Source of the DNA: a candidate division FCPU426 bacterium
GTDB taxonomy: Bacteria; Oederibacteriota; Muellerivitia; Muellerivitales; Muellerivitaceae
Reading direction: 5' to 3'
NCBI GenBank assembly: GCA_963796105.1
Contig: CAWCKJ010000010.1
Coordinates: 39,620-103,619 of the forward strand
DNA: 64,000 nt
Shown one piece after another: positions 1 to 64,000 of this stretch (position 1 is its first letter; the number at the start of each line of letters is the position of its first letter). A program made the position numbers and the translations under genes. The notes under the pieces are model-generated. The model searched no databases. It was not told where the DNA came from and saw nothing but the letters and a program-made list of their open reading frames with translations.

Positions 1-255
1 GCCTGGGTATAACCGGGAAGGAAAAAGCCTGAAATTAAAATAGTGAAAAACAGGGAATTAAAAATCTTCGTTATCATAATGAAGTTTATGCTATCGGGGG
101 TTCAGGCGCGGGTCAACCTAAAAGGATTACGGGATTGAGCGCATTTTCTTAAAGAAAGGAAGAGGCGGGCCTTTTTAACTAGTCAGACAGTGGAAACGCG
201 ATGAATGAGCTTGGCCCTTAGCCGGCTAAACTCGCTGCGAATGAAAAGTTTAAAC

Positions 256-741
256 TCAGGCGCCTTCCATCCGGCTTTGGCAATTGATACAGCGGGTCGC
301 CCAAGGAATGGCTTTCATTCGGGCCATGGGAATGGATTTTTTGCAGACTTCGCAAGATCCGTAAGTCCCGTCCGTCATATGCGAAAGAGCCTTCTCAATC
401 CTCTCCAACTCAATCCGGTCGTTTTCCATCAGGGTGAGGGAAAGGTGCTGTGTGAGTTCCCCGGAGCCGTGATCCGCCATGTCGCCCGGTACATTTTGGT
501 TGTCCGCGATTTCCTCGCGGAGGTCCATCTCAAGATGATTGACCTGGCCGGTAATCTCATTGCGGCGGTCCTGTAATTTCTTGAGAAGGGGAACATAAGC
601 CGGGTCGATTTTAAGTCTTTTCTTCGGGGCTGGTTTTACCACGGCTGTTTTGGGAGCTGATTTTGCCGCCGCTTTCGGGGCTGGTTTTTTGGTTTTTTTC
701 GCGGAACTTTTCGAGGATGTCTTTTTTTTGGAACGAGCCAT
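256..741 (-). CDS. DksA/TraR-family C4 zinc-finger protein with ~55-aa lysine/alanine/proline-rich N-terminal extension
   Basis: C-terminal CEVCKK-x17-CINCQ (CxxC-x17-CxxC) zinc finger typical of DksA/TraR. Preceding coiled-coil region has an acidic tip (GDMADHG). N-terminus is low-complexity KKxAPK repeats resembling histone H1 tails. Confidence 0.7.
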   Translation of the reverse strand: MARSKKKTSSKSSAKKTKKPAPKAAAKSAPKTAVVKPAPKKRLKIDPAYVPLLKKLQDRRNEITGQVNHLEMDLREEIADNQNVPGDMADHGSGELTQHLSLTLMENDRIELERIEKALSHMTDGTYGSCEVCKKSIPMARMKAIPWATRCINCQSRMEGA

Positions 742-979
742 GGTTCCCTCCGGGTGCTATTAAAGTGGTCTAAAGCGCTTGCGATGAAATGGATGTTGAA
801 AAGGTATAGAAGATTATCGAAGGCTCTCTGAACTGTCAAGAATAAAGGAAATCTTTATTATCCGGAGGCTGTGGAATCGCTGACCGGGAAAAAGCCGGGC
901 CATCCTGTTTGAAAATGGCCTACAAAGGCTCATTCGAACGGCCTATACTTAGAGCAACCTTAAAATAAAGGAGCGCCTC

Positions 980-1549
980 ATGGCCATGGGTATTGTGCTA
1001 GTGGTTTTGTTTTTCATTTTAGGAATCGTCGTTCTTTTGGCGCTTTATTTCATCTCGGTCTACAACCATTTGGTTCGTTACAGGGTGGAGGTGGACGACT
1101 CCTGGAGCCAAATCGACGTCCAACTTAAACGACGGCACGATCTCATCCCCAATCTCGTGGAAACAGTCAAGGGGGTCATGGATTTCGAGAAGAACACCCT
1201 CACCCAGGTCATGCAGGCACGCGCCAGCGCCATGGGCGCCTCCAACATGGCCGACCGAATGAAGGCGGAAAGCGACATCACCAACGGCATGGGGCGGCTC
1301 CTGGCCGTCTGGGAAAATTATCCCGCCCTGAAATCCAACGAGAACGCCAAACAGCTCCAGGAGGAGCTCACCTCCACCGAGAACAAGATCGCCTATTCCC
1401 GGGGCCATTACAACGACGTGGTGGCCAATTTCAACACGATCGCCCAGCAGTTCCCGTCCAATCTCATCGCGGGTCCTTTTCATTTCCAACCCAGGGAATT
1501 CCTGAAGGCGGCCGACTCGGATAAGGAAGTCCCGCAAGTCAAACTCTGA
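980..1549 (+). CDS. LemA family protein
   Basis: N-terminal TM helix followed by the LemA-type conserved core (YNxLVxxRxxVDxxWSQIDVQLKRRxDLIPNLVETVKG...). Confidence 0.8.
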   Translation: MAMGIVLVVLFFILGIVVLLALYFISVYNHLVRYRVEVDDSWSQIDVQLKRRHDLIPNLVETVKGVMDFEKNTLTQVMQARASAMGASNMADRMKAESDITNGMGRLLAVWENYPALKSNENAKQLQEELTSTENKIAYSRGHYNDVVANFNTIAQQFPSNLIAGPFHFQPREFLKAADSDKEVPQVKL

Positions 1550-1594
1550 TTCCGACCGGAAGCTTTATAACGCCCGATCAGGACCGAGGCAGGG

Positions 1595-3283
1595 ATGTTT
1601 TATTCTTTACCCGCTGAAACAGTTTTCGAGGCCAAACAGCGCACTAAAAGAGCGACTTTTCTCCTCTTTTTTCTTTTGATCGTTCTTTATGTTTTCTTCG
1701 CGGATTTGATGGCCCTTTCCGTATATTTAATGCTCAAGCTCAGGTTCACCGCGAGAATCGGCTCGGATCTTCCCGGGATCATGATCTTCACGACTTTGAC
1801 CGCGGCCGTGGTCGCCGCAGGCCATTTCATGTATGTCCGCAACAAATCGCTCGAGGATATGCTTTCTCAAATCCAGGCCCGGCCCGCGGATCCCGGCGAT
1901 ACTTACCACGACCAATTCATCCATATCGTGGCGGAGGCAGGGGCCGCCACCGGCATCCGAGGTATTCAGCCCGTGGTGCTTTCCACGCCCGGGTGCAACG
2001 CCTTTTCCTTGCAGGATTCCCGGGGCGGTTCAGCCATCGGAGCCACCGAGGGGCTCTTGTCCAAGCTGACCCGCGGGGAGCTTTCGGCCGTCGTCGCGCA
2101 CGAGGCCGCGCACCTTCTGCATGAGGACACGAAACTCGTGACAACCGCCAGCTTCTTGTTCAGTGTTTTCGGGGACATCCATTCGGCCCTGGGGCGGATT
2201 CTTTCCTCAGGGACTTCCGCGCGGATAGCCGACTACGGGAATTCCTATGGAAAGCGCATTGGGGGTGGAGGCGGTTCCCTGATCATCCTGGTCCTTTGGC
2301 AGATTTCAGGTGTGGGCTACTTCTTGACCAGGCTCATCAGCATGGCTATATCCAGGGAAAGGGAATACCTAGCCGACGCGGACGGGGTCCAGATGTGCAA
2401 GGACCCCCTATCCCTGGCGGAGGGGCTTTACAAGATTTCCCATCGGTACCGGGGGGACATGCCGGACACCTATTCCGCGGTTTTCATCATGGACCCGAAC
2501 CAATCGGAATTAGCCGAGCAGGAAGGGTTATTGCCTGATCTTTTCAGCACCCACCCGCCAGTCTCCAAGCGCTTGACCAAGCTCCTGAATTGGGCGAAAT
2601 CGGACGTGAAGACCCTTCAGGAAGCGGTGGAGCGGGAGGAAAAAGCCGCCCCGGCTCCGGGATCCCCCGTGGGAACCCCGCTCGGCGATAAAGAGCCGGC
2701 GTTCATGACATTCCAAAACAACCAGTGGATGGGGCCCTATACCCCCCTCCAGCTTCTGACCGCGGGTATCATCACGCCCTCCTCGTGGGTATGTCCGGCG
2801 GGAAGCCAGGAAGTGACCAAGGCCTCGGAAACAGCCGAGTTGCTCCCGCTATTTCAAAAACAGGTCCAGGGGGCTGTGACCCAGCAAGCCTGCCCCCGTT
2901 GCAAGGTTCCCCTGATGGAAATCCATATGGAAGGAGCGGAAGCGGAACAATGCAGTTACTGCAAGGGCCATCTCTTAAAGGGCGGAGTCTTGGAAAGGCT
3001 CATCACCCGGGAGGAAATAACCTTTCTTCCCGAGGATATTCGGAAGGCCCGGATTTGGCGGGACGTCCAAAAAGGGCCCCTCAAGGACCGGGACCCATTT
3101 CCGGATATCCAGTGCCCATTTTGCGAAAGTCCCATGGGAAGGAGCATCCACTCCATCCTGACCCAGGTGGTCATTAACCATTGTTCGGACGATCAATGCG
3201 GAGCAATCTGGTGCGACGGGGGGGAACTGGAAACCATCCTTATGCTCATCCAAGATGCACACAGCGGCGCCGGGAAAGTGTAA
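1595..3283 (+). CDS. M48-family (HtpX-like) zinc metallopeptidase with C-terminal DUF4339-like segment and two zf-TFIIB-type zinc ribbons
   Basis: N-terminal TM helices. HEAAHLLHED (HExxH) and STHPPVSKRL motifs typical of HtpX/M48. C-terminus carries WMGPYTPLQLL (DUF4339/GYF-like) and two CPxC...C..C...IWCDGGELE zinc-ribbon modules. Immediately downstream of lemA, a common pairing. Confidence 0.8.
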   Translation: MFYSLPAETVFEAKQRTKRATFLLFFLLIVLYVFFADLMALSVYLMLKLRFTARIGSDLPGIMIFTTLTAAVVAAGHFMYVRNKSLEDMLSQIQARPADPGDTYHDQFIHIVAEAGAATGIRGIQPVVLSTPGCNAFSLQDSRGGSAIGATEGLLSKLTRGELSAVVAHEAAHLLHEDTKLVTTASFLFSVFGDIHSALGRILSSGTSARIADYGNSYGKRIGGGGGSLIILVLWQISGVGYFLTRLISMAISREREYLADADGVQMCKDPLSLAEGLYKISHRYRGDMPDTYSAVFIMDPNQSELAEQEGLLPDLFSTHPPVSKRLTKLLNWAKSDVKTLQEAVEREEKAAPAPGSPVGTPLGDKEPAFMTFQNNQWMGPYTPLQLLTAGIITPSSWVCPAGSQEVTKASETAELLPLFQKQVQGAVTQQACPRCKVPLMEIHMEGAEAEQCSYCKGHLLKGGVLERLITREEITFLPEDIRKARIWRDVQKGPLKDRDPFPDIQCPFCESPMGRSIHSILTQVVINHCSDDQCGAIWCDGGELETILMLIQDAHSGAGKV

Positions 3284-3345
3284 AATAAGACTGGCCTAGA
3301 TTTAGATATGAAATACAGAGCAAGACATGGATTGAAAGGAAGCGT

Positions 3346-3723
3346 ATGCCGGAAGCTTATTTGGAAAACGAGAAGCGCGTCGATCCCCGGTTCGCCGTGA
3401 GAATTCCCATCCTCTTCAGGGAAATGGACAATAAGGACGAAATCAGGAGCCTCCTGGACCCCTATAAGAAGGAAAGAAAAGCCCACACGGTAAATGTCAG
3501 CATCAGCGGGATGTGCCTGGTCGCGGGGATGGCGCTCAAGATCGGGACCGTCTTGAGCCTTGAGATATTGCTTCCCGGCTCTATGAAAATGCTGAAAGCG
3601 GTGGCCGAGGTGGTATGGTCGAAAGAGGCGAGCGCGGGAATCCGTTTCCTGGCCATGAAGGAAAACGACATGGTCTCCTTCAAGGCTTACCTCGACGAGG
3701 TTTCCTCCGGAAGCAACCCATAA
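3346..3723 (+). CDS. PilZ domain protein (putative c-di-GMP receptor)
   Basis: RxxxR-like motif (RVDPRFAVR) near the N-terminus and N-V-S-I-S-G ([D/N]xSxxG) motif. The ~120 aa size is typical of stand-alone PilZ proteins. Confidence 0.55.
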   Translation: MPEAYLENEKRVDPRFAVRIPILFREMDNKDEIRSLLDPYKKERKAHTVNVSISGMCLVAGMALKIGTVLSLEILLPGSMKMLKAVAEVVWSKEASAGIRFLAMKENDMVSFKAYLDEVSSGSNP

Positions 3724-3755
3724 TATTAAGCCGGCATGAAAGACACCCAAATTAA

Positions 3756-4484
3756 ATGAGCGTGATTTTTTACACCTTCTCCATCTCCTTGTTTGACAGT
3801 CTCTCTACCACCCTTCAAATCATTATCTTCGTCCTCCTGCTCACAACCACTCATCCGATCCGAAACGCCCTTTTTTATCTGGCCGGGTTGAGCGGGGCCT
3901 ATTATTTTTGCGGCTTCGCCGGATACTTCGCGCTGGATGATTTGCGGCTGTTCCTGAAACAGTTTTTCCCGTCCATGGATTCCATATCCAATCCGCTTTA
4001 TTACCAATCGGAATTATTGACGGGCGTGGTCATGGTCGCCATCGGGATTTGGTATTACTTCAGGAAGAAAAAGGCCCCGCAGGGCAGGGCTGAAAACATG
4101 ATTATCTCGAGACTCAAGACTATGAACAGCCTCTTCGCCTTTGTGGCCGGCGCTTTCATATCGATTACGTCTTTTCCTGTTTCCATCCCCTATTTGATAG
4201 CCTTGGGCAAGTACTCGACGCTTCAACTGGAGCTTCCGGCGTTGTGCGGGTACATCCTGCTTTATAACATCGGCTACGCCTTGCCCATGGTCCTCATCTT
4301 GGCCATTTACTTGGTCGCCCGCAGGAATACCGATGACTATCACGACGCCTTGCATGAGAAAGCCAGGATGCTGAATGTCCACCTCACGACCTGGACCTTC
4401 ATTGGCTTCGGGATCTTTTCCATGATTGACGCAGGGTGCTACTTCACGTTGGGCCATGCCTTGGTCAAAGGAAGGTATTTTTAA
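3756..4484 (+). CDS. hypothetical polytopic membrane protein
   Basis: About 6 predicted hydrophobic helices. No recognisable catalytic motif. Confidence 0.4.
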   Translation: MSVIFYTFSISLFDSLSTTLQIIIFVLLLTTTHPIRNALFYLAGLSGAYYFCGFAGYFALDDLRLFLKQFFPSMDSISNPLYYQSELLTGVVMVAIGIWYYFRKKKAPQGRAENMIISRLKTMNSLFAFVAGAFISITSFPVSIPYLIALGKYSTLQLELPALCGYILLYNIGYALPMVLILAIYLVARRNTDDYHDALHEKARMLNVHLTTWTFIGFGIFSMIDAGCYFTLGHALVKGRYF

Positions 4485-4516
4485 TAATCTGATTGTTTTT
4501 ATATCGAGGATAGGAG

Positions 4517-4951
4517 TTGCGGATGAACAGCCAGTGGGTTTTCATTTCTTTGACGACCATTTTTTACGGACTATTTAATATTTTCACCCGGGCCGCGGGA
4601 CCTAAAATCGGCGGAATCCTGGGGCCCTTGCTTTTGGAGGGTTTCGCGACGGCGCTTCTTTTGATGTTTTTTCTATGGAGGAGATTCAACGGGTCGGTGG
4701 AATCGGCGACTTCGCTGGGAGTCGCCTTTTCCATGGCCGCCGGGTTTTGCGCCGCCGCGGGTTCCGTGGCTTTTTTCATCGTCTTCTCGAGGGGCGGACA
4801 GCTTTCGGTGGCAGGCTCCTTCGTCCTCATTGGAAGCACCTTGCTGACGATCCTGGGAGGGTTTTTCTTCTTCAAGGAACCGCTTTCATCCACCCGCGCC
4901 GCCGGGATCCTTTTGGGGTTGATCAGCCTCTTTCTTTTGCGGATGGAGTAA
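4517..4951 (+). CDS. small 4-TM membrane protein (DMT/EamA-like half-transporter?)
   Basis: Four hydrophobic segments in 144 aa, glycine-rich helices. Family assignment is tentative. Confidence 0.35.
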   Translation: MRMNSQWVFISLTTIFYGLFNIFTRAAGPKIGGILGPLLLEGFATALLLMFFLWRRFNGSVESATSLGVAFSMAAGFCAAAGSVAFFIVFSRGGQLSVAGSFVLIGSTLLTILGGFFFFKEPLSSTRAAGILLGLISLFLLRME

Positions 4952-5003
4952 TCGAATTGGGTATTATGATTGACCGGGATTTTGTATAAAATTAACTTAT
5001 TGG

Positions 5004-5723
5004 ATGAGAGGGATGGTAAGAAAAATGATCAGCATAAAAAACACATGGGTTTTGTTGACCGGCGCCAGCCGGGGCGTGGGAGTGAGAGTCGCCAGGGCTT
5101 TGGCGGATCAAGGCTGTAAATTGATTTTGCAAAGCAGGAATTTAGAGGGCACGAAAAAATTGGTGGAGGAACTGAAGGCCAAGGGAGTCGAGGCTTATTC
5201 GATCGCGGCGGAGTTGTCCGACCTGAGGCAAGTGGAGCGTTTAATCGCCGAGGCCCGGCGCCTGTCGGGGGACCATATCGACATTCTTTATAACAACGCG
5301 GCGATCATGGCGAAATATCACGAAGATAAATACGGGGCCACCGCTGATGAATATGTCATGAGTTTCCTGGTGAACGTGACCGTGCCAGCCCTGATCTGCA
5401 ACGCCTTTATCCCCAAAATGGTAGAGAGGGGCTGGGGCCGTATCGTGAATGTGACTTCCGGTATCGCCGATCAGCCGCAGTTGATGCCCTATAGCTGTTC
5501 CAAGGCCGCGCTGGACCGCTATGTGCGGGATCTTGTCACGACCCTCGCTGGGACGGGCGTGCTCATCAATTTAATGGACCCGGGATGGCTCAGAACCGAC
5601 TTGGGGGGGCCGCAAGCTCCGAATGATCCTGATCGGGTTTTGCCGGGGGCCCTTGTGCCGGTACTATTGGAAGAGAAGGAAGGTAGCGGAAAACTTTACC
5701 GCGCCATGGATTATGCCAAGTGA
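5004..5723 (+). CDS. short-chain dehydrogenase/reductase (SDR) family oxidoreductase
   Basis: TGASRGVG Rossmann motif, NNAA and Y-x3-K (YSCSK) catalytic motif. Confidence 0.8.
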   Translation: MRGMVRKMISIKNTWVLLTGASRGVGVRVARALADQGCKLILQSRNLEGTKKLVEELKAKGVEAYSIAAELSDLRQVERLIAEARRLSGDHIDILYNNAAIMAKYHEDKYGATADEYVMSFLVNVTVPALICNAFIPKMVERGWGRIVNVTSGIADQPQLMPYSCSKAALDRYVRDLVTTLAGTGVLINLMDPGWLRTDLGGPQAPNDPDRVLPGALVPVLLEEKEGSGKLYRAMDYAK

Positions 5724-5766
5724 GCTGTGAGTTTAGCGGACGCAATATTTTGAACAGGAGAAACAC

Positions 5767-7884
5767 ATGAGAAAAATTTTTGGATTGATGGCGGTACTCT
5801 TATTCCTTTCACCCGCGGTTTTCGCGGCGGTGGTGGAGGATTGGACCGGGGTGCAAGCGGCGAATACCGGCACCTATATGGACAGCAACGGCTCCAAGAT
5901 CGATTTTGCCGTGGACGCGGGGCCCAAGAGCGGGCAGAAGGCCCTGAAACTGACCTCCAATCTCATGCAGAGTGGCTATTGCGGCATCTGGCACAATTTC
6001 ATGGCGGACCTGTCAAAAGGGGCGAATTTGAAGTTCATGGCCAAGTCCACGCTACCGGGAGACATCCAAGTCGCTTTGAAGGACGCCTATAACGTTCAGT
6101 ACATCGCCAAGGCGCAGGTCAGCACGGATTGGGCGGAAATCTCCATCCCGCTGGCCAGTTTCCGCAAGGACCCCTATTACACCCCTCCTGACGCCATTAC
6201 GGGACATTTGATGGACCTTAGCAAAACTTCTGGGATGAATTTCGCCCCTCAAATGGCGGGGGCGGCGGTGCTTTTGTTCGGGCAGGTCGAGACGGACGGG
6301 ACGGCCGCGGCCGCCTCAAGCGCCCCAGCACCCGTGACCGTAACCAAGGATCTCGAGTTTGTCGTGATGCCGGACCAAGTGCTCGGGCCCATCAGCCCCT
6401 ATATCTACGGCCTGAACAGTCAGGATCCAACAGGCATGAACGCGACCGTCCGCAGGCTGGGCGGCAACCGCATGACTGGATACAACTGGACCAACAACTA
6501 CTCCAACGCCGGGACCGATTGGAAGAACTCCAGCGACGATTGGCTCTGCGTCTCTCCGGTTAAATACGCCGATTGCGACCAGCCTGGCGCTCTTTACCGG
6601 CATTTCGTGGAGGACAACCAGAAAGCGGGGCTGGAATCGCTCGTCACGATCCAGATGGCGGGCTACGTGTCCGCCGATAAGAAGGGCGAGGTATTGAAGG
6701 AGGAGACGGCCCCGAGTCCCCGCTGGGCCAAATTGGAGTTCGCGAAAAAAGAAGACTACACCCTGACACCCAGTCCGGACAGCAAGGTCGTCTATGACGA
6801 CGAGTTTGTCAACTACCTGGTCCAGACCTTCAAGTCGGCCTCCAAGGGTGGCATCAAATTCTACGACCTCGACAACGAGCCCGCCCTTTGGTGCGGCAAG
6901 CACCTCCGCATCCACCCGGACAAGCTCACCTATCCCGAGATCTTTGATAAGTCGGTCCAACTAGCCCATGCCATCCTCAAGGTGGATCCTACAGCCATGA
7001 TCTTCGGGCCGGTGGCATATGGTTGGCAGGAGTTCCTCAGCCTCCAGGAATCGCCGGACTACGTGGAAATGAACAAGACCTATGGTTCCTACCTCGATTA
7101 CTACCTGGCCCAGTTCCAAGCGCAGGAAAAGAAGGACGGCCAAAGATTATTGCACGTGCTCGACCTCCATTGGTACCCAGAAGCCCAGGGCGGGGGAATG
7201 CGCATCACGGAGAATGATGTCACATCCGATTCCATCGATGCCAGGGTCCAAGCGCCCCGTAGTCTTTGGGACCCCGATTACATCGAGAAAAGCTGGATCA
7301 CCCAGTGGTCCACGCACAACAAGCCCATCCGCCTCATTCCCTGGGTCCAGGAGAAGATCGACAAAAATTATCCCGGGACGAAGCTTTCTTTCTCGGAGTA
7401 TGACTACGGGGGAGGAAACCATATCTCCGGCGGGATCGCCCAGGCGGACGTGCTGGGGATTTTTGGAAAAACAGGGGTTTATATGTCGAACTACTGGGGG
7501 GACCTGAATCCCTATAACAAGGCGGCTTTCAAGCTCTACCGCAATTACGACGGCAAAAACGCGGCCTTCGGCGGAACCTCCGTCTCAGCCACGGCAGGGG
7601 ATGTGGCTTTGGCCTCCATCTACGCCGCGACAGACCCCTCCCAGCCCGGTACCCTCTGGCTGGTGGTCCTGAACAAAAGCCAAAAGGACTCCATCCATGG
7701 AAAGTTCAAGTTCCAAGGAAAAGACGCCCACAAGAAATATGTCTGTTACGGGTTCGACGGCAAGTCATCGGAGGTCCAGAAGATCAAGGAAGGGGGGATC
7801 GACAAGGACCATTTTGAGTATTCCCTCGCACCCCTATCCGCCACCTTGTTCGTATGTAAGGGAGAGAATAAAACTCAAAAGTAG
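5767..7884 (+). CDS. secreted glycoside hydrolase, clan GH-A TIM-barrel (GH44-like), with N-terminal ~190-aa beta-rich domain
   Basis: Signal peptide. RLGGNRMTGYNWTNN and LDNEPALW (NEP catalytic acid/base motif of clan GH-A). 705 aa. The family call is from memory of motifs only. Confidence 0.5.
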   Translation: MRKIFGLMAVLLFLSPAVFAAVVEDWTGVQAANTGTYMDSNGSKIDFAVDAGPKSGQKALKLTSNLMQSGYCGIWHNFMADLSKGANLKFMAKSTLPGDIQVALKDAYNVQYIAKAQVSTDWAEISIPLASFRKDPYYTPPDAITGHLMDLSKTSGMNFAPQMAGAAVLLFGQVETDGTAAAASSAPAPVTVTKDLEFVVMPDQVLGPISPYIYGLNSQDPTGMNATVRRLGGNRMTGYNWTNNYSNAGTDWKNSSDDWLCVSPVKYADCDQPGALYRHFVEDNQKAGLESLVTIQMAGYVSADKKGEVLKEETAPSPRWAKLEFAKKEDYTLTPSPDSKVVYDDEFVNYLVQTFKSASKGGIKFYDLDNEPALWCGKHLRIHPDKLTYPEIFDKSVQLAHAILKVDPTAMIFGPVAYGWQEFLSLQESPDYVEMNKTYGSYLDYYLAQFQAQEKKDGQRLLHVLDLHWYPEAQGGGMRITENDVTSDSIDARVQAPRSLWDPDYIEKSWITQWSTHNKPIRLIPWVQEKIDKNYPGTKLSFSEYDYGGGNHISGGIAQADVLGIFGKTGVYMSNYWGDLNPYNKAAFKLYRNYDGKNAAFGGTSVSATAGDVALASIYAATDPSQPGTLWLVVLNKSQKDSIHGKFKFQGKDAHKKYVCYGFDGKSSEVQKIKEGGIDKDHFEYSLAPLSATLFVCKGENKTQK

Positions 7885-8031
7885 TGAACTGGCGACCCGA
7901 AAGGGCGCACCTTAACTGACTTCCAATGTGATTTTTGCGTTTTTTGGGTGTTAATATAGGGGCCTGACTTTGAATCTATTCTTTCGATGTAATATACTTT
8001 TAATGAAAACAATTGATTAAGGGGGCGCCAA

Positions 8032-8235
8032 ATGGATTTAAAAGTCCTGCTGGAACCAAGTGAAGAAGGTGGTTATACGGCTCTTGTTCCCGCTCTTCCA
8101 GGATGTATTTCTGAGGGTAAAACTAAAAGAGAGGCACTGAAAAATATCCGGGAAGCCATTAGTTTGTATTTGGAGCCGGTGGATGATGATTTGTTGGCCA
8201 GTCCAAACGCAATAATTGAAAAAATCGCCGTTTGA
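8032..8235 (+). CDS. hicB: HicB-family antitoxin
   Basis: Small (67 aa) UPF0150/HicB-like sequence (YTALVPALPGCISEGKTKREALKNIREAI). Overlaps the downstream hicA start by 4 nt. Confidence 0.7.
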   Translation: MDLKVLLEPSEEGGYTALVPALPGCISEGKTKREALKNIREAISLYLEPVDDDLLASPNAIIEKIAV

Positions 8236-8462
8236 GCAAGGTTCCTAGTCTTCCTTATCATCGTATTGTTTCATCCCTCCAAAGATTGGGTTTTGTCGTG
8301 GTGCGTCAAAAGGGAAGCCATATCAGGCTGCAGAGATCAACCCCTGATGGGGAAGTCATCAAAATCACAGTGCCTGCCCACCAACCTGTTTTGAGATCTA
8401 CCTTGGCGCACATCCTAAAACAAGCGAAAGTTGGACTTGAGGATTTTTTAAACCACATTTAA
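8232..8462 (+). CDS. hicA: HicA-family mRNA interferase toxin
   Basis: YcfA/HicA-like fold signature (LGFVVVRQKGSHIRLQR). 76 aa. Confidence 0.75.
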   Translation: MSKVPSLPYHRIVSSLQRLGFVVVRQKGSHIRLQRSTPDGEVIKITVPAHQPVLRSTLAHILKQAKVGLEDFLNHI

Positions 8463-8520
8463 GACCGCTTGGACAGTCCGCCAAGGCTGGTCACCCGATG
8501 CTTGCGCTAAGGGGGCGGAT

Positions 8521-8635
8521 ATGGGAATCAAATTTTCCGGGGATATCAGGCCGGTGACCGATTTGAAGCGAAACACCCGCAGTCTATTAGACCAAATCCA
8601 TAGAACCTGCCGTCCGGTTGTGTTAAGGATGATAA
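8521..8635 (+). pseudogene. truncated Phd/YefM-type antitoxin N-terminal fragment
   Basis: N-terminus (VTDLKRNTRSLLDQIHRTCRPVVL) matches the Phd/YefM antitoxin N-terminal pattern. The reading frame runs into the duplication junction at 8636 and loses sense. Confidence 0.4.
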
Positions 8636-9083
8636 GATCGCCCAGGCGGACGTGCTGGGGATTTTTGGAAAAACAGGGGTTTATATGTCGAACTATTGGG
8701 GAGACCTGAACCCCTATAACAAGGCGGCTTTCAAGCTCTACCGCAATTACGACGGGAAAAACGCGACCATCGGCGGAACCTCCGTCTCAGCCACGGCCGG
8801 GGATGTGGCTTTGGCCTCCATCTACGCCGCGACAGACCCCTCCCAGCCAGACACCCTTTGGCTGGTGGTCCTGAACAAGAGCCAAAAGGACTCTATCCAC
8901 GGAAAGTTCAAGTTCCAAGGAAAAGACGCCTACAAGAAATATGTCTGTTACGGGTTCGACGGCAAATCACCGGAGGTCCAGAAGATCAAGGAAGGTGGGA
9001 TCGACAAGGACCATTTTGAGTATTCCCTCGCGCCCCTATCCGCCACCTTGTTTGTTTGTAAGGGAGAGAATAAACCTCAAAAG
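8636..9083 (+). pseudogene. duplicated 3' fragment (last ~147 codons) of the glycoside hydrolase gene
   Basis: About 97% nucleotide identity to 7434-7881. Predicted 145-aa ORF 8652-9089 is near-identical to the C-terminus of the 705-aa hydrolase. Confidence 0.75.
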
Positions 9084-9298
9084 AAATAAATCTATGCGGT
9101 GAGGTCTTAACCCAAACGGGGTGGGTTAACTTTGAAAAAGTTATTTGAAAAGTACTTTGCATTGCAAAGTAACTGTAGTTTCAATCAAAAACACAAATAA
9201 CCCGAGAATAAATATGTACTGTTATCCGTAAAAATCCGTATTATTCCCGGAATAAACCGAATCATCCAATCGCATCTTTTGTTATTATTGTTTAATCA

Positions 9299-10153
9299 AT
9301 GGAAAATAAATTCAAAACTTTTATCAACAAAAACTTTGGAATTGGTTTAGCCATTGTGATTGCCACTTCAATATTTTGGGGTCCTGTAAATTAAAATTTT
9401 TCTAAAAATTTAGAGGCAAACCAAAGTTCTCAAGATGAGTTTAGCAGGGGTTTTATATTTCGTTTCAAGAACGAACCTCTGGAAAAAATAAAACCTCTTT
9501 TCGCCCCTGATATTCGTAATCAATTCATCAACCTTTACCCCAAGATGACCGATATCTTGAATAAAATGGGTGAAATCCAATCCGTCCACTTGACCGAAAA
9601 CGAAGATGTCAAAGATAAGTCGGGCCGAGTTCTCGGAAAAGGCCTGAGATATTATGCGGATTTTAAAAAAGGCTCAATCATCATCCAAGTTGTAACAGCC
9701 CCTCATGGGGAAAGTTTTCAAGTCAATGGAATGTATTTCAATGGGGCTAAGTATAGATATGATGAAATATTTCCATTTCATTTCACGAACCGCAATTGGT
9801 TGCAATACGTTTTTCTTTTCTTTGCTTATGGTCTTTTTCTTTTTTGTGCGATCACATTCATTAAATGCCTGCAGAATGAGATGATCGGAGGATGGGAAAA
9901 AGCATTTTGGTTAGTAGCTATTTTATTTGGGTCCATCAATTTAAACATGTTTTGGCTACCGCCATCGCAAGGTTATTTTTCAGTGGGTGACAATACCGAC
10001 ACGGCATTAAATATCAAGTTTTTAATCTTATTCCCTTCGGGAATTGTAAAAGTTGGTCTTTATAACCCATGGAGGGTTTGGATTTCAATTCCTATTGGAT
10101 TAATGGCGTATAATTCGAAAAATATTTTCCGAAAAGAGCCGAGCAATAAATAG
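9299..10153 (+). pseudogene. hypothetical membrane protein gene interrupted by an in-frame TAA (31-aa N-terminal TM peptide + 202-aa ORF 9545-10153)
   Basis: ATG at 9299 opens a frame encoding a TM helix. TAA at 9392. The same frame then stays open for 50 sense codons in about 30% GC DNA before the annotated ATG at 9545. The 202-aa product has about 4 TM helices. No known family recognised. Confidence 0.4.
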
Positions 10154-10332
10154 AGACCCAGAATGAGCATTGGAAAAGGGGTCTGATCCCTTTATTGTGG
10201 CACCTAGTAATTTGCCAGCTCGTTAATCCTCATGCCCAGGCTGCAATAACAAATAGTTGTTTTCACGCAACCTTTTTGGGCTTGGCGCGTATTAACTTAT
10301 AGCAACAAAACAATAAAGGCGGATTCAACCAA

Positions 10333-11079
10333 ATGGAAAACATGAATTATTACCTATACGCGGCGGCGGTGATTTTGACCCTGCTTGAGATTTGTTTTCG
10401 CTGGGCCATTCCGGCGGTCCGGCGGAATCCATCCTTGGGGGCATGGGTGGAAACGGTGGATTCCCTTTGGGTGGCTCTTCTGCTGGCCCTGGCCCTCAAA
10501 GCCGTCCTACTCCAGCCTTTTGTGATACCTTCCGGCTCTATGGAAGACACCCTAAAGATTGGGGATTATATCCTGGTGAAAAAATACGAGTACGGCTACT
10601 CGATTTGGAACAGCACCAAAAGGTTCCTTGAATTCAAAAAGCCCCAAAGAGGCGATATCGTGGTTTTCGTCTTTCCCAAGGACCATACCAAAGATTTCGT
10701 CAAACGGTGCGTGGGGACACCGGGGGACATCCTGGCCTACAAGGACAAGGAGCTTTACGTGAACGGGGTGAAGCAAGTGGAGCCTTACGTACAGCATATC
10801 GATCCCCGGATCTTGAAAGCGGGGGACCCGCTCGAACCGGTTGGGGATGAGGAGTCGCCCACGGCGGATGGGCTCAGGAGCAGTCGGGATAATTTCGGGC
10901 CTGTCACGGTGGAAGCGGGCCATTATTTCATGATGGGGGATAACAGGGACAACAGCCTGGACTCCCGTTATTGGGGCCAATTGGATGAGAAACTCGTCAA
11001 AGGGAAAGCTTGGATGATCTACTGGCACTCGAAAAACTTCCATCCCGAATTCAGCCGCATGTTTAAAATAGTCCATTAA
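10333..11079 (+). CDS. lepB: signal peptidase I
   Basis: S26 motifs PSGSMEDTL (Ser nucleophile), VKRxxGxPGD and GDNRDNSxDSRYWG. Confidence 0.9.
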   Translation: MENMNYYLYAAAVILTLLEICFRWAIPAVRRNPSLGAWVETVDSLWVALLLALALKAVLLQPFVIPSGSMEDTLKIGDYILVKKYEYGYSIWNSTKRFLEFKKPQRGDIVVFVFPKDHTKDFVKRCVGTPGDILAYKDKELYVNGVKQVEPYVQHIDPRILKAGDPLEPVGDEESPTADGLRSSRDNFGPVTVEAGHYFMMGDNRDNSLDSRYWGQLDEKLVKGKAWMIYWHSKNFHPEFSRMFKIVH

Positions 11080-11118
11080 GATTCAACCGGGACCTTGCCC
11101 GGAGACCGGGTTTGACAG

Positions 11119-11697
11119 ATGGGTGAATCAAAAACCTCGAGCCAAGGGTCGTCCTTGGAAGACCAGGAAATTATCCGGAAAGTCAAAGCGGGGGACCGGG
11201 AGGCTTTTTCCGCGCTGGTTGAAAAATACCACCGTCCCCTTTTGAACTTCATTTACCACCTTCTCGGAAACCCATCCATGGTGGAGGATGTGGGGCAGGA
11301 GGTTTTCCTCAGCGCTTACCAATCCCTCGGCCGATTCGACCCCGAAAGGGGGACGCCCTTCTCGGCCTGGCTATTCACGATCGCCCGGAACAAGGTTTAC
11401 AGCGAGATCCGGAAGAAACGCCCTTTTTTGTCGTTGGAGGATTTTTTCCACCTGCCGGGGAGGGGAAATAATCCTGAGGAAAACCTTCTTGAGAAAGAGA
11501 GGGTGGAGGCCATCAGGGAGTGCCTGAATATCCTGCCTGAGAATCACCGGCGGGCGTTGATGAAACATTTAGAGGGATTCGCGCAGATTGAACAGGCCCG
11601 CAGGGACAAGATCCCGGCAGGCACGGTGAAAGCCCGGTTCTTTCGGACGAAACAAGTTCTCAGGCTGATACTGGAAAAACGATTCGGAGGTTTGTGA
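11119..11697 (+). CDS. ECF-type RNA polymerase sigma-70 factor
   Basis: Sigma-70 region 2 (FLSAYQSLGRFDP...FSAWLFTIARN) and region 4 HTH. 192 aa. Confidence 0.85.
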   Translation: MGESKTSSQGSSLEDQEIIRKVKAGDREAFSALVEKYHRPLLNFIYHLLGNPSMVEDVGQEVFLSAYQSLGRFDPERGTPFSAWLFTIARNKVYSEIRKKRPFLSLEDFFHLPGRGNNPEENLLEKERVEAIRECLNILPENHRRALMKHLEGFAQIEQARRDKIPAGTVKARFFRTKQVLRLILEKRFGGL

Positions 11698-11698
11698 C

Positions 11699-11872
11699 AT
11701 GGAAGAATTTAAGCCGTCGGAAGGTTTCGTAAGACTCGTCATGAGACGGATCGCCGAAACAGAGGAACAAGCTAAAAGGTGGGAATATAGTTTGCGCTAT
11801 AGGTTTATCCGCTTGGCCCTCGCTGGTTCCGCCTTGTTGGGATCTGTTCTCATGGCCAATCCTTGCCACTAA
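11699..11872 (+). CDS. putative small membrane-anchored anti-sigma factor (57 aa)
   Basis: Starts 1 nt after the sigma factor stop. Charged N-terminus followed by one TM helix (FIRLALAGSALLGSVLMA). Below the 60-aa ORF-track cutoff. Function inferred from position only. Confidence 0.3.
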   Translation: MEEFKPSEGFVRLVMRRIAETEEQAKRWEYSLRYRFIRLALAGSALLGSVLMANPCH

Positions 11873-11977
11873 TCACTGAGGCAAATAAATCGACTTACTT
11901 TCATTTCGGTAACCGAATTTTTTTCAAAAGACCCCCTTTCCCCCCATCCTCTTGGTTGTAATTCCAATCAAATATTT

Positions 11978-13633
11978 GTACTACCTGAATTTTGCACCGA
12001 GTTTACCGATTCCGTGGCCAGATCGGCCTGAATCGGGACCCGACAGTGGCCATTTTCATCAGAAGTGAACTTATGTGCAAAGAATTTTTTGCACCAAGCC
12101 ACTTCTAGGCCGCCCTGGGTCTTTCCAATCGTTTTCGATCAAGGTATTTGAGGAAACCCAATAGGCCCGCTGTCCTATCATCATGGATTGAATACCTCAC
12201 CACATCCCGATGGCCGTGATACTGGATTCGGGCGGCTACAAAGAGCATCTTCAAACGTGCGATCCGAAGGGTATGGTCCGGCATGGTGATCTGTTCCTTC
12301 TCCTGTGGCTTCTTTCCCGGTCGCTTTTCTTTTCCACAATGGCCCACCATTAGTTTCATCCACCTCCAGAGGTTGTAAGCCAGCATCACGATCTGGAAAA
12401 AAGCATGGTGGCTTTGGAAACTCTTAGAGGGAATTGCTAATAACCCCTCCCGTTGCGCCTCACCAATCAGGTTTTCCACATCCGCGCGCAGGTCGTATTC
12501 CTCAACCACCCGATGGGGTGCTCCCAGACAGTTGGTCGCGAAGATTCGGTAGACATATCCTTCCATTTCAGGAAGGCTCAATTGTTTCTCCCGCGCTTTT
12601 TCATCCAGCGTCCTCATCGCCACAAACCGGACTGGTTGTTGCCAGCCTATGGGTTGATGGACACATTCGTTGTATTCGTGTTCTCCATGGCGGTACCAAC
12701 CCTTTTTCGTGAAAGGCGGGTCATGCCGCTTGTTCCCGAAGATGAAAGAAAACCCTTCTTTTTCACAGGCTTTCACGCTTTCCCAGCCGATCATTTCACC
12801 GTCACCGCGCACCAGAATCGTCCGGACACAGGACGGCAAGAGTCGCCGGAATTGTCTAATTTGGCGGGCCACTTCCTCAGAACTAAGGGTGGTTCCGCGT
12901 CTTTGGGTTCCGCACAAATATTCCCGGGTTTCCTGGAGAAAACACAGAATGGGCCTCAGTCCCTTCTTGCCCCGGTGCTTGGGGTTGTATCCTTTTCGGC
13001 TTCCCTCGATATTTCCGTAGACCGTTGCGGTGGTGGTATCGATGTTGATCTCCACCTTCTTGGGGGCATATTTCACCTGTCCCCAAACCTTGGCCCGTAA
13101 CGCCCCACTCAGATTCAGCAACGATGCCGACTGCCCGATCCCCAGCGACCTCAGGTATCTCCAAAAAGTTGTCACTACCGGCAACAAGGGAACCCGCAGT
13201 AAACCGCACAGCATGACCTCACCCCGCAGGTAGGCAAAATGGCCAAGTCTTTGGAACCCGATGAAAAGAAGCATTAGGATGCCGCTTACCATCCGGTAGT
13301 GGCCCAAATTCGGAAGGCGTTTAGGTGCGGCATAGTGTTTTTTGAATTCCCGCTCAAAATCAAGAAGGTCGAACATCTTCGCCAATGCCAACAATCCGCC
13401 AAAAGCTGTTAGGCGGTCTTCGCAAATACCTACGGGAGTATTGGCCGTAATCTTGGGCGCGATTCTCCCGTTTCGATTGGCTTTTTTCTGGACTTGCGGG
13501 TTTGATTTCTGAGGCGTATCTTGACGTTTCACCATCTGGGGGACCCTCTTTTAGGATGAGTTGGCTTCGCAACCCTTATCCTATAATGGTTTCCTAGATG
13601 GTTTTTTTATTAGGCGCAAAATTCAGGTACTAG
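11978..13633 (-). mobile_element. IS1380-family-like insertion sequence (transposase CDS 12105-13535, minus strand)
   Basis: 476-aa DDE transposase with an IS1380-like N-terminus (RLTAFGGLLALAKMFDLLDF). Imperfect ~20-bp terminal inverted repeats: gtactacctgaattttgcacc at 11978-11998 and ggcgcaaaattcaggtactag at 13613-13633. Confidence 0.55.
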
Positions 13634-13671
13634 TTATAGAGTTTCAATTTAATCCCGTATAAGGAGCAGTC

Positions 13672-14745
13672 ATGAATCTTTTTTCCCCTTTCAAACTAGG
13701 CAAGCTGGAAATCCAGAATCGAATGGTCATGTCCGCCTTGACCCGGTGCAGGGCTGTCGAGGGAAATGTCCCAAACCCCCTGGCTGTGACTTATTACACC
13801 CAGCGGGCTTCCGCCGGGTTCATTCTCACCGAGGCCACCCAAGTGACTCCCATGGGGCAGGGTTATCCCAATACTCCCGGTATCCATTCCCCCGAACAGG
13901 TAAAGGGCTGGGCCAAGATCACCGACGCGGTGCATAAAGCGGGGGGGAGGATATTCCTCCAACTCTGGCACGTGGGCCGGGTTTCCCATTCGGATTTTCA
14001 CGACGGCAAACTGCCGGTCGCGCCATCGGCCCTTCCGGTGGTGGGACAGCTTTACACGCCCAAGGGGTTGAAGCAAATTGAGACGCCCAGGGCCCTGGAA
14101 CTTTCGGAGATACCCGAGCTAGTGGCGGCCTTCAAGAAGGGGGCGGAAAACGCAAAGGAGGCTTGCTTTGACGGGGTGGAGATCCATGGGGCTAACGGAT
14201 ACCTCCTGGAGCAATTCACCAAGGACGGCACCAACCATCGAACAGACGCCTACGGGGGAAGCCTGGAAAACCGACTGCGCCTGCCTTTGGAAGTGGTGGA
14301 TGCGGTCGTGAGCGTTTGGGGCCCCGACCGGGTGGGTTACAGGATCTCGCCTTATTTCGACCATTATTCCATGTCCGACTCGAATCCCGTGGCTACCTAC
14401 ACCCTATTGGCCCAGGAACTCAACAAGCGCAAGCTGGCTTTCCTGGATGTGGTGGAGGGGGTTTCTGGACCCAGGGTCCCACCGGCGGGATCCACTTTAT
14501 TGACGCCGATTGTGCGACAGCACTTTCACCAGGCCCTGATGGTCAATGGGGGCTATACCGCCCAGTTGGGAAACCAGATCATCGAAAAAGGCGGGGCGGA
14601 TCTGGTGTGTTACGGGACGCTCTTTCTCGCCAACCCCGACCTTCCCGAGCGGTTCAGGAAGAACGCTCCGCTAAATGAGGCCGATCCAACCACCTTTTAC
14701 GGGGGTGCTGAAAAGGGTTATACGGACTATCCCGCGTTAGTGTGA
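13672..14745 (+). CDS. NADH:flavin oxidoreductase, Old Yellow Enzyme family (NemA-like)
   Basis: OYE N-terminal signature (FSPFKLGKLEIQNRMVMSALTRCRA), HGANGYLLEQF and other TIM-barrel FMN-site motifs. Confidence 0.85.
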   Translation: MNLFSPFKLGKLEIQNRMVMSALTRCRAVEGNVPNPLAVTYYTQRASAGFILTEATQVTPMGQGYPNTPGIHSPEQVKGWAKITDAVHKAGGRIFLQLWHVGRVSHSDFHDGKLPVAPSALPVVGQLYTPKGLKQIETPRALELSEIPELVAAFKKGAENAKEACFDGVEIHGANGYLLEQFTKDGTNHRTDAYGGSLENRLRLPLEVVDAVVSVWGPDRVGYRISPYFDHYSMSDSNPVATYTLLAQELNKRKLAFLDVVEGVSGPRVPPAGSTLLTPIVRQHFHQALMVNGGYTAQLGNQIIEKGGADLVCYGTLFLANPDLPERFRKNAPLNEADPTTFYGGAEKGYTDYPALV

Positions 14746-14768
14746 AAAAACTGGCATTTTGGGAGGCT

Positions 14769-14828
14769 TCTACCGGCATGGGGATGTCGCCTACTGGCAT
14801 GACCGGCGTTTGTTACCGGCATGGGGAT
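14769..14828. repeat. left remnant of 43-bp-period tandem repeat array (CTACCGGCATG-based A/B half-units)
   Basis: The sequence ctaccggcatggggatgtcgcctactggcatgaccggcgtttgttaccggcatggggat is directly continuous, in register, with the array resuming at 16130 once the IS3 element is removed. Confidence 0.8.
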
Positions 14829-16129
14829 TGGTGTGCGCCCCAAACCTTGGACAGTTTTTACTCCAAGTTGAGAATAGGTTTTCCGGCGATTGGTTTGAGT
14901 GACTTTAAAGCCTCGAACTCCTCAGGCGGCATGTAGCCGATAGAAGAATGCAACCGTTTTTTGTTATACACCTCCTCGATGAAGTATGGAAGTCTTTGAA
15001 GCACTTCCTGATAAGTTTCGTAATTGAATAGATGCACCTCCTCATATTTCAAGGTTTTGAAAAAGGATTCCGCATTTGCATTGTCGTAAGGGTTGCCTGT
15101 CCTGGACATGCTGATCCTTAATCCTTTGGACTCAAGCAGGGCCACGTAATCCCAGCAGGCATATTGCACCCCTCTGTCTGAATGGTGGATGCATCCCGGA
15201 AGAGGATTCCTTTCCTCTAAAGCCATGCGTAAAGCCGAAAGCGACAACTCCCGATCCAGTCTCTTGGAAACCGCCCACCCGATCACCTTTCTGGAAAAAC
15301 GATCCAGAATGGCCGCCAGATAAACAAAGCAAGTGAGGATTCGGATATAGGTAATATCCGCCACCCACACTTGATTGACAGCAGTTTCTGCCACCCTTTC
15401 CAAGAGGTTGGGGAACACCGGCAGGTCGTGATTGGATTGGGTGGTTTGGATCTTGAACCTTTTCCCCCAAATAATAGGGTAAAGACCGTATTTCCTTACC
15501 ACCCGCCGAATCCGTTTGGCGTTAATCCTTAATCCCTCCCGTAAAAAGTGGTGGTAGAGCCTCCGATAGCCGTAGTAGGGGAAGGTCAATCTCACCTGCT
15601 CGATTCGGTTCTTTAAGTCCAAATCTCTTTGTTCCTGAATCTCCGGTTCACTTTTAAGTGCAGAATAATAGGTACTTCGAGGAAGCCCCATCATTTGGCA
15701 TCCTCTTGAAATTGAGCCAAATTCCTTGAGGTGATCACGGAGGTATCGAGCTTTCTCTGGTTTTCCGCGTATTTTTGGAATTTTTTTAAAAGGTCTATCG
15801 CCATGATCAATTCCCCAATCTTGGCTTTGAGTTTCTCATTCTCTTTTTCCAATATTTTTTCGTGAAGGGAAGGTTTTTCAACCAAGGTTCCTTGGCGATA
15901 TTTATCGCGCCAACGGGTTATAACGCTTGGATTGAGCTGGTATTGACGAGCAGCTTCATTGAGCGATAGGCCAGTTTCTACCTCGTGGACGACTTGTTCT
16001 TTGAAATCAATACTGAACTTCCGTCTTATTTTACCCATTTGGAAATGCTCCTTTGGGGGGTTACCCCTTGAGCCGTTTCCCTATTCTCTATTTTTTGCTT
16101 CAACTGTCCAACTTGTAGGGCGCGTTCCA
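14829..16129 (-). mobile_element. IS3-family insertion sequence (orfA 15691-16038, orfB/rve integrase 14858-15694, minus strand)
   Basis: OrfA is an HTH transposase. OrfB has the DDE integrase core. orfA stop and orfB start overlap as ATGA. ~45-bp imperfect terminal inverted repeats begin TGGTGTGCGCCCC (14829) and TGGAACGCGCCCT (reverse complement, ending 16129). 3-bp direct duplication GAT at 14826-14828 and 16130-16132. Confidence 0.85.
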
Positions 16130-16515
16130 GATACCGCCTACCGGCATGACCGGCGTTTGCTACCGGCATGGGGATGCCACCTACTGGCATGACCGAAGTT
16201 TACTACCGGCATGGGGATGTCGCCTACTGGCATGACCGGCGTTTGTTACCGGCATGGGGATACCGCCTACCGGCATGATCGGCGTTTGCTACCGGCATGG
16301 GGATGTCGCCTACTGGCATGACCGGCGTTTGTTACCGGGATGGGGATACCGCCTACCGGCATGATCGCGTTTGCTACCGGCATGGGGATGTCGCCTACCG
16401 GCATGAGCGGCGTTTGCTACCGGCATGGGGACGCTGCCTACCGGCATGACTGACTTTTCCTACCGGCATAGGGATAATCTCCTACCGGCATGTAGATTTC
16501 ACCTGCTGGCAGAGC
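16130..16515. repeat. tandem repeat array, 43-bp period = alternating 22-bp A (CCTACCGGCATGACCGGCGTTTG) and 21-bp B (CTACCGGCATGGGGATGTCG) units, ~9 periods, degenerating at the 3' end
   Basis: CCTAC(C/T)GGCATG start positions 16137, 16180, 16223, 16266, 16309, 16352, 16394, 16437 (spacing 43, one 42), then 22/22/21-bp half-units. Confidence 0.85.
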
Positions 16516-16537
16516 CGTCTCTTTGGAACAAGGGGTC

Positions 16538-16668
16538 GATTCCGACAGGGCCTCCGACAGGTTGACCGGCCATTCCGACAGGGGCTCAGCCTTTCCGACA
16601 GGGCTTCCGACAGGCTGACCGTCCATTCCGACAGGGTTTCCGACAGGCGAACTTCCCTATCCGACAGA
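16538..16668. repeat. second tandem array: 9 copies of TCCGACAGG with alternating 12-bp and 20-22-bp spacing (33-bp super-period)
   Basis: TCCGACAG at 16541, 16553, 16574, 16594, 16606, 16627, 16639, 16660. Immediately abuts the first array. Confidence 0.8.
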
Positions 16669-16847
16669 ATTCATGGGATCATGGGTGGATTTCATGGGGT
16701 CAACAGATTAGTTCTTGGGTATATGGGATTTGGAACCCCTGGGTCTTATTTTGCCTGCAATTGCCCTAAAAACTTCAGTATTTCATGGGTTCAAGGCCAG
16801 AATTAACGGGGATAAGCCATTTGCTTTTCTGGTAACATGCTGGCCTT

Positions 16848-17891
16848 ATGGAAATCCTACTACTCAGACTCGACCGGATCGGGGATTTTATCCTAGGGAT
16901 ACCGGCTTACCGCGCCCTCAGGGAGGCGCACCCCGATGACCGTATTTCGGTGGTGGTCCCCGCTAAAGTGGCCGAACTGGCCGAAGCCTGCCCCTATTTC
17001 GATGAGGTCTTCCTGTTTGAGGCCCATTGGTTGGAACCAGGAGCCCCGCTCCTGAATCGTTGGAAATCCGCCTTGAAACTCATCCGCTTCCTGCGCTCCA
17101 TGCCTCTAGATATGGTCATGGATTTCCGATACCAAAGCCGTCTGGATCCCCTGGTGGCCGGCCTCTCAGGCGCCAAAATGCGGATCGGCTATAACCAGGG
17201 ATGGGTCAGTTGGTTCTTGTCCAAAAAGGTTTCCCAGCCTCCCAAGGAATTCCACCAGGTGGACCGCAACTTGCACCTGCTGGACGCCATCGGCATCCAG
17301 GCGAAGGACCGGCACTTGGAAATATGGGCGGATGAAAGGGATAAGAAAACCGCCGAAAACCACATGCCTGCCCAGGAACTGCTTCCGGGAATCCCCACAA
17401 TCGCGATCCATGTGGGAGCGGCAACGCCTTCCAAGAAATGGATGGAGGAAAGCTTTTCCAACCTCATTTTTGAGCTTCATGCCAACACCCAGGCCGACAT
17501 ACTGGTCCTGGGCGGGGAGCATGACCAGCCCTCCGCCCATGAGATAGTGGACGGCTTGAAATGTCCCTGCGTGAATCTAACGGGAAAGTTGACCCTGCGC
17601 CAAATGGCCGCGCTGATTAAGGACTGCCAGGTCTTCATCGGCTGTGACTCAGGCTCCACCCATTTGGCTGCCGCCTGCGGGGTTCCGGTGGTCTGCTTGT
17701 TTTCGGCGGCCAATGAGGAAAATATCTGGAGGCCCTGGGGGCCCAAGGTGAAGGTCATGACCGCCCATCCTGATTGCTCACCCTGCCGGAGCCACGAGTG
17801 CACCCGCACCGACGGCTATTTCTGCATGAACGAGATCAAGGTGGATGAGGTGGTGGCTGAGGTGAAGGCCCTGCTGACGGGACAGGCTTAA
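16848..17891 (+). CDS. glycosyltransferase family 9 (ADP-heptose:LPS heptosyltransferase-like)
   Basis: GT9 N-terminal motif (ILLLRLDRIGDFILGIPAYRALREAHP) and C-terminal GxDSGxxHLAAA motif (GCDSGSTHLAAACG). Confidence 0.8.
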   Translation: MEILLLRLDRIGDFILGIPAYRALREAHPDDRISVVVPAKVAELAEACPYFDEVFLFEAHWLEPGAPLLNRWKSALKLIRFLRSMPLDMVMDFRYQSRLDPLVAGLSGAKMRIGYNQGWVSWFLSKKVSQPPKEFHQVDRNLHLLDAIGIQAKDRHLEIWADERDKKTAENHMPAQELLPGIPTIAIHVGAATPSKKWMEESFSNLIFELHANTQADILVLGGEHDQPSAHEIVDGLKCPCVNLTGKLTLRQMAALIKDCQVFIGCDSGSTHLAAACGVPVVCLFSAANEENIWRPWGPKVKVMTAHPDCSPCRSHECTRTDGYFCMNEIKVDEVVAEVKALLTGQA

Positions 17892-17904
17892 AAAATCAAA
17901 AAAA

Positions 17905-17995
17905 TTCATTTTCACCACAGTGGCGCTTCGCGCCGCACAGAGGCATAGAAAGACTTACACTAATTGGGGGAAAATCAAGAGGGCGAAAACCATGA
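17905..17995 (+). repeat. ~85-bp dispersed element copy A (TCACCACAGTGGCGCTTCGCGCCGCACAGAGGCA...AAAACCATGAATGRAARAGAATT)
   Basis: Near-identical copy at 18262-18350. Contains a GGCGC-TTC-GCGCC hairpin and ends in an RBS-like sequence plus ATG. Confidence 0.7.
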
Positions 17996-18072
17996 ATGGA
18001 AAAGAATTTATACTAGAACTTAACTCAAAATACCTACTGAACGGACGACAGCAGATTCCCCCCTTTGAAAAA

Positions 18073-18158
18073 TGGGGGGAGGGGGTATTAGCTTTTGTTG
18101 TGTAACACCCAGAGGCTAACTTCCCCTCTATCCCCCTCTTTCAGAGGGGGAAGGTTAT
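18073..18158 (+). repeat. REP/MITE-like element copy 1 with CCCCCTC-TTTC-AGAGGGGG hairpin
   Basis: Second copy at 21893-21973 in the same orientation, about 80% identity (GGRGGKGGGTATTAGC...AACTTCCCCT..ATCCCC.TCTTTCAGAGGGGGAA). Confidence 0.7.
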
Positions 18159-18261
18159 AAAAATCAGTAAACCGCAGGTGCTTTGTAAATAGGCATACGA
18201 CATATTGTTCGTGGTTCGCCGAATAAACAAAATTGATTTTGAGATAAGATCTATTAAAACT

Positions 18262-18350
18262 CCATCTTCACCACAGTGGCGCTTCGCGCCGCACAGAGGC
18301 ACAAAAAGACTTTCAGCATCTGGGTGAAAACCATGAATGAAAGAGAATTT
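18262..18350 (+). repeat. ~85-bp dispersed element copy B, immediately upstream of lipoprotein gene
   Basis: Aligns with 17905-17995. Confidence 0.7.
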
Positions 18351-18358
18351 TCAGCTAA

Positions 18359-18997
18359 ATGAAAATCCATTTAATCATAAAAGCCCAATGGCTTATTTTG
18401 ATCCCCCTTATTCTCCTGATGGGCTGTGGTTCCGATAAAAGGACCGCCTTGGATTATCTCCCCGTCGAAAAGGGGCGCGAAACCAAGTTCGAATCCCTCG
18501 GCATGATGGAGGGCGAGAAAAACGTCATCCAGAGAAAATTCTCGGAGAGGAATGAAATCGCGGGGGGAGTCCTGGCGGTCGAGGAGCAGATTACCAAAGT
18601 TCATGGGGCTGAAAGCCGAAGCGTGAACACTTATGAGATTAAAAAGAATAAAGTGGTTCGGATTACCCTGGATTTCACGACTCCCGAGGGATCGAGCCGC
18701 CATACCGATACGCTTTTCACTGTTTTTGAATTACCTGGAATATTCGGAAAAGCGACTTGGACCAACAAGGGCGGGGATGTCACCATGAAATATTCCGCCA
18801 AGTACGGAAGCACCCAAACCGATGTTAAGAATTATCCGGATTGCCTGGTGGTGGATATGGAAAGCCAGAAAGTCAAATCGCCCGTTAGGTACCGGCAATA
18901 TTACGCCAAGGATGTCGGATGGGTGAAAACCGTGAAGATAGATGAAAAGGGGAATGAGTTGATAGATCCCGCCAACATGACCAGGGTCGAGCCTTAA
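18359..18997 (+). CDS. hypothetical lipoprotein
   Basis: Signal peptide with lipobox LLMGC|GS. No recognisable domain. Confidence 0.5.
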   Translation: MKIHLIIKAQWLILIPLILLMGCGSDKRTALDYLPVEKGRETKFESLGMMEGEKNVIQRKFSERNEIAGGVLAVEEQITKVHGAESRSVNTYEIKKNKVVRITLDFTTPEGSSRHTDTLFTVFELPGIFGKATWTNKGGDVTMKYSAKYGSTQTDVKNYPDCLVVDMESQKVKSPVRYRQYYAKDVGWVKTVKIDEKGNELIDPANMTRVEP

Positions 18998-19548
18998 ACT
19001 AACAACAACTCATCATCGGGCGTGAGGAAACGCCATTTGCCCGATTCCACATCCAGGTTCAAGCCGCCGATCCTGATTCTTTTCAATTCAAGCACCTTCA
19101 AGGGTGTCTTGAATTTCGGGTCTTTCATGGTCCCGAACATCCGCCGGATGTGACGGTTCTTGCCCTCGCCCAGTACCACCGCCAGCTTGGTCTTGTTGCC
19201 CCCGCCCCCGATGATGGTGACCTGGTAAGCCTTAAGAATTTCCTCCGAGTTTTCCACGCCCTTCAAGGCCATTTTAATATGCTCCGGGGTGACGATGCCC
19301 CGAACCAGGACCTCATAGGTTTTCAAGCATCCGCCGGGTTGGGTCAGCTTGTCCGCGAGCTTGGTGTTGCGGGTGAAGAGAAGCAGACCCTTGGAATCTA
19401 GGTCCAGCCGTCCCACGGGCTTCCAGCCTTCGGCGTAGGCCCATTCAGGCAGGAGCTCATAGACGATCTTGCGGTCCTTTTCATCGGATCGGGTGACTAC
19501 GTAGCCCTTGGGTTTGTTGAGCATGAAGATTTTAGGTTTGGTTTCCAT
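18994..19548 (-). CDS. rRNA pseudouridine synthase, RsuA/RluE family (no S4 domain)
   Basis: Catalytic GRLDxDSxGLLLxTxN motif (GRLDLDSKGLLLFTRN) and KxYxV motif (KTYEVLVRG). Confidence 0.8.
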   Translation of the reverse strand: METKPKIFMLNKPKGYVVTRSDEKDRKIVYELLPEWAYAEGWKPVGRLDLDSKGLLLFTRNTKLADKLTQPGGCLKTYEVLVRGIVTPEHIKMALKGVENSEEILKAYQVTIIGGGGNKTKLAVVLGEGKNRHIRRMFGTMKDPKFKTPLKVLELKRIRIGGLNLDVESGKWRFLTPDDELLLV

Positions 19549-19619
19549 GAGTTTTTCCTATTGAAGCCTGTTTTTAAAATGATATCATTATTTTAAAGAT
19601 TGATATCAAGGAGAATCGG

Positions 19620-19865
19620 TTGAAAAAGAAGCGAACCATCATCAGCCTGGCGCCCGACGACAAGAAATGGCTGGACCAGGAAGCCAAGCAGACCCGCCAA
19701 ACCATGACCCAAGTGGTGCGGGAAGCCATTCAGGAATACCGCGTGAAAAAAGAAGAGCAAGCCAAGCCGACATTCAAGGAGCTCTTGGAGCGCACCCGCG
19801 GAACCTGGCCGCACAAGGGAGACGCTTTGGATTATATCCGCAAAATCAGGGAAGATAGGATTTGA
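19620..19865 (+). CDS. vapB: ribbon-helix-helix (CopG/VapB-like) antitoxin
   Basis: 81-aa protein with an RHH-type N-terminus (RTIISLAPDDKKWLDQEAKQTRQTMTQVVREAIQEY). Start of the downstream PIN gene overlaps its stop. Confidence 0.6.
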   Translation: MKKKRTIISLAPDDKKWLDQEAKQTRQTMTQVVREAIQEYRVKKEEQAKPTFKELLERTRGTWPHKGDALDYIRKIREDRI

Positions 19866-20239
19866 ATTCACTCGAATATTTGCTGGATTCGGTCATATTG
19901 ATTGATCACCTCAAGTCTATTCGGGAAGCGGGTTTGTTTTTGGACCAGAACGAGTGGAAATGCGCCATCTCAGTAGTGACGCGGGCTGAGGTTTTGGTAG
20001 GAGTTCAAGATGAGGCGTTCCAAAAAGTCGGACAATTCTTGGAAAAGTTTCCAGTCTTGAATATTGATGCCGCTGTCGCGGATAGGGCGGCTCGGTTGCG
20101 ACGCCAATATGGTTGGAAACTTTTAGACTCATTCCAGGCCGCGATCGCTCAAATCCATTCGTTATCGTTGGTGACGCGAAACACGAAGGATTTCTCGCCG
20201 GTACACCACACATTCGTTACGGTCCCTTACAAGCTTTAA
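19862..20239 (+). CDS. vapC: PIN-domain ribonuclease toxin VapC
   Basis: PIN acidic residues in LLDSVILIDHL, conserved Asp positions and a C-terminal TRNxKDF motif (VTRNTKDF). Confidence 0.75.
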   Translation: MNSLEYLLDSVILIDHLKSIREAGLFLDQNEWKCAISVVTRAEVLVGVQDEAFQKVGQFLEKFPVLNIDAAVADRAARLRRQYGWKLLDSFQAAIAQIHSLSLVTRNTKDFSPVHHTFVTVPYKL

Positions 20240-20362
20240 CGAATTGTAAATAAACTTCTCTCGCCCCATGCCAACCCAATTAACCGTTCCAAAGAAGGTC
20301 GGTATGCATTGGATTCCTGGGATGCAGGGGATTTAATAAATCCGAATTCTAAATTCTTAATT

Positions 20363-21637
20363 TTAAATTTTAAATTGTTGAAGGGCTTCCTTGAAGACTT
20401 TGCCCAAACGGCTGATGCCTTCCCGGATCTTGCCCTTATCCACCGCGCAATAGGTCAGGCGTAGGGTGTTCAAACCCTGGCCCTCTTTCGTGTAAAAGGC
20501 GGTGCCCACCACATAAGCTACCTTGGCCGCTAAGGCTTTCTCGAAGAGGGTGACGGCGTTAAGCCCTTCCGGCAATTCGGCCCAGAGGAAGAACCCACCC
20601 AAGGGATGGTTGTGCCGGATTTGCGGGGGGAAAAATTCCTTGATGGCGGACATCATGGCGTCCCTCCGGCCCTGGTAGGTGCTGATGAGTTTCGCCAGGT
20701 GGTCCTTCAGGTGGCCGCCTCGGAAGAAGTCCGCGGCTATGACTTGGGACAGAACGTCGGTGCAAACGTCTGCTGTTTCCTTGGCCATGGTCATGCGGGC
20801 CACGAGGGCGGGATCGGCGCAGACCCAGCCCAGCCTCATGCCGGGGGAGGCGATCTTGCTGAAACTGCCCAGGTAGATGACACGCCCGTCGGTGTCGAAG
20901 GCCTTAAGGGGCTTGATGGGTTTGCCCGTGAAATTCAACTCGCCGTAGGGGTTGTCCTCGACGATCAAAACATCATGCTTGCGGGCGACCTCCAAGAGCT
21001 GGGCTCTTTGGGCCTCGGGAAGGGTGGACCCGGCAGGGTTCTGGAAAGTGGGGATCGTGTAGATCAACTTGGGTTTGGGGGAGGCTTTCGAGAGGATCTC
21101 ATCCAGCCGCTGGATATCCATTCCCGTTTCGCCGCAGGGAACCGGCATGAACTCAACCGAGAAGTTGCGGAAGCAAAGAAGGCCCCCTAGGTAGCTGGGC
21201 TCTTCCACCGCCACGGCATCGCCGTGATTCAGCAGGGTGAGACCGGATAAGAAAAGCCCCTGCTGGCTTCCGGTCGTGATCAAAATGTTATCAACGGTGC
21301 ACTGAATGCCTTGGCCTTTCAGGTAATCGGCCACCGCTTCCCTCATGGGTTTCCAGCCGATCGTCTCGCCGTATTGAAGTGAAAATTTGCCCTGCTCCCG
21401 GATGACCTTGGAGGCGATATCGGCCAGGAGATCCTTGGGGAACAGTTCCGCGTCGGGGGTGCCGCCCGCGAAGGAAATGATGTCGGATTGTTGGACCAAT
21501 TTGAGAAGCGCGCGGATGACGGAGGGCTTCATCGAGTTGGAAACGTTGGAAAAACGGTGGTCGTAATCCATAGCTGGCTCCATGGGGAATTTCCGGGTTG
21601 GGTCAAAACCGGTCTTCCAAGATACCGGCAACGTCAT
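20363..21637 (-). CDS. PLP-dependent aminotransferase, class I/II (fold type I)
   Basis: SFSKIASPGMRLGW (PLP-lysine motif) and general AAT-like architecture. 424 aa. Confidence 0.8.
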   Translation of the reverse strand: MTLPVSWKTGFDPTRKFPMEPAMDYDHRFSNVSNSMKPSVIRALLKLVQQSDIISFAGGTPDAELFPKDLLADIASKVIREQGKFSLQYGETIGWKPMREAVADYLKGQGIQCTVDNILITTGSQQGLFLSGLTLLNHGDAVAVEEPSYLGGLLCFRNFSVEFMPVPCGETGMDIQRLDEILSKASPKPKLIYTIPTFQNPAGSTLPEAQRAQLLEVARKHDVLIVEDNPYGELNFTGKPIKPLKAFDTDGRVIYLGSFSKIASPGMRLGWVCADPALVARMTMAKETADVCTDVLSQVIAADFFRGGHLKDHLAKLISTYQGRRDAMMSAIKEFFPPQIRHNHPLGGFFLWAELPEGLNAVTLFEKALAAKVAYVVGTAFYTKEGQGLNTLRLTYCAVDKGKIREGISRLGKVFKEALQQFKI

Positions 21638-21892
21638 GAGACATCAAGCGTGGAGGAATAAGCAAACTTCAAGTATTCACCTCAGAGACGCAGAGACTCA
21701 GCAAAAAAGAACGTATTTCACAACAATCTGAAATAATACTTAGCCACGGATAAGTGGGATTCATTGGATAAAAAAAACATCTCAACTTTGGCAAATTCCG
21801 AAAAGCATGTTCCTAGTGATGATGATTCCCCTCCTTGAAAAAGGGCAGTTCGGTTTGTGGGTAACATAGGGGTTTTTCCCTATGAGCGCCTT

Positions 21893-21973
21893 TGGGGAGG
21901 TGGGTATTAGCCGTTGTAAGGACGTTACGGAAAAACTAACTTCCCCTAATCCCCTTCTTTCAGAGGGGGAAAC
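21893..21973 (+). repeat. REP/MITE-like element copy 2
   Basis: See 18073-18158. Hairpin CCCCTTC-TTTC-AGAGGGGG. Confidence 0.7.
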
Positions 21974-22057
21974 GCGAGTTGACCCGCGATTTGTCAAAGT
22001 GGGGTATTAAATCAATTTTCTTGGCTGGGTCTTTGGGTCCCTGTGGTTAAATTTGGT

Positions 22058-23464
22058 TTATAAGCTTTGAAATATTTTGTCGGCGGCGGTTTCGCCCGCG
22101 GCGATGGCGTCCGGGATGCCGATGCCCTTCAGGCCGTTTCCGGCGATATATAGCCCCTTGGTCTCATCGGCTTTGTGTGTGAGGCGTTCCACCAGATCCG
22201 CGTGGCCTGGACGGTAATAGGACATGGAGGAACTATATTGCGCCAGGTGGTGGACCATCGGCCTGTTGCGAAGTTTCAAGAGAGGCGAGAGCTCGATCAA
22301 TACATCCTCCAGAAGGGCTTCCTCCCCCTCCTTTTGAGCCACAGCGACCGCGTCATCCCCGAGGAAAGCCCGTAACAACACTGTTCCTTCGGGGGCCCGG
22401 CCTGGAAATTTTTGGCTTGCGAAAGAGCAACCCACGATCATTCTTTTTTCCTTGGAAGGGACAACGAAGCCAAATCCATTTAAGGGGTGCCCCACATCCT
22501 GACGCCGGAAACCGAGGTTCAGGGTCGCGGAGTCGTGCGCTGGTATTTTTTCCAACAGGCCATCCCAATCAGGGTCCAGGTCTTTCAAGAGAGGCCGCAT
22601 TTTGGACGGCTGAATGGCCAATACTACCTTATCCACTTCCCGTGTATGGCCTTGGGAGGTAATCTGCCAGGTGCCGTGACCGCTGGGGATAAGGGACTCC
22701 GCCGGGTGCCTCATCCAAAGGCACTCAGGGGGAATCTTGGAAGCCATTTTCTCCGCGAAGGACTGCATGCCTTCCTTGAATGAAACAAAGAGGGAATAAC
22801 GGGCCCCTGAGACGCGCGGCTGGGAATGCAGACGCTTGGCCGCCATGGCCTTCAACAAGGAACCGTACTTGATTTCCATTTCCTTGAAACGGGGAGCGCA
22901 GGTATCCAAACTCAAATCAAAGGGGTCGGCGTTATAAACCCCGCCCATGAGGGGCTGGGCCAGGTAGTCGAATACTTCCTTGCCCAGGCGCCGGGTGACG
23001 AAATCCCCGATACTTTCATCCCCAGGTTCCTTGCGAACAGGAACGAAGGTCTCGAGGCACGCCCTGAGTTTTCCCCGGATGGAAAGCAAAGGCGTGGTCA
23101 TGAGGGGAGTGAGACGGGAGGGAGCCATCAGGTAGAAGCCCTCGGGGATCGGGTGGATCTTTTCCCCCTTGAGGATGAAGGATTGCTTGATATCCGGGTT
23201 GGTCCCTACAAGCTGGTCATCCATGCCCATTCGCTTGACCATGGCCATCCCAGCCGGTTTCTCGGTAATGAAGCAATCGGGGCCTTCCTCCATGAGGAAC
23301 CCGTTTTTACGGGCTGTCCCCAGGGTGCCCCCGGGTTTACCCGCGCCATCCAGGATGTTCAAATCCAGATGGAGGTCCTTGCCTTGTGAAAGTTCCAAAA
23401 GGCGGAGCGCCGCGGCTAAACCGCTGACTCCCGCCCCGATGATTGCGACTCGTAAAGAGTTCAA
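22058..23464 (-). CDS. hemY: protoporphyrinogen/coproporphyrinogen oxidase (HemY/CgoX-type, FAD-dependent)
   Basis: N-terminal FAD dinucleotide-binding motif VAIIGAGVSGLAAALRL. About 470 aa after trimming. Start proposed at TTG 23464 with AGGAAA about 10 nt upstream. The 549-aa ORF in the track runs upstream through the IS4 end and is probably an artefactual extension. Confidence 0.7.
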   Translation of the reverse strand: MNSLRVAIIGAGVSGLAAALRLLELSQGKDLHLDLNILDGAGKPGGTLGTARKNGFLMEEGPDCFITEKPAGMAMVKRMGMDDQLVGTNPDIKQSFILKGEKIHPIPEGFYLMAPSRLTPLMTTPLLSIRGKLRACLETFVPVRKEPGDESIGDFVTRRLGKEVFDYLAQPLMGGVYNADPFDLSLDTCAPRFKEMEIKYGSLLKAMAAKRLHSQPRVSGARYSLFVSFKEGMQSFAEKMASKIPPECLWMRHPAESLIPSGHGTWQITSQGHTREVDKVVLAIQPSKMRPLLKDLDPDWDGLLEKIPAHDSATLNLGFRRQDVGHPLNGFGFVVPSKEKRMIVGCSFASQKFPGRAPEGTVLLRAFLGDDAVAVAQKEGEEALLEDVLIELSPLLKLRNRPMVHHLAQYSSSMSYYRPGHADLVERLTHKADETKGLYIAGNGLKGIGIPDAIAAGETAADKIFQSL

Positions 23465-23569
23465 TGTGTTTATGTTTCCTTTCACTCTTGTCCTAAATAA
23501 AGGCCTAAAAAAAGACGCCTCCGATTGAAGTAGAATTGGGTTTGATGACAGCCCAAAGCAACGGTTACC

Positions 23570-24850
23570 AGCCGTCGCTACTTCAAACATACGGAGGCGC
23601 TTTTTTATGGTACCACCAACCAGTCTATTTGCCCAAGTGTTGAAACTCGTAGACCGAACCGCTTTTGAGCGAATCGTGCGAGAGATTGAAGCCGAAAAGC
23701 ACTCCAAGGGATTCAGTTGCTGGGATCAGTTTGTTTCCATGCTTTTCTGCCAGATGGGAGCAGCCCATTCCTTGAGGGAAATCTGTGGCGGCCTCAGTAC
23801 GGCCCTTGGGAAATTGACCCACTTGGGTCTTTGCAAAGCTCCCACTAAATCCACCTTGGCCTATGCCAACACCAAGCGTTCTTGGCGGGTTCAACAAAAG
23901 CTTTTTTACCATTTATTATCGAAGTGCCAGTTGTTGGCGGCCACCTCAAAAAGAAAATTCAGGTTTAAAAATCCTCTTTATAGCCTGGATTCCAGCACCA
24001 TCGACCTTTGTTTGTCAGTGTTCGACTGGGCGAAATTCCGTAGAACCAAAGGGGCCATCAAACTCCATCTTCTGCTGGACCATCAGGGGTACTTGCCCTG
24101 CTGGGGACTCGTAACGGAGGGAGGCACGCATGACGTGAAGGTGGCCCAAAAGCTCGATTTTCCAGTGGATTCAATCGTGGTGATGGATCGGGGGTATGTG
24201 GATTTCTTTCTTCTGGCCCGATGGACATTCCAAGGCGTGTGGTGGGTGACCCGGGCCAAGATCAACATGGCCTACGAGGTGGTGAAAAGCCTGACGGTTC
24301 CGAAAACGGGCAACGTCCTGAAGGACCAGGTGATACGGTTGACGACGTTTCGGTCACATGAAGCCTACCCTAAAGAGATGCGACGGGTGGTGGTATGGGA
24401 CGAAGACCAGAAGCGGGAGTTGGTGTTCCTGACCAACCACATGGGTTTTGCCGCCTCGACGGTGGGTGCCATTTACAAGGAACGTTGGCAGATCGAGTTG
24501 TTTTTCAAGGCTCTCAAGCAGAACCTCCGGGTAAAAACTTTTGTGGGTACCACTGAGAATGCCGTTCAGACGCAGATTTGGACAGCATTGATTGCCATGC
24601 TACTGTTGAAGTTCCTTCAATTGAAGAGCCGGATCGCCTGGAGTTTATCCCACTTGGCTGCCATGCTACGGATGAACCTGTTGACCTATCGTGATTTGTG
24701 GGCCTGGTTGGATGCACCGTTCCTAGTGGCGAGACTGGAACCCTTGGAAAAGCAGATGGAATTAATACATTCTTAATTTGGACAGCATCAGGACGAAAGA
24801 GGGGGGCTTATCCCAGAAAATTCACGAGCCTGTCCTAAATCGCTTGTTTT
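23570..24850 (+). mobile_element. IS4-family-like insertion sequence (transposase CDS 23607-24776, plus strand); boundaries approximate
   Basis: 389-aa DDE_Tnp_1-type transposase with DRGY and ERWQIELFFKALKQ motifs. Terminal inverted repeats could not be defined by eye. Confidence 0.5.
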
Positions 24851-24905
24851 CCTGGGAGGTTCAAAGACAAATAGGTTTATCTAGGACAGCAGTGGTTTCC
24901 TTTAA

Positions 24906-25886
24906 TTAAAACTTCAAATCCGAGGCTTCCTCCACGAGGGAAACCAGCATTCCAATGAAAGAAGGGCGGGTGCCAACTGTTTCCGCCCGGACCATATTGA
25001 TCCCGACTTTTTTGGCGCGGGAATAAGCCAGGATGTCGATGTCATAAAGCACCTCGGCGTGATTCACTAAAAAGCCGATGGGAGCCACTACGCAAGCCTC
25101 CAACCCTTCCTTGGAGCGGCGCTCCAAGAAATCCCCCAGGTCCGGTTCCAACCAGCGGTCCTCCGGACGTCCGGAGCGGCTGGTATAAGCCAAGTGGAAA
25201 TAGGGCCATCCCAATTTTTCCTTCACAAGGCGGGCGGTTTCCTCGAATTGGGCCACGTATGAGGATTGGTTGGCGACCGCGCTGGGAATGCTGTGGGTGG
25301 AGAAGATCAACTCGGCCTTGGCGGCTTTTTTTTCCCTTGGAAGCAGTTTTGATATGGCGATTTTGATTTCCTGCTCTATGGCGCGAATAAAACCTGGACG
25401 GTTGTGCCATTCGGGGGCATAAACCACCTCGGGAACGGATTGGCCCGCGGCTTTAAGCGCGTCCTTCGCCTCGTCCACTTTCAGGATGTATTTTGTGAAT
25501 GACACCTGGCTTCTAAAGGGAGCCATGATGATGGCGAATATATTTTTTTTACCTTCTCGGGAAAGACTTTCCAGGGTTTTGGAGATCGTAGGGGAAGAAT
25601 GGGCAAAGCCCACGGTGACAGGGATATCCATTCCCCGCGCCTTCAAGAGTTTTTGGAGGCAGGCGGCTTGGAATTGGGTGAGTTGGCTGTAAGGGGAGAA
25701 ACCTCCGATTTGTTTGTATTGCTCGACGACTTTTTCCAGTCTCTCGTGGGGAATGTTGCGCCCTCGCGTGACATCCTCCAGGAAGGGAAGGACATCCTCG
25801 GGTTTTTCGGGACCGCCGAAGCCGATCAGCAGAACGGAGTCAAATTTAATTTGGGTCAAGTTCATTTCCTGTAAAAGATAAAACAT
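24906..25886 (-). CDS. hemH: ferrochelatase
   Basis: VLLIGFGGPEKPEDVLPFLEDVT N-terminal ferrochelatase signature and conserved His/Glu region. 326 aa. Confidence 0.85.
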   Translation of the reverse strand: MFYLLQEMNLTQIKFDSVLLIGFGGPEKPEDVLPFLEDVTRGRNIPHERLEKVVEQYKQIGGFSPYSQLTQFQAACLQKLLKARGMDIPVTVGFAHSSPTISKTLESLSREGKKNIFAIIMAPFRSQVSFTKYILKVDEAKDALKAAGQSVPEVVYAPEWHNRPGFIRAIEQEIKIAISKLLPREKKAAKAELIFSTHSIPSAVANQSSYVAQFEETARLVKEKLGWPYFHLAYTSRSGRPEDRWLEPDLGDFLERRSKEGLEACVVAPIGFLVNHAEVLYDIDILAYSRAKKVGINMVRAETVGTRPSFIGMLVSLVEEASDLKF

Positions 25887-25904
25887 ATTTTAGCTGGAGG
25901 ATGT

Positions 25905-26115
25905 ATTTGTCATTGCGAGGAACGAACTTTGTGAGGAAGCAACCACAGTTCATTGGTGGTTTTTGTTTTAAACGGTCAGACAAATCAACCTTGCCGGCAT
26001 ATTAACAACCATTAACTGAGGTTGTGCTGGGACCTTTGGCCCTAGCATGGTTGGCTGGAAGCCAACCACTTCAAGTCTGTCGCTAAAACCAATGAAAGAC
26101 GCTCCTCGCAATGAC
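25905..26115. repeat. ~210-bp element bounded by 17-bp inverted repeats (TGTCATTGCGAGGAACG / CGCTCCTCGCAATGACA) with internal hairpins
   Basis: 16 of 17 positions are complementary. Internal stems GGTTGGCTGGAAGCCAACC and AACCAC...GTGGTT. Lies between hemH and hemDE. Confidence 0.5.
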
Positions 26116-26222
26116 ACCTAAATACATCTTAACTTTTTGTCTAGGGTATTAACTATATAATTACCTTTTTAAATCCCATGAATCCCGTGTATCCGTGGCA
26201 AAATTTATTCCGTGATTCGTTT

Positions 26223-28139
26223 TTAAAGCTTAAAAGTTTTAACCGTATCGATCAAGGCGCGGACATTTTCCATGGGTGTCTCAGGCAGGATGCCGTGTCC
26301 CAGGTTGAAAATGTGTCCTGGCCTGCCGTTGACTTTCCTGAGTATTTTCTCGGCTTCTTTACGCACATTAAGAGGATCGGTTAAAAGAACTTCGGGGTCC
26401 AGATTACCCTGGATCGCCACCTCGCCCAATTGCTTCCAGGCCTTGGCCAAATCCACATGGCAATCCACGCCGATCACTGTGGCGCCGGTTTTAAGGATAT
26501 CTGGGTAGAAGGGTTCGGTATGAATTCCGAAATAAATAATGGGCACACCAGGCTTCAATCCGCTGATGAGGATTTGAAGGAAGGGAAGGACCAGGCGTTT
26601 GTATTCATCGGGGGTCAGGATGCCCACCCAGGAGTCGAACAATTGGAGGGCTTGGGCACCCGCATCCACCTGGGCGTTCAGGTAGGAAACAGTGGCCTTG
26701 ACGATCCGGATCATGAAATCATCCCAGGCCGATATGCCCTCGCTTAAAAGAGTTCGGGTCTGCGCGAAATCCTTGGAGGCCCCGCCTTCCAGCAAATAGG
26801 AGGCCACCGTGAAGGGGGCGCCGGCGAAGCCGATCAAGGGAATGTCGGGTTTTAAGCGGGACCGGATGATCCTCACGGCTTCCATGACATATCCCAAATC
26901 CTTCTTCGCGTTGACTTCCCGGAGGCGCTTGAGGTCGGAGGAGCCCCTGAAGGGATTGCGGATGACAGGCCCCCCTTTCTCGGCGAACTCCAATTGGAAA
27001 CCTAGGGGCTCGGTGATCAATAGAATATCGGCGAAAAGAATGGCGGCGTCCACGCCGAGGACTTCCTGGGCTGAAACCGTGGCTTCCGCGGCGAGCTCCG
27101 GCGTTTTGCAAAGCTCCAGGAAAGAGACTTTGGATCGTATTTTCTGGTATTCGGGAAGGTAGCGGCCAGCCTGTCGCATGATCCAAATGGGGGGGCGGTA
27201 GGCCGGCTCCCGGCGGCAGGCTTTCATGAAAAGATTATCCGGAATTCGGAAAGGTTTCTTGGGGGCGGCTGACACTTCCAAAGTCATGTGGCTCTTGAAC
27301 TCGTGCAGTTCCTGGCCCCTTCGAGCGGCTTCCCTCACGAGAGACGCCATGTTGTGCTGGTCCGGCTCGAAATCGACCGTGAATCCGTGGCCCTGGAGGG
27401 TTTCCGTGACGGAAGTGCCCACGGACCCGACCACCACGCGGGGGAAAGCCGCCATCAGGGATTCCAGGCGGCCTAGATTCTCCGCGAGTTGAACCAGGTT
27501 GTGGACCTGATACCCGCTGGTAAAGAGGGTGATCGCGACTTTGCCCTTGATGATGGATTCGATCAACTGGACCAGGGGTTTGGTGTTGTCGGGCAGGGCC
27601 CAGAGCTGGATGGGAACACTTTCCACTTCTTTCGCGCCCAATGCGCGGAGATTCCTCAACAAGTCCAAATTGGAAAAACCGAATTCCTGGACCGCCACCC
27701 TTTTGTCTTTCACGTCCGCGAGCGCGGAGGGAATTTCCCTCCAGTTTTTCAGCTCTGGAATTTTGATGGAAGCCTTTAATCCGTATTCAGCCAAAACCTT
27801 GGGGAGGTGGGGGTCGCAGGACACCAGGACACAGCGTTTGAGGGCCTTGGTGATATGACTCTGGGGAAACTGGGCCTCCAAGGCCTGGAAAAAAGCGCGT
27901 GTGCCGGTTTCGGAAACGAGAACCAGGATGTCAATGAGCCCTTCCCGGAGACGCTCAAAGAAGACGTATGCTTCCTTGTTTTCCTCCGGATGCATTTCCC
28001 TCATGGCGGGGGCAATCAAGGGTTTGCCGCCGTGATGGAGGATCAAATCCTCCATTTCCTTGGCCATGAGGCTCTCGAAAGCCGCCACTGTCAAGTTCCT
28101 AAAATTGTGCTTTTCTTTGGATTGGGACGGTCGCGTCAT
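26223..28139 (-). CDS. hemDE: bifunctional uroporphyrinogen-III synthase (HemD) / uroporphyrinogen decarboxylase (HemE) fusion protein
   Basis: C-terminal half carries the URO-D signature PPIWIMRQAGRYLPEY. N-terminal ~260 aa shows the two-lobed HEM4 pattern (DILVLVSETGTRAFF ... ITLFTSGYQVHNLV ... VVGSVGTSVTETL). Single uninterrupted reading frame. Start trimmed to ATG at 28139. Confidence 0.7.
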   Translation of the reverse strand: MTRPSQSKEKHNFRNLTVAAFESLMAKEMEDLILHHGGKPLIAPAMREMHPEENKEAYVFFERLREGLIDILVLVSETGTRAFFQALEAQFPQSHITKALKRCVLVSCDPHLPKVLAEYGLKASIKIPELKNWREIPSALADVKDKRVAVQEFGFSNLDLLRNLRALGAKEVESVPIQLWALPDNTKPLVQLIESIIKGKVAITLFTSGYQVHNLVQLAENLGRLESLMAAFPRVVVGSVGTSVTETLQGHGFTVDFEPDQHNMASLVREAARRGQELHEFKSHMTLEVSAAPKKPFRIPDNLFMKACRREPAYRPPIWIMRQAGRYLPEYQKIRSKVSFLELCKTPELAAEATVSAQEVLGVDAAILFADILLITEPLGFQLEFAEKGGPVIRNPFRGSSDLKRLREVNAKKDLGYVMEAVRIIRSRLKPDIPLIGFAGAPFTVASYLLEGGASKDFAQTRTLLSEGISAWDDFMIRIVKATVSYLNAQVDAGAQALQLFDSWVGILTPDEYKRLVLPFLQILISGLKPGVPIIYFGIHTEPFYPDILKTGATVIGVDCHVDLAKAWKQLGEVAIQGNLDPEVLLTDPLNVRKEAEKILRKVNGRPGHIFNLGHGILPETPMENVRALIDTVKTFKL

Positions 28140-28257
28140 GAAATGCAGTATAAAAGTGAAAAAAATGAAAATCCACATAAGCTTAGTGCGGGTATAATAG
28201 AAACAGGCTTGGTCATACGGGTCAAAGTCGTCATTTTTACAAACCAGCCGTATAGAG

Positions 28258-29619
28258 GTGAATATGAAGTGTCCTGGCTGCGGCTTTGAGCAGGCGGATG
28301 GGCGCATCGATTGCGACCGTTGCGGCCTGGTCTTTGAGAAATGGCATCAAAGGCATCCGGACCCGGTTCCCGCGGCGGAGAATCCGCCAGCTGCGACCGA
28401 AGGGACCCCAGCCCCTGCGGCACCCACTCCTCCGAAGCCCGTTCCCGTGGAACCTGCGGCGAAGCCAGAGCCTGTTACCGCTCCCGTGCCCGAGAAAAAG
28501 CCGTCGAGCCCTATCCCCGCTGAGAAAAAAGAGGAAAAGCCGGCCGTTGCGATATCCACGCAAACTCCCGAACCTAAGATATCCGCGCCCCCTGTAATTA
28601 TTCCTGAACCCGAATTTGAAAGTGAACCGTTTACCCCGTCGGCGCGTCAATCTCATTCGGGAATGAACAAAAGGATCATTTCTTATCTCGGGGTAGGAGT
28701 TGTACTGGCCATACTCATATTCATTGTCTCGAATTACCTCATCACGGAAAACGGAAAGCAGGGACCCCGCTGCCTAGTAACTTGGGGCGAGAACGGGGAA
28801 GACCAGGGGCAAATGGACTCGCCGATCGCGGCGGCTGTGGACCAGGACCGAAACCTATACGTTTCAGACCAGGGCAACAACCGGATCCAGAAATTCGATT
28901 CCAACGGAAAATTCCTTCTCTCCTGGGGAGGGTCCGGGACGGCAGCCGGAAAATTCAATAATCCGGTCCAATTGGCCGTGGATACGAAAAATTTCGTTTA
29001 CGTCGTGGATGGCGGCAACCACCGCGTGCAGAAATTCGACTTGAACGGGGTTTACCAGACGGTCTGGGGCGGATTCGGCTCCGACCCCGGCCAGTTCAAC
29101 CAGCCCTGGGGTTTGGCGATCAGCCTGAAGGACCAGATTTACGTGACGGATCAAAACAACCACCGAGTGGAGGAGTTCGACGCGGACGGGAAATGGATCA
29201 AGACCTGGGGCACCAATGGAAAGGACCAGGGTAATTTTATCCAGCCGCGCGGGATCGCGGTGGACGCGGACGGGAACGTTTATGTGGGGGACAACAACGA
29301 GAGGATCCAAAAGTTTGACGCCAATGGGACCTTTGTCGAGCAGACCGGGAGTTTCGGGCAGGAGCCGGGACAATTCCACAAAATCCAGGGTTTGGCCGCG
29401 GATAAAACCGGGCGCCTATACGTGGCTGACGGCGGGAATTACCGGGTCCAGGTTTTTGACGCCCAATTGAAACCCTTGACCGCCTGGGGGCATTTAGGCG
29501 AGAAGCCGGGGTTCTTCAACTTTCCCGGCGGAATCGCGGTGGACTCGAGCGGGTTCATCTATGTCACGGATTATCAAAACGACAGGGTCCAGAAGTTCGC
29601 TGAACTCGTCATCAAATAG
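28258..29619 (+). CDS. NHL-repeat beta-propeller protein with N-terminal double zinc ribbon, Pro-rich linker and one TM helix
   Basis: CPGCGFEQADGRIDCDRCG zinc ribbon. PAPAAPTPPKPVPVEP linker. TM segment GVGVVLAILIFIV. At least 6 NHL repeats (NNRIQKFDSNGKF, NHRVQKFDLNG, NHRVEEFDADG, NERIQKFDANG, NYRVQVFD, NDRVQKF). Confidence 0.75.
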   Translation: MNMKCPGCGFEQADGRIDCDRCGLVFEKWHQRHPDPVPAAENPPAATEGTPAPAAPTPPKPVPVEPAAKPEPVTAPVPEKKPSSPIPAEKKEEKPAVAISTQTPEPKISAPPVIIPEPEFESEPFTPSARQSHSGMNKRIISYLGVGVVLAILIFIVSNYLITENGKQGPRCLVTWGENGEDQGQMDSPIAAAVDQDRNLYVSDQGNNRIQKFDSNGKFLLSWGGSGTAAGKFNNPVQLAVDTKNFVYVVDGGNHRVQKFDLNGVYQTVWGGFGSDPGQFNQPWGLAISLKDQIYVTDQNNHRVEEFDADGKWIKTWGTNGKDQGNFIQPRGIAVDADGNVYVGDNNERIQKFDANGTFVEQTGSFGQEPGQFHKIQGLAADKTGRLYVADGGNYRVQVFDAQLKPLTAWGHLGEKPGFFNFPGGIAVDSSGFIYVTDYQNDRVQKFAELVIK

Positions 29620-29648
29620 TTAAATACCTCACGGCCGAAAAGTTCCCG

Positions 29649-30320
29649 GTGATTTATAACCGCGGTTCATTCAGGTTCTTCTCCAAAAAGAAATTTCGAT
29701 TTTTTGCGCCTTTCGGGATTAGGAATAATGATTTGAGCAAAATCGGAAGAGTTTTTATTCAAGGAATCGGTCTCGGGCTTGGTGTCGGTTTGTGCCTGGC
29801 GGGGGCCTTGGCCCTGGTTTTCAGGTCCGTCCATGGAGTCGGTCCCCAGGACCAACCTGGAAACTACAACATATATTTCCTAGTGGTGGGTGCGGTGATG
29901 GGTTTGTTGGGGGGTTGGTGCCTGTCCTTGCATCTGGTTTTAAACCAGCTCTTGAGCTCCCTTTTTCTTCAAATCTCCCTCCTGGTTCCCATGACCACTT
30001 CCCTGATCGGCCGGGAATGGGCGGACAAAATGGAAATATTTTTCAAGGAAGTCCTAAGCCCCTTGCCGGCTTTTTTTGGAAGGGCGGTCAAGTTTTTCCT
30101 GGTAAGGCGTTTCGAGAATTACCCCAGGATCAACCGGGCCATTTCCAAGGCCAAGAAGAAACAGAACCTTCCGGCCTATTCGCCGGAATGGATGGCCCGG
30201 GTAGTATTGCATTACTTCCTGGAGCCTTTATGGGTCTTTTTTTACGCCGCCTATACCATCTTATTTTTGATCGCCCTCTTATTTTTATCCTTTCCATTCG
30301 CCAGGGAAGGATGGCGGTGA
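29649..30320 (+). CDS. hypothetical membrane protein
   Basis: Several hydrophobic helices. No recognised motif. Confidence 0.4.
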   Translation: MIYNRGSFRFFSKKKFRFFAPFGIRNNDLSKIGRVFIQGIGLGLGVGLCLAGALALVFRSVHGVGPQDQPGNYNIYFLVVGAVMGLLGGWCLSLHLVLNQLLSSLFLQISLLVPMTTSLIGREWADKMEIFFKEVLSPLPAFFGRAVKFFLVRRFENYPRINRAISKAKKKQNLPAYSPEWMARVVLHYFLEPLWVFFYAAYTILFLIALLFLSFPFAREGWR

Positions 30321-30429
30321 AAAGCATGGTTGTTGGTGCGTGCCTTCCGGTTTGTTATCATGCCAAACAGGTTTCTTCCCTGTAAAAGCAAAAGCCTCAA
30401 AATTTCAATAATAGGTTGAGGAAATATTC

Positions 30430-31236
30430 TTGGGATCACCCCATTACGAAAAATGGAAAAACGCCCAGTCCCATTGGGATGATGAGGATTTTTTAAAGTC
30501 CCTCACGGCCCTGATGAGGCTCCGCTACAAGCGCCTGGACGAGAAGGTCTATGGGGTTTTTGAGGCCTTCAAGCAAAAACGTTTTTCAGAGCCTGGAAAT
30601 AACAAACAACCTCTTTTGGCGGATATTGGTTGCGGCAGGTCCGAATTCGGGGCTTTCCTGAAAGCGAAATGGGATAAGGATGCGTCCTTGAAAAACACCC
30701 CCTGGAATTACCTCGGGATCGAGCCGTCCATGGAACAATTGAAACACCGCGATATTGACACCCTTGGATGGGGTTTCATCCAGGCCCTGGGGGAACAGGT
30801 GCCGTTGCCGGATATGTCCTGCGACGGGGTTCTGGTCAAGGAAGCGCTCGACCACTGCTACGACCCCCTGGGGGTTTTCCGCGAGGCGGGACGGATCTTG
30901 AGGCCCGGGGGCGTTTTGGTGGTGACGCTGACGAACGACAAGAGCTATTTCAAACGGCTTTTTCCCGGTATTAACCGCAAGTTGAAGGAAAAACAAACCG
31001 ACCATTTATTTTTTTTCGGGCCGAAGGACCTGGAGAAATTGGCCGCGGAGGCGCGGTTTGACAGCATCCGGGCCCAAACCTATAATTACCTGAAATTGCC
31101 GCGCTTCTTGGAAAAACTCATGGGCTTTTTGGGGGAACCCTTGAACGGGTTCCTGCTGGATTTAACGGATGGCGCCGGCGAGGCCCTCTTGCCTGGGTTG
31201 GGCGGCGGCATCCTTCTGAAAGCCTTCAAAAAATGA
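30430..31236 (+). CDS. class I SAM-dependent methyltransferase
   Basis: Motif I LADIGCGRSEFGA and motif II/post-I acidic residues. Methyltransf_11-like, 268 aa. Confidence 0.7.
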   Translation: MGSPHYEKWKNAQSHWDDEDFLKSLTALMRLRYKRLDEKVYGVFEAFKQKRFSEPGNNKQPLLADIGCGRSEFGAFLKAKWDKDASLKNTPWNYLGIEPSMEQLKHRDIDTLGWGFIQALGEQVPLPDMSCDGVLVKEALDHCYDPLGVFREAGRILRPGGVLVVTLTNDKSYFKRLFPGINRKLKEKQTDHLFFFGPKDLEKLAAEARFDSIRAQTYNYLKLPRFLEKLMGFLGEPLNGFLLDLTDGAGEALLPGLGGGILLKAFKK

Positions 31237-31255
31237 ATTCTGTAAAAAGGAAAAT

Positions 31256-31417
31256 ATGAACCCCGAACTTTTGAATATCCTGATCTGCCCCGCCTGCGGC
31301 TCCTCCGTGCGCGAGAAAGACAATTCCATCGAATGCACCGACTGCAAGAACCGGTATCCCATCATCGACGGAATTCCCGCCCTCATTGTGGAACGTGCGG
31401 AAAAACCCAAGTCCTGA
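31256..31417 (+). CDS. Trm112-like (UPF0434) small zinc-ribbon protein, 53 aa
   Basis: LICPACGSS...CTDCKNRYPIIDGIPALI matches the Trm112/YcaR pattern. Below the ORF-track size cutoff. Adjacent to a methyltransferase. Confidence 0.6.
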   Translation: MNPELLNILICPACGSSVREKDNSIECTDCKNRYPIIDGIPALIVERAEKPKS

Positions 31418-32522
31418 TCCCCTTAAAATCGGGATCGATGCCAGGCTGGCATTCCACCGCGGCGTGGGGACCTATGCCGCCAACCTGATCATCGCCCTTT
31501 CCCAAACGGACCGAAAAAATAATTACTGGCTTTTTAACGCCCTGCCGCTGTTAAAAGAAAAGGTCAAAAATCCGAATTTCCAATGGGTGGATTTACCCGC
31601 GGCCAATCCCGCCTACTACGAGCAAATCCAGCTGCCCCGTGCCGCCCGCGGGAAGAATCTGGATTTCCTGCATTACGTGGACAACACGGGTACCTTGGTG
31701 GACCGCTTTCCCTATGTCCTGACCCTCCATGACGTGATGCACGAAAGATCCTTGAGGGAAGTGCGGGTCAGGCCGACCTTCCGCCAGCGCCTGGTTCACC
31801 TTTACAAGAAATGGACGACTCCCCGATCCGCGGTGAGGGCCAAGACCCTCATCACTATCTCGGAATACTCCAAAAGAAGCATCACGGAAAAAACCGGCGT
31901 TGAGCCCGACAAAATCCACGTGATCCCAGAGGGCGTGGACCGCGAGATTTTTGTTTTCTCGAAAAGAAAGCGGTCAAAGCTCTTCAAGATCCTAGTCCAA
32001 GGAGCCACGGATGAAAGGAAGAACCTGACGAATATCCTCAAGACGGCCTGTTTATTGCGGGACATGGGAAAACACTTCCAATTGGTCGTGATCGGGATGG
32101 ACCTGGAGGAAGTGAAGCGATCCCATTACCTGGATCAAACCATCGAGATGGGGCTTGGGCCCCAAGTGGAATGGGCGGGAAACGTGCCCTTCGAAGTTTT
32201 GAGGAACATCTACTCCGAGGTGGATTTGTTCCTTTATCCTTCCCGCATGGAGGGATTTGGCCTGCCCATATTGGAAGCCTACGCGACCGGGGTCCCGGTC
32301 ATTACCTCCAACCAAACGGCATTGCCGGAAACCGCGGGGAACGCCGCTCTTTTGGTGGACCCCGAGAGCCCGGAAAGCATTTGCGGGGCGGTGAAAGAAT
32401 TAATGGATAATGAGTCCTTGAGAAAACGCTTAGTGAAGAGGGGCCTGAATAGGGTGGAAGAGTTTACCTGGACAAAAACGGCTCTGTTAACCAAAAGGGT
32501 TTACGAGGGTTTGGTGTTATGA
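31386..32522 (+). CDS. glycosyltransferase family 4 (GT-B, retaining)
   Basis: C-terminal EGFGLPILEA (E-x7-E) motif and a GT4 layout. The 5' end overlaps the Trm112-like ORF, so the true start may be downstream. Confidence 0.8.
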   Translation: MWNVRKNPSPDPLKIGIDARLAFHRGVGTYAANLIIALSQTDRKNNYWLFNALPLLKEKVKNPNFQWVDLPAANPAYYEQIQLPRAARGKNLDFLHYVDNTGTLVDRFPYVLTLHDVMHERSLREVRVRPTFRQRLVHLYKKWTTPRSAVRAKTLITISEYSKRSITEKTGVEPDKIHVIPEGVDREIFVFSKRKRSKLFKILVQGATDERKNLTNILKTACLLRDMGKHFQLVVIGMDLEEVKRSHYLDQTIEMGLGPQVEWAGNVPFEVLRNIYSEVDLFLYPSRMEGFGLPILEAYATGVPVITSNQTALPETAGNAALLVDPESPESICGAVKELMDNESLRKRLVKRGLNRVEEFTWTKTALLTKRVYEGLVL

Positions 32523-34264
32523 AAGGAATCTTCAGCTTTCTCCTATTAATCATGGAAGCCGGCTCCTTGTTTTTCTTTTTTCTCAATCCAGCCTCCCCTC
32601 TTACCGGGATGGAACCCCTTGGATTGTTTTTCTTGGTTTTAGTCCTCTTCGGCGGGCTCGTTTTAGTGGAAACCGCTTTGGCCGGATGGGTCGCCGGCGC
32701 AAAATGCATGAAATGTTTTTTACCCCCCGTTACTTACACCCATTTGTTTTGGGTTTTTTCCTGGGCCTGGCCCTGGGCGCGGGGCGTGAACCTTCCTGAA
32801 CCCCACAATTTAGACCAAAGAAAATTCCAGGTTCTTCTGGGGGTCATGCTGATCTCGCACTTGTTCGCCTATACCGCCTGGCTGTTAAAAAAAGCAAGTC
32901 TCAACAGCCGGCCTATTTCCAAAACTTTCGGGATAGTAGGGGCGTTCTTTTTTATCGCGACGACCCTTTGGACGGCGTCGGTTTGCGATTTGAGCGGGGA
33001 TGAGCCCCATTACCTCTTGATGGATTACAGCCTGATCCATGACGGGGATTTGGATCTTTCCAATAATTATCAAAACAAGGATTACCTGAGTTTTTACAAA
33101 AGGGGAGAGCTGGCACTGCAGGGGTTGGACTACACGGAGAACGGGAAAATTTACAGCTTTCATCCATTGGGGCCGGTTCTATTGGCGCTTCCGGGCTTCG
33201 CGATCGGGGGAAGATTGGGTGCCGCGCTGACCATGTCAATTTTGGCGGCCATGACTTTGTTCCTGTCCCTGAGGATTCTGGAGGCATTAGGGGCCCATGG
33301 ACCTCCGCTTCAAGCCGTCGGCTGGGTCGGGGTCTTTTCAAGCCCAGTGCTTATATTCTCGGGGCTTATCTATCCGGAGATTCCTACGGCTCTCTTCGTG
33401 GCATTAATCCTTTTTCTCTTTTTAAAAAAGCGCTGGGGGTGGCTGGGGGTTTGTCTTGGAATGTTACTTTGGATTCACAACCGCAACGTTCTTTTAGTCA
33501 TGCCGTTCTTGGCGGTCTTGGGTTATGAATTATTAAAAGGGAAAAATGAAAAACGGGAAAAAATATTAAGATTCACCTGGGGGTTCCTGGCGCCGACTTT
33601 TCTTTTAGCCTTTTATTTTGAAAAGATCTACGGGGTTTTAACACCATTGGGTGCCCATCATGAGTCTTTCTTCTCGCTGTTTTCGATCCAAAGATTTTTC
33701 GCCGGCTTCTTCGGCTTGATCCTCGACCAGGATTGCGGCCTCTGGTTCCATTTCCCTGTTTTTGCCTTGATAGTGACAGGCGGGATCCTCTTGAGACGCT
33801 CCAACAATCCCCTGAAAAGCCTTGTCCTGATCCCATTCTGTTTTTTTTATTTATTCATGAGTTTTTATGAGAACCTGGGGTTGGCGCCGGCGACCCGCTA
33901 TATGGTGGGGATCACTCCCCTATTATGGATGATGCTTTACCCGGCGTTCGAGAGAATCAAGGCCTGGGATTTTTGGGCTCAGTTGACTTTTTTTTCTTTT
34001 GCGGCCGGTTTTGCCGTCAACTGGCTTTTGTGCGCGGTTCCCTGGATCCGCTACAACAAAATCCAGGGAGGCAATTGGATCCTGATCATCGCTGGAAATT
34101 ATCTTCACTTACCATTGGTCCAATGGGAACCCATGTTCCAGGTCCCGGCAGTCGAGATGAAGAGCTACTTTTTGGGCGCTTTTTGGGTTTTGGTCACCAT
34201 CGCTTTTTCGGTTCTTTTCTTGAAGGCCGAGGCTAATAAAACGGGGGAAGGGAAAAACTTTTGA
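32519..34264 (+). CDS. polytopic membrane protein, GT-C-fold glycosyltransferase-like (PMT_2/ArnT-like)
   Basis: At least 12 TM helices. First loop GDEPHYLLMDYSLIHDGDLDLSNNY resembles the DE-containing loop of GT39/PMT_2 enzymes. Family assignment is tentative. Confidence 0.45.
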   Translation: MKGIFSFLLLIMEAGSLFFFFLNPASPLTGMEPLGLFFLVLVLFGGLVLVETALAGWVAGAKCMKCFLPPVTYTHLFWVFSWAWPWARGVNLPEPHNLDQRKFQVLLGVMLISHLFAYTAWLLKKASLNSRPISKTFGIVGAFFFIATTLWTASVCDLSGDEPHYLLMDYSLIHDGDLDLSNNYQNKDYLSFYKRGELALQGLDYTENGKIYSFHPLGPVLLALPGFAIGGRLGAALTMSILAAMTLFLSLRILEALGAHGPPLQAVGWVGVFSSPVLIFSGLIYPEIPTALFVALILFLFLKKRWGWLGVCLGMLLWIHNRNVLLVMPFLAVLGYELLKGKNEKREKILRFTWGFLAPTFLLAFYFEKIYGVLTPLGAHHESFFSLFSIQRFFAGFFGLILDQDCGLWFHFPVFALIVTGGILLRRSNNPLKSLVLIPFCFFYLFMSFYENLGLAPATRYMVGITPLLWMMLYPAFERIKAWDFWAQLTFFSFAAGFAVNWLLCAVPWIRYNKIQGGNWILIIAGNYLHLPLVQWEPMFQVPAVEMKSYFLGAFWVLVTIAFSVLFLKAEANKTGEGKNF

Positions 34265-35478
34265 ACATTCTTGTGTTAACACCCCTCGTACCTTTTCCGC
34301 CCCACGATGGCGACCGATTACGCCTTTATCATTTCCTCCGATACCTAAGGGGGAAAGGCCATGTGATCGATCTTTTCTGCCTGACTCGCAACAAGGCCGA
34401 TCTCGGGAAGGCCCATGAGATCAGGCCATTCTGCAGGAACCTTTACATTGAAGTTCTTTCCAATACAGATTTGTTCTTCAACTTGATCGGCGGGATTTTG
34501 ATGGGCCAATCCCTCAACATCTCCGCGTATTTTTCCCCGCGGATGAGGGAAGCCTTGAAGGACTATTGGAAAACAAATGAGGGGAAGAAAGCGGATGTGA
34601 TCCTGGCCCATCGGCTTCGGATGGCGCCTGCGGCTTTCGAGGGAAACCCCGGTAAGCCGGTGGTGCTGGAATTAACCGATTGTTTGGCGGCCTATACTCA
34701 ACAGCTCAAGGGACAGAAGGGGGCTCGCTGGTCGAGGCGTTTGGCGGCCTGGTGGGACTATTGGTTCCTGAAGACAGAAGAGCCGGATTGGGCTCAGGCC
34801 TCCCGAAAAACAACCGTGATTTCATCCCATGACGCCCAGGCTTTGCTGGAAAACGGAGCTTCCTTCGATAAAATCGAGATTGTTCCCAATGGAGTCACCC
34901 GGCAAAAGGTTTTAAATAGGAAGCCCCCGGCGATTTATCCCCCCAAAAAACCGGTTGTGTGTTTTGTGGGAAGCATGGAATACGCGGCGAATGAGGACGC
35001 CGCCCTTTGGTTTCTCGACGGGATATGGCCGCTGGTCAAACAAGGGATTCCGGACGCGGTTTTCGCCGTCGTGGGAAAAGGAGCCCGGAGGGTCTTAAGC
35101 CGGCGGCATAACGGCCGGGATATTTTCGTGACGGGATGGGTTCCAGAGGTTGAATCCTACCTGCTCAACGCCGATGTGTCGGTAGCGCCCTTGAGGGTGG
35201 CGGCTGGAATGCAAAACAAGGTGGCTCTTTCCATGGCCCTGGGTATTCCCGTCGTGGCGACCCCTTCGGCGGTGAAATGGATGTCTCTTTGCGACCGAAA
35301 GGGACTTTTGATCGGTGAAAACGAGGGGGCTTTTGCCCAGAGAGTGGTTGAGGTTTTATCAAATTCCAGACAATACCGAGCCCGTGCGGCGAAATTCAAA
35401 AATACAATCCTTCGGAATTTTAATTGGAAGGAATCAGGACGAAAAATGGAAGGCCTTTTGAAACAGGCGGTTGATTAA
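34261..35478 (+). CDS. glycosyltransferase family 4-like (GT-B)
   Basis: Glycos_transf_1-like C-terminal domain (VCFVGSMEYAANEDAA...GWVPEVESYL...GMQNKVALSMALGIPVVAT). Confidence 0.75.
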   Translation: MNILVLTPLVPFPPHDGDRLRLYHFLRYLRGKGHVIDLFCLTRNKADLGKAHEIRPFCRNLYIEVLSNTDLFFNLIGGILMGQSLNISAYFSPRMREALKDYWKTNEGKKADVILAHRLRMAPAAFEGNPGKPVVLELTDCLAAYTQQLKGQKGARWSRRLAAWWDYWFLKTEEPDWAQASRKTTVISSHDAQALLENGASFDKIEIVPNGVTRQKVLNRKPPAIYPPKKPVVCFVGSMEYAANEDAALWFLDGIWPLVKQGIPDAVFAVVGKGARRVLSRRHNGRDIFVTGWVPEVESYLLNADVSVAPLRVAAGMQNKVALSMALGIPVVATPSAVKWMSLCDRKGLLIGENEGAFAQRVVEVLSNSRQYRARAAKFKNTILRNFNWKESGRKMEGLLKQAVD

Positions 35479-35496
35479 TCAAAGATCGGGGTTCAC

Positions 35497-37386
35497 ATGT
35501 GCGGAATAGCTGGGTTCGTTCAATTTAAAGCCGGAATGCCGCTCCAAAAGCATAACCTGGAGGAAATGACAGAAACCATCGCCCATCGGGGTCCGGATGA
35601 AAGAGGATTTTTCCAAAAGGGGCCAGTGGGATTGGGAATGACCCGTTTATCCATCGTTGACGTCAAGGGAGGAAGCCAGCCCATCTCCAATGAGCGGGGA
35701 ACGGTCCATGTGGTCTTCAACGGGGAAATCTACAACCATCTTGAATTGCGGGAGCCGTTGGAAAAAGCCGGGCACCGCTTCACCACCCGGAGCGATACCG
35801 AGGTTTTGGTGCATGCCTACGAGGAATACGGGGACGCTTTTATCGGGAAACTCCGGGGGATGTTCGCCTTCGCCCTTTGGGACGAGACTTTTCAAAAACT
35901 GATCCTGGCCCGGGACCATATGGGCGTCAAACCCCTTTATTACACGACCGCCGATGGGTCGCTTCTTTTCGGCTCTGAAATCAAGGTCCTCCTCGCGGCG
36001 CCGAAAGTCAAAAGCCAGGTGGACGCCAAGCAAATCCTGACCCTCATGACGCTCCAATATGTCCCGTCCCCTGATACGCTCATCAAAGGAATCCGCAAAA
36101 TTCCCGCCGCGCATTACCTCATCTGCCAATCGGGACGAATCCTGGTTCGGCCGTTCTGGGAGCTGCCGCGGGTGGACAAGGCGAGCGGGGGATTGGTCAT
36201 CACCCGGGACCAGCAGAAGGAGTGGATCGAGAAACTGCAAACCATGTTGTTCGCTTCCGTCAAGGAGCAGCTCATGGCAGACGTCCCCTTGGGGGCTTTC
36301 CTCTCGGGAGGGGTGGATTCCTCCCTGGTGGTGGCCGCCATGACCCATCAGACAAGGCAGCCCGTCAAGACCTATTCGGTTGGTTTTGAGAAGCAGGAGA
36401 ATTTCAACGAGCTGAAATATTCCCAGAAGGTTTCCAAGTTTTTAAAAAGCCAGCACAGGGAAATCCTGGTGGACGCCCAAATGATGAACGAGCTCATCCC
36501 GAAGCTGGTGAAGTACCAGGATGACCCGGTCATTGATCCGGCGGTCTTGCCGACTTTCCTGGTATCCATGTTCGCCCGGCAGGAGGTGAAAGTGGTCCTG
36601 ACAGGGGAGGGAGCCGATGAGCTTTTCGGGGGTTACCGCAGGTATTCTTTCGACCGGTTGTCCTCCAACGTCAGGGCCCTGCCGGGGTGGCTGAAAGGTC
36701 TTGTGCCTTTTTTGACTGGAAGGATGAAGGATCCCTATAAACAGGCCTGGCAGGCGCTTCAAAAAGAGGATTTGGTGAAGAGGCATGTGGCCTGGTCCCG
36801 GCTTTGCCTGGAATCCACCCTGGATGAGCTCGCGGGGGAAAAGCTTAAATATGAAATGGAACATTCCAAAGTAGAGGAAACCCTCGAGAAAATCTTCGGG
36901 ACGGCCGAGCCTTACGGATTCGACAACCTCAACCTGATGCTATTCATGGATTTAAAAACCTGGCTTCCGGATGACCTTTTGAACAAGGTGGACCGCATGA
37001 GCATGGCGGCTTCCCTGGAGGCGAGGGTTCCTTACCTGGATCACAGGTTGGCCGAGTTCGCCTTTACCCTGCCCTCTGAGGTAAAACTGAAGGGGGGGGT
37101 GGGAAAATACTTATTGAAAAAAGCGGCTAATAAATACCTCCCCCGGGACATTATTTACCGCCAGAAGAAAGGCTTCGCCGTTCCACTTGGGCCGTGGTTT
37201 AGAAAAGAGTTGAAACCCCTTTTAGTGGATACTTTTCATTCGGAAAAATTCCAGAAAAGGGGGTATTTCGACCTGGCTAAAACCGAGGTTCTGCTTCAGG
37301 AGCACTTGGAAGGGAAGAAGGATCACCATTTACTATTATATGGCCTGCTTTTAGTTGAATTGTGGCATAAGCGATTTATTGATTAG
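35497..37386 (+). CDS. asnB: asparagine synthase (glutamine-hydrolysing)
   Basis: N-terminal MCGIAGFV Ntn-amidotransferase Cys. SGGVDSS PP-loop ATP pyrophosphatase motif. 629 aa. Confidence 0.9.
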   Translation: MCGIAGFVQFKAGMPLQKHNLEEMTETIAHRGPDERGFFQKGPVGLGMTRLSIVDVKGGSQPISNERGTVHVVFNGEIYNHLELREPLEKAGHRFTTRSDTEVLVHAYEEYGDAFIGKLRGMFAFALWDETFQKLILARDHMGVKPLYYTTADGSLLFGSEIKVLLAAPKVKSQVDAKQILTLMTLQYVPSPDTLIKGIRKIPAAHYLICQSGRILVRPFWELPRVDKASGGLVITRDQQKEWIEKLQTMLFASVKEQLMADVPLGAFLSGGVDSSLVVAAMTHQTRQPVKTYSVGFEKQENFNELKYSQKVSKFLKSQHREILVDAQMMNELIPKLVKYQDDPVIDPAVLPTFLVSMFARQEVKVVLTGEGADELFGGYRRYSFDRLSSNVRALPGWLKGLVPFLTGRMKDPYKQAWQALQKEDLVKRHVAWSRLCLESTLDELAGEKLKYEMEHSKVEETLEKIFGTAEPYGFDNLNLMLFMDLKTWLPDDLLNKVDRMSMAASLEARVPYLDHRLAEFAFTLPSEVKLKGGVGKYLLKKAANKYLPRDIIYRQKKGFAVPLGPWFRKELKPLLVDTFHSEKFQKRGYFDLAKTEVLLQEHLEGKKDHHLLLYGLLLVELWHKRFID

Positions 37387-37665
37387 TGGTTATTGGCTTA
37401 ACTTTCCTTAGCTTTACTCAAAGTTTCTAATAACACCCTGATTTATTGAATATTTTAACCTTTTTCACAACCCCGCCTAAAAAATTCGAAGAAAAGCTTA
37501 AAAAGGCTTTATTTTGAAAGCTATATTATTTTCTCAAAGAAATGACTCAGGAGTTTGCTCCATTGTTTGACGGATCTAATTCTTTCGGTTAAAATAACCC
37601 CCTTTTTGCGTGACCTCAGAAAAGAATAATTATAATGACAAACAACTGCATTAGGAGTTTTTTTA

Positions 37666-38223
37666 ATGATTAGCGTGAACGATCTCAGGTCTGGGAATCT
37701 TTGTGAATTCGATGGAACGCTTTATAGGGTCGTGAACTATCAACACGTAAAGCCGGGCAAGGGCGGGGGATTTGTCCGTCTTAAACTGAAAAATGTGGAG
37801 TTAGGGACTGTTACTGATAAAACCTTGGATAGTTGGGAAAAAGTACCGGAACCTCCAGTTGAAGAAAAGGAAATGCAATACTTGTATAAGCAGGGAGACA
37901 AATTTGTCTTCATGGACACTGGAACTTATGAGCAACTTGAGTTAACCGACGATGAGGTTGGTGAGGGAGCCCAATGGTTGAAAGAAGAAACCTCAATTGA
38001 AGTTCTTTTTTACAATGGCCGCCCCATCAGCGTGAAATTGCCCATCACGATCAACCTAAAAATCATTTCCTCCGAGCCCGGAATTAAAGGAGACAGGGTC
38101 TCCGGGGCCAGTAAGCCCGCCACTTTGGAAAGCGGAGCCACCATCCAGGTTCCCCTTTTTGTCAATGAAGGAGACGTCATTAAAGTCGATACTCGAACAG
38201 GGGAATATCTGGAGCGGGTTTAA
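37666..38223 (+). CDS. efp: elongation factor P
   Basis: Typical EF-P sequence (ISVNDLRSGN...KPGKGGGFVRLKLKNVELG). 185 aa. Confidence 0.95.
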   Translation: MISVNDLRSGNLCEFDGTLYRVVNYQHVKPGKGGGFVRLKLKNVELGTVTDKTLDSWEKVPEPPVEEKEMQYLYKQGDKFVFMDTGTYEQLELTDDEVGEGAQWLKEETSIEVLFYNGRPISVKLPITINLKIISSEPGIKGDRVSGASKPATLESGATIQVPLFVNEGDVIKVDTRTGEYLERV

Positions 38224-38234
38224 ACCCTTAACGT

Positions 38235-38834
38235 TTGAAGGCTGTGTCGTTGAATGGAAAGGAGCGTTATATGCCGACAGTTTCTGAAAATGAAGAAAGC
38301 CCCAAACCGGAAAAAAAGAAAAAAAGCTCCGGCTCGTCCAAAAGAATCAAAGTTAACCCCAAGCTTACAATTGTCCAGGATGTCATCCAGCTCATGAATG
38401 AGGCGCAGGTTAATGAACTGCATTTTGAGCAAGGAGGAGTCAAAATCCATCTCCGCAAGGGAAATGGGCCCTCATTTGAAACCTTCAAGGTGGACGGAAC
38501 AGGAGCCACTGGTCAACCCTCTGAGACCAATACAGCGTTGGATCAGCAGCTTCCGGGCCAAGCCGGATCCCCGCAAGCCCAGAAAACGGATTCGACCATG
38601 ACGATCAAATCACCTATGGTTGGAACTTTTTACCGCTCCTCCGCCCCCGAAGCCAAGGCTTTTATAGAGGAAGGCGACAAGATCGAAGTGGGGCAGGTTT
38701 ATTGCATTATCGAGGCCATGAAACTCATGAATGAGGTAAAAGCCGAAATGGCTGGAAAAGTCGTCAAAATACTCGCCCAAAATGGGCAGGCTGTTGAGTT
38801 CAACCAGCCGCTTATCAACATTGATCCCAGCTAA
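38235..38834 (+). CDS. accB: acetyl-CoA carboxylase biotin carboxyl carrier protein
   Basis: Ala/Pro-rich linker and biotinyl domain with the EAMKLMNE biotin-attachment motif. Alternative start ATG at 38271. Confidence 0.9.
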   Translation: MKAVSLNGKERYMPTVSENEESPKPEKKKKSSGSSKRIKVNPKLTIVQDVIQLMNEAQVNELHFEQGGVKIHLRKGNGPSFETFKVDGTGATGQPSETNTALDQQLPGQAGSPQAQKTDSTMTIKSPMVGTFYRSSAPEAKAFIEEGDKIEVGQVYCIIEAMKLMNEVKAEMAGKVVKILAQNGQAVEFNQPLINIDPS

Positions 38835-38900
38835 CTTAAGTTTGATCCATCGGGCTTTTGTGAGTTTCCCGATTCGACAATTCGTTTCAAAGGAATATCC

Positions 38901-40271
38901 GTGTTTAACAAGATATTAATCGCAAACCGAGGGGAAATCGCTCTTCGGATCATCCGCGCTTGCAAAGAAATGGGAATCAAGACCGTTTCTGTCCATTCGG
39001 AACCTGACGCCGATTCCCTGCATGTTCACCTGGCCGATGAAAGCGTTTGTATCGGCCGGGGTCCCAGCCGGGAAAGCTACCTTAACATCCCTGCGTTAAT
39101 CAGCGCCGCTGAAATAACCGATGCCGAAGCCATTCATCCGGGATATGGTTTTCTTTCGGAGAATGCGCACTTCGCGGAAGTATGCGCCAGCTGCCAGATT
39201 AAATTCATCGGGCCGAAACCCGAAGTCATGCGCCTCATGGGCGATAAAGTAGCCGCCATTAAAACGGCGAAAAAGGCCGGGATTCCTACGACGCCTGGTA
39301 GCGACGGAGCGGTAAAGGACGAGAAGCAAGCCTTGGAAATCGCCCGCCTCATCAAATATCCGGTCATTATCAAGGCTGCCGCGGGAGGCGGGGGAAAGGG
39401 CATGAGAATCGCACACACTGATCTTTCCCTGGCCCAGGGTTTCCAAACAGCTAGAACCGAGGCTGAAGCGGCATTTGGAAACCCCGATGTTTACATTGAA
39501 AAATATGTTGAAGAGCCCCGCCACATCGAGGTCCAAATATTGGGGGATGAATTCGGTCACATCATCCATCTGGGAGAAAGGGATTGCACCATCCAAAGAT
39601 CGCATCAGAAATTAATTGAAGAGGCCCCTTCTCCTGTCATCAACGCGCGTCAAAGGAAAAAATTAGGGAAGTTAGCCCTGAAATTAGCCAAGCATGTTAA
39701 TTATTCCTCCGCTGGCACGATTGAGTTTTTGATGGACAAAGAGGGCCATTTTTATTTCATGGAAATGAATACCCGGGTCCAAGTGGAGCACCCCGTGACT
39801 GAGTTGATCATGGGAGTTGACCTGATCCAGGAGCAAATCCGGATTGCCTCCGGCGAAAGACTTTCAGTCGATAAGGATGTTCTCCAACCCAGGGGTCACG
39901 CGATCGAGTGCCGCATCAACGCCGAAAATCCGGAGGACGGATTTAAACCCTCTCCGGGAACGATTACAACTTTCCACATGCCCGGAGGCCCAGGGGTCCG
40001 GGTCGACACGCACCTGTACCAGGGGTATAAAGTTCCGCCGTTTTATGATTCCATGCTGGGAAAACTGATCGTTCACGCACCGACCCGATCCGAAGCCATA
40101 CGGAGGATGATGCGGGTCCTGGATGAATTGGTAGTCGAGGGAATTCACACAACCAGTGGATTTCTTAAAAAAATCCTGGAAAGCGAGACATTTAGGCGAG
40201 GGGACTATTCCACGCATTTTGTTGAGAAATTCTTGAAAAATATTAGGGGAGAAGAAAGTTCGAAAAAATAG
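38901..40271 (+). CDS. accC: acetyl-CoA carboxylase biotin carboxylase subunit
   Basis: [27 protein letters not shown]-terminus. ATP-grasp and biotin carboxylase C-domain motifs. efp-accB-accC synteny. Confidence 0.95.
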
Positions 40272-40332
40272 TTTGTCGCGTTGAGCTGGGGAAATCAAAC
40301 CAACCGATTTATCGCGAAATGGAGATTCAGAA

Positions 40333-41388
40333 TTGAAAATAACAGTTTATTTTGATCCGAAAGATGTCAAGACGTCAGTTGCCCAAAATGCCACCGTGGT
40401 TTTGGCGGATGTCCTGAGAGTCTCAACGACAATCCCGGTATATCTTTACCATGGTGCAAAAGGGGTCGTTTTATGCCAAGACCCCGGGTCAGCAAAAAAA
40501 CAGTTTGAAAAATTAAAGAGGGGCGAGGGCCTTTTAGCCGGGGAAAGGGATTGGGAAAAAATCCCGGGCTTTCATATGGGCGGGTCTCCCCTGGAATCCA
40601 CCCGCGATAAAGTCAAAAATCGGATTGTATGTATGAGCTCCTTCACCCCCCTGCGGTTACTTCAGGAGGCCAAACATTTGGTATTGGGCTCATTCGTGAA
40701 TTTGACAGATGTTTATGATTCCTGTTTGCGGGCAAAACGTGATGTGGTGATCGTGTGCGCGGGCGGACCGGAAGATTCCGCCTTTGCTGGAATGCTGGTT
40801 GATTTTCTCCAAAGCACCTTAGGAGGAACACCTGTGGTTTTGGCCAAGAGCGCGAAAGACACAATTAGCTTATATAAGCCATGGCAAGGGAGATTATGGG
40901 AATTGTTAAATTCAACGCCGGATGGGAAAGGGTTGACGCTCAAGGGGTTCGCGAAAGACCTGGATTTTTGCTCGAGGTTAAACAGGATTTCAGCCGTGCC
41001 TTTATTTCAAGGCAATTTTTTTATTAAGGAAGACGCTCCGAAACCGAAAAAAACCATGGAGGCGGATGGAAAGCCTAAACCCACTTCAGCGTCTCCAAAA
41101 AAGGGAAAATCAATCAAGGTCATGGTTCCTTTGTTCCCTAAAAATCCCGAACACCCTGTTCCGGGCATCGATAAGGCCGGAGGCAAGAAGGGGCAAAATC
41201 CGGCGGATGCTAAGAAAAAAGATCAGGCCTTTTCGAAAAAGGCCCCCCTGAAGACTATAGAAAACAATCAAAAGGCCAAAAAGGCAAATGGAAAGTCGGT
41301 TCCTTTGTTCACTAAAAAATCAACGGCTACAACCGCGAAAAAAATTTCCGCCAAGCCGGTCATTAAAACCCATGGGAAGAAAAAATAG
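40333..41388 (+). CDS. ComB-family 2-phosphosulfolactate phosphatase-like protein with ~130-aa lysine-rich C-terminal tail
   Basis: The N-terminal 220 aa align well to ComB/YitC (VVLADVLRVSTT, YLYHGAKGV, LAGER, GFHMGGSPLEST). The C-terminus is low-complexity K/P/A-rich with the repeated segment VPLFPKNPE / VPLFTKKST. Confidence 0.7.
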   Translation: MKITVYFDPKDVKTSVAQNATVVLADVLRVSTTIPVYLYHGAKGVVLCQDPGSAKKQFEKLKRGEGLLAGERDWEKIPGFHMGGSPLESTRDKVKNRIVCMSSFTPLRLLQEAKHLVLGSFVNLTDVYDSCLRAKRDVVIVCAGGPEDSAFAGMLVDFLQSTLGGTPVVLAKSAKDTISLYKPWQGRLWELLNSTPDGKGLTLKGFAKDLDFCSRLNRISAVPLFQGNFFIKEDAPKPKKTMEADGKPKPTSASPKKGKSIKVMVPLFPKNPEHPVPGIDKAGGKKGQNPADAKKKDQAFSKKAPLKTIENNQKAKKANGKSVPLFTKKSTATTAKKISAKPVIKTHGKKK

Positions 41389-41391
41389 TAT

Positions 41392-41832
41392 TTGGGTTTG
41401 GGGGAGTCTGTGAAATCTTTCAATCGCCCCGTTCTCATGTTGAGAGCTTTGGACGCGAATTGCAATCGTGTTCGGGAAGGTTTAAGGGTTGCGGAAGATG
41501 TGGCCCGGTTTATCCTGAATGATTCCCGCCTTATTTCCCAATTGAAAAAACTCAGGCATGAAGTAACCGCAGTGGAGAAAACTCTTTTTATTTCAAATAG
41601 GATCAGGATCGAGGCTCGAAATGTTAAGGAGGATTTGGGCCGTAAAAATCACCTTGAGACCGAGAAGACCCGCGCTAATCTTAAAGACCTCTTGACGGCG
41701 AACTTGAAGCGCTCCCAAGAGGGCCTTCGGTCGCTTGAGGAATTTTCGAAAGCATTAGGGCATCCTTCCGCGTTAAAATTCAAAAAAATCCGTTATGCGT
41801 GTTACCAAATCGAAGAGTCTCTCCCCAGTTAA
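41392..41832 (+). CDS. hypothetical protein (predicted all-helical, coiled-coil)
   Basis: 146-aa ORF starting 4 nt after the ComB-like stop. No motif recognised. Confidence 0.4.
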   Translation: MGLGESVKSFNRPVLMLRALDANCNRVREGLRVAEDVARFILNDSRLISQLKKLRHEVTAVEKTLFISNRIRIEARNVKEDLGRKNHLETEKTRANLKDLLTANLKRSQEGLRSLEEFSKALGHPSALKFKKIRYACYQIEESLPS

Positions 41833-41902
41833 ACTTCCTCAATGGCGTTGCATTCCATATTGCCCCTGGATATGCTAAAACTTGCCTGATTGTTCTGTGT
41901 GA

Positions 41903-43780
<1,878 letters not shown>

Positions 43781-43781
43781 T

Positions 43782-43820
43782 AAAAAAGGCCTCGCCGATT
43801 AAGGCAAAGCCTTTTTTTAT
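43782..43820. terminator. putative bidirectional intrinsic terminator between thiC (+) and ferredoxin (-)
   Basis: AAAAAAGGC ... GCCTTTTTTT are complementary arms flanked by A and T runs. The loop is large, so the structure is only moderately convincing. Confidence 0.45.
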
Positions 43821-43831
43821 TTTCTGAAAAA

Positions 43832-44206
43832 TTAATTAACGAGCTTGTTCACGTCCGGCCGTTTAGGAGGATCATTCGCAGGCCGGGTCGCGACGGGAGT
43901 GTTGTTTTTGAAAGAAGGGGCCAATTGGGCGTTGATTTTCGCGTATTCGGGATCTTTATCCGCTCCCTCTGCGATGGCGCCGATGGGGCAGGCCGAATAG
44001 CAGCTGGTACATTCCGTGCATTCTTCCGGATCAATCACCATAAAGGGTTGGCCTTTGTAATCACCGGGATGGATGCAATTCACGGGACACACGTCCACGC
44101 ATTGCGCGTAAACTTCTCCTAGGCACTTTTCAGTAATAACATACGGCATCGTTCGCCTCCTTGGGCATTCATCCTCTTCCGTTAAAGAGGGGTTAAAAAT
44201 TTTCAT
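43832..44206 (-). CDS. ferredoxin, 2x[4Fe-4S]-type (FdxA-like) with C-terminal extension
   Basis: CLGEVYAQCVDVCP and CTECTSCYSACP cysteine clusters. Confidence 0.8.
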   Translation of the reverse strand: MKIFNPSLTEEDECPRRRTMPYVITEKCLGEVYAQCVDVCPVNCIHPGDYKGQPFMVIDPEECTECTSCYSACPIGAIAEGADKDPEYAKINAQLAPSFKNNTPVATRPANDPPKRPDVNKLVN

Positions 44207-44485
44207 TCACCCACTAATCATAATCTTAAAGACGATTCTTATTGTGGGACGGCAAAACGTCGTTAGTTTAGAAGAGATACCCTTTCTTTCGCAAGACCAA
44301 TTTTAGCTTTTTTCATAACAATTCAGCCTTTACGACGGGTGACTGGGGATGGTAGGTTGAGGGAGTAAAAGTTGATTTCTGGCAAGGAAATCTTTGGAAA
44401 ACGTCTTTCGAAATTCTTGAAAGCTTACCTCGGCGATCTTAAATTTTCTCTATTAAATCAGCAGAGGTAAGCGATAAAGGAAAAC

Positions 44486-45646
44486 ATGGCTTCGAAAAAA
44501 GATTTTTATGAATTATTGGGCGTTTCGCGCGATGCCAAATCGGATGATATCAAGAAAGCTTATAGAACCATGGCTAAGAAATACCATCCCGACGCTAATC
44601 CAAATAACAAAGAGGCGGAGGAGAAGTTCAAGGAAATCAACGAGGCTTACGAGATTTTGTCGGATCCGCAAAAAAAATCAGCTTATGACCAATTTGGCCA
44701 TGTTGGGGTTGGATCAGGCGGTTTTTCCGGGGGATACGGAGGGGGTTTTCGACCACAGGATTTCGGAAATGCGGCTGATTTCGAAGATATTTTTGGCGAT
44801 GTGTTCAGCAATTTCTTCGGCGGGGGAGGGAGAACCCGCTCCGGAAGGCATCAAAGCCAAGCCCAAGAGGGCGAAGACCTCCGGCATGATATGGAATTGA
44901 CTTTTGAAGAGGCGGCTTTTGGAACCACCCGTGAAGTTAAAATTCGCAAACTGACAACCTGTGAAACTTGCCATGGCTCGGGAGCTAAGGCTGGCTCAGG
45001 GCGCGTGGTTTGCGCAACTTGCAAAGGGACAGGCCAGGTTCGTCAATCCCAGGGGTTTTTTACCATCGCTAGAACTTGTAGCCGCTGCAAAGGGCAAGGA
45101 GAAATGCCAGGCACTCCCTGCCCGACCTGCCAAGGCCATGGCCGCCTGGAAAAAGACCGAATAGTTTCCGTGAAAGTTCCGGCGGGGGTGGATGAGGGTT
45201 CCCGTCTAAGGCTTCGCGGCGAGGGCGAAGCAGGCCTCAACGGCGGTCCCGCGGGGGATCTTTATATATTCCTCCATGTTGAAGCCCATGATTTCTTTGA
45301 AAGGGATGGAAGCGATCTCCATTGCGAGATTCCCATTACATTTATTCAAGCGGCCCTAGGTACAGAGATCGAAGTACCCACGTTGGAAGGACCGGTCAAG
45401 ATGAAAATTCCCGATGGGACACAATCAGGAAAGATATTTCGTTTGAAAGAAAAAGGGATGAAAAACCCTCAGGAGTCAGGCTTGGGAGATCTGTATGTGA
45501 AGGTGATGGTTGAGGTGCCGACGGATCTCAATTTTAAGCAAAGGAAGCTTTTGGAGGAATTTGAGGCTCTTTCCAACGAAACGAATACTCCCCTTCTCAA
45601 AAGTTTCATGAATAAAATGAAAATTTTTTTTGAACGAAAAAAATGA
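44486..45646 (+). CDS. dnaJ: molecular chaperone DnaJ
   Basis: J-domain with HPD (KKYHPDAN). Gly/Phe-rich region. Four CxxCxGxG zinc-finger repeats. C-terminal substrate-binding domain. Confidence 0.95.
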   Translation: MASKKDFYELLGVSRDAKSDDIKKAYRTMAKKYHPDANPNNKEAEEKFKEINEAYEILSDPQKKSAYDQFGHVGVGSGGFSGGYGGGFRPQDFGNAADFEDIFGDVFSNFFGGGGRTRSGRHQSQAQEGEDLRHDMELTFEEAAFGTTREVKIRKLTTCETCHGSGAKAGSGRVVCATCKGTGQVRQSQGFFTIARTCSRCKGQGEMPGTPCPTCQGHGRLEKDRIVSVKVPAGVDEGSRLRLRGEGEAGLNGGPAGDLYIFLHVEAHDFFERDGSDLHCEIPITFIQAALGTEIEVPTLEGPVKMKIPDGTQSGKIFRLKEKGMKNPQESGLGDLYVKVMVEVPTDLNFKQRKLLEEFEALSNETNTPLLKSFMNKMKIFFERKK

Positions 45647-46416
45647 CCTTCGTTCCCCGATTGTATTTAACTTCTCCGCTTTCTTCATCCGATCCCTATA
45701 TTTTAGATTCCTCTTCTTCCAGATATTTAATCAGGATATTACGGATGAAGGAGGGTGGGCGTTTTATGGGTTTTGACGCAATAGGTTGTTTGTATGAGAT
45801 GGAGCTGACAAAAGCGGATTCAACCCAAGCTTTAGCGAAAGTCTTGAAAGTAAAAGAAAATAACTCAAGGCTTGACCAGTTTCAAATTTCATTGGGCCAA
45901 AGTCTTCCGAAAGCGGCCAAAATGGATTTGATCCTCCGCCAAGGCACTGAAGTTGGAATTCATCGGTTTATTCCAATAGTGACGGTAAGAAGCATATCAA
46001 GACCGCAAGAATTCCAATATGAACATAAAAAAGATAGATGGAAAAAAATTATTTTGGAGGCAACTAGACAATGCGGGAGGAAAGATATCCCGCAGTTAGA
46101 TGGAGTCACTGAATGGCAACAATGCTTGGAACTTATGAAAGAGTTTGACCAAGTATTGATTCCGTATGAAAAAGAGGCCCCGGCGTTAAAAACGGTGTTA
46201 GAATCAAAACCGGCCGCGCATAAAATCCTTGTTTTGGTTGGCCCTGAAGGCGGCTGGACGAGAGAAGAAGTCATTTCAGGTGAACAATATGGGGCGACTC
46301 CAGTTCATTTGCAAACGCCTATTCTTCGGACAGAAACAGCGGGAATTGTAATCGTTTCGATGATTCAATTTTTCAAGTCTACCTATGAGACGGGAAAAGA
46401 GCCGAATGAAAAATAA
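45643..46416 (+). CDS. rsmE: 16S rRNA (uracil1498-N3)-methyltransferase
   Basis: RsmE/SPOUT family. VLVGPEGGWTREEV motif. 257 aa. Start overlaps the dnaJ stop. Confidence 0.8.
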   Translation: MTFVPRLYLTSPLSSSDPYILDSSSSRYLIRILRMKEGGRFMGFDAIGCLYEMELTKADSTQALAKVLKVKENNSRLDQFQISLGQSLPKAAKMDLILRQGTEVGIHRFIPIVTVRSISRPQEFQYEHKKDRWKKIILEATRQCGRKDIPQLDGVTEWQQCLELMKEFDQVLIPYEKEAPALKTVLESKPAAHKILVLVGPEGGWTREEVISGEQYGATPVHLQTPILRTETAGIVIVSMIQFFKSTYETGKEPNEK

Positions 46417-47284
46417 TCGTTTACTCAAAAAGACCCCTAAGGACAGTTTAAGACAATTGGTTTTCATTTTTGGATGTCCTATAAAACATTCGCTATCGCC
46501 TTTGATGCATAACGCCGCTTTTGACCAATTAGGTCTTCCTTGGGTTTATATTCCATTGGAAATCTCAGCGGACCAATTGGGTGGCGCGGTCGGAATTCTT
46601 CGGTCATTCAACGCGAAAGGGGCCAATGTCACTGTGCCTTATAAAGAAGCGGTGATACCTTGGCTTGATTATATTGAGCCGGAAGCGAGATGGATGAAGT
46701 CAGTCAATACGATTTACCGCGTGGGTAATAAACTATGCGGAGAATCTACTGACGGCGAAGGTTTCTTAAGGTCGCTTGGGCCTTGGAGGCGAAAGTTGAA
46801 AAGATCAACAGGGCTTCTTTTAGGGGCTGGCGGAGCCGGGAAGGCAATATCGGGTGCGTTGTCTCAATCGGAAGTTAAAAGATATTATATATTTGACCAA
46901 TCGGAAGAAAAAACGAGTGCTCTTGTGAAATTGGTTCAAAAACGCAATAAGAGAATTGAGGTTGACGGAGTGTCCCGGCAAAACGCGGAGAAAGTTGTCT
47001 CTGATTGCGATTGGGTTATTCAAGCTACTTCTGCGGGGTTGAAAAAAGGGGATCCGTCTCCTTTGTCGCTAAAATTTGCACGGCCCACCACTTGGGTAGT
47101 GGACTTAATTTATCATCATCCGACTTCCTTTTTGATAGAAGCAAAAGAGAGACATTTAAAATCTTTAAACGGATTAGGAATGTTACTAAACCAAGGTGTT
47201 TTGTCCTTTCAACGCTGGACTGGCCAGAAGGCTCCCCTGAAATTTATGAAAAGAGCTTTATTGAGAGGATTAATGCTGACCTGA
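46385..47284 (+). CDS. aroE: shikimate dehydrogenase
   Basis: SxSPxMHN substrate motif (SLSPLMHNAAF), NVTVPYK, and a GAGGAGKA NADP-binding glycine loop. Confidence 0.85.
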   Translation: MRREKSRMKNNRLLKKTPKDSLRQLVFIFGCPIKHSLSPLMHNAAFDQLGLPWVYIPLEISADQLGGAVGILRSFNAKGANVTVPYKEAVIPWLDYIEPEARWMKSVNTIYRVGNKLCGESTDGEGFLRSLGPWRRKLKRSTGLLLGAGGAGKAISGALSQSEVKRYYIFDQSEEKTSALVKLVQKRNKRIEVDGVSRQNAEKVVSDCDWVIQATSAGLKKGDPSPLSLKFARPTTWVVDLIYHHPTSFLIEAKERHLKSLNGLGMLLNQGVLSFQRWTGQKAPLKFMKRALLRGLMLT

Positions 47285-47388
47285 AGACCATTATGGACAA
47301 GCGTTGACTTCAATTTTTCCCGATTCTATACTTCTTTCATTAGAGTCATTAATCCGAGTAAGAATTTCCTTCCTTTTCGAGGTAATGA

Positions 47389-49143
47389 ATGCCTGAATCC
47401 ATGAAAAAGCGCCTGGGCGAAATGCTCGTGGATGAAGGAATCATTACCGAAGAGCAGCTTCAAGAGGCACTTCATGAGCAAAAGATCAAAGGCGGAAGGC
47501 TTGAAAAAATCCTGATAAGCCAAGGTTATGTAACCCAAGAAGTCATCATGGCTTTCGTGGGAACCCAACTGGGCATTCCCCACGTTAACTTGAATGAAAT
47601 TGGCGATATCCCATCTGAAGTGGTTTTTTCCGTCCCGGAATCCATCGCAATCAATCATTGCTTAATTCCTATAGTCAAAAAAGATAATAAAATTACAGTT
47701 GCCATGGCAGATCCTTTGAATGTATTTGCTATTGACGATATAAAAATGACAACTTCTTTTGAGGTGGAACCTGCAATTGCCAGCGAGACTGAAATAAGAG
47801 CGTTGCAGGCTAAATACTTTGGAACTGCCGCATCCGGTGGGGGTGGAGCTGCGGAAGCTGGCGGCGACATGCAAGAAATTATTAATTCCATGGGCGCTGA
47901 CAGTAATTTGGAGGTGATGGAAGAAAAAGATGAGGAAGTTGATATTTCTAAATTGGAAGCTGCCGGTGAGGATGCCCCAGTTGTCCGTTTAGTCAACCTG
48001 ATTTTGACTGAGGCGGTAAGGGTGGGAGCAAGCGACATCCACATCGAACCCTATGAGAAGAATTTGCGCTGCAGGTATAGGATTGATGGTGTCTTGCATG
48101 AGGTGCAATCGCCACCTAGATCATTATCAGCCGCAATTTCTTCACGAATAAAGATCATGTCTTCATTGGATATTGCTGAAAGGCGCCTTCCGCAGGACGG
48201 TAGGATCAAAATAAAAGTTTTGGGAAAAGAGATTGATATAAGAGTTTCAATTTGTCCGATACAATTTGGGGAGAAAATCGTTATGCGCATATTGGATGCG
48301 TCCAATTTAAGCCTAGATTTACCCAAGTTGGGCTTCGAAGATGATGTTCTTCCCAAGTTTGAGAAGGCAATTCTGGAACCCTATGGTTTAGTATTGGCGA
48401 CGGGGCCAACAGGGTCAGGTAAATCCACAACTCTTTACTCCGCGCTTCATTACATCAATAATCCGGATGTCAATATCTCAACCATTGAGGATCCTGTAGA
48501 ATACAACCTTCACGGCATTAACCAAGTAAATGCGAAATCTTCAATCGGTCTTACCTTTGCGGCGGGTCTAAGATCGTTTCTGAGGCAGGATCCCGATATT
48601 ATTATGGTGGGTGAAATCCGGGATAAAGAAACAGCTGAGATAGCAATTAACGCGGCCTTAACAGGCCACTTGGTGTTTTCAACTCTGCATACCAATGATG
48701 CGCCTGGCGCTGTCACTCGTATGGGAAATATGGGCGTGGAACCGTTTTTAATAACTTCAACAGTTCATTGCGTTGTTGCGCAACGTTTGATGCGTAGGAT
48801 CTGCAAAGATTGTAAAGAGGGTTATGAAGCACCCCCGGAAATATTAGATGAACTCTTGGTAAATTCTGGTTCGACTGAAACTACGATGTTGTATCGCGGG
48901 GTAGGCTGCTCGACTTGTTCCAATACGGGTTATAAAGGCCGGATGGCCATCCATGAAGTTTTACTATTGAACGAGGATTTTCGAAAAGGAATTTTGCAAC
49001 GTAAATCCTCGAATGAATTGAAGAAAATAGCCCGGGAGGGCGGTATGCAAACCCTTCGCGAGTGCGGGGTTAGGAAGGTTTTGAAGGGTTTGACTACCGT
49101 AGAGGAGCTTTTGCGAGTTGCCCATGCGGACGAAGAAGATTAA
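47389..49143 (+). CDS. pilB: type IV pilus assembly ATPase (GspE/PilB family)
   Basis: N-terminal T2SSE_N domain. Walker A GPTGSGKSTT. Asp/His boxes. Tetracysteine CKDC...CSTC zinc motif. Confidence 0.9.
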   Translation: MPESMKKRLGEMLVDEGIITEEQLQEALHEQKIKGGRLEKILISQGYVTQEVIMAFVGTQLGIPHVNLNEIGDIPSEVVFSVPESIAINHCLIPIVKKDNKITVAMADPLNVFAIDDIKMTTSFEVEPAIASETEIRALQAKYFGTAASGGGGAAEAGGDMQEIINSMGADSNLEVMEEKDEEVDISKLEAAGEDAPVVRLVNLILTEAVRVGASDIHIEPYEKNLRCRYRIDGVLHEVQSPPRSLSAAISSRIKIMSSLDIAERRLPQDGRIKIKVLGKEIDIRVSICPIQFGEKIVMRILDASNLSLDLPKLGFEDDVLPKFEKAILEPYGLVLATGPTGSGKSTTLYSALHYINNPDVNISTIEDPVEYNLHGINQVNAKSSIGLTFAAGLRSFLRQDPDIIMVGEIRDKETAEIAINAALTGHLVFSTLHTNDAPGAVTRMGNMGVEPFLITSTVHCVVAQRLMRRICKDCKEGYEAPPEILDELLVNSGSTETTMLYRGVGCSTCSNTGYKGRMAIHEVLLLNEDFRKGILQRKSSNELKKIAREGGMQTLRECGVRKVLKGLTTVEELLRVAHADEED

Positions 49144-49174
49144 CGCTTGATTTTGAAAGAAGAAAGGTGGTTTT

Positions 49175-50239
49175 ATGGTTAATATTGACACGCTTTTGCG
49201 TTTAATGTTCGAAAGAAATGCCTCCGACCTCCACATAACTGCTGGTGCCCCTCCGATGTTAAGAGTGGACGGTGTCATCACTCCCACTGAATATGAGAAA
49301 CTCAGGCCCGAGACTACTCAACAATTGATATACAGTATTTTGACGGACGAGCAGAAAGAAAAATTCGAAAAAGATAATGAATTGGATGTTTCTTTTGGGG
49401 TCGAAGGCGTAGGCCGAGTCAGGATGAATGTTTTCCAACAAAGGGGTGCTGTAGCGGCCGCTCTTAGGAATATACCCACCACTATTCGTAATTTTGATGA
49501 CCTCAAGTTGCCTGCTATTGTTCAAGATATTGTTAAATTGCCCAAAGGCCTGGTATTGGTGACCGGGCCCACGGGTTCTGGAAAATCGACGACTTTAGCG
49601 GCCATGATTGATTGGATTAACTCGAATCGTCAAAGTCATATCATCACCATTGAGGACCCGATTGAGTATGTGCACACGCATAAATCTTGTATCGTGAATC
49701 AACGGGAAGTCGGAACTGACACGCACACATTTACTTCGGCTTTAAAATATGCATTGCGGGAAGATCCGGATGTGATATTGATCGGGGAAATGCGTGACTT
49801 GGAAACGATCAATGCGGCCTTGACGATTGCAGAGACGGGACATCTGGTATTTGCGACTCTTCATACAGTGGATGCGATTCAAACGGTTAATCGCATTATT
49901 GATGTGTTCCCCGCATCTCAACAGCAACAGGTTCGGGCGCAAATATCGTTTGTCCTTCAATCTATTTTATCTCAACAGCTGCTTCCAAAGGCATATGGTT
50001 CCGGGCGTGTTGTGGCAATAGAGGTTCTTATACCAACTGCGGCAGTTCGGAATTTGATAAGGGAAGAAAAAATCCATCAAATTTATTCTGCTATGCAAAC
50101 GGGTACGGAATATGGGATGCAAACCATGAACCAAGCCCTATTTGAGCTTTATCAAAAACAACAAGTAAGTTACAACGAAATATTCTCCAGAACTTTGGAT
50201 CCGAAGGAATTGCAGCGCATGGTAAAAGGTGTCATTTAA
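49175..50239 (+). CDS. pilT: type IV pilus retraction ATPase
   Basis: PilT N-terminal signature (ASDLHITAGAPPMLRVDG), Walker A GPTGSGKSTT and AIRNLIRE motif. Confidence 0.9.
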   Translation: MVNIDTLLRLMFERNASDLHITAGAPPMLRVDGVITPTEYEKLRPETTQQLIYSILTDEQKEKFEKDNELDVSFGVEGVGRVRMNVFQQRGAVAAALRNIPTTIRNFDDLKLPAIVQDIVKLPKGLVLVTGPTGSGKSTTLAAMIDWINSNRQSHIITIEDPIEYVHTHKSCIVNQREVGTDTHTFTSALKYALREDPDVILIGEMRDLETINAALTIAETGHLVFATLHTVDAIQTVNRIIDVFPASQQQQVRAQISFVLQSILSQQLLPKAYGSGRVVAIEVLIPTAAVRNLIREEKIHQIYSAMQTGTEYGMQTMNQALFELYQKQQVSYNEIFSRTLDPKELQRMVKGVI

Positions 50240-50265
50240 TAAAATAAAAGAAAAAGGTTAATCCC

Positions 50266-51480
50266 ATGCCTCTCTTTAAATTCAAAGCTCGGAACAATTT
50301 AGGGAAGGTAACTGAGGGCACTCAGGAAGCCGAAAATGAAGCGGCTGTTGGGGCTCTATTGCGCCAGAGGCGATTAGAGGTTATTTCTGTTTCGCCCGCG
50401 AGTAGTTTTGGGGCCATTTTTGCTTCAATGCTTAAAAAAGGTGGAAATGTCAAAACCATTGACATTGTGGTATTCAGTCGACAATTCTCGACCATGATTA
50501 ACGCCGGCCTTCCTATTTTGCAGGGGTTGACGATAGTAGCGGAACAAGCCGAGAATCCCAGTTTTCGTGTCATCATGACTAAAGTCAGGGATGATATTTC
50601 TAATGGCGTCCCACTGTCAGAAGCTATGGCAAAACACCCGAAAGTTTTTTCTGCTCTTTACGTTAATATGGTTAAGGCTGGGGAACAAGGCGGTATTTTG
50701 GACGTTATTTTTGAAAGGTTGTCGGAGTATTTGGAAAAATCAGAGGGAGTAAGCCGAAAAATTAAATCCGCCATGATGTATCCCGCAGTTGTTTTTTCTG
50801 TTGCGATTTTGGTTGTGATATTTTTGATGGTAAAGGTAATTCCGACTTTCGAAACAGTATTTGCGGGTTTTGGCGCTAAGTTACCAGCTCCGACATTGGT
50901 TGTTATTGCTATCAGTCATTTTTTAACGAGCAAAAAAGCAGTTTTTATTTTGATTTTTGGAGTCGCTTTTTATGTTGCGTTACAATTATACAGAAAGACA
51001 AAAACAGGTGCGTATAATTGGGACAAAATGATGATGAGTTTACCTGTCCTTGGTGTTTTATTACGGAAGGGTGCAGTCGCTAAATTCGCTCGAACTTTGG
51101 GTACTTTGATAAAATCCGGGGTCCCAATTATGGATGGACTTGAAACAGTCGCCAAGACTTCGGGAAATTTAGTATTGGAAAGAGCGATATTCCACGCAAG
51201 AGATTCTGTGAAAGAAGGAAAAACCTTAACTCAACCACTAAAAGATAGTAATGTGTTTCCACCCATGGTGACACAAATGATCAATGTTGGGGAAGAAACA
51301 GGATCGCTAGATACCATGTTATCAAAAGTGGCTGATTTCTATGAAGATGAGGTGGATGCGGCGGTGGAAGGATTAACATCTATTATCGAGCCGATTTTAA
51401 TTGTTTTTTTAGGGGTTACCCTTGGATTTATAGTGGTGGCCATGTTTATGCCAATATTTATGTTGGGAAGTATCGTTTAA
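50266..51480 (+). CDS. pilC: type IV pilus inner-membrane platform protein (GspF/PilC family)
   Basis: Two T2SSF repeats, 3 TM helices. 404 aa. Confidence 0.9.
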   Translation: MPLFKFKARNNLGKVTEGTQEAENEAAVGALLRQRRLEVISVSPASSFGAIFASMLKKGGNVKTIDIVVFSRQFSTMINAGLPILQGLTIVAEQAENPSFRVIMTKVRDDISNGVPLSEAMAKHPKVFSALYVNMVKAGEQGGILDVIFERLSEYLEKSEGVSRKIKSAMMYPAVVFSVAILVVIFLMVKVIPTFETVFAGFGAKLPAPTLVVIAISHFLTSKKAVFILIFGVAFYVALQLYRKTKTGAYNWDKMMMSLPVLGVLLRKGAVAKFARTLGTLIKSGVPIMDGLETVAKTSGNLVLERAIFHARDSVKEGKTLTQPLKDSNVFPPMVTQMINVGEETGSLDTMLSKVADFYEDEVDAAVEGLTSIIEPILIVFLGVTLGFIVVAMFMPIFMLGSIV

Positions 51481-51683
51481 CAAAATTGTGTATTATATAA
51501 AAATATTTCGATTGTTTTCCATAAAGGGGGAATATATTAAGCAGCTAGTGGATGTTTTTTGGGCGGAGTTTTAAACTCGCAGAACTTCATACTAAACATT
51601 TACGCAAAACAAAGTTAAACAGGAGCCGTATTTTATAATAGGTTTTAAAATAAAATTCTAAGTTTTGCGATGAGGATGAAATC

Positions 51684-52784
51684 ATGAGTTTTTTTTCAAA
51701 AGGTGTTGTTGGTTTAGACATCGGAACTTCAAGTGTTAAGGTTGTTCAATTAAAACAAAATGCTGGCCAGTGGCGACTAGTTTCTATGGGAATTTCCGAA
51801 TTGCCGAAGGAAGTGCAGGAAAATGCCAATCAGGGAGCTTCGAAAAACATAATAATCGACTCCATAAAAAAACTCTTTAAAGAGAGCGGCATAAGTACAA
51901 AAAAAGTGGTGACTGCTTTATCGGGTGATTCGGTCATAATTCGCTATGTAAAACTACCTTTTATGACTAATGAGGAATTGAAGGCGGCGATTCCGAGGGA
52001 AGCGGAACAATATATCCCGCTAAACTTGGATCAGGTTGTTCTTGATTTTCAGATTTTGGGTGAAACCCAGGAAGATGGACAAAAAAAATTAGACGTATTA
52101 TTAGTTGCCGCGAAGGTTGATGTGGTTGATCAACATTTATCCCTTTTGAAATCAATTGGGTTGACGCCTTCTATTATTGATGTGGATGCGTTTGCTTTGG
52201 AAAATGCATATGAAATAAATCGAACTGAGCAGGGAGAAGAGACAATCGCTTTAATTAATCTAGGCGCATCTTTGACGACCATCAATATACTTGAGGGAAA
52301 AAATACCAGGTTTACACGTGATATTCCAGTTGCCGGAAATGATTTTACCAAAGAAATTCAAAAGGAGTTTAATTTAAAGTTTTCTGAAGCTGAAGAGCTA
52401 AAAAAGTCGCATGGCGCAATTTCCATGGAGGAAGATGATTTTAATTTATCTGCAATTACTCAAAAAGATGATCGGGTTTTGAGAATGTCAGATGTAATGA
52501 CTCCGGTGTTAAACAAACTTTTGGGCGAAATTCGACGTTCATTTGATTATTACGAAACACAATCCCGGAAGAAAACAGTTGAGCGGGTTATCCTTTTAGG
52601 GGGGAGCGCGAAATTAAAAAATGTGAATAGGTTTTTAGCGAGCAAGTTAGGCATCCCAGTAGAGAATTTCTCCGCTTTTAGGAACATCGAGGTTGGTAAA
52701 AACATTGACTCGGAACAACTATCTGAAAAAGAGGTTTATATGGGGGTCTGTTTGGGCTTAGCACTTCGGCAAACGGAATCTTAA
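51684..52784 (+). CDS. pilM: type IV pilus assembly protein PilM (actin-like ATPase fold)
   Basis: N-terminal VVGLDIGTSSVKVVQL and C-terminal ILLGGSAKL actin-fold motifs. Position upstream of pilNOPQ. Confidence 0.85.
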   Translation: MSFFSKGVVGLDIGTSSVKVVQLKQNAGQWRLVSMGISELPKEVQENANQGASKNIIIDSIKKLFKESGISTKKVVTALSGDSVIIRYVKLPFMTNEELKAAIPREAEQYIPLNLDQVVLDFQILGETQEDGQKKLDVLLVAAKVDVVDQHLSLLKSIGLTPSIIDVDAFALENAYEINRTEQGEETIALINLGASLTTINILEGKNTRFTRDIPVAGNDFTKEIQKEFNLKFSEAEELKKSHGAISMEEDDFNLSAITQKDDRVLRMSDVMTPVLNKLLGEIRRSFDYYETQSRKKTVERVILLGGSAKLKNVNRFLASKLGIPVENFSAFRNIEVGKNIDSEQLSEKEVYMGVCLGLALRQTES

Positions 52785-52787
52785 TAC

Positions 52788-53342
52788 ATGATAAGAATAA
52801 ATCTAATACCGGTTAAGGAAAAGAAGAAACGTAGAGAATTATTCATTGTTTTCTGCGTTGTGATTGTATTGGTTTTGATAGCTTTTGGTATGGCTTGGGT
52901 TTATGGTTCGCGTATGAGCGAGAAAAATAATCTCAATAAAAAGATTAAACAAGTTGAGGATGAATCGAAGGAATATGAGGAAAAAATAAACGAAGAGAAA
53001 GACCTCGAGGCCAAAGAAGCCAGTTTGGAAACATTTAAAAAGACTGTAAAAGGAGTGACGGATACACAAAGAAAAGTTCTGGTTGCCATGGATCAATTAG
53101 CTTTAAACCTTCCGGAAGGGGTTTGGCTTACTAAGGTGAGTCAAGGTCGTGATAAAGATAGTGATTTATACACTGTCGAGGGGTATTCTTATTCTGCGCA
53201 CGACTTGCAAATTTACTTGAATTCCCTCCGAAAACCAGGCGGGATGTTCAAAGATGTTCAGCTTATAACCACAGATAATATTTTATCTCTCGCTGGTAAT
53301 AAATTCAAAATAACTACAAGAGTTATGGATACCAACTCATGA
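52788..53342 (+). CDS. pilN: type IV pilus assembly protein PilN
   Basis: INLIP N-terminus (MIRINLIP), single TM, coiled-coil. Synteny. Confidence 0.7.
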   Translation: MIRINLIPVKEKKKRRELFIVFCVVIVLVLIAFGMAWVYGSRMSEKNNLNKKIKQVEDESKEYEEKINEEKDLEAKEASLETFKKTVKGVTDTQRKVLVAMDQLALNLPEGVWLTKVSQGRDKDSDLYTVEGYSYSAHDLQIYLNSLRKPGGMFKDVQLITTDNILSLAGNKFKITTRVMDTNS

Positions 53343-53884
53343 AAATCACTCCTTTACAGCAATATATAATATTGGGTGTAGTGTTTTTCGCTGGGTTAGT
53401 ATTTTTGTATTATCAATTTCTTCTAAAACCTTTGAATTCAGATATCGTGAATTTAAGAACAACTTTGGAACAAAAACAAAAAGATTTAGAAGAAGCTAAG
53501 AAAATCGTGGCTAAATATGTTGAGTTTAAAAAGCGCGCGGATTCTGTTCAAAGAGAATTGGAATACATTCAAAATAGAATCCCGAAAACAATTGACAGGG
53601 CGAAATTGATGGAGATGGTAAATTTAATCCAAGACAGGACAAGAATTGTGTTAACTAATTTTTCTTTTTCAGGAAGTCCAACATCGAAAGATTCTTGGGT
53701 GGAAATTCCAATAAAGTTATCATTCAATTCGAGTTTTAAAGGATTATTGGAATTTTTATATCAAATTAACATTTCGAATTTACTTATGATAGTTAGGGAT
53801 GTGAATATTTCCTCGCAGCTAGATCCGCTTGGAATTTATACTTTAAAAGCGGATTTGATATTAAACGGGATTCAAGCGAAATGA
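53339..53884 (+). CDS. pilO: type IV pilus assembly protein PilO
   Basis: Single N-terminal TM, coiled-coil, C-terminal ferredoxin-like domain. Synteny. Confidence 0.65.
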   Translation: MKITPLQQYIILGVVFFAGLVFLYYQFLLKPLNSDIVNLRTTLEQKQKDLEEAKKIVAKYVEFKKRADSVQRELEYIQNRIPKTIDRAKLMEMVNLIQDRTRIVLTNFSFSGSPTSKDSWVEIPIKLSFNSSFKGLLEFLYQINISNLLMIVRDVNISSQLDPLGIYTLKADLILNGIQAK

Positions 53885-54339
53885 AAATTCAAACAAAATC
53901 GAATAAAAAGATTCTTTTATTCGCCATTTTTGGAATAGGTATAACCGCGCAATATTCCGCCTTGTGCCAGCAACAAGACGTCCCGGAACCGGTTTTCATG
54001 AATTTTTCTATTCAATCTCCTTATATTCCGACTTATCATGGTCGAGATCCCTTTTACCCATTGCAACCCTATTCGTATGATATTTCTAAAAAAGTATCAA
54101 TCGCCGATTTGGATTATCGGGGGATATTAAGTTTAGGTGACAAGGATATGGCTTTATTCTCTTGGAAGCACGATGGCAATTACAGATTCTTATTAAAATC
54201 CAGAAAATTGTATTGTAGTTCAAACAGTACAAAAAGTTCAAACGAACAGGTTGTTGATGGTATTGTGGGGGACATTACTGGCACCGAAGTTGTTTTAATA
54301 CAGGGCGAGCAAAAGATTGTTTTTTCCAGAAGAAAATAA
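53881..54339 (+). CDS. pilP: type IV pilus assembly protein PilP (putative, lipoprotein-like)
   Basis: Signal peptide and small beta domain. Position between pilO and pilQ. Confidence 0.45.
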   Translation: MKIQTKSNKKILLFAIFGIGITAQYSALCQQQDVPEPVFMNFSIQSPYIPTYHGRDPFYPLQPYSYDISKKVSIADLDYRGILSLGDKDMALFSWKHDGNYRFLLKSRKLYCSSNSTKSSNEQVVDGIVGDITGTEVVLIQGEQKIVFSRRK

Positions 54340-56752
54340 AGGAGTTTTATTAATGCCAAGAAAACGCAAGAAAACGGGAACGATTTTATTTTTTGCTTTG
54401 ATGTTCCTCATGCCGTGTTTTCTTTTGTGGGCAGGTGATGCCATAGAAATTGATTTAAGTAATGAATCTTCAACATCGAAACCCACTCCAACGCAGGTTG
54501 CGGTCAACAAAATTCCTCCAAACCAAACTAAAACAAATCTTAAAAACACGGAAAGCCAATTAACAGCGGTTTCTGCGCGCAATAAAACAAAATCAATTAT
54601 AAACAAAGTTGAAATTAAGGCGGAGGGAGAACAGACCACTCTTCTTATAAAAGGAGAAGGTCTTGTCAATAAACCCGAGGTGAAAATTATTTCTAAAACC
54701 AAAATATTGGTAACTTTTGCGAATGCGAAACTACATTTACCCAAAAAAATCACCGAGAATAAAAATCGCATAAAAACAATAAGATCTGATGCTCACGGGA
54801 AATCAGCATGGATTGTTATTGACGCCAATGGGATTAAATCCGCGACTGCAGAAAAATCCGATGATGGGTTTGCGGTTATTTTGAACGCGGGAAGTAATAC
54901 TGAAATGGACGGAAAGCTTTTGGGAAAATCCGGGTTGAACAACGAATCCACCCCAACCGCACCTTCTTTGGAAAAAAGAATATTCTCCCGTTTGACGGAT
55001 TTTTCGATAAAGCCGAGCGATAAAGGGATAAAAGTTGTATTGACTTCCGACGGCCCGGCCAAATACAACATTAGAAAAATTGGCCAACCCGAAAGATTGG
55101 TTGTATGGTTCCACAATACGAAACTAGATGTTTCTGCAAAAGAGAAAATATATAAAAACGATGATTTGGAATTGAAAAAAGGGGGATTAATTTCGATCGC
55201 GTTGCGGCAAATAGGGAAAGGGTTTTCGCCCATATCAGACGTTACTTTAATGTTGATTCCCGGAACAGTCTACAAAGTCGATCGAGATTTAAATCAAGTA
55301 GTCATTTCCTTGACTTCGCCCCCTCCTTCTGAAAAATCAAGTGAAACTGAAAAAAACGCAGAAAGAAAAGGGAACTTAAACCAATTGGTTTCTATGGATA
55401 TTGAATCGGCAGATTTATCCACTGTTTTAAAAAATATAGCTATTGAGTCTGGCTTCAGTAATGTCGATTTTGTGGGAGGCGCGATATTTGGTGTTGTAAA
55501 CGAGAAGTTTAAGGATGTCCCTTTGAAAACCGCTCTGGCTATTTTATTGACGCCGGGAAATTATGATTATGAAGTTCAAGGCAATACGTTGAGAGTAGGG
55601 CCGATAGCATCTCTGAGGGCTACTAAGAGTATCATGCCACATGTAACGGAAATCTTAAGTCCCTCCGGGGGGATGAATCTCGGGCAGTTTGATAGCTTGG
55701 TAAAATCCATTCTAAAGCCAACCAACGCAATCCAAACCAGCCCTGACTCAGTCCGCAATGTATTGGTTTTAAATGGAACGGTTTCTGATATTGAAGAATA
55801 CAAGCGAGCCATAAAGGATTTAAAACTCGATGAAAACACATCCGGTGATAGAATCACGCGAGTTGTAAAATTGAATTATGCTGATCCAACGCAAATGATA
55901 CTTATTTTAAGCGCTTATTTGACTCCTGTGGGCAAAGTGCAGCAAGATCCGCGGACAAACGATCTGGTGATATGGGAAGTCGCAAGCAATATGGGGGTGC
56001 TTTTAGAGTTGATCAAGGAAATTGATGTTAAATCGCCTCAAGTGTTACTCGAAACAAACATGGTAGAAGTTCAAGATGAAAAAGATTTAAATCTTGGAGT
56101 TGATTTAGCTTTAACAAGACAAGTTGGCGATCCGCAAATAAATGCGAATTACGTTAACCCGGCAACTAATAATCCTGGATTTTTCGGGATCCAAACGCTT
56201 CGAAGCGGTATTAATCTCAGTGCTCAATTGTCGGCTGCGGAAGCCAGGAAAAAAGCGAAAATCATCTCAAGGCCCAGAGTTGCCACGGCCAACGGAGTCG
56301 CCGCGGAGATTGACACTGTCGAGAATGTCGTCATTGAAAATACTACACAAACCATCAACCAAAATGTCATAACTTATCAAACTAATTTTACACAATTGCC
56401 GTTGCCGATAAATTTAAAGGTAACACCTCGAATCACGGACGATGGAAGAATAACCACCAATATGGCTGTGACAGTAACTTCTCAAACAGGACCAGTCGTG
56501 GTTGCTCCTCAAACTGGGGCTCAGGGACCCCCGCCAACAAGCGTTCAGGACACCAATACTACGATTACAACAAAAAATGGCGAAACTATTGTTATCGGTG
56601 GTCTTGTGCGTTACACGGTTCAGGATTCCATGAGTGGAATTCCTCTTTTATCAAGCTTGCCAATTATTGGCACTCTCTTCCAGAATAGGACTTATACCAA
56701 TCAGAAAGTTGAATTGGTGATATTTATTACTCCCACCTTGCTGGAAGATTAA
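54317..56752 (+). CDS. pilQ: type IV pilus secretin PilQ
   Basis: C-terminal secretin domain (IVIGGLVRYTVQDSMSGIPLLSSLPIIGTLF...VELVIFITPTLL). N-terminal AMIN-like repeats and N0/N1 domains. Likely start at ATG 54353. Confidence 0.85.
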   Translation: MFFPEENKGVLLMPRKRKKTGTILFFALMFLMPCFLLWAGDAIEIDLSNESSTSKPTPTQVAVNKIPPNQTKTNLKNTESQLTAVSARNKTKSIINKVEIKAEGEQTTLLIKGEGLVNKPEVKIISKTKILVTFANAKLHLPKKITENKNRIKTIRSDAHGKSAWIVIDANGIKSATAEKSDDGFAVILNAGSNTEMDGKLLGKSGLNNESTPTAPSLEKRIFSRLTDFSIKPSDKGIKVVLTSDGPAKYNIRKIGQPERLVVWFHNTKLDVSAKEKIYKNDDLELKKGGLISIALRQIGKGFSPISDVTLMLIPGTVYKVDRDLNQVVISLTSPPPSEKSSETEKNAERKGNLNQLVSMDIESADLSTVLKNIAIESGFSNVDFVGGAIFGVVNEKFKDVPLKTALAILLTPGNYDYEVQGNTLRVGPIASLRATKSIMPHVTEILSPSGGMNLGQFDSLVKSILKPTNAIQTSPDSVRNVLVLNGTVSDIEEYKRAIKDLKLDENTSGDRITRVVKLNYADPTQMILILSAYLTPVGKVQQDPRTNDLVIWEVASNMGVLLELIKEIDVKSPQVLLETNMVEVQDEKDLNLGVDLALTRQVGDPQINANYVNPATNNPGFFGIQTLRSGINLSAQLSAAEARKKAKIISRPRVATANGVAAEIDTVENVVIENTTQTINQNVITYQTNFTQLPLPINLKVTPRITDDGRITTNMAVTVTSQTGPVVVAPQTGAQGPPPTSVQDTNTTITTKNGETIVIGGLVRYTVQDSMSGIPLLSSLPIIGTLFQNRTYTNQKVELVIFITPTLLED

Positions 56753-56775
56753 TTTTATCCTTGTTTGTAAATTGA

Positions 56776-56809
56776 TAAGCGTCTTTATAATAAAGACGCT
56801 TATTTTTTT
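56776..56809 (+). terminator. intrinsic terminator after pilQ
   Basis: TAAGCGTCTTTA-taa-TAAAGACGCTTA perfect 12-bp stem followed by TTTTTTT. Confidence 0.75.
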
Positions 56810-56899
56810 GCAGGATTTGTGATTCAAACCTTAATTAGAAAACCTATACACACAATTCATTAGGATTAACTTGTAGCCCGATAATCTTTTAAAAAGGAT

Positions 56900-58069
56900 T
56901 TGACCTTGGGAATTCGATTCTTAACCTCTGGAGAGTCACACGGAAAGGGTTTGATCGCCATACTGGAGGGATTTCCTTCTAACCTCGCCGTTTCAGTTGA
57001 TGACATTAATACGGAGCTCGCCCGCCGGCAGAAAGGTTATGGGCGTGGCGGTAGGATGAAAATTGAAAAAGATCAAGTGGAAATTTTATCTGGAGTGAGA
57101 AAGGGCATCACGCTGGGTTCGCCGATTGCGTTATTGATTAATAACCTTGATTATGAAAACTGGCGAAAAATAATGACCCCTAACTTAGAGGACGCTTTTA
57201 ATGCGAGTTCTGTTCAGCGACCACGACCTGGCCATGCTGATCTTCCCGGGGGTATCAAATACAACCAGAACGACTTGAGAAACATATTGGAGAGAGCCAG
57301 TGCACGCGAGACTGCCATAAGGGTTGCAGCAGGCGCCGTGGCTAAGAAATTTTTAACCCAATTTGGGATTTCCATTCAAAGCCATGTGATTCAACTGGGT
57401 GCGGTAAAGGTCAATCAACGAAAGTTACGGTTACAAAAAATCAATCAATTGGCAGATCGTTCTCCTGTGAGAATGTTGGAAGAAAATGCATCGAGAAAAG
57501 CCGTGTCTCAGATCGATCAGTCGCGGGAAAAAGGCAATACCCTTGGGGGTGTCTTTGAAATCGTTGCTACTGGGGTTCCGGTTGGTATTGGCAGCCATGT
57601 TCAATGGGATAGGAAATTAGACGCACGGTTAGCATATTCCTTGATGAGTATGCAAGCCATTAAAGGCGTTGAGATAGGCCGGGGTTTTGAAAACGCTGGT
57701 AAATTAGGTTCGGAAGTCCATGATGAAATTATGTTCACTAAAAAAAGAGGATTTTACCATTTCACTAATAATGCCGGAGGAATAGAAGGCGGAATTTCCA
57801 ACGGAGAACCTATTGTGTTACGGGCTGCCATGAAGCCGATTTCAACACTTCGGCGACCTCTTCGTTCCATCAATATTCAGACCAAGAAAATCGTCAAGGC
57901 GACTTATGAAAGATCCGATATATGCGCATTGCCCGCGGCTTCGATCATTGGAGAGGCATTATGCGCTTGGGTTTTAGCCGACGGTTTCATGGAAAAATTC
58001 GGGGGTGATTTTATGGAGGAAATCCTTAAACGCCACCAAATATATTTAAACCATATCAAACGGTACTAA
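56900..58069 (+). CDS. aroC: chorismate synthase
   Basis: GESHG and RPGHADL motifs and conserved C-terminal region. 389 aa. The start may be a TTG. Confidence 0.9.
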   Translation: MTLGIRFLTSGESHGKGLIAILEGFPSNLAVSVDDINTELARRQKGYGRGGRMKIEKDQVEILSGVRKGITLGSPIALLINNLDYENWRKIMTPNLEDAFNASSVQRPRPGHADLPGGIKYNQNDLRNILERASARETAIRVAAGAVAKKFLTQFGISIQSHVIQLGAVKVNQRKLRLQKINQLADRSPVRMLEENASRKAVSQIDQSREKGNTLGGVFEIVATGVPVGIGSHVQWDRKLDARLAYSLMSMQAIKGVEIGRGFENAGKLGSEVHDEIMFTKKRGFYHFTNNAGGIEGGISNGEPIVLRAAMKPISTLRRPLRSINIQTKKIVKATYERSDICALPAASIIGEALCAWVLADGFMEKFGGDFMEEILKRHQIYLNHIKRY

Positions 58070-58077
58070 ATTTTCTC

Positions 58078-58593
58078 ATGATTCCCCATGATAACATCAT
58101 CTTAGTTGGTTTTATGGGTTCTGGAAAAACGACCACAGGTAAAGAATTGGCGCAGTTGATCCGGTACAATTTCTGGGATATTGATCACTGGATTGAGGAA
58201 AAAAATTTCAAGAAAGTCAGCGACATATTCCGTGATGAGGGTGAAGCTTCATTTCGAATTCAAGAAAAAGAAGCTATCCAATGGTTTACAGGAAGGAAAA
58301 AATACGTAGTTTCAACAGGTGGAGGTATTTGGATTAATGAAGAGAATCGTAAGCAGCTGTTGGAATTGGGTTTGTGTATATGGCTAAAAGTATCGCCCAA
58401 ACAGGTTTTTGATAGGATCAAACATAGTTTGCCTCAGAGGCCGCTTTTGGCGAGGGAGCCGGACCCATTGAAAAAGATTACAGAACTGATGGAAATGAGA
58501 AATGTCTTCTATGAACAAACGCAATTCTCGATAAATACTGACGGAAAACAGCCCAAAGAAGTCGCAATCGAAATAGAAAAAATATTGGAATGA
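58078..58593 (+). CDS. aroK: shikimate kinase
   Basis: P-loop GFMGSGKTT, DxD and LID region. 171 aa. pilQ-aroK-aroB-type synteny. Confidence 0.9.
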   Translation: MIPHDNIILVGFMGSGKTTTGKELAQLIRYNFWDIDHWIEEKNFKKVSDIFRDEGEASFRIQEKEAIQWFTGRKKYVVSTGGGIWINEENRKQLLELGLCIWLKVSPKQVFDRIKHSLPQRPLLAREPDPLKKITELMEMRNVFYEQTQFSINTDGKQPKEVAIEIEKILE

Positions 58594-58810
58594 TCATAGC
58601 GAAATAGCTTCTCTGGTCTTTTAAAATTTATCATTGATTTTTTATATCTTCTACAGGGTTCACGGCAAAACTCATGCAATGAGGGAATATTTTATTAAGA
58701 CGTGAATTGCGACATTTTCTGAAGGTGTGAGCCGCTTTTAACTCTTGGAACTTTTTCAAATTTGAAAATTATTATTGTTTATTAGACAAAATAGTTAAAG
58801 GGCTATACAA

Positions 58811-59917
58811 ATGAAAATTGTTCCAGTGAAACTTTTAGAAACTCATTACGATATAATCATCGGCGAAAATGCATTGGCAAACTCGCATAAATACATTCCG
58901 GGAGTAATTCCCGGGAATAAAATACTCGTCATTACAACGGGAAACATTTATAAAAAATACGGGGCTAAACTCTGGGGAAGCCTGAAAAAAACAAGAAAAG
59001 CAATAATCTTTCACCTGATTCCGGACGGGGAAGTTTACAAAAACCAAAAATATTTATTTTATTTGTTAAATATGATGTCTAAAACAAGATTGCAAAGAGA
59101 TTGCGGCATTATCGCGTTTGGTGGTGGAGTGATTGGCGATTTGACGGGTTTTGCCGCTTCCATCTATATGCGCGGAATTAAGTTTGTCCAGTGTCCTACA
59201 ACCCTGCTGGCACAAGTTGATGCCAGTATCGGGGGAAAAACGGCTGTTGATTATTATGGTGTCAAAAATCTGATAGGTTCTTTTTATCAGCCAAATCTTG
59301 TATTAACCGATATAAGTGTTTTAAAAACTCTGGATAAAAGACAATTCAGGACTGGTTTGGCGGAAATCATAAAACATGGAATTATTCTCGATCCGAAATT
59401 GTTCAATTATTTGGAATTGAATCTTGATAAAGCATTAAACCGAAATCCTAAAATTTTGCTGACGATTATTGCTAGATCTTGTGAAATAAAAGCTGGGATC
59501 GTTTCTAAGGATGAGAAGGAATCGGGAATTCGGATGTGGCTAAATTATGGCCATACTTTCGGCCATGCCTTGGAATCATACTTTAAATATAAGATAGTAA
59601 CTCATGGAGAAGCGGTTGCTTATGGAATGCGATTGGCTTCTTTGGTTTCGCTGCGTTTAAACCTTTGCGGTCCTGAGGTTGTGGCTCGTCAATATGATTT
59701 ATTAAAAAGAGCTGGATTGTTTCGCAAAGTTCCCCATTTTGAGTTAAATGAAATTTATCAAAAAATGTTCCTGGATAAAAAGGCAAGAAACGGCGGAATC
59801 CAATTTGTATTGACAAGAAAAATCGGTCTTGTTAGCATTCATAAAAGTGTGTCAAAATCCGTTCTTTTTTCGGCTTTAAATCAACTTCAAAATGAATTGA
59901 GAGAGAATTATAACTGA
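58811..59917 (+). CDS. aroB: 3-dehydroquinate synthase
   Basis: GGGVIGDLTGFAA NAD-binding motif and H-x3-H metal ligands (GHTFGHALE). 368 aa. Confidence 0.9.
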   Translation: MKIVPVKLLETHYDIIIGENALANSHKYIPGVIPGNKILVITTGNIYKKYGAKLWGSLKKTRKAIIFHLIPDGEVYKNQKYLFYLLNMMSKTRLQRDCGIIAFGGGVIGDLTGFAASIYMRGIKFVQCPTTLLAQVDASIGGKTAVDYYGVKNLIGSFYQPNLVLTDISVLKTLDKRQFRTGLAEIIKHGIILDPKLFNYLELNLDKALNRNPKILLTIIARSCEIKAGIVSKDEKESGIRMWLNYGHTFGHALESYFKYKIVTHGEAVAYGMRLASLVSLRLNLCGPEVVARQYDLLKRAGLFRKVPHFELNEIYQKMFLDKKARNGGIQFVLTRKIGLVSIHKSVSKSVLFSALNQLQNELRENYN

Positions 59918-59918
59918 A

Positions 59919-61214
59919 ATGCCCAAGGACTCCCATACGTCGGAAATAAACGAACTTAAAAAAAAGATGGAAGAAAACCCGGATTCATTGGTATTTGCTC
60001 TTTTAGCAGATGCTTACCGCAAAGAAGGCGATTTAGTTCAAGCGCAAGAAATTTGTCAAAAGGGCCTCCAAAAACATCCCAACCATACAATTGCTAAAAT
60101 CGTGTTAGGCAGGATATTCCAGGGCCAAAATAAAGTTGACGATGCGTCGCTGGAATATAAACAAGTCCTTGAAGCGGATCCGGAAAATATTATGGCTCAT
60201 TCTCTTCTTGGCTCACTTCACGTCCAAAAAAAAGAATATCAAGAAGCTATTGAGGAATTCCAAAAAGTATTAACGCTGAATCCAGATGATGAGGAGGCTC
60301 CAATTGCGTTAAAGGAAGCAATCGAGAGAGCGGCGATTGAACAGCAAAATAACATTAAAACCTCCAATAAAGAAGCCGCCCAAACCAACGTGAAAAATCC
60401 AACGAAAGAAAGTAATGCCACAATAACCTTGGCAGAGCTTTACATTAAGCAAAATCATTTTGATAAGGCGATCGAGGTCTTTCAAGAGCTTTTGGCTAAT
60501 GATCCTCAAAATCTTATGCTCCGACAAAAGCTTTCGGATGCCGTTGAAAGACACCAAAAAGATTCCGCCGTAGGGCCTATAGTGACTAAGCTTAAAAAAA
60601 ATGAATTCACCCAACCGCCGGATCATAAAGAGGATGTTTTGGTAGAAGAACAAAAATCCGAGACTAAAAAGTATCCGAAGAAAAAGGAAGATGATTCTAA
60701 GTTTACAAATGAGGATATCCTACAAGTCATGCGACGTGGCGGCAAAGATGACATTATGGAGGAAGAAAAGACCATTCCGAGTATGAAGAAAAAAGATGAC
60801 CTTATGCCCGTCTCTCAAGAGGGGGCGGAAAAAAATACTAACCCTAAATGGAATGCCAAAAATAATGTTGAATTAAAGAGCATTTTGGGGGAACTGGGAA
60901 GCGTTGATGGAATCATCGATTGCTTTTTAATAGATTTGAATGGAAATCTCGTTGTTTCAACGGATGAATCAGGTAATAATGCTGTTTTGGGAAAACAAAT
61001 AAATACTATATTTGATAGTATCACTAAATCCGTTAATAAGTTAAATCAAGGGAATTCGCAGCAAATATTAATAACCTCTGACTCCGGGCACATACAGTTG
61101 GTCTCTTTTCCAGAGTTGATATTAATTGTATTGACCAATAACAAAATAAATTTGGGTTTTTTGAGGCTAACTTTAGATTCGGTCCGAAAGAAAATGGAAA
61201 AAGTAATAAAGTAG
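59919..61214 (+). CDS. TPR-repeat protein with C-terminal Roadblock/LC7 (MglB-like) domain
   Basis: N-terminal ~200 aa of TPR repeats, a K/E-rich linker, and C-terminal ~110 aa with the Roadblock pattern (GIIDCFLIDLNGNLVVST...ILITSDSGHIQLVSFPELILIVLTN). Confidence 0.6.
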   Translation: MPKDSHTSEINELKKKMEENPDSLVFALLADAYRKEGDLVQAQEICQKGLQKHPNHTIAKIVLGRIFQGQNKVDDASLEYKQVLEADPENIMAHSLLGSLHVQKKEYQEAIEEFQKVLTLNPDDEEAPIALKEAIERAAIEQQNNIKTSNKEAAQTNVKNPTKESNATITLAELYIKQNHFDKAIEVFQELLANDPQNLMLRQKLSDAVERHQKDSAVGPIVTKLKKNEFTQPPDHKEDVLVEEQKSETKKYPKKKEDDSKFTNEDILQVMRRGGKDDIMEEEKTIPSMKKKDDLMPVSQEGAEKNTNPKWNAKNNVELKSILGELGSVDGIIDCFLIDLNGNLVVSTDESGNNAVLGKQINTIFDSITKSVNKLNQGNSQQILITSDSGHIQLVSFPELILIVLTNNKINLGFLRLTLDSVRKKMEKVIK

Positions 61215-61258
61215 AATATTTTTCAAAATTTAAAAAGGGTTTAAATTAAGGTTTAAAA

Positions 61259-61618
61259 ATGGATTTTAAAAAAATATTAGAGGAAACAATTTTGAGCGTC
61301 GAAGGCGCCATTGGCGCTGGATTGGTAGGCATGGATGGAATAGTCATCGATCAAATCTCCAAAAATTCAACATTTGACATCAACGCGGTGGGCGCGGAAT
61401 ATTCAAGCATTATTAAAAACGCCTTGAAGGCTTCCTCGAATTTCGGTTTGGGAAACACTACTGAAATATTGATTACGACTGATAAGGCAACCATGATCAT
61501 GATGATGGTAGGCCAGAATTATTTCATTACCTTGGCCCTTAACCTGGATGGAAATTTAGGAAGAGGCCGGCTGGAGTTAAAGAAATCCATCCCCAAGTTT
61601 GAAAAAGAGTTAACCTAA
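61259..61618 (+). CDS. Roadblock/LC7-domain protein (MglB-like)
   Basis: 119 aa. VEGAIGAGLVGMDGIVID ... ILITTDKATMIMMMVGQNYFITLAL matches the Roadblock/LC7 fold pattern. Confidence 0.6.
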   Translation: MDFKKILEETILSVEGAIGAGLVGMDGIVIDQISKNSTFDINAVGAEYSSIIKNALKASSNFGLGNTTEILITTDKATMIMMMVGQNYFITLALNLDGNLGRGRLELKKSIPKFEKELT

Positions 61619-61620
61619 AG

Positions 61621-62460
61621 TTGGTCCATTCGGAATCAAATTTCTCTCAAACAGATCCCTTCGATCCGGAATTGTTGAAATATACCGGGATTAAAAATGT
61701 GTTTAAGTCCTGGTTTTGGAGAAGTTACGACCATTTAGGGCATATTATTCTTTACAATTTTATTTGGGCGGGCTGTCTCACTTGCTTGGATTATTTCGTT
61801 TGGAACAGGGGGTGGTGCGGCTCTTGGCAGAAGTTAAATACCCCCGTTATTTTCGTATTGTTCTTATTTAACAGCGGCATTTCAGTTGGCTGGGCCTATA
61901 TTATCTTTAAAATCATCAACGAAAGAACCGCGAATATTAAGGATTATTTTATTGGCGTTAAAAGCTATTTGATTAAGGCGTTGGGTATCACGGGAATAAC
62001 TTTCCTCCTATTCTTGATCGCATATTATGATTTTTTGTTTTATATCACTCTTTTGAATCGTCAGAATATCCTTGTTTATCTAACATTTGGTTTGACAACT
62101 TGGATTTTATTGTTTCTTGCATGCTGCACTCTCTATCAATTTCCCTTATTGTTTTTTCAGGACCCTCCCTTTTGGAAAATATATTATCGCTCTGGAATTT
62201 TAGTGATCGGAAATATTTGGCTAGCCCTCTTTATGGTTATCTTCTTTTTAATCTCTTTTAGCCTCTTTATGGCGGTGCCGGTAGCGTGGTTTTTTGGCGG
62301 TTTGGCTTATTTCTTTTCGTTCCAATGTGTAGTGCTTGAAAAGAGTTTGATTAAGTATAAAATAACATTTAGAGACAGGCCTTTGCGGGAATTCCTTCAA
62401 TTTTTAGAGACGGAAAATAACAGGGGGTGGCGTCAATTTTTCCGCCCTTGGGAGCATTGA
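61621..62460 (+). CDS. hypothetical polytopic membrane protein (DUF624/YesL-like?)
   Basis: About 6 TM helices, Trp/Phe-rich. Stop overlaps the ftsB-like start. Confidence 0.4.
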   Translation: MVHSESNFSQTDPFDPELLKYTGIKNVFKSWFWRSYDHLGHIILYNFIWAGCLTCLDYFVWNRGWCGSWQKLNTPVIFVLFLFNSGISVGWAYIIFKIINERTANIKDYFIGVKSYLIKALGITGITFLLFLIAYYDFLFYITLLNRQNILVYLTFGLTTWILLFLACCTLYQFPLLFFQDPPFWKIYYRSGILVIGNIWLALFMVIFFLISFSLFMAVPVAWFFGGLAYFFSFQCVVLEKSLIKYKITFRDRPLREFLQFLETENNRGWRQFFRPWEH

Positions 62461-62747
62461 TGAACCGACCGATAAGATGGGGCATGCTTTTTACCATAGG
62501 AATCATTGCGTATCTACTGGTCAGCGGAAATCGCGGGATATGGAATTTGTATCAAATGCACGATGAGAAAGTGAAACTGAAATTGGATGTCCAGAATTTA
62601 GAAACCGAAATTCTCAGGAATCAAATGGAATACAAATCATTTGGGAAAAGCAACTCAAGTTTCGAGAAACAGGCCCGGGAGGATTTAAACCTAATTAAGC
62701 CAGGGGAAATAGAATATAAATTCGCTTCCTCCAATGGTAACCGTTGA
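62460..62747 (+). CDS. ftsB: septum formation initiator family protein (FtsB/DivIC-like)
   Basis: Short N-terminus, one TM (FTIGIIAYLLVSG), then a coiled coil (YQMHDEKVKLKLDVQNLETEILRNQ) ending LIKPGEIEYKF, typical of FtsB. Confidence 0.55.
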   Translation: MNRPIRWGMLFTIGIIAYLLVSGNRGIWNLYQMHDEKVKLKLDVQNLETEILRNQMEYKSFGKSNSSFEKQAREDLNLIKPGEIEYKFASSNGNR

Positions 62748-62917
62748 TATCCATCCATTAAACTTAATTGACATCCTAGCATTAGCCGGTTATCTTACAT
62801 TTTCTTGAATTTTTCCTTTTAAACAGTAAAAATTATTCATATTGGTTTTTGATTTGTTTTCATGTTTTGAGCTTTAATTTTGCCTTTATGACTTGCGATT
62901 TTTGATAAAAAATGAAG

Positions 62918-63005
62918 GCCGAGATGGCGGAACTGGCAGACGCAAGGGACTTAAAATCCCTCGGGCCTAAAGCCCGTCCCGGTTCGATTCCGGGTCTCGG
63001 CACCA
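62918..63005 (+). tRNA. tRNA-Leu (anticodon UAA)
   Basis: Cloverleaf by hand: acceptor GCCGAGA/UCUCGGC, D-arm GCGG/CGC, anticodon loop CUUAAAA, long variable arm (GGGCCUAAAGCCCG), T-arm CCGGUUCGAUUCCGG, 3' ACCA. Confidence 0.85.
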
Positions 63006-63038
63006 AGAATAGCTATGGCACTTTAAGTGCCAAAAAGA

Positions 63039-63115
<77 letters not shown>

Positions 63116-63121
63116 ACGGAA

Positions 63122-63150
63122 AAGCCGCCCATGAGGGCGGCTTTTTTTTT
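63122..63150 (+). terminator. intrinsic terminator after tRNA genes
   Basis: AAGCCGCCC-atga-GGGCGGCTT stem followed by a 9-T run. Confidence 0.8.
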
Positions 63151-63208
63151 AATGTGGGAACTTTTTATAGGCCCGTTGAATTTGTTTTTCAGTCGACCTT
63201 TTTAATAT

Positions 63209-64000
63209 TTGGCATTTAACGCTAATCAAACCATTCGGAGTAAATGTTTGCGAACTTCAGCCTCGATTGCGCATTGGCTGCCTTATTTGGGGAAGTATTT
63301 AGAAAACCTCGTTCTTTTAGAAGATGGAGCATCCGAGCTTTTCAGACTATCCCTTTTGGGGAAAAAGTTAATTTCTTCCCGTTTGACGGAGCCCATTTGG
63401 GGTTATCAGGATATCCATTATCCTTTTAAACCTTTTCACGAACATCTATTGAAACAAGGTTTGAAAAAAGCGAGAAACCAGAATGTTTATGGACTCAAGG
63501 CGGATTGCGTATATTACCGGGAGGATTTGGGTAAAATACTTTTTATTATTTCCCGAGGGGTTAAAAACGGGGTTAGCGACTCAAATGTTGTTAAAGGCGG
63601 GGCAAAATATAAAGTTTCCTTTCTCATGGAAAATACGCACTCCGTCGAGGTTAAATATTTAAACCATCATTTTGATGTGAAAGTACCGCAAGTGGGCAGA
63701 TTTATATTGGAAAAAGGACTCAGGCTAAAGAGGAATCGGATAATAAAACCAGCCTTGATTTTTTGGCTGGCGAGGGATTTGACCAATATTATGGAATTAA
63801 TGATCAATCACCGGGAACTACAAAATGAGGCATTAATGGATATGTCTGAAATACGGCCCTCCAGTTTGATCAAACAATTTCTGACGAACTTAAAATCCAA
63901 CGGTCCCGGTTCAGTTGTTTGGGAATCAGCTCAAAAATTATTTTTGGAAAACCACCCAAATGAGAAAATCGTCCTGGTGACCAGCTGGTATTGGAAATTT
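63209..64000 (+). CDS. hypothetical protein, 5' partial view (runs off window end)
   Basis: Frame 2 is open from 63206 to the window end (over 260 codons) with no ATG near the 5' end (possible TTG at 63209 or 63248). Sequence is protein-like (…GYQDIHYPFKPFHEHLLKQGLKKARNQNVYGLKADCVYYREDLGKILF…). The track ORF 63244-63429 is in another frame and is probably spurious. Confidence 0.4.
   Translation, partial: MAFNANQTIRSKCLRTSASIAHWLPYLGKYLENLVLLEDGASELFRLSLLGKKLISSRLTEPIWGYQDIHYPFKPFHEHLLKQGLKKARNQNVYGLKADCVYYREDLGKILFIISRGVKNGVSDSNVVKGGAKYKVSFLMENTHSVEVKYLNHHFDVKVPQVGRFILEKGLRLKRNRIIKPALIFWLARDLTNIMELMINHRELQNEALMDMSEIRPSSLIKQFLTNLKSNGPGSVVWESAQKLFLENHPNEKIVLVTSWYWKF

Follow-up and report, generated by a model that had tools for sequence, protein, structure and literature searches.

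Lysine-rich, predicted disordered tails on a ComB-like and a DksA-like protein of the candidate phylum FCPU426: candidate docking and DNA-binding extensions

We analysed a 64,000-nt stretch of DNA, here called the window, from an uncultured soil bacterium of the candidate phylum FCPU426, in which a ComB-like protein and an unrelated DksA-like protein each carry a terminal lysine-rich extension. The comB-like gene lies beside genes for acetyl-CoA carboxylase components on one side and a ThiD2-family gene and thiC on the other, and the DksA-like gene is encoded near the start of the window:

256..741, minus strand: DksA-like gene, 161 aa, with a zf-dksA_traR match
38271..38360, plus strand: N-terminal extension of AccB (BCCP), ~30 aa, with the Lys run PEKKKKSSGSSKRIKVNP, missing in the AccB of the tail-less clade (Gemmatimonadaceae label)
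38901..40271, plus strand: accC (biotin carboxylase), directly 5′ of the comB-like gene, an adjacency also seen in tail-less relatives
40333..41388, plus strand: ComB-like gene (PF04029) with C-terminal extension, 351 aa, TTG start
41392..41832, plus strand: ThiD2-family gene, directly 3′ of the comB-like gene; the public gene call begins at ~41410
41921-43780: thiC, after the ThiD2-family gene

The synteny of the comB-like locus is kept across 26 GTDB species. A TPP riboswitch tying comB and the ThiD2-family gene to thiC regulation was rejected, the Rfam matches being two tRNAs only. The literature yielded nothing relevant on tailed ComB proteins, on the ThiD2 family or on biotin carboxylase as a neighbour of ComB.

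The ComB-like protein has a 100% identical counterpart in public data (P0001), and a GGAG at 40321–40324 precedes its TTG start by 9 nt. Pfam PF04029 (2-phosphosulpholactate phosphatase) covers residues 8–226 (E = 7e-41) and profile positions 3–224 of 226, scoring 140.3 bits against a cut-off of 26.4, which places the protein in this Pfam family; related PDB structures (2yyv, 1vr0 and 2z0j; E = 1e-11 to 2e-20) are all tail-less, and AlphaFold2 assigns pLDDT >95 through approximately residue 235. Scores fall far below all NCBIfam equivalog cut-offs (EC 3.1.3.71; the best is 120.7 bits against 330, and TIGR00298 gives 64 against 175), and we therefore regard the protein as belonging to a divergent subfamily whose substrate should not be assumed. 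Family-invariant positions, for example D26, G70, R91, N123, D137 and D148, are shared with tail-less relatives, and the tailed clade retains the DVLR and GER motifs but has GGSP where its relatives have GNSP, N being replaced by G.

Beyond this domain, residues 233–351 form a tail of 119 aa, somewhat shorter than the ~130 residues of the initial annotation, whose description of it as K/P/A/G-rich stands (K 27%, P 12%, A 11%, G 7%, D+E 7%; net charge +23). AlphaFold2 models residues 240–351 at pLDDT 42–62 without secondary structure. The protein can be divided as follows:

40333..41028, plus strand: ComB-like catalytic-fold domain, residues 1–232 (Pfam, AlphaFold2, PDB relatives)
41029..41100, plus strand: spacer a, residues 233–256, variable and K/P-rich; mean pairwise identity 0.38, pLDDT <50
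41101..41166, plus strand: motif 1, residues 257–278, KGKSIKVMVPLFPKNPEHPVPG, a near-invariant block
41124..41144, plus strand: 21-nt direct repeat, copy 1, encoding VPLFPK
41167..41292, plus strand: spacer b, residues 279–320, a length-variable Lys-rich polyampholyte; identity 0.28 across 172 alignment columns
41293..41328, plus strand: motif 2, residues 321–332, KSVPLFTKKSTA, family consensus KP(M/L)FSKKTVA
41298..41318, plus strand: 21-nt direct repeat, copy 2, encoding VPLFTK
41329..41388, plus strand: basic C-terminal end, residues 333–351, with a terminal KKK, plus the stop codon

Conservation is distributed very unevenly along the chain, with a mean pairwise identity of 90% in motif 1, 65% in the enzyme domain and 28–38% in the spacers. 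Motif 1 has the consensus KGKSIKVxVPLFPKNPEHPxPG, with 18 of its 22 positions at least 89% conserved, and in motif 2 F326, K328, K329, T330 and A332 are each conserved to at least 90%. Spacer b carries recurring KK pairs, those at 285/286, 294/295, 302/303 and 316/317 being 80–93% conserved, and (D/E)KK-type repeats in homologues. The two motifs have in common a P-(L/M)-F-x-K core, VPLF(P/T)K being present twice, and the internal repeat first noticed in the protein is real at the DNA level: its two 21-nt copies, 174 nt apart and in frame, are identical at 20 of 21 positions and both fall in motifs conserved among homologues. Even the most divergent members retain both motifs, at which pLDDT rises locally (to ~60 at motif 1), as expected for conditionally folding segments.

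A hidden Markov model of motif 1, searched against 1.84 billion (1.84e9) representative proteins, retrieved ComB-like proteins of the tailed clade only. Motif 1 was found neither in viral contigs (IMG/VR) nor on other proteins within the window, nor elsewhere in 26 related loci save for a single PLFPK pentapeptide encoded by an unrelated open reading frame of locus L023, and its profile matched the PDB only at chance level (E of at least 0.6). Conserved motifs set in variable spacers are the signature of a putative specific docking element and not of a generic DNA-coating tail.

The tail would be a later addition within the lineage, because the nearest ComB relatives found (248 aa, ~30% identity, Gemmatimonadaceae label) lack it in the same accB...accC-comB context; in these relatives accC and comB overlap at the stop and start codons. 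All solved and most database members of the PF04029 family are likewise 227–248 aa long and without a tail, and the tailed clade is only ~30% identical to even the nearest tail-less group.

The DksA-like protein shows a comparable division into a tail and a folded core:

604..741, minus strand: N-terminal Lys-rich disordered tail, residues 1–46 (composition, AlphaFold2)
259..603, minus strand: DksA core, with a coiled coil (47–82 and 93–124), tip and four-Cys zinc finger (C130/C133/C151/C154)

The zf-dksA_traR match spans residues 125–159 (E = 1e-13), and the PF01258 C4 zinc finger scores 51.4 bits against a cut-off of 24.9, as for a DksA/TraR family member; C130, C133, C151 and C154 are invariant. 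AlphaFold2 predicts helices at 47–82 and 93–124 joined by a loop at 83–92, in the manner of a coiled coil with an acidic tip. In the tip sequence PGDMADHG, D87 and D90 are invariant and the final A of DxxDxA is replaced by G; with its tip aspartates, four Cys and coiled coil, the core needed for function is intact. The protein falls short of the NCBIfam DksA equivalogs (68 bits against 105 for NF033459 and 62 against 115.5 for TIGR02420); on these profile scores we call it DksA-like, and its binding to RNA polymerase is predicted only.

Its tail is Lys-rich as initially annotated but shorter than the 55 residues given there, at approximately 41–46, given that helix 1 begins at residue 47 in the AlphaFold2 model, although alignment to the family models starts no earlier than residue 54. 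Residues 1–41 contain K 34%, A 22%, P 12%, S+T 22% and no D or E (net +15), and pLDDT is below 50 over residues 1–37. The lysine enrichment exceeds chance, with 15 K in 40 residues against a maximum of 13 in 200 shuffles and 7.4% K in the window proteome. Nearly all of the 120 listed homologues are 154–175 aa long, and the Lys-rich N terminus recurs in 20/20 aligned homologues. Across 21 aligned homologues, one row of which carries a spurious upstream extension, the tail is 34–53 aa long with K 26–43%, acidic residues 0–5% and net charge +12 to +19; its sequence is variable and conserved only as MAxSKKK. Composition appears to be under selection here and sequence not.

Both tails are genuine, lineage-specific, polycationic and predicted to be disordered, which upholds the initial observation of Lys-rich tails on two unrelated proteins: they are coding, are kept in homologues (~90 tailed ComB-like and 120 listed DksA-like proteins, from genomes of 46–65% GC) and are disordered in the AlphaFold2 models. 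The initial annotation had itself named a frame error as what would overturn it, and A runs of 6–7 bases do occur in the ComB tail DNA, while the public homologue P0078, out of frame at the motif-1 position, looks like a frameshifted assembly. An origin by frameshift through A-rich DNA, or as a functionless low-complexity expansion, is nevertheless essentially refuted, with the same frame conserved in ~90 homologues and 26 species, other frames containing stops or lacking relatives, and motif 1 more conserved than the enzyme domain. In the ComB tail, differences from the closest homologue are concentrated at third codon positions (30/21/63 at positions 1/2/3). Lysine is retained at 60–65% GC through AAG, AAA giving way to AAG while K/(K+R) stays at 0.82–1.0 across loci of 46–65% GC; on these grounds frame error was rejected. 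Recent slippage or a tandem-repeat origin was rejected as well, TRF having found nothing relevant and only a trivial 17-nt repeat.

The two tails differ in kind. Only that of the DksA-like protein combines an H1-like composition with predicted disorder; that of the ComB-like protein (K 27%, A 11%, P 12%, D+E 7%, the family median for acidic residues being 11%) fails the compositional comparison, and two near-invariant hydrophobic and Pro-rich motifs dominate it, so that the initial picture of H1-like low-complexity tails survives for DksA alone. Tandem short repeats of the SPKK, PAKKA or KPAA kind are represented in the ComB tail by one SPKK, not conserved (APQK in homologues), and in the DksA tail by degenerate APK triplets.

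A third protein of the window, AccB, has also gained a Lys-rich patch, and for this reason the lineage seems prone to such extensions. The string [KR]x[ILV][KR][IV]x(1-2)P ends all three Lys runs of the window and occurs 5 times in the window proteome where 0.9 matches would be expected, although this K-x-hydrophobic-K/R-hydrophobic-x-P pattern was defined post hoc; the common ending could be a shared element. It lends something to the idea, put forward in the initial annotation, that both tails are interchangeable H1/Hc1-like nucleic-acid-binding modules spread by tail shuffling and that the ComB-like enzyme moonlights on the nucleoid, as do the shared lysine richness, predicted disorder and lineage specificity of the two tails, the patch on AccB, the genuinely K/A/P-rich far C terminus of a deeper-branching long-tail ComB clade and the Lys-rich low-complexity tails documented within a single lineage on DNA-binding proteins that are not related to each other (PMC3553676). 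We find this improbable. The ComB and DksA tails lack significant similarity (BLASTP E = 1.6), which leaves shuffling unsupported and shows them to be mutually unrelated, and probably independently acquired; motif 1 is restricted to ComB-like proteins; and the ComB tail is 7–11% acidic, its most constrained parts hydrophobic and Pro-rich, not basic. The DNA lacks tandem repeats of the kind that recent slippage or spread would leave, and Pfam searches of either tail at E up to 10 gave weak chance-level matches only, none histone-like. A nucleoid-associated moonlighting role of the ComB-like protein is a bare possibility.

We propose, with moderate confidence, that the extensions are two independently acquired, lineage-specific disordered polycationic additions with different modes of action. 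Residues 1–40/46 of the DksA-like protein would be a generic tail resembling the H1 C-terminal domain, rich in K/A/P/S/T, that most likely binds DNA non-specifically through its charge, as we infer by analogy; in this way a factor of the RNA-polymerase secondary channel would be tied to DNA and kept at the nucleoid, after the manner of the H1-like N-terminal domain of Streptomyces DdbA. The ComB-like C-terminal extension, in turn, would be a flexible tether bearing two short linear motifs that, as their conservation suggests, most likely serve as docking elements for a single specific, conserved partner, possibly in a bivalent fashion, while the Lys-rich spacers would contribute weak polyanion affinity; together, motifs and spacers may localise or scaffold the enzyme. 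Partner docking combined with polyanion tethering is our best guess for the function of the ComB tail, and its role as a whole may instead be purely electrostatic.

The partner might alternatively be found within the protein's own complex, the motifs binding the ComB domain of the same or another subunit, AccB/AccC or ThiD2 and so regulating activity or assembling the complex. The genomic context speaks for this: accC and comB are adjacent in FCPU426 as they are in the tail-less clade (Gemmatimonadaceae label), AccB of the same operon gained its Lys-rich extension in the same lineage, the ThiD2-family gene begins 4–22 nt downstream of the comB-like gene, and no terminator-like site was found between the genes from efp through thiC, one standing 3′ of thiC at 43801–43813. 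Synteny within a single phylum may be mere inheritance, however, and in the AlphaFold2 monomer model the motifs are docked with confidence neither on the domain nor anywhere else (pLDDT ~60), and we consider this arrangement unlikely.

Another polyanionic surface, either an anionic membrane (reached by a terminal amphipathic helix or, MARCKS-like, by Lys together with inserting Phe) or, as with AlgP, polyphosphate granules, seems to us quite an unlikely target of the ComB tail. Phe, Leu and Met are scattered among its Lys clusters, the H1-like AlgP associates with polyphosphate granules (PMC9239181), and the C termini of many homologues read VATAVVKMIKK, whose helical hydrophobic moment is modest (0.62; shuffle mean 0.44 ± 0.13). 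The C terminus of the window protein carries no amphipathic signal (0.46 against 0.48 ± 0.11), AlphaFold2 predicts no C-terminal helix, and lipid or polyphosphate binding should need less than the near-invariance of motif 1 over 22 residues; a C-terminal amphipathic membrane helix was rejected, with no signal in the window protein and a marginal one in homologues. MinD and FtsA peptides served as references in this comparison.

Very unlikely, in our estimation, is a docking system specific to the phylum, in which Lys-rich disordered extensions with K-x-hydrophobic-K/R-hydrophobic-x-P at their end, elaborated in ComB into the ultra-conserved PLFPKNPEHP and PMFSKK, would recruit DksA and the accB-accC-comB products to a common scaffold (nucleoid, polyphosphate or a hub protein); if true, it would constitute a previously undescribed bacterial localisation code of short linear motifs.

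Lys-rich tails on bacterial proteins are already known, and the fusion of an H1-like tail to a DksA-like protein adds an independent second example, from an uncultured phylum. More unusual is the ComB-like case, in which a 22-residue motif in a disordered tail is conserved beyond the catalytic fold and unique in public protein space. Identification of a partner of the ComB motifs could show how FCPU426 organises this enzyme, which is associated with the acetyl-CoA carboxylase genes, with a payoff limited by an uncultured organism and an inferential mechanism.

The closest known counterpart of the tailed DksA-like protein is Streptomyces coelicolor DdbA (SCO2075), in which an H1-like N-terminal domain, by itself capable of binding and condensing DNA in vitro, is joined to a C-terminal domain of the DksA-like type (PMC3643593). 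In both proteins a Lys-rich H1-like N terminus precedes a DksA core whose tip bears two aspartates and whose zinc finger has four Cys. They differ in that the FCPU426 tail is 41–46 aa long and the DdbA extension 93 aa (138-aa construct), and in that DdbA has (S/T)(A/T)AKK pentapeptide repeats where the FCPU426 tail has only degenerate (P/S)APK. DdbA comes from another phylum and its N-terminal half has been called streptomycete-specific (PMC3643593), which makes common descent unlikely; by this comparison the two are most likely convergent.

PAKKA/KPAA Lys-rich tails occur on mycobacterial Hlp/HupB and Ku, Deinococcus HU and Pseudomonas AlgP and PhaF, act as tethers to polyanions (DNA, polyphosphate) and have been proposed to have evolved repeatedly (PMC3553676, PMC9239181). 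Like the extensions described here, they are terminal, disordered, lineage-specific K/A/P-rich additions to otherwise ordinary proteins. They consist, however, of tandem repeats, and the proteins that bear them are already DNA or granule binders; the DksA tail is non-repetitive, and that of the ComB-like protein is attached to a metabolic-enzyme homologue, includes acidic residues and is dominated by two conserved non-basic motifs. With chlamydial Hc1/Hc2 and the eukaryotic H1 C-terminal domain the DksA tail shares a content of about one-third Lys plus Ala, Pro, Ser and Thr and the lack of acidic residues, although neither tail had a relevant Pfam match at E up to 10 and Hc1/Hc2, unlike the tailed FCPU426 proteins, are stand-alone nucleoid proteins. 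For the ComB tail the nearest formal parallels are the C-terminal linker and peptide of FtsZ and the SSB tail, in which a length-variable flexible spacer presents a short conserved hydrophobic/basic peptide to partners. The ComB core [IV]-P-x-F-x-[KR]-[KN] loosely recalls the FtsZ C-terminal peptide, a resemblance only, and its P-(L/M)-F part the clamp-binding QLxLF; we give both resemblances low weight. In bacterial disordered regions, conserved short linear motifs are scarce, and most of them mark important hubs, the FtsZ and SSB tails being examples.

The window has a GC content of 47.8% and holds about 55 genes, with lysine making up 7.4% of its proteome. Two of its proteins carry lysine-rich tails:

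40333-41388, + strand: ComB-like open reading frame (ORF), 351 amino acids, with a Pfam PF04029 domain (2-phosphosulpholactate phosphatase, ComB) at residues 8-226 (E = 7e-41)
256-741, - strand: DksA-like ORF, 161 amino acids, with a DksA/TraR zinc finger at residues 125-159 and matches to NCBIfam DksA-like models at residues 54-159

Both score well under every NCBIfam equivalog cut-off, so each is a divergent member of its family. In the ComB-like ORF the start codon is TTG, with GGAG 9 nt upstream. The tails reported in the initial annotation were confirmed with small boundary corrections, and the lysine enrichment is above chance: the DksA N-terminus has 15 lysines in 40 residues, against a maximum of 13 in 200 whole-proteome shuffles, and the ComB tail has 33 in 120.

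Both tails are genuine coding sequence. Public data contain one protein identical to the ComB-like one, plus about 90 homologues that are 310-470 amino acids long; nearly all of the 120 listed DksA homologues span 154-175 amino acids, and all 20 that were aligned have a lysine-rich N-terminus. A scan of GTDB species genomes recovered the ComB-like gene in 26 species, around half of them named candidate division FCPU426 and the rest under generic labels (for example uncultured bacterium or uncultured proteobacterium), at loci of 46-65% GC. When the window is compared with its closest relative, codons of the ComB tail differ 30, 21 and 63 times at positions 1, 2 and 3, which indicates purifying selection in the annotated frame, and the remaining five frames yield stops or unrelated sequence. 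Over all these GC values 26-40 lysines persist in the tail (K/(K+R) 0.82-1.0) while AAA is replaced by AAG; selection acts on lysine itself and not on A-rich DNA. On these grounds we reject a frame error, the origin that the initial annotation had asked to be checked. No DNA tandem repeats were found under either tail.

In 21 aligned homologues the DksA tail comprises 34-53 residues (one row has a spurious upstream extension), with 26-43% lysine and a net charge of +12 to +19; acidic residues make up 0-5% of it and are absent from the tail of the window protein. Conservation is limited to the starting MAxSKKK and a KKx(R/K)(I/V)xP junction. AlphaFold2 models residues 1-37 as disordered and residues 47-82 and 93-124 as the canonical coiled coil, whose tip, PGDMADHG, has invariant D87 and D90, and the four-cysteine zinc finger is present. 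In composition this tail resembles the C-terminal domain of histone H1.

The ComB tail is built differently. In an AlphaFold2 model based on a 91-sequence alignment, the domain has pLDDT > 95 to about residue 235, while residues 240-351 are structureless (pLDDT 42-62, with small rises at both conserved motifs). A C-terminal amphipathic membrane helix was considered for the window protein and is not supported. Alignments of 28 and 91 sequences resolve the tail into a mosaic of segments rather than plain low complexity:

residues 233-256: spacer a, variable and K/P-rich
residues 257-278: motif 1, KGKSIKVxVPLFPKNPEHPxPG
residues 279-320: spacer b, of varying length, with KK pairs that are conserved and repeats of the (D/E)KK type
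residues 321-332: motif 2, KP(M/L)FSKKTVA
residues 333-351: basic C-terminal end

Mean pairwise identity is 0.90 in motif 1 and 0.67 in motif 2, compared with 0.65 in the catalytic domain and 0.24-0.38 in the spacers and C-terminal end. The internal repeat noticed earlier is real: both motifs have a common P-(L/M)-F-x-K core, encoded in the window genome by a 21-nt direct repeat (20/21 identical). With 27% K, 7-11% D+E and hydrophobic motifs, the tail is not H1-C-terminal-domain-like in composition. The view of both tails as H1-like DNA-binding modules is partly supported: the DksA tail fits it in composition, and DNA binding there is plausible, but the motif mosaic of the ComB tail is another kind of element.

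A motif-1 profile run against 1.84 billion representative proteins returned 10 matches, all ComB-like proteins or their fragments. Motif 1 was found neither in viral contigs nor elsewhere in the window, and no meaningful match came from Pfam or the PDB. Three genes upstream of the comB-like gene, the C-terminus of EF-P (38134-38151) reads IQVPLF. Apart from the comB-like gene, no other real gene in the window encodes VPLF; its resemblance to the IKVMVPLF core of motif 1 is probably due to chance. The short homologue P0078 (292 amino acids) has what reads as out-of-frame sequence where motif 1 belongs (TRIGSTAKREIHQSDGPSFPEEPRTS...), bearing no likeness to the conserved tail, and is probably a frameshifted assembly with an indel in one A run of the tail DNA. 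A deeper-branching, high-GC clade of ComB-like proteins (P0074-P0089; loci L025-L027) reaches 406-470 amino acids, with a third conserved motif after motif 2, A(T/M)DALKAALSK, which is probably helical, and a longer, truly K/A/P-rich C-terminal end.

The two tails show no significant similarity (BLASTP E = 1.6), and motif 1 is exclusive to ComB-like proteins; both points argue against the suggested lineage-specific shuffling of a common tail module. AccB/BCCP, whose gene shares an operon with comB, is lengthened at its N-terminus by about 30 residues (38271-38360) with a lysine run (PEKKKK...KRIKVNP). FCPU426 loci conserve this extension, but AccB of the tail-less clade of ComB relatives lacks it; three of about 55 window proteins (DksA-like, AccB and ComB-like) therefore carry lineage-specific lysine-rich extensions. 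All three lysine runs close on the pattern [KR]x[ILV][KR][IV]x(1-2)P:

601-621, - strand: KRLKIDP, DksA residues 41-47
38340-38360: KRIKVNP, AccB
41107-41130: KSIKVMVP, ComB-like protein

This pattern has five matches in 55 window proteins versus 0.9 +/- 0.9 in shuffles; because it was defined after seeing the data, we record it as unexplained and not as evidence.

A profile search confined to the ComB domain found > 6,000 relatives, and those listed split sharply into a tailed clade (46-100% identity, 310-470 amino acids) and tail-less proteins (247-248 amino acids, ~30% identity), one of which is labelled Gemmatimonadaceae by NCBI. Comparison with these nearest tail-less relatives, as the initial annotation had proposed, showed that three tail-less comB genes also follow accC: they lie directly 3' of it with stop/start overlap, and accB lies upstream.

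38901-41388 of the window: FCPU426 accC-comB
3646-5747 of locus L028: tail-less accC-comB
2645-4747 of locus L030: tail-less accC-comB
2646-4747 of locus L031: tail-less accC-comB

The order efp-accB-accC-comB-ThiD2-thiC is kept across the FCPU426 loci recovered. Since accC-comB adjacency is common to both groups, the tail would, on that evidence, have been added after the lineages diverged, onto a gene already adjoining accC. The same adjacency suggests that biotin carboxylase is functionally linked to this subfamily of ComB, itself uncharacterised; no mention of such a link was found in the literature searched.

Several other features of the window were recorded:

5767-7884: GH44 + CBM11 glycoside hydrolase gene, its 3' part duplicated in a 145-amino-acid ORF (8652-9089)
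7434-7733 and 8636-8935: 300-nt direct repeat, 95% identity, corresponding to this duplication
12105-13535, - strand: DDE transposase (PF13701/PF01609)
15691-16038 and 14858-15694, - strand: overlapping ORF pair resembling an IS3-type orfA/orfB
26223-28307, - strand: HemD-HemE fusion, a single 694-amino-acid ORF with uroporphyrinogen-III synthase (HemD) at residues 84-324 and uroporphyrinogen decarboxylase (HemE) at residues 357-691
51684-56752: pilM, pilN and secretin pilQ, genes of the type IV pilus, upstream of the TPR protein
59919-61618: TPR protein with a K/E-rich linker and a C-terminus matching a Roadblock/LC7-like (MAPKK1_Int) profile; downstream lie a stand-alone Robl_LC7 gene, an unknown 279-amino-acid gene and DivIC

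The transposase and the putative IS3-type pair would be mobile elements within an otherwise housekeeping region.

The ComB tail combines a disordered, length-variable spacer, two near-invariant hydrophobic/proline-rich peptides and exclusivity to one family, features typical of linker-plus-docking-peptide designs. From this likeness we infer that its motifs probably dock onto a specific partner, possibly bivalently, with the spacers adding a weak affinity for polyanions. Possible targets are AccB, AccC and ThiD2 from the same operon, the oligomer of the enzyme itself, nucleic acid, membrane and polyP. The way in which this tail is conserved is striking and has no parallel in sequence space, although the mechanism is a proposal and the organism is uncultured. 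The literature searched describes no such motif-bearing tail, and we regard this cationic tether on a metabolic-enzyme homologue as new. Lysine-rich low-complexity tails can also tether other polyanions, such as polyP granules in the case of AlgP, or, in that of PhaF, PHA granules to DNA (PMC9239181); their repeated evolution on unrelated DNA-binding proteins has been proposed (PMC3553676). The closest known system to the FCPU426 DksA-like protein is Streptomyces DdbA, in which a DksA-like domain follows an N-terminal domain of H1-like type. The N-terminal part of DdbA by itself shifts and condenses plasmid DNA, and the mutant shows phenotypes in nucleoid condensation and supercoiling (PMC3643593). 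By these precedents the FCPU426 DksA tail would tether DNA non-specifically and would most likely have arisen by convergence with DdbA; its architecture is a new, probably convergent member of this already known kind, DksA with an H1-like tail.

Follow-up and report, generated by a model that had tools for sequence, protein, structure and literature searches.

In Myxococcus xanthus, the polarity module by which type IV pilus motility is steered includes the Roadblock protein MglC, a homodimer that lacks GAP activity. For the comparisons made here we take MglC to be MXAN_5770 (PDB 7CT3), a protein of the 'MglB_orphan1' subfamily, MglB to be the GAP/GEF of the GTPase MglA (PDB 6HJM, 6IZW and 3T1Q), and SgmX to be MXAN_5766. 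In Myxococcus, mglC is the second gene after pilQ, and sgmX follows four genes later. [quoted passage not shown] MglC itself does not bind MglA, and every genome with an MglC-type orphan was reported to encode a group-1 MglA as well (McLoon 2016, PMC4719450). Two TPR proteins have been described as effectors of MglA, namely SgmX (PMC7519303) and Bd2492 (PMC3983030), both of which license type IV pili.

The locus described here comes from a candidate division FCPU426 bacterium (GCA_963796105.1 CAWCKJ010000010.1:39620-103619), and "the window" refers to the whole 64 kb stretch of DNA that was analysed. A preliminary description of this DNA had reported a TPR-Roadblock fusion (ORF1), a stand-alone Roadblock protein (ORF2) and a membrane protein (ORF3), followed by ftsB, after the pil and aro genes, and all of these elements were found where it had placed them. 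The genes pilBTC, pilMNOPQ and aroC, aroK and aroB are upstream of ORF1 in the window. The features of the region, in window coordinates, are as follows.

56774..56804, + strand: terminator-like hairpin in the pilQ/aroC interval, 14-bp stem and T-run; likely the end of the pilMNOPQ transcript
56900..58069, + strand: aroC (chorismate synthase); Pfam Chorismate_synt on the identical Logan gene; colinear in clade A
58078..58593, + strand: aroK (shikimate kinase); Pfam SKI, P-loop GFMGSGKT
58811..59917, + strand: aroB (3-dehydroquinate synthase); Pfam DHQ_synthase
59919..61214, + strand: ORF1, 431 aa, cytoplasmic protein made of TPR array, disordered linker and Roadblock domain
59925..60569, + strand: TPR array of ORF1, aa 3-217, 11 helices, pLDDT about 90-96
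60690..60734, + strand: linker motif of ORF1, aa 258-272, D-D-S-K-F-T-N-E-D-I-L-Q-V-M-R
60855..61208, + strand: Roadblock/LC7 domain of ORF1, aa 313-430
61259..61618, + strand: ORF2, MglC-family Roadblock protein, 119 aa
61621..62460, + strand: ORF3, 279-aa membrane protein with 6 TM helices, divergent DUF624/YesL/MusI-like; lineage-specific insert in the ORF2/ftsB interval
62460..62747, + strand: ftsB/divIC, 95 aa; Pfam DivIC, 47.4 bits
62918..63115, + strand: tRNA-Leu(UAA) and tRNA-Met(CAU), 3' of ftsB; conserved in clades A and B by blastn
63118..63147, + strand: terminator-like hairpin, 13 bp of which 7 GC, with T-run; likely the end of the aroC-to-tRNA transcription unit

The region from aroC to ftsB appears to be organized as an operon. 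Reading of the junctions places the ATG of ORF1 1 nt after the aroB stop codon and the start of ORF3 2 nt after the stop codon of ORF2, and the stop codon of ORF3 overlaps the start of ftsB (TGATG). The transcription unit that ends after the tRNAs probably has aroC as its first gene. The hairpin and T-run between pilQ and aroC have positional counterparts in at least 13 of 22 clade-A loci, whose stem sequences differ, and look like a conserved intrinsic terminator that insulates the aroC-to-ftsB unit from pilMNOPQ. Beyond ftsB, the genes in three orthologous loci (L006, L009 and L048) encode an unknown protein, an SDR, FolBK, a YfhO-like protein, MetF, a cNMP-binding protein and TilS, and no GTPase gene is present among them.

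Both Roadblock assignments of the preliminary description proved sound, the two proteins belonging to the MglB superfamily, and that of ORF2 can be made more specific. ORF2 consists of a single Roadblock/LC7 domain (Robl_LC7, 33.1 bits, above cutoff, aa 9-92) and lacks the C-terminal extension of MglB. In a search of the PDB it matched MglC (7CT3) with E=5.2e-20, residues 1-118 aligning to 1-120 at 30-34% identity, while the next Roadblock match reached 2.6e-4 and MglB was not listed at E<=10. Profile comparison with hhalign gave the same picture, in that the ORF2 family aligned with the myxobacterial MglC family at 99.4% (E=3.6e-21) and with MglB at 15.9%, and the myxobacterial MglC HMM matched all ORF2 orthologs at about 1e-20. 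Its sequence thus places ORF2 in the MglC (MglB_orphan1) family. The two patches known from MglC take the form [M/T]-D-G-I and R-G-R-L-E-x-K in 37/37 ORF2 orthologs. D26, G27 and I28 are invariant, with M (clade A) or T (clade B) at the position of MglC F25 in all 37, and R102, R104 and K108, which align with K104/R106/R110, are likewise invariant within G-N-L-G-R-G-R-L-E-[LV]-K-K. The putative RomR-binding patch is thus retained in ORF2, and of the putative MglB-binding patch D26 and I28 are kept but F25 is not.

The likeness to Myxococcus MglC extends from the size of the protein (119 versus 120 aa), its single domain and its end-to-end alignment to the conserved D26/I28 and the three basic residues of the RomR cleft, and to the genomic setting, since in both phyla the gene is downstream of pilMNOPQ, has efp-accBC in the vicinity and is not adjacent to mglA. 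The differences are the modest identity of 30-34%, the replacement of F25 by M or T, and the immediate neighbours. ORF2 invariably has a TPR-Roadblock gene in front of it and ftsB behind it, whereas Myxococcus mglC is preceded at this place by an unrelated lipoprotein gene and followed by efp. The product of that lipoprotein gene, the 214-aa MXAN_5771 encoded between pilQ and mglC, was considered as a counterpart of ORF1 and rejected because it has no similarity to ORF1 and no Pfam match. ORF2 is also far more strongly conserved within its own phylum than Myxococcus MglC is.

ORF1 combines three parts. Its N-terminal part matches Pfam TPR families with up to 83 bits (TPR_2) and carries about 5 TPRs. 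The C-terminal residues 322-423 match MAPKK1_Int at 25.6 bits (cutoff 25), a family of the MP1 type that ORF2 matches as well, and fall below the cutoff of 23 for Robl_LC7 at 18.6 bits; the predicted fold and the presence of PF03259 in many ORF1 orthologs nevertheless support a Roadblock domain. In the AF2 model, TPR helices occupy 3-217, the linker is disordered and residues 313-430 (pLDDT 80-91) adopt an a-b-b-a-b-b-b-a fold, and the protein ends with helix a3 at aa 430 of 431, without a C-terminal extension. Foldseek superimposed the C-terminal domain on 9JUE (TM 0.90, rmsd 1.4) and on MglB 6HJM/6IZW (TM 0.85-0.88, rmsd 1.7-1.9), and hhalign related it to the ORF2 family at 96.2%, to MglB at 91.6% (E=8e-7) and to the MglC family at 23.5%.

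The 95-aa linker contains 18 K, 12 E and 9 D, in agreement with the K/E-rich linker that had been noted between the TPR array and the Roadblock domain; in clade B it is Pro/Ala/Lys-rich. Within it, K261 and M271 are present in 103/103 sequences, T263 and L268 in 101/103 each and I267 in 100/103, and a short helix is predicted at 264-272 (AF2). Median identity of the TPR array is 62%/41% in clades A/B; that of the linker motif is 87%/53%, against 6-54% in the flanking linker. The motif, with an invariant stretch of 11 residues, is therefore an island of conservation within an otherwise disordered segment. A fusion of a TPR array, an acidic helix and a Roadblock domain is an architecture that has not been described previously.

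Each part of ORF1 has a resemblance among the Myxococcus polarity proteins, and each resemblance has limits. The C-terminal domain shares with MglB the Roadblock fold and a final strand and helix of the form LxVLAxxxINLGxLRLxL, and in both proteins a flexible segment carries an acidic helix. [quoted passage not shown] Homology between the linker motif and the MglB Ct-helix was considered and rejected, as the ORF1-family HMM scored the MglB tail at -1.6 bits, lower than 1,136 of 5,000 shuffles and lower than 627 natural ORFs. A regular expression that spans both segments gave 41 matches in 800,936 residues, all 41 being ORF1 orthologs, but the pattern was drawn up post hoc and the result is circular. 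The resemblance is retained as a physico-chemical analogy only. The correspondence of ORF1 R416 to MglB R115 was likewise discarded as an indication of contact with MglC, since the same Arg occurs in MglC (R106) and ORF2 (R104); conserved across the family, it is not specific evidence of contact. The alignment by hhalign of ORF1 helix a2 (family consensus xLGKQAxxIFxSTxxSV) with helix a2 of MglB, where small residues (A64/G68 in M. xanthus) permit the docking of MglA, is unreliable.

SgmX and Bd2492 resemble ORF1 as cytoplasmic TPR proteins of a Roadblock/MglA polarity circuit, membership of which is proposed in the case of ORF1. SgmX, however, has 1,060 aa and 14 TPRs, of which the C-terminal ones bind MglA-GTP, and lacks a Roadblock domain, and orthology of the ORF1 array with SgmX was rejected because the similarity (25-28% over 110-150 aa, pairwise E=2e-5) is of the generic TPR kind. 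RomR and ORF1 follow a similar plan, in which a folded module at the N-terminus is combined with a long disordered linker and with a short acidic helix that is conserved. RomR is built from a receiver domain, a Pro-rich linker and an acidic C-terminal helix, while ORF1 lacks the receiver domain and any sequence homology to RomR, and its helix is internal and followed by the Roadblock domain.

The comparison of 41 FCPU426-group loci, which fall into clades A and B and come from genomes of 38-64% GC, shows how constant this arrangement is. ORF1 and ORF2 are adjacent in 41/41 loci, in searches started from either gene, and the core order aroB, TPR-Roadblock gene, MglC-like gene, ftsB is kept with few exceptions (L030 and L034). 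The strict pairing and the gene order are direct observations. The aroB gene is 5' of ORF1 in every locus holding upstream sequence except L030, and an ftsB/DivIC gene is 3' of ORF2, directly or via ORF3, in all complete loci of both clades except L034. The pil genes and ORF3 are near the pair in only one subclade, and clade B keeps aroB, both Roadblock genes and ftsB without pil genes nearby. Of the three-gene set whose co-occurrence the preliminary description proposed to examine, it is therefore the ORF1-ORF2 pair that holds throughout, ORF3 being absent from clade B.

Median identities in clades A/B are 90%/69% for ORF2, 57/34 for ORF1 and 54/44 for AroB, and further medians are 80% for PilM, 67% for AroC and 39% for ORF3, which makes ORF2 the most and ORF3 the least conserved gene of the neighbourhood. 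ORF2 is under strong purifying selection, and conservation of this degree would fit a hub with several binding surfaces. Homologs number 340 for ORF1 (>100 of them full length), 735 for ORF2 and, for ORF3, 17 close and 553 profile-level relatives, so that all three are real genes and not chance ORFs. The exceptional conservation of ORF2, the constancy of ftsB as its downstream neighbour and the linker motif of ORF1 were missing from the first reading of this DNA.

That reading had also remarked on the lack of an MglA-type GTPase in view, and this was borne out on a larger scale. A P-loop scan of the 64 kb window returned only PilB, PilT and AroK, phmmer with a validated MglA query found no match at E<=1 in 826 kb comprising the window and the 41 loci, and no small GTPase is encoded within about 10 kb of the pair in those loci. 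Since MglC-type genes are by definition not adjacent to mglA, and MglC does not bind MglA, a missing GTPase neighbour is to be expected and is not an anomaly. We assume that the MglA-type GTPase of the FCPU426 pair is encoded elsewhere in the genome. Our search of the literature on FCPU426 and Goldbacteria found nothing on motility or GTPases.

While the domain identities, the MglC homology and the lack of a nearby GTPase are observed, we infer the physical interaction of ORF1 with ORF2, the polarity role and the distal GTPase. The explanation that we prefer, and to which we give about an even chance of being correct, is that ORF1 and ORF2 form a cytoplasmic Roadblock-on-Roadblock polarity scaffold of the MglB/MglC type, with a TPR-fused partner and a GTPase from another locus. 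ORF1 would bring together a protein-binding TPR array, a flexible linker with an acidic amphipathic helix and a second Roadblock domain, and a dimer of ORF2 would dock onto that domain, onto the acidic helix, or onto both, by analogy with the MglB2-MglC2-MglB2 stack of Myxococcus and with the complex of the RomR helix and MglC. Through its TPR array the scaffold could be anchored at the pilus machine or at a landmark, either polar or close to the divisome, and the whole would act in a cell-polarity circuit with an MglA-type GTPase; ORF3 would be a lineage-specific addition outside the core. The suggestion of a pilus-regulation module made earlier agrees with the role of the MglC family in pilus motility and with the position of mglC after pilMNOPQ in Myxococcus, but clade B has no pil genes nearby and a conserved terminator separates pilQ from aroC, so that a role specific to pili is not secured.

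The constancy of ftsB suggests another reading, in which the pair works with FtsB and the divisome independently of any GTPase, for example by marking the division site or the newborn pole. It would account for an ftsB/DivIC gene after ORF2 in every complete locus but L034, in both clades and over a range of 38-64% GC, for the tight packing of the genes up to the TGATG overlap into ftsB, and for the insulation of the unit from the pil genes by a terminator. It would also agree with the lack of a GTPase within about 10 kb in the 41 loci and with the failure of MglC to bind MglA (PMC4719450). On the other hand, genes may stay in the same order although they are not linked in function, aroB and the two tRNAs are equally conserved neighbours, and Myxococcus mglC is not beside ftsB. 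To our knowledge no Roadblock protein is known in the divisome, and the report of MglC-type genes only in MglA-containing genomes is a further argument against it; we consider this reading unlikely. Somewhat more doubtful still is a broader proposal for FCPU426, Firestonebacteria and Goldbacteria, according to which an MglC-type adaptor and a TPR-Roadblock protein would constitute a minimal GTPase-free polarity or division-site scaffold, co-expressed with FtsB and marking new poles at cytokinesis, with ORF1 merging the roles of MglB (Roadblock), RomR (acidic helix) and SgmX (TPR).

The membrane protein ORF3 had been put forward as the neighbouring partner candidate, and the Roadblock pair might in principle signal to or from it instead of a GTPase. 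A gap of 2 nt separates the ORF2 stop codon from ORF3, whose own end overlaps the start of ftsB, every clade-A locus carries ORF3, as do L046 and L048, and the protein has conserved, clade-specific and probably cytoplasmic motifs (SWFWRxYDHLG and RGWRxFxxPWE). It is, however, missing from all clade-B loci, which retain both Roadblock genes, and its median identity of 39% compares with 90% for ORF2; as the least conserved gene, absent from one clade, ORF3 is not a core partner. Nor does it stand as a protein of unknown family. ORF3 itself has no Pfam match, 0/18 close family members hit Pfam DUF624 (PF04854), and neither ORF3 nor its 17 close relatives reach a Pfam or NCBIfam threshold. Among its remote relatives, 7/53 match DUF624 (best E=3.8e-8, Pfam scan after profile search), and a weak match to MusI (MusI_fam) was seen. 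The AF2 model is all-helical with 6 TM (pTM 0.79), and DUF624/YesL/MusI proteins share with ORF3 a length of about 250-280 aa and six TM helices, although the ORF3 family remains below thresholds and has its own motifs. ORF3 is thus probably a divergent DUF624/YesL-type protein through a link that is transitive and distant. This is a broad family (553 representatives) for which we know of no link to Roadblock proteins, and signalling through ORF3 appears improbable. We give even less credence, close to none, to ORF1 being a periplasmic or outer-membrane pilotin of the PilF/PilW/Tgl type for the PilQ secretin. Such a reading is prompted by a TPR protein encoded downstream of pilQ and by weak NCBIfam matches to PilW (49.6 bits, cutoff 154), Tgl (36.3 bits, cutoff 225) and GltE, all of them far below cutoff. 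It is contradicted by the N-terminus of ORF1 (MPKDSHTSEINELKKK), which has no signal peptide, lipobox or hydrophobic stretch, by the cytoplasmic type of its Roadblock domain and by the retention of ORF1 where no pil genes are nearby.

Returning to the proposed scaffold of ORF1 and ORF2, the finding means that an unrelated candidate phylum also possesses MglC-type proteins, which are very strongly constrained there, and in which the gene is paired with a partner of new architecture comprising TPR, acidic helix and Roadblock domain. The linkage of mglC to pilMNOPQ (and efp-accBC) is common to the phyla, and within FCPU426 it is ftsB that is the constant neighbour. If ORF1 and ORF2 bind as predicted, the recruitment of stacked Roadblock dimers could be studied in a simpler system of two genes, which would also test whether Roadblock stacks work without a dedicated GTPase, a question relevant to how Roadblock/GTPase modules evolved, up to the eukaryotic Ragulator. 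As in Ragulator/LAMTOR, the adjacent Roadblock paralogs ORF1 and ORF2 suggest a Roadblock-on-Roadblock assembly; the eukaryotic complex is bound to a GTPase (Rag), and its resemblance to the pair is at the level of the fold.

The three ORFs and their flanks are present exactly as the preliminary description had them, at the same coordinates, with pilBTC, pilMNOPQ and aroC/K/B upstream of ORF1 and ftsB downstream.

56774-56804, hairpin with a 14 bp stem and T-run, between pilQ and aroC
59919-61214 (+), ORF1, 431 aa, TPR array, linker and C-terminal Roadblock domain
61259-61618 (+), ORF2, 119 aa, small Roadblock protein
61621-62460 (+), ORF3, 279 aa, membrane protein matching no Pfam family
directly after ORF3, ftsB (DivIC 47.4 bits)
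62918-63115, tRNA-Leu(UAA) and tRNA-Met, after ftsB
63118-63147, 13 bp hairpin after tRNA-Met

The two-gene Roadblock module made up of ORF1 and ORF2 is real, conserved and uncharacterised. For ORF1, 340 homologs were found, of which over 100 are full-length (~430 aa), and a scan of GTDB species representatives gave 36 loci, labelled without exception as candidate division FCPU426, Firestonebacteria, Goldiibacteriota or unclassified MAGs. Synteny was followed by tblastn with the window's proteins on all loci, an iterated ftsB HMM and three independent loci seeded with ORF2 homologs. The genes for AroB, the TPR-Roadblock protein and the MglC-like protein are adjacent in all 41 FCPU426-group loci, the exception being L030, where no aroB was detected. 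ftsB comes next in every complete locus except L034 (11183-11551 and downstream), the sole one with no ftsB-like ORF within 1.5 kb past the MglC-like gene. The complete order pilMNOPQ-aroCKB-ORF1-ORF2-ORF3-ftsB is found in clade A, the close relatives (ORF1 44-79% identical), and in L046 and L048. The more distant clade B (ORF1 30-39% identical) has the order (accC)-ThiD2-ThiC-x-aroB-ORF1-ORF2-ftsB and lacks the pil genes, aroC/aroK and ORF3. ThiD2-ThiC is also upstream in the window, so the wider region is colinear and the clades differ by the pil block. Of the three-gene set, ORF1 and ORF2 occur together in all 41 loci, and ORF3 in none of clade B. The tRNA-Leu(UAA)/tRNA-Met pair after ftsB is kept across the whole group, clades A and B; three independent Logan assemblies of the same organism stop ~200 nt past ftsB, just before the tRNA genes.

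ORF2 is best filed, from its sequence, as an MglC-family protein. In a search of all PDB sequences its full length aligned with M. xanthus MglC (7CT3, E=5.2e-20); the Roadblock protein ranked next reached E=2.6e-4, and MglB was not listed among the matches. In profile-profile comparison the ORF2 family matched 46 myxobacterial MglC sequences at 99.4% (E=3.6e-21) and MglB at 15.9% probability. MglC, the 'MglB_orphan1' subfamily, no longer binds MglA or acts as a GAP; its contacts are with MglB, via F25/D26/I28, and with the RomR C-terminal helix, via K104/R106/R110 (PMC4719450, PMC10329633, PMC12719032). At these positions all 37 ORF2 orthologs aligned to MglC carry [M/T]-D-G-I and R-G-R-L-E-[LV]-K, with D26, I28 and the three positive charges invariant and F25 replaced. 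Across lineages whose locus GC runs from 38% to 64%, ORF2 is by far the most constrained of the genes compared, which would fit a small hub protein using its whole surface.

Median identity of each protein with its counterpart in the window (clade A; clade B)
ORF2: 90%; 69%
PilM: 80%; no value
AroC: 67%; no value
ORF1: 57%; 34%
AroB: 54%; 44%
PilQ: 51%; no value
FtsB: 48%; 25%
ORF3: 39%; absent

The fusion of TPRs, a K/E-rich linker and a Roadblock domain in ORF1 was borne out. Many Pfam TPR models match strongly (TPR_2, 83 bits), and an AlphaFold2 model built on 57 homologs places TPR helices at residues 3-217 (pLDDT ~90-96), disorder at 219-312 interrupted by a single short helix (264-272), and a C-terminal domain (313-430) of a-b-b-a-b-b-b-a topology. 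Foldseek matched this domain to the Asgard Roadblock protein 9JUE (TM 0.90, rmsd 1.4 A) and to M. xanthus MglB 6HJM/6IZW (TM 0.85-0.88). Of the 95 linker residues, 18 are K, 12 are E and 9 are D. The Robl_LC7 HMM was passed by ORF2 (33.1 bits) but not by ORF1, whose residues 322-423 score 18.6 bits against a cutoff of 23, although the Roadblock-clan model MAPKK1_Int passes there (25.6 bits, cutoff 25); PF03259 is in the precomputed annotation of many ORF1 orthologs. By hhalign the ORF1 domain matches the ORF2 family (96.2%, E=2.6e-9) and MglB (91.6%, E=8e-7), the latter through the last strand and helix ('LIVLANxKINLGLLRLALDSAxKKL' vs 'LVVIFDNRTSLGLVRLRIKKASDEL'), and shows no relationship to the myxobacterial MglC family (23.5%). 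It also carries the MglC-like [D/E]-G-I motif. On these profiles the domain is a divergent MglB/MglC superfamily member that is probably paralogous to ORF2. ORF1 R416 aligns with MglB R115, modelled as contacting MglC D26/I28. MglC and ORF2 also conserve this Arg; being common to the whole family, it does not count as specific evidence for a contact.

Within the ORF1 linker lies a motif (aa 258-272) with median identities of 87% in clade A and 53% in clade B, compared with 62% and 41% for the TPR array, 51% and 32% for the Roadblock domain, and 28-54% and 6-9% for the flanking linker. K261 and M271 occur in all 103 sequences, and such a pattern is what a short linear docking motif typically shows. 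The MglB Ct-helix binds MglA allosterically (PMC6785124). Homology of the acidic helix to it was rejected (-1.6 bits, beaten by 1,136 of 5,000 shuffles), leaving only a physico-chemical analogy.

The suggestion that the membrane protein is the partner of the Roadblock pair did not hold up. Because ORF3 is missing from clade B and poorly conserved in clade A, it is on comparative grounds taken to be an accessory, lineage-specific gene. Its predicted fold has six transmembrane helices (pTM 0.79), which with the positive-inside rule would place both termini and the motifs SWFWRxYDHLG and RGWRxFxxPWE in the cytoplasm. A profile from its 17 close relatives matched 553 representatives at E<=1e-3; DUF624 appears in 7 of 53 remote relatives (best E=3.8e-8), and the NCBIfam model MusI matches 3 of 18 close family members weakly.

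No MglA-type GTPase is in view, as had been noted. A six-frame P-loop scan of the window found only PilB, PilT and AroK, and a Myxococcus MglA query validated against 6HJH gave no tblastn match in the loci and no phmmer match at E<=1 when every ORF of 50 aa or longer in 826 kb was searched; no locus has Roadblock genes besides the two. Spurious P-loop regex matches came from the ~120-aa lysine-rich low-complexity tail that follows the 2-phosphosulfolactate phosphatase (ComB-like) domain of 40333-41388 (+). The ORF running off the window's 3' end (~63205-64000, +) is the ortholog of the first post-tRNA gene in L009; its orthologs in L006, L009 and L048 are an unannotated ~180-270 aa protein after the tRNAs. 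The next genes in these three loci are SDR, folBK, a YfhO-like gene, metF, a cNMP-binding protein and tilS, so a canonical mglA immediately past the window, which would have made the arrangement conventional, is very unlikely. Since 328 of 749 MglB-family genes are orphans (PMC4316618) and MglC-type orphans were seen only in genomes with a group-1 MglA elsewhere (PMC4719450), the missing neighbour would not be anomalous for an MglC-type gene.

The reading of the pair as a pilus-polarity module was upheld only in part. One complete Myxococcus genome has pilD-pilS2-pilR2-pilMNOPQ followed by a gene for a 214-aa lipoprotein, then mglC, efp, accB and accC, and after these the genes for a TPR protein of 1057 aa, an AAA protein and TamB. 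That TPR protein is SgmX (MXAN_5766), an MglA-GTP effector that licenses pilus formation and is homologous to Bdellovibrio Bd2492 (PMC7519303, PMC3983030). Myxococcus and the window's group share pilMNOPQ, mglC, efp-accBC and a TPR protein, which suggests an old common neighbourhood across phyla; the placement of mglC after pilMNOPQ likewise appears old and lends the pilus-polarity reading some support. The lipoprotein is unrelated to ORF1, and the likeness of the ORF1 TPR array to SgmX is generic only. In Myxococcus efp-accB-accC adjoins mglC and sgmX follows accC, whereas in the window efp-accB-accC (37666-40271) lies ~21 kb from the MglC-like gene with the pil block between; in clade B accC is ~7 kb away (efp-accBC region L045 10499-13163; L049 1-628). 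A pilus-specific role is weakened by the lack of nearby pil genes in clade B and by a probable terminator before aroC. Of the 22 clade-A loci at least 13 (among them L009, L010, L012-L014, L016, L017, L020, L022, L025, L027 and L028) have the pilQ-aroC hairpin at this position, with differing stem sequences and preserved pairing, so the pilMNOPQ operon probably ends here in a true intrinsic terminator. Downstream, the aroB TGA is 1 nt from the ORF1 ATG, ORF2 is preceded by 44 nt of spacer that contains an AAGG ribosome-binding site, the ORF2 TAA is 2 nt from the TTG start of ORF3, and ORF3 and ftsB overlap in TGATG. These tight junctions and the hairpins suggest that the Roadblock genes are part of an aroC-to-tRNA unit at least partly insulated from pilMNOPQ.

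What the comparisons establish at the sequence level is an MglC-family protein that keeps the basic cleft and, but for F25, the MglB-binding patch, obligately co-encoded with a TPR/acidic helix/Roadblock protein. The ORF2 dimer could stack on the Roadblock domain of ORF1, in the way that MglC2 stacks with (MglB2)2; instead of this, or as well, the ORF1 acidic helix could be captured in the ORF2 basic cleft as the RomR helix is by MglC. The TPR array would bring the assembly to a landmark or client, and a distal MglA-type GTPase may modulate the Roadblock stack. The main rival, suggested by the universal ftsB adjacency (L034 aside), is a division-linked, possibly GTPase-independent role of the pair. 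By its sequence relationships the module appears to belong with the MglB/MglC kind rather than to a categorically new system. No TPR-Roadblock fusion was found in the literature searched; receiver-Roadblock fusions are the only ones mentioned by Wuichet and Sogaard-Andersen (2014).

The only other signalling-type gene of the window that could bear on pilus control encodes a stand-alone PilZ-domain protein (3346-3723 (+), 125 aa, PF07238 42 bits), a possible c-di-GMP receptor. pilO is one 181-aa ORF in the window (53339-53884) and two ORFs of 70 aa and 91 aa in the same organism's Logan assembly ERR11523656 (L001/L003/L047), with a strain-level frameshift or stop, or else misassembly, as the cause. 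Genes of the first ~37 kb (SDR, OYE, hemH, glycosyltransferases, asnB) have GC3 of 0.60-0.70, with transposase-like ORFs scattered among them (12105-13535 (-), 14858-16038 (-), 22058-24776); the pil/aro/Roadblock region (45000-64000) has GC3 of 0.30-0.50, resembling the relatives' orthologous loci (0.38-0.45 GC). This contrast between 1-37000 and 45000-64000 could reflect an acquired island or a chimeric assembly join. Adjoining the ferrochelatase gene (24906-25886), 26223-28307 (-) encodes HEM4 (uroporphyrinogen-III synthase) and URO-D (uroporphyrinogen decarboxylase) in one 694-aa polypeptide.
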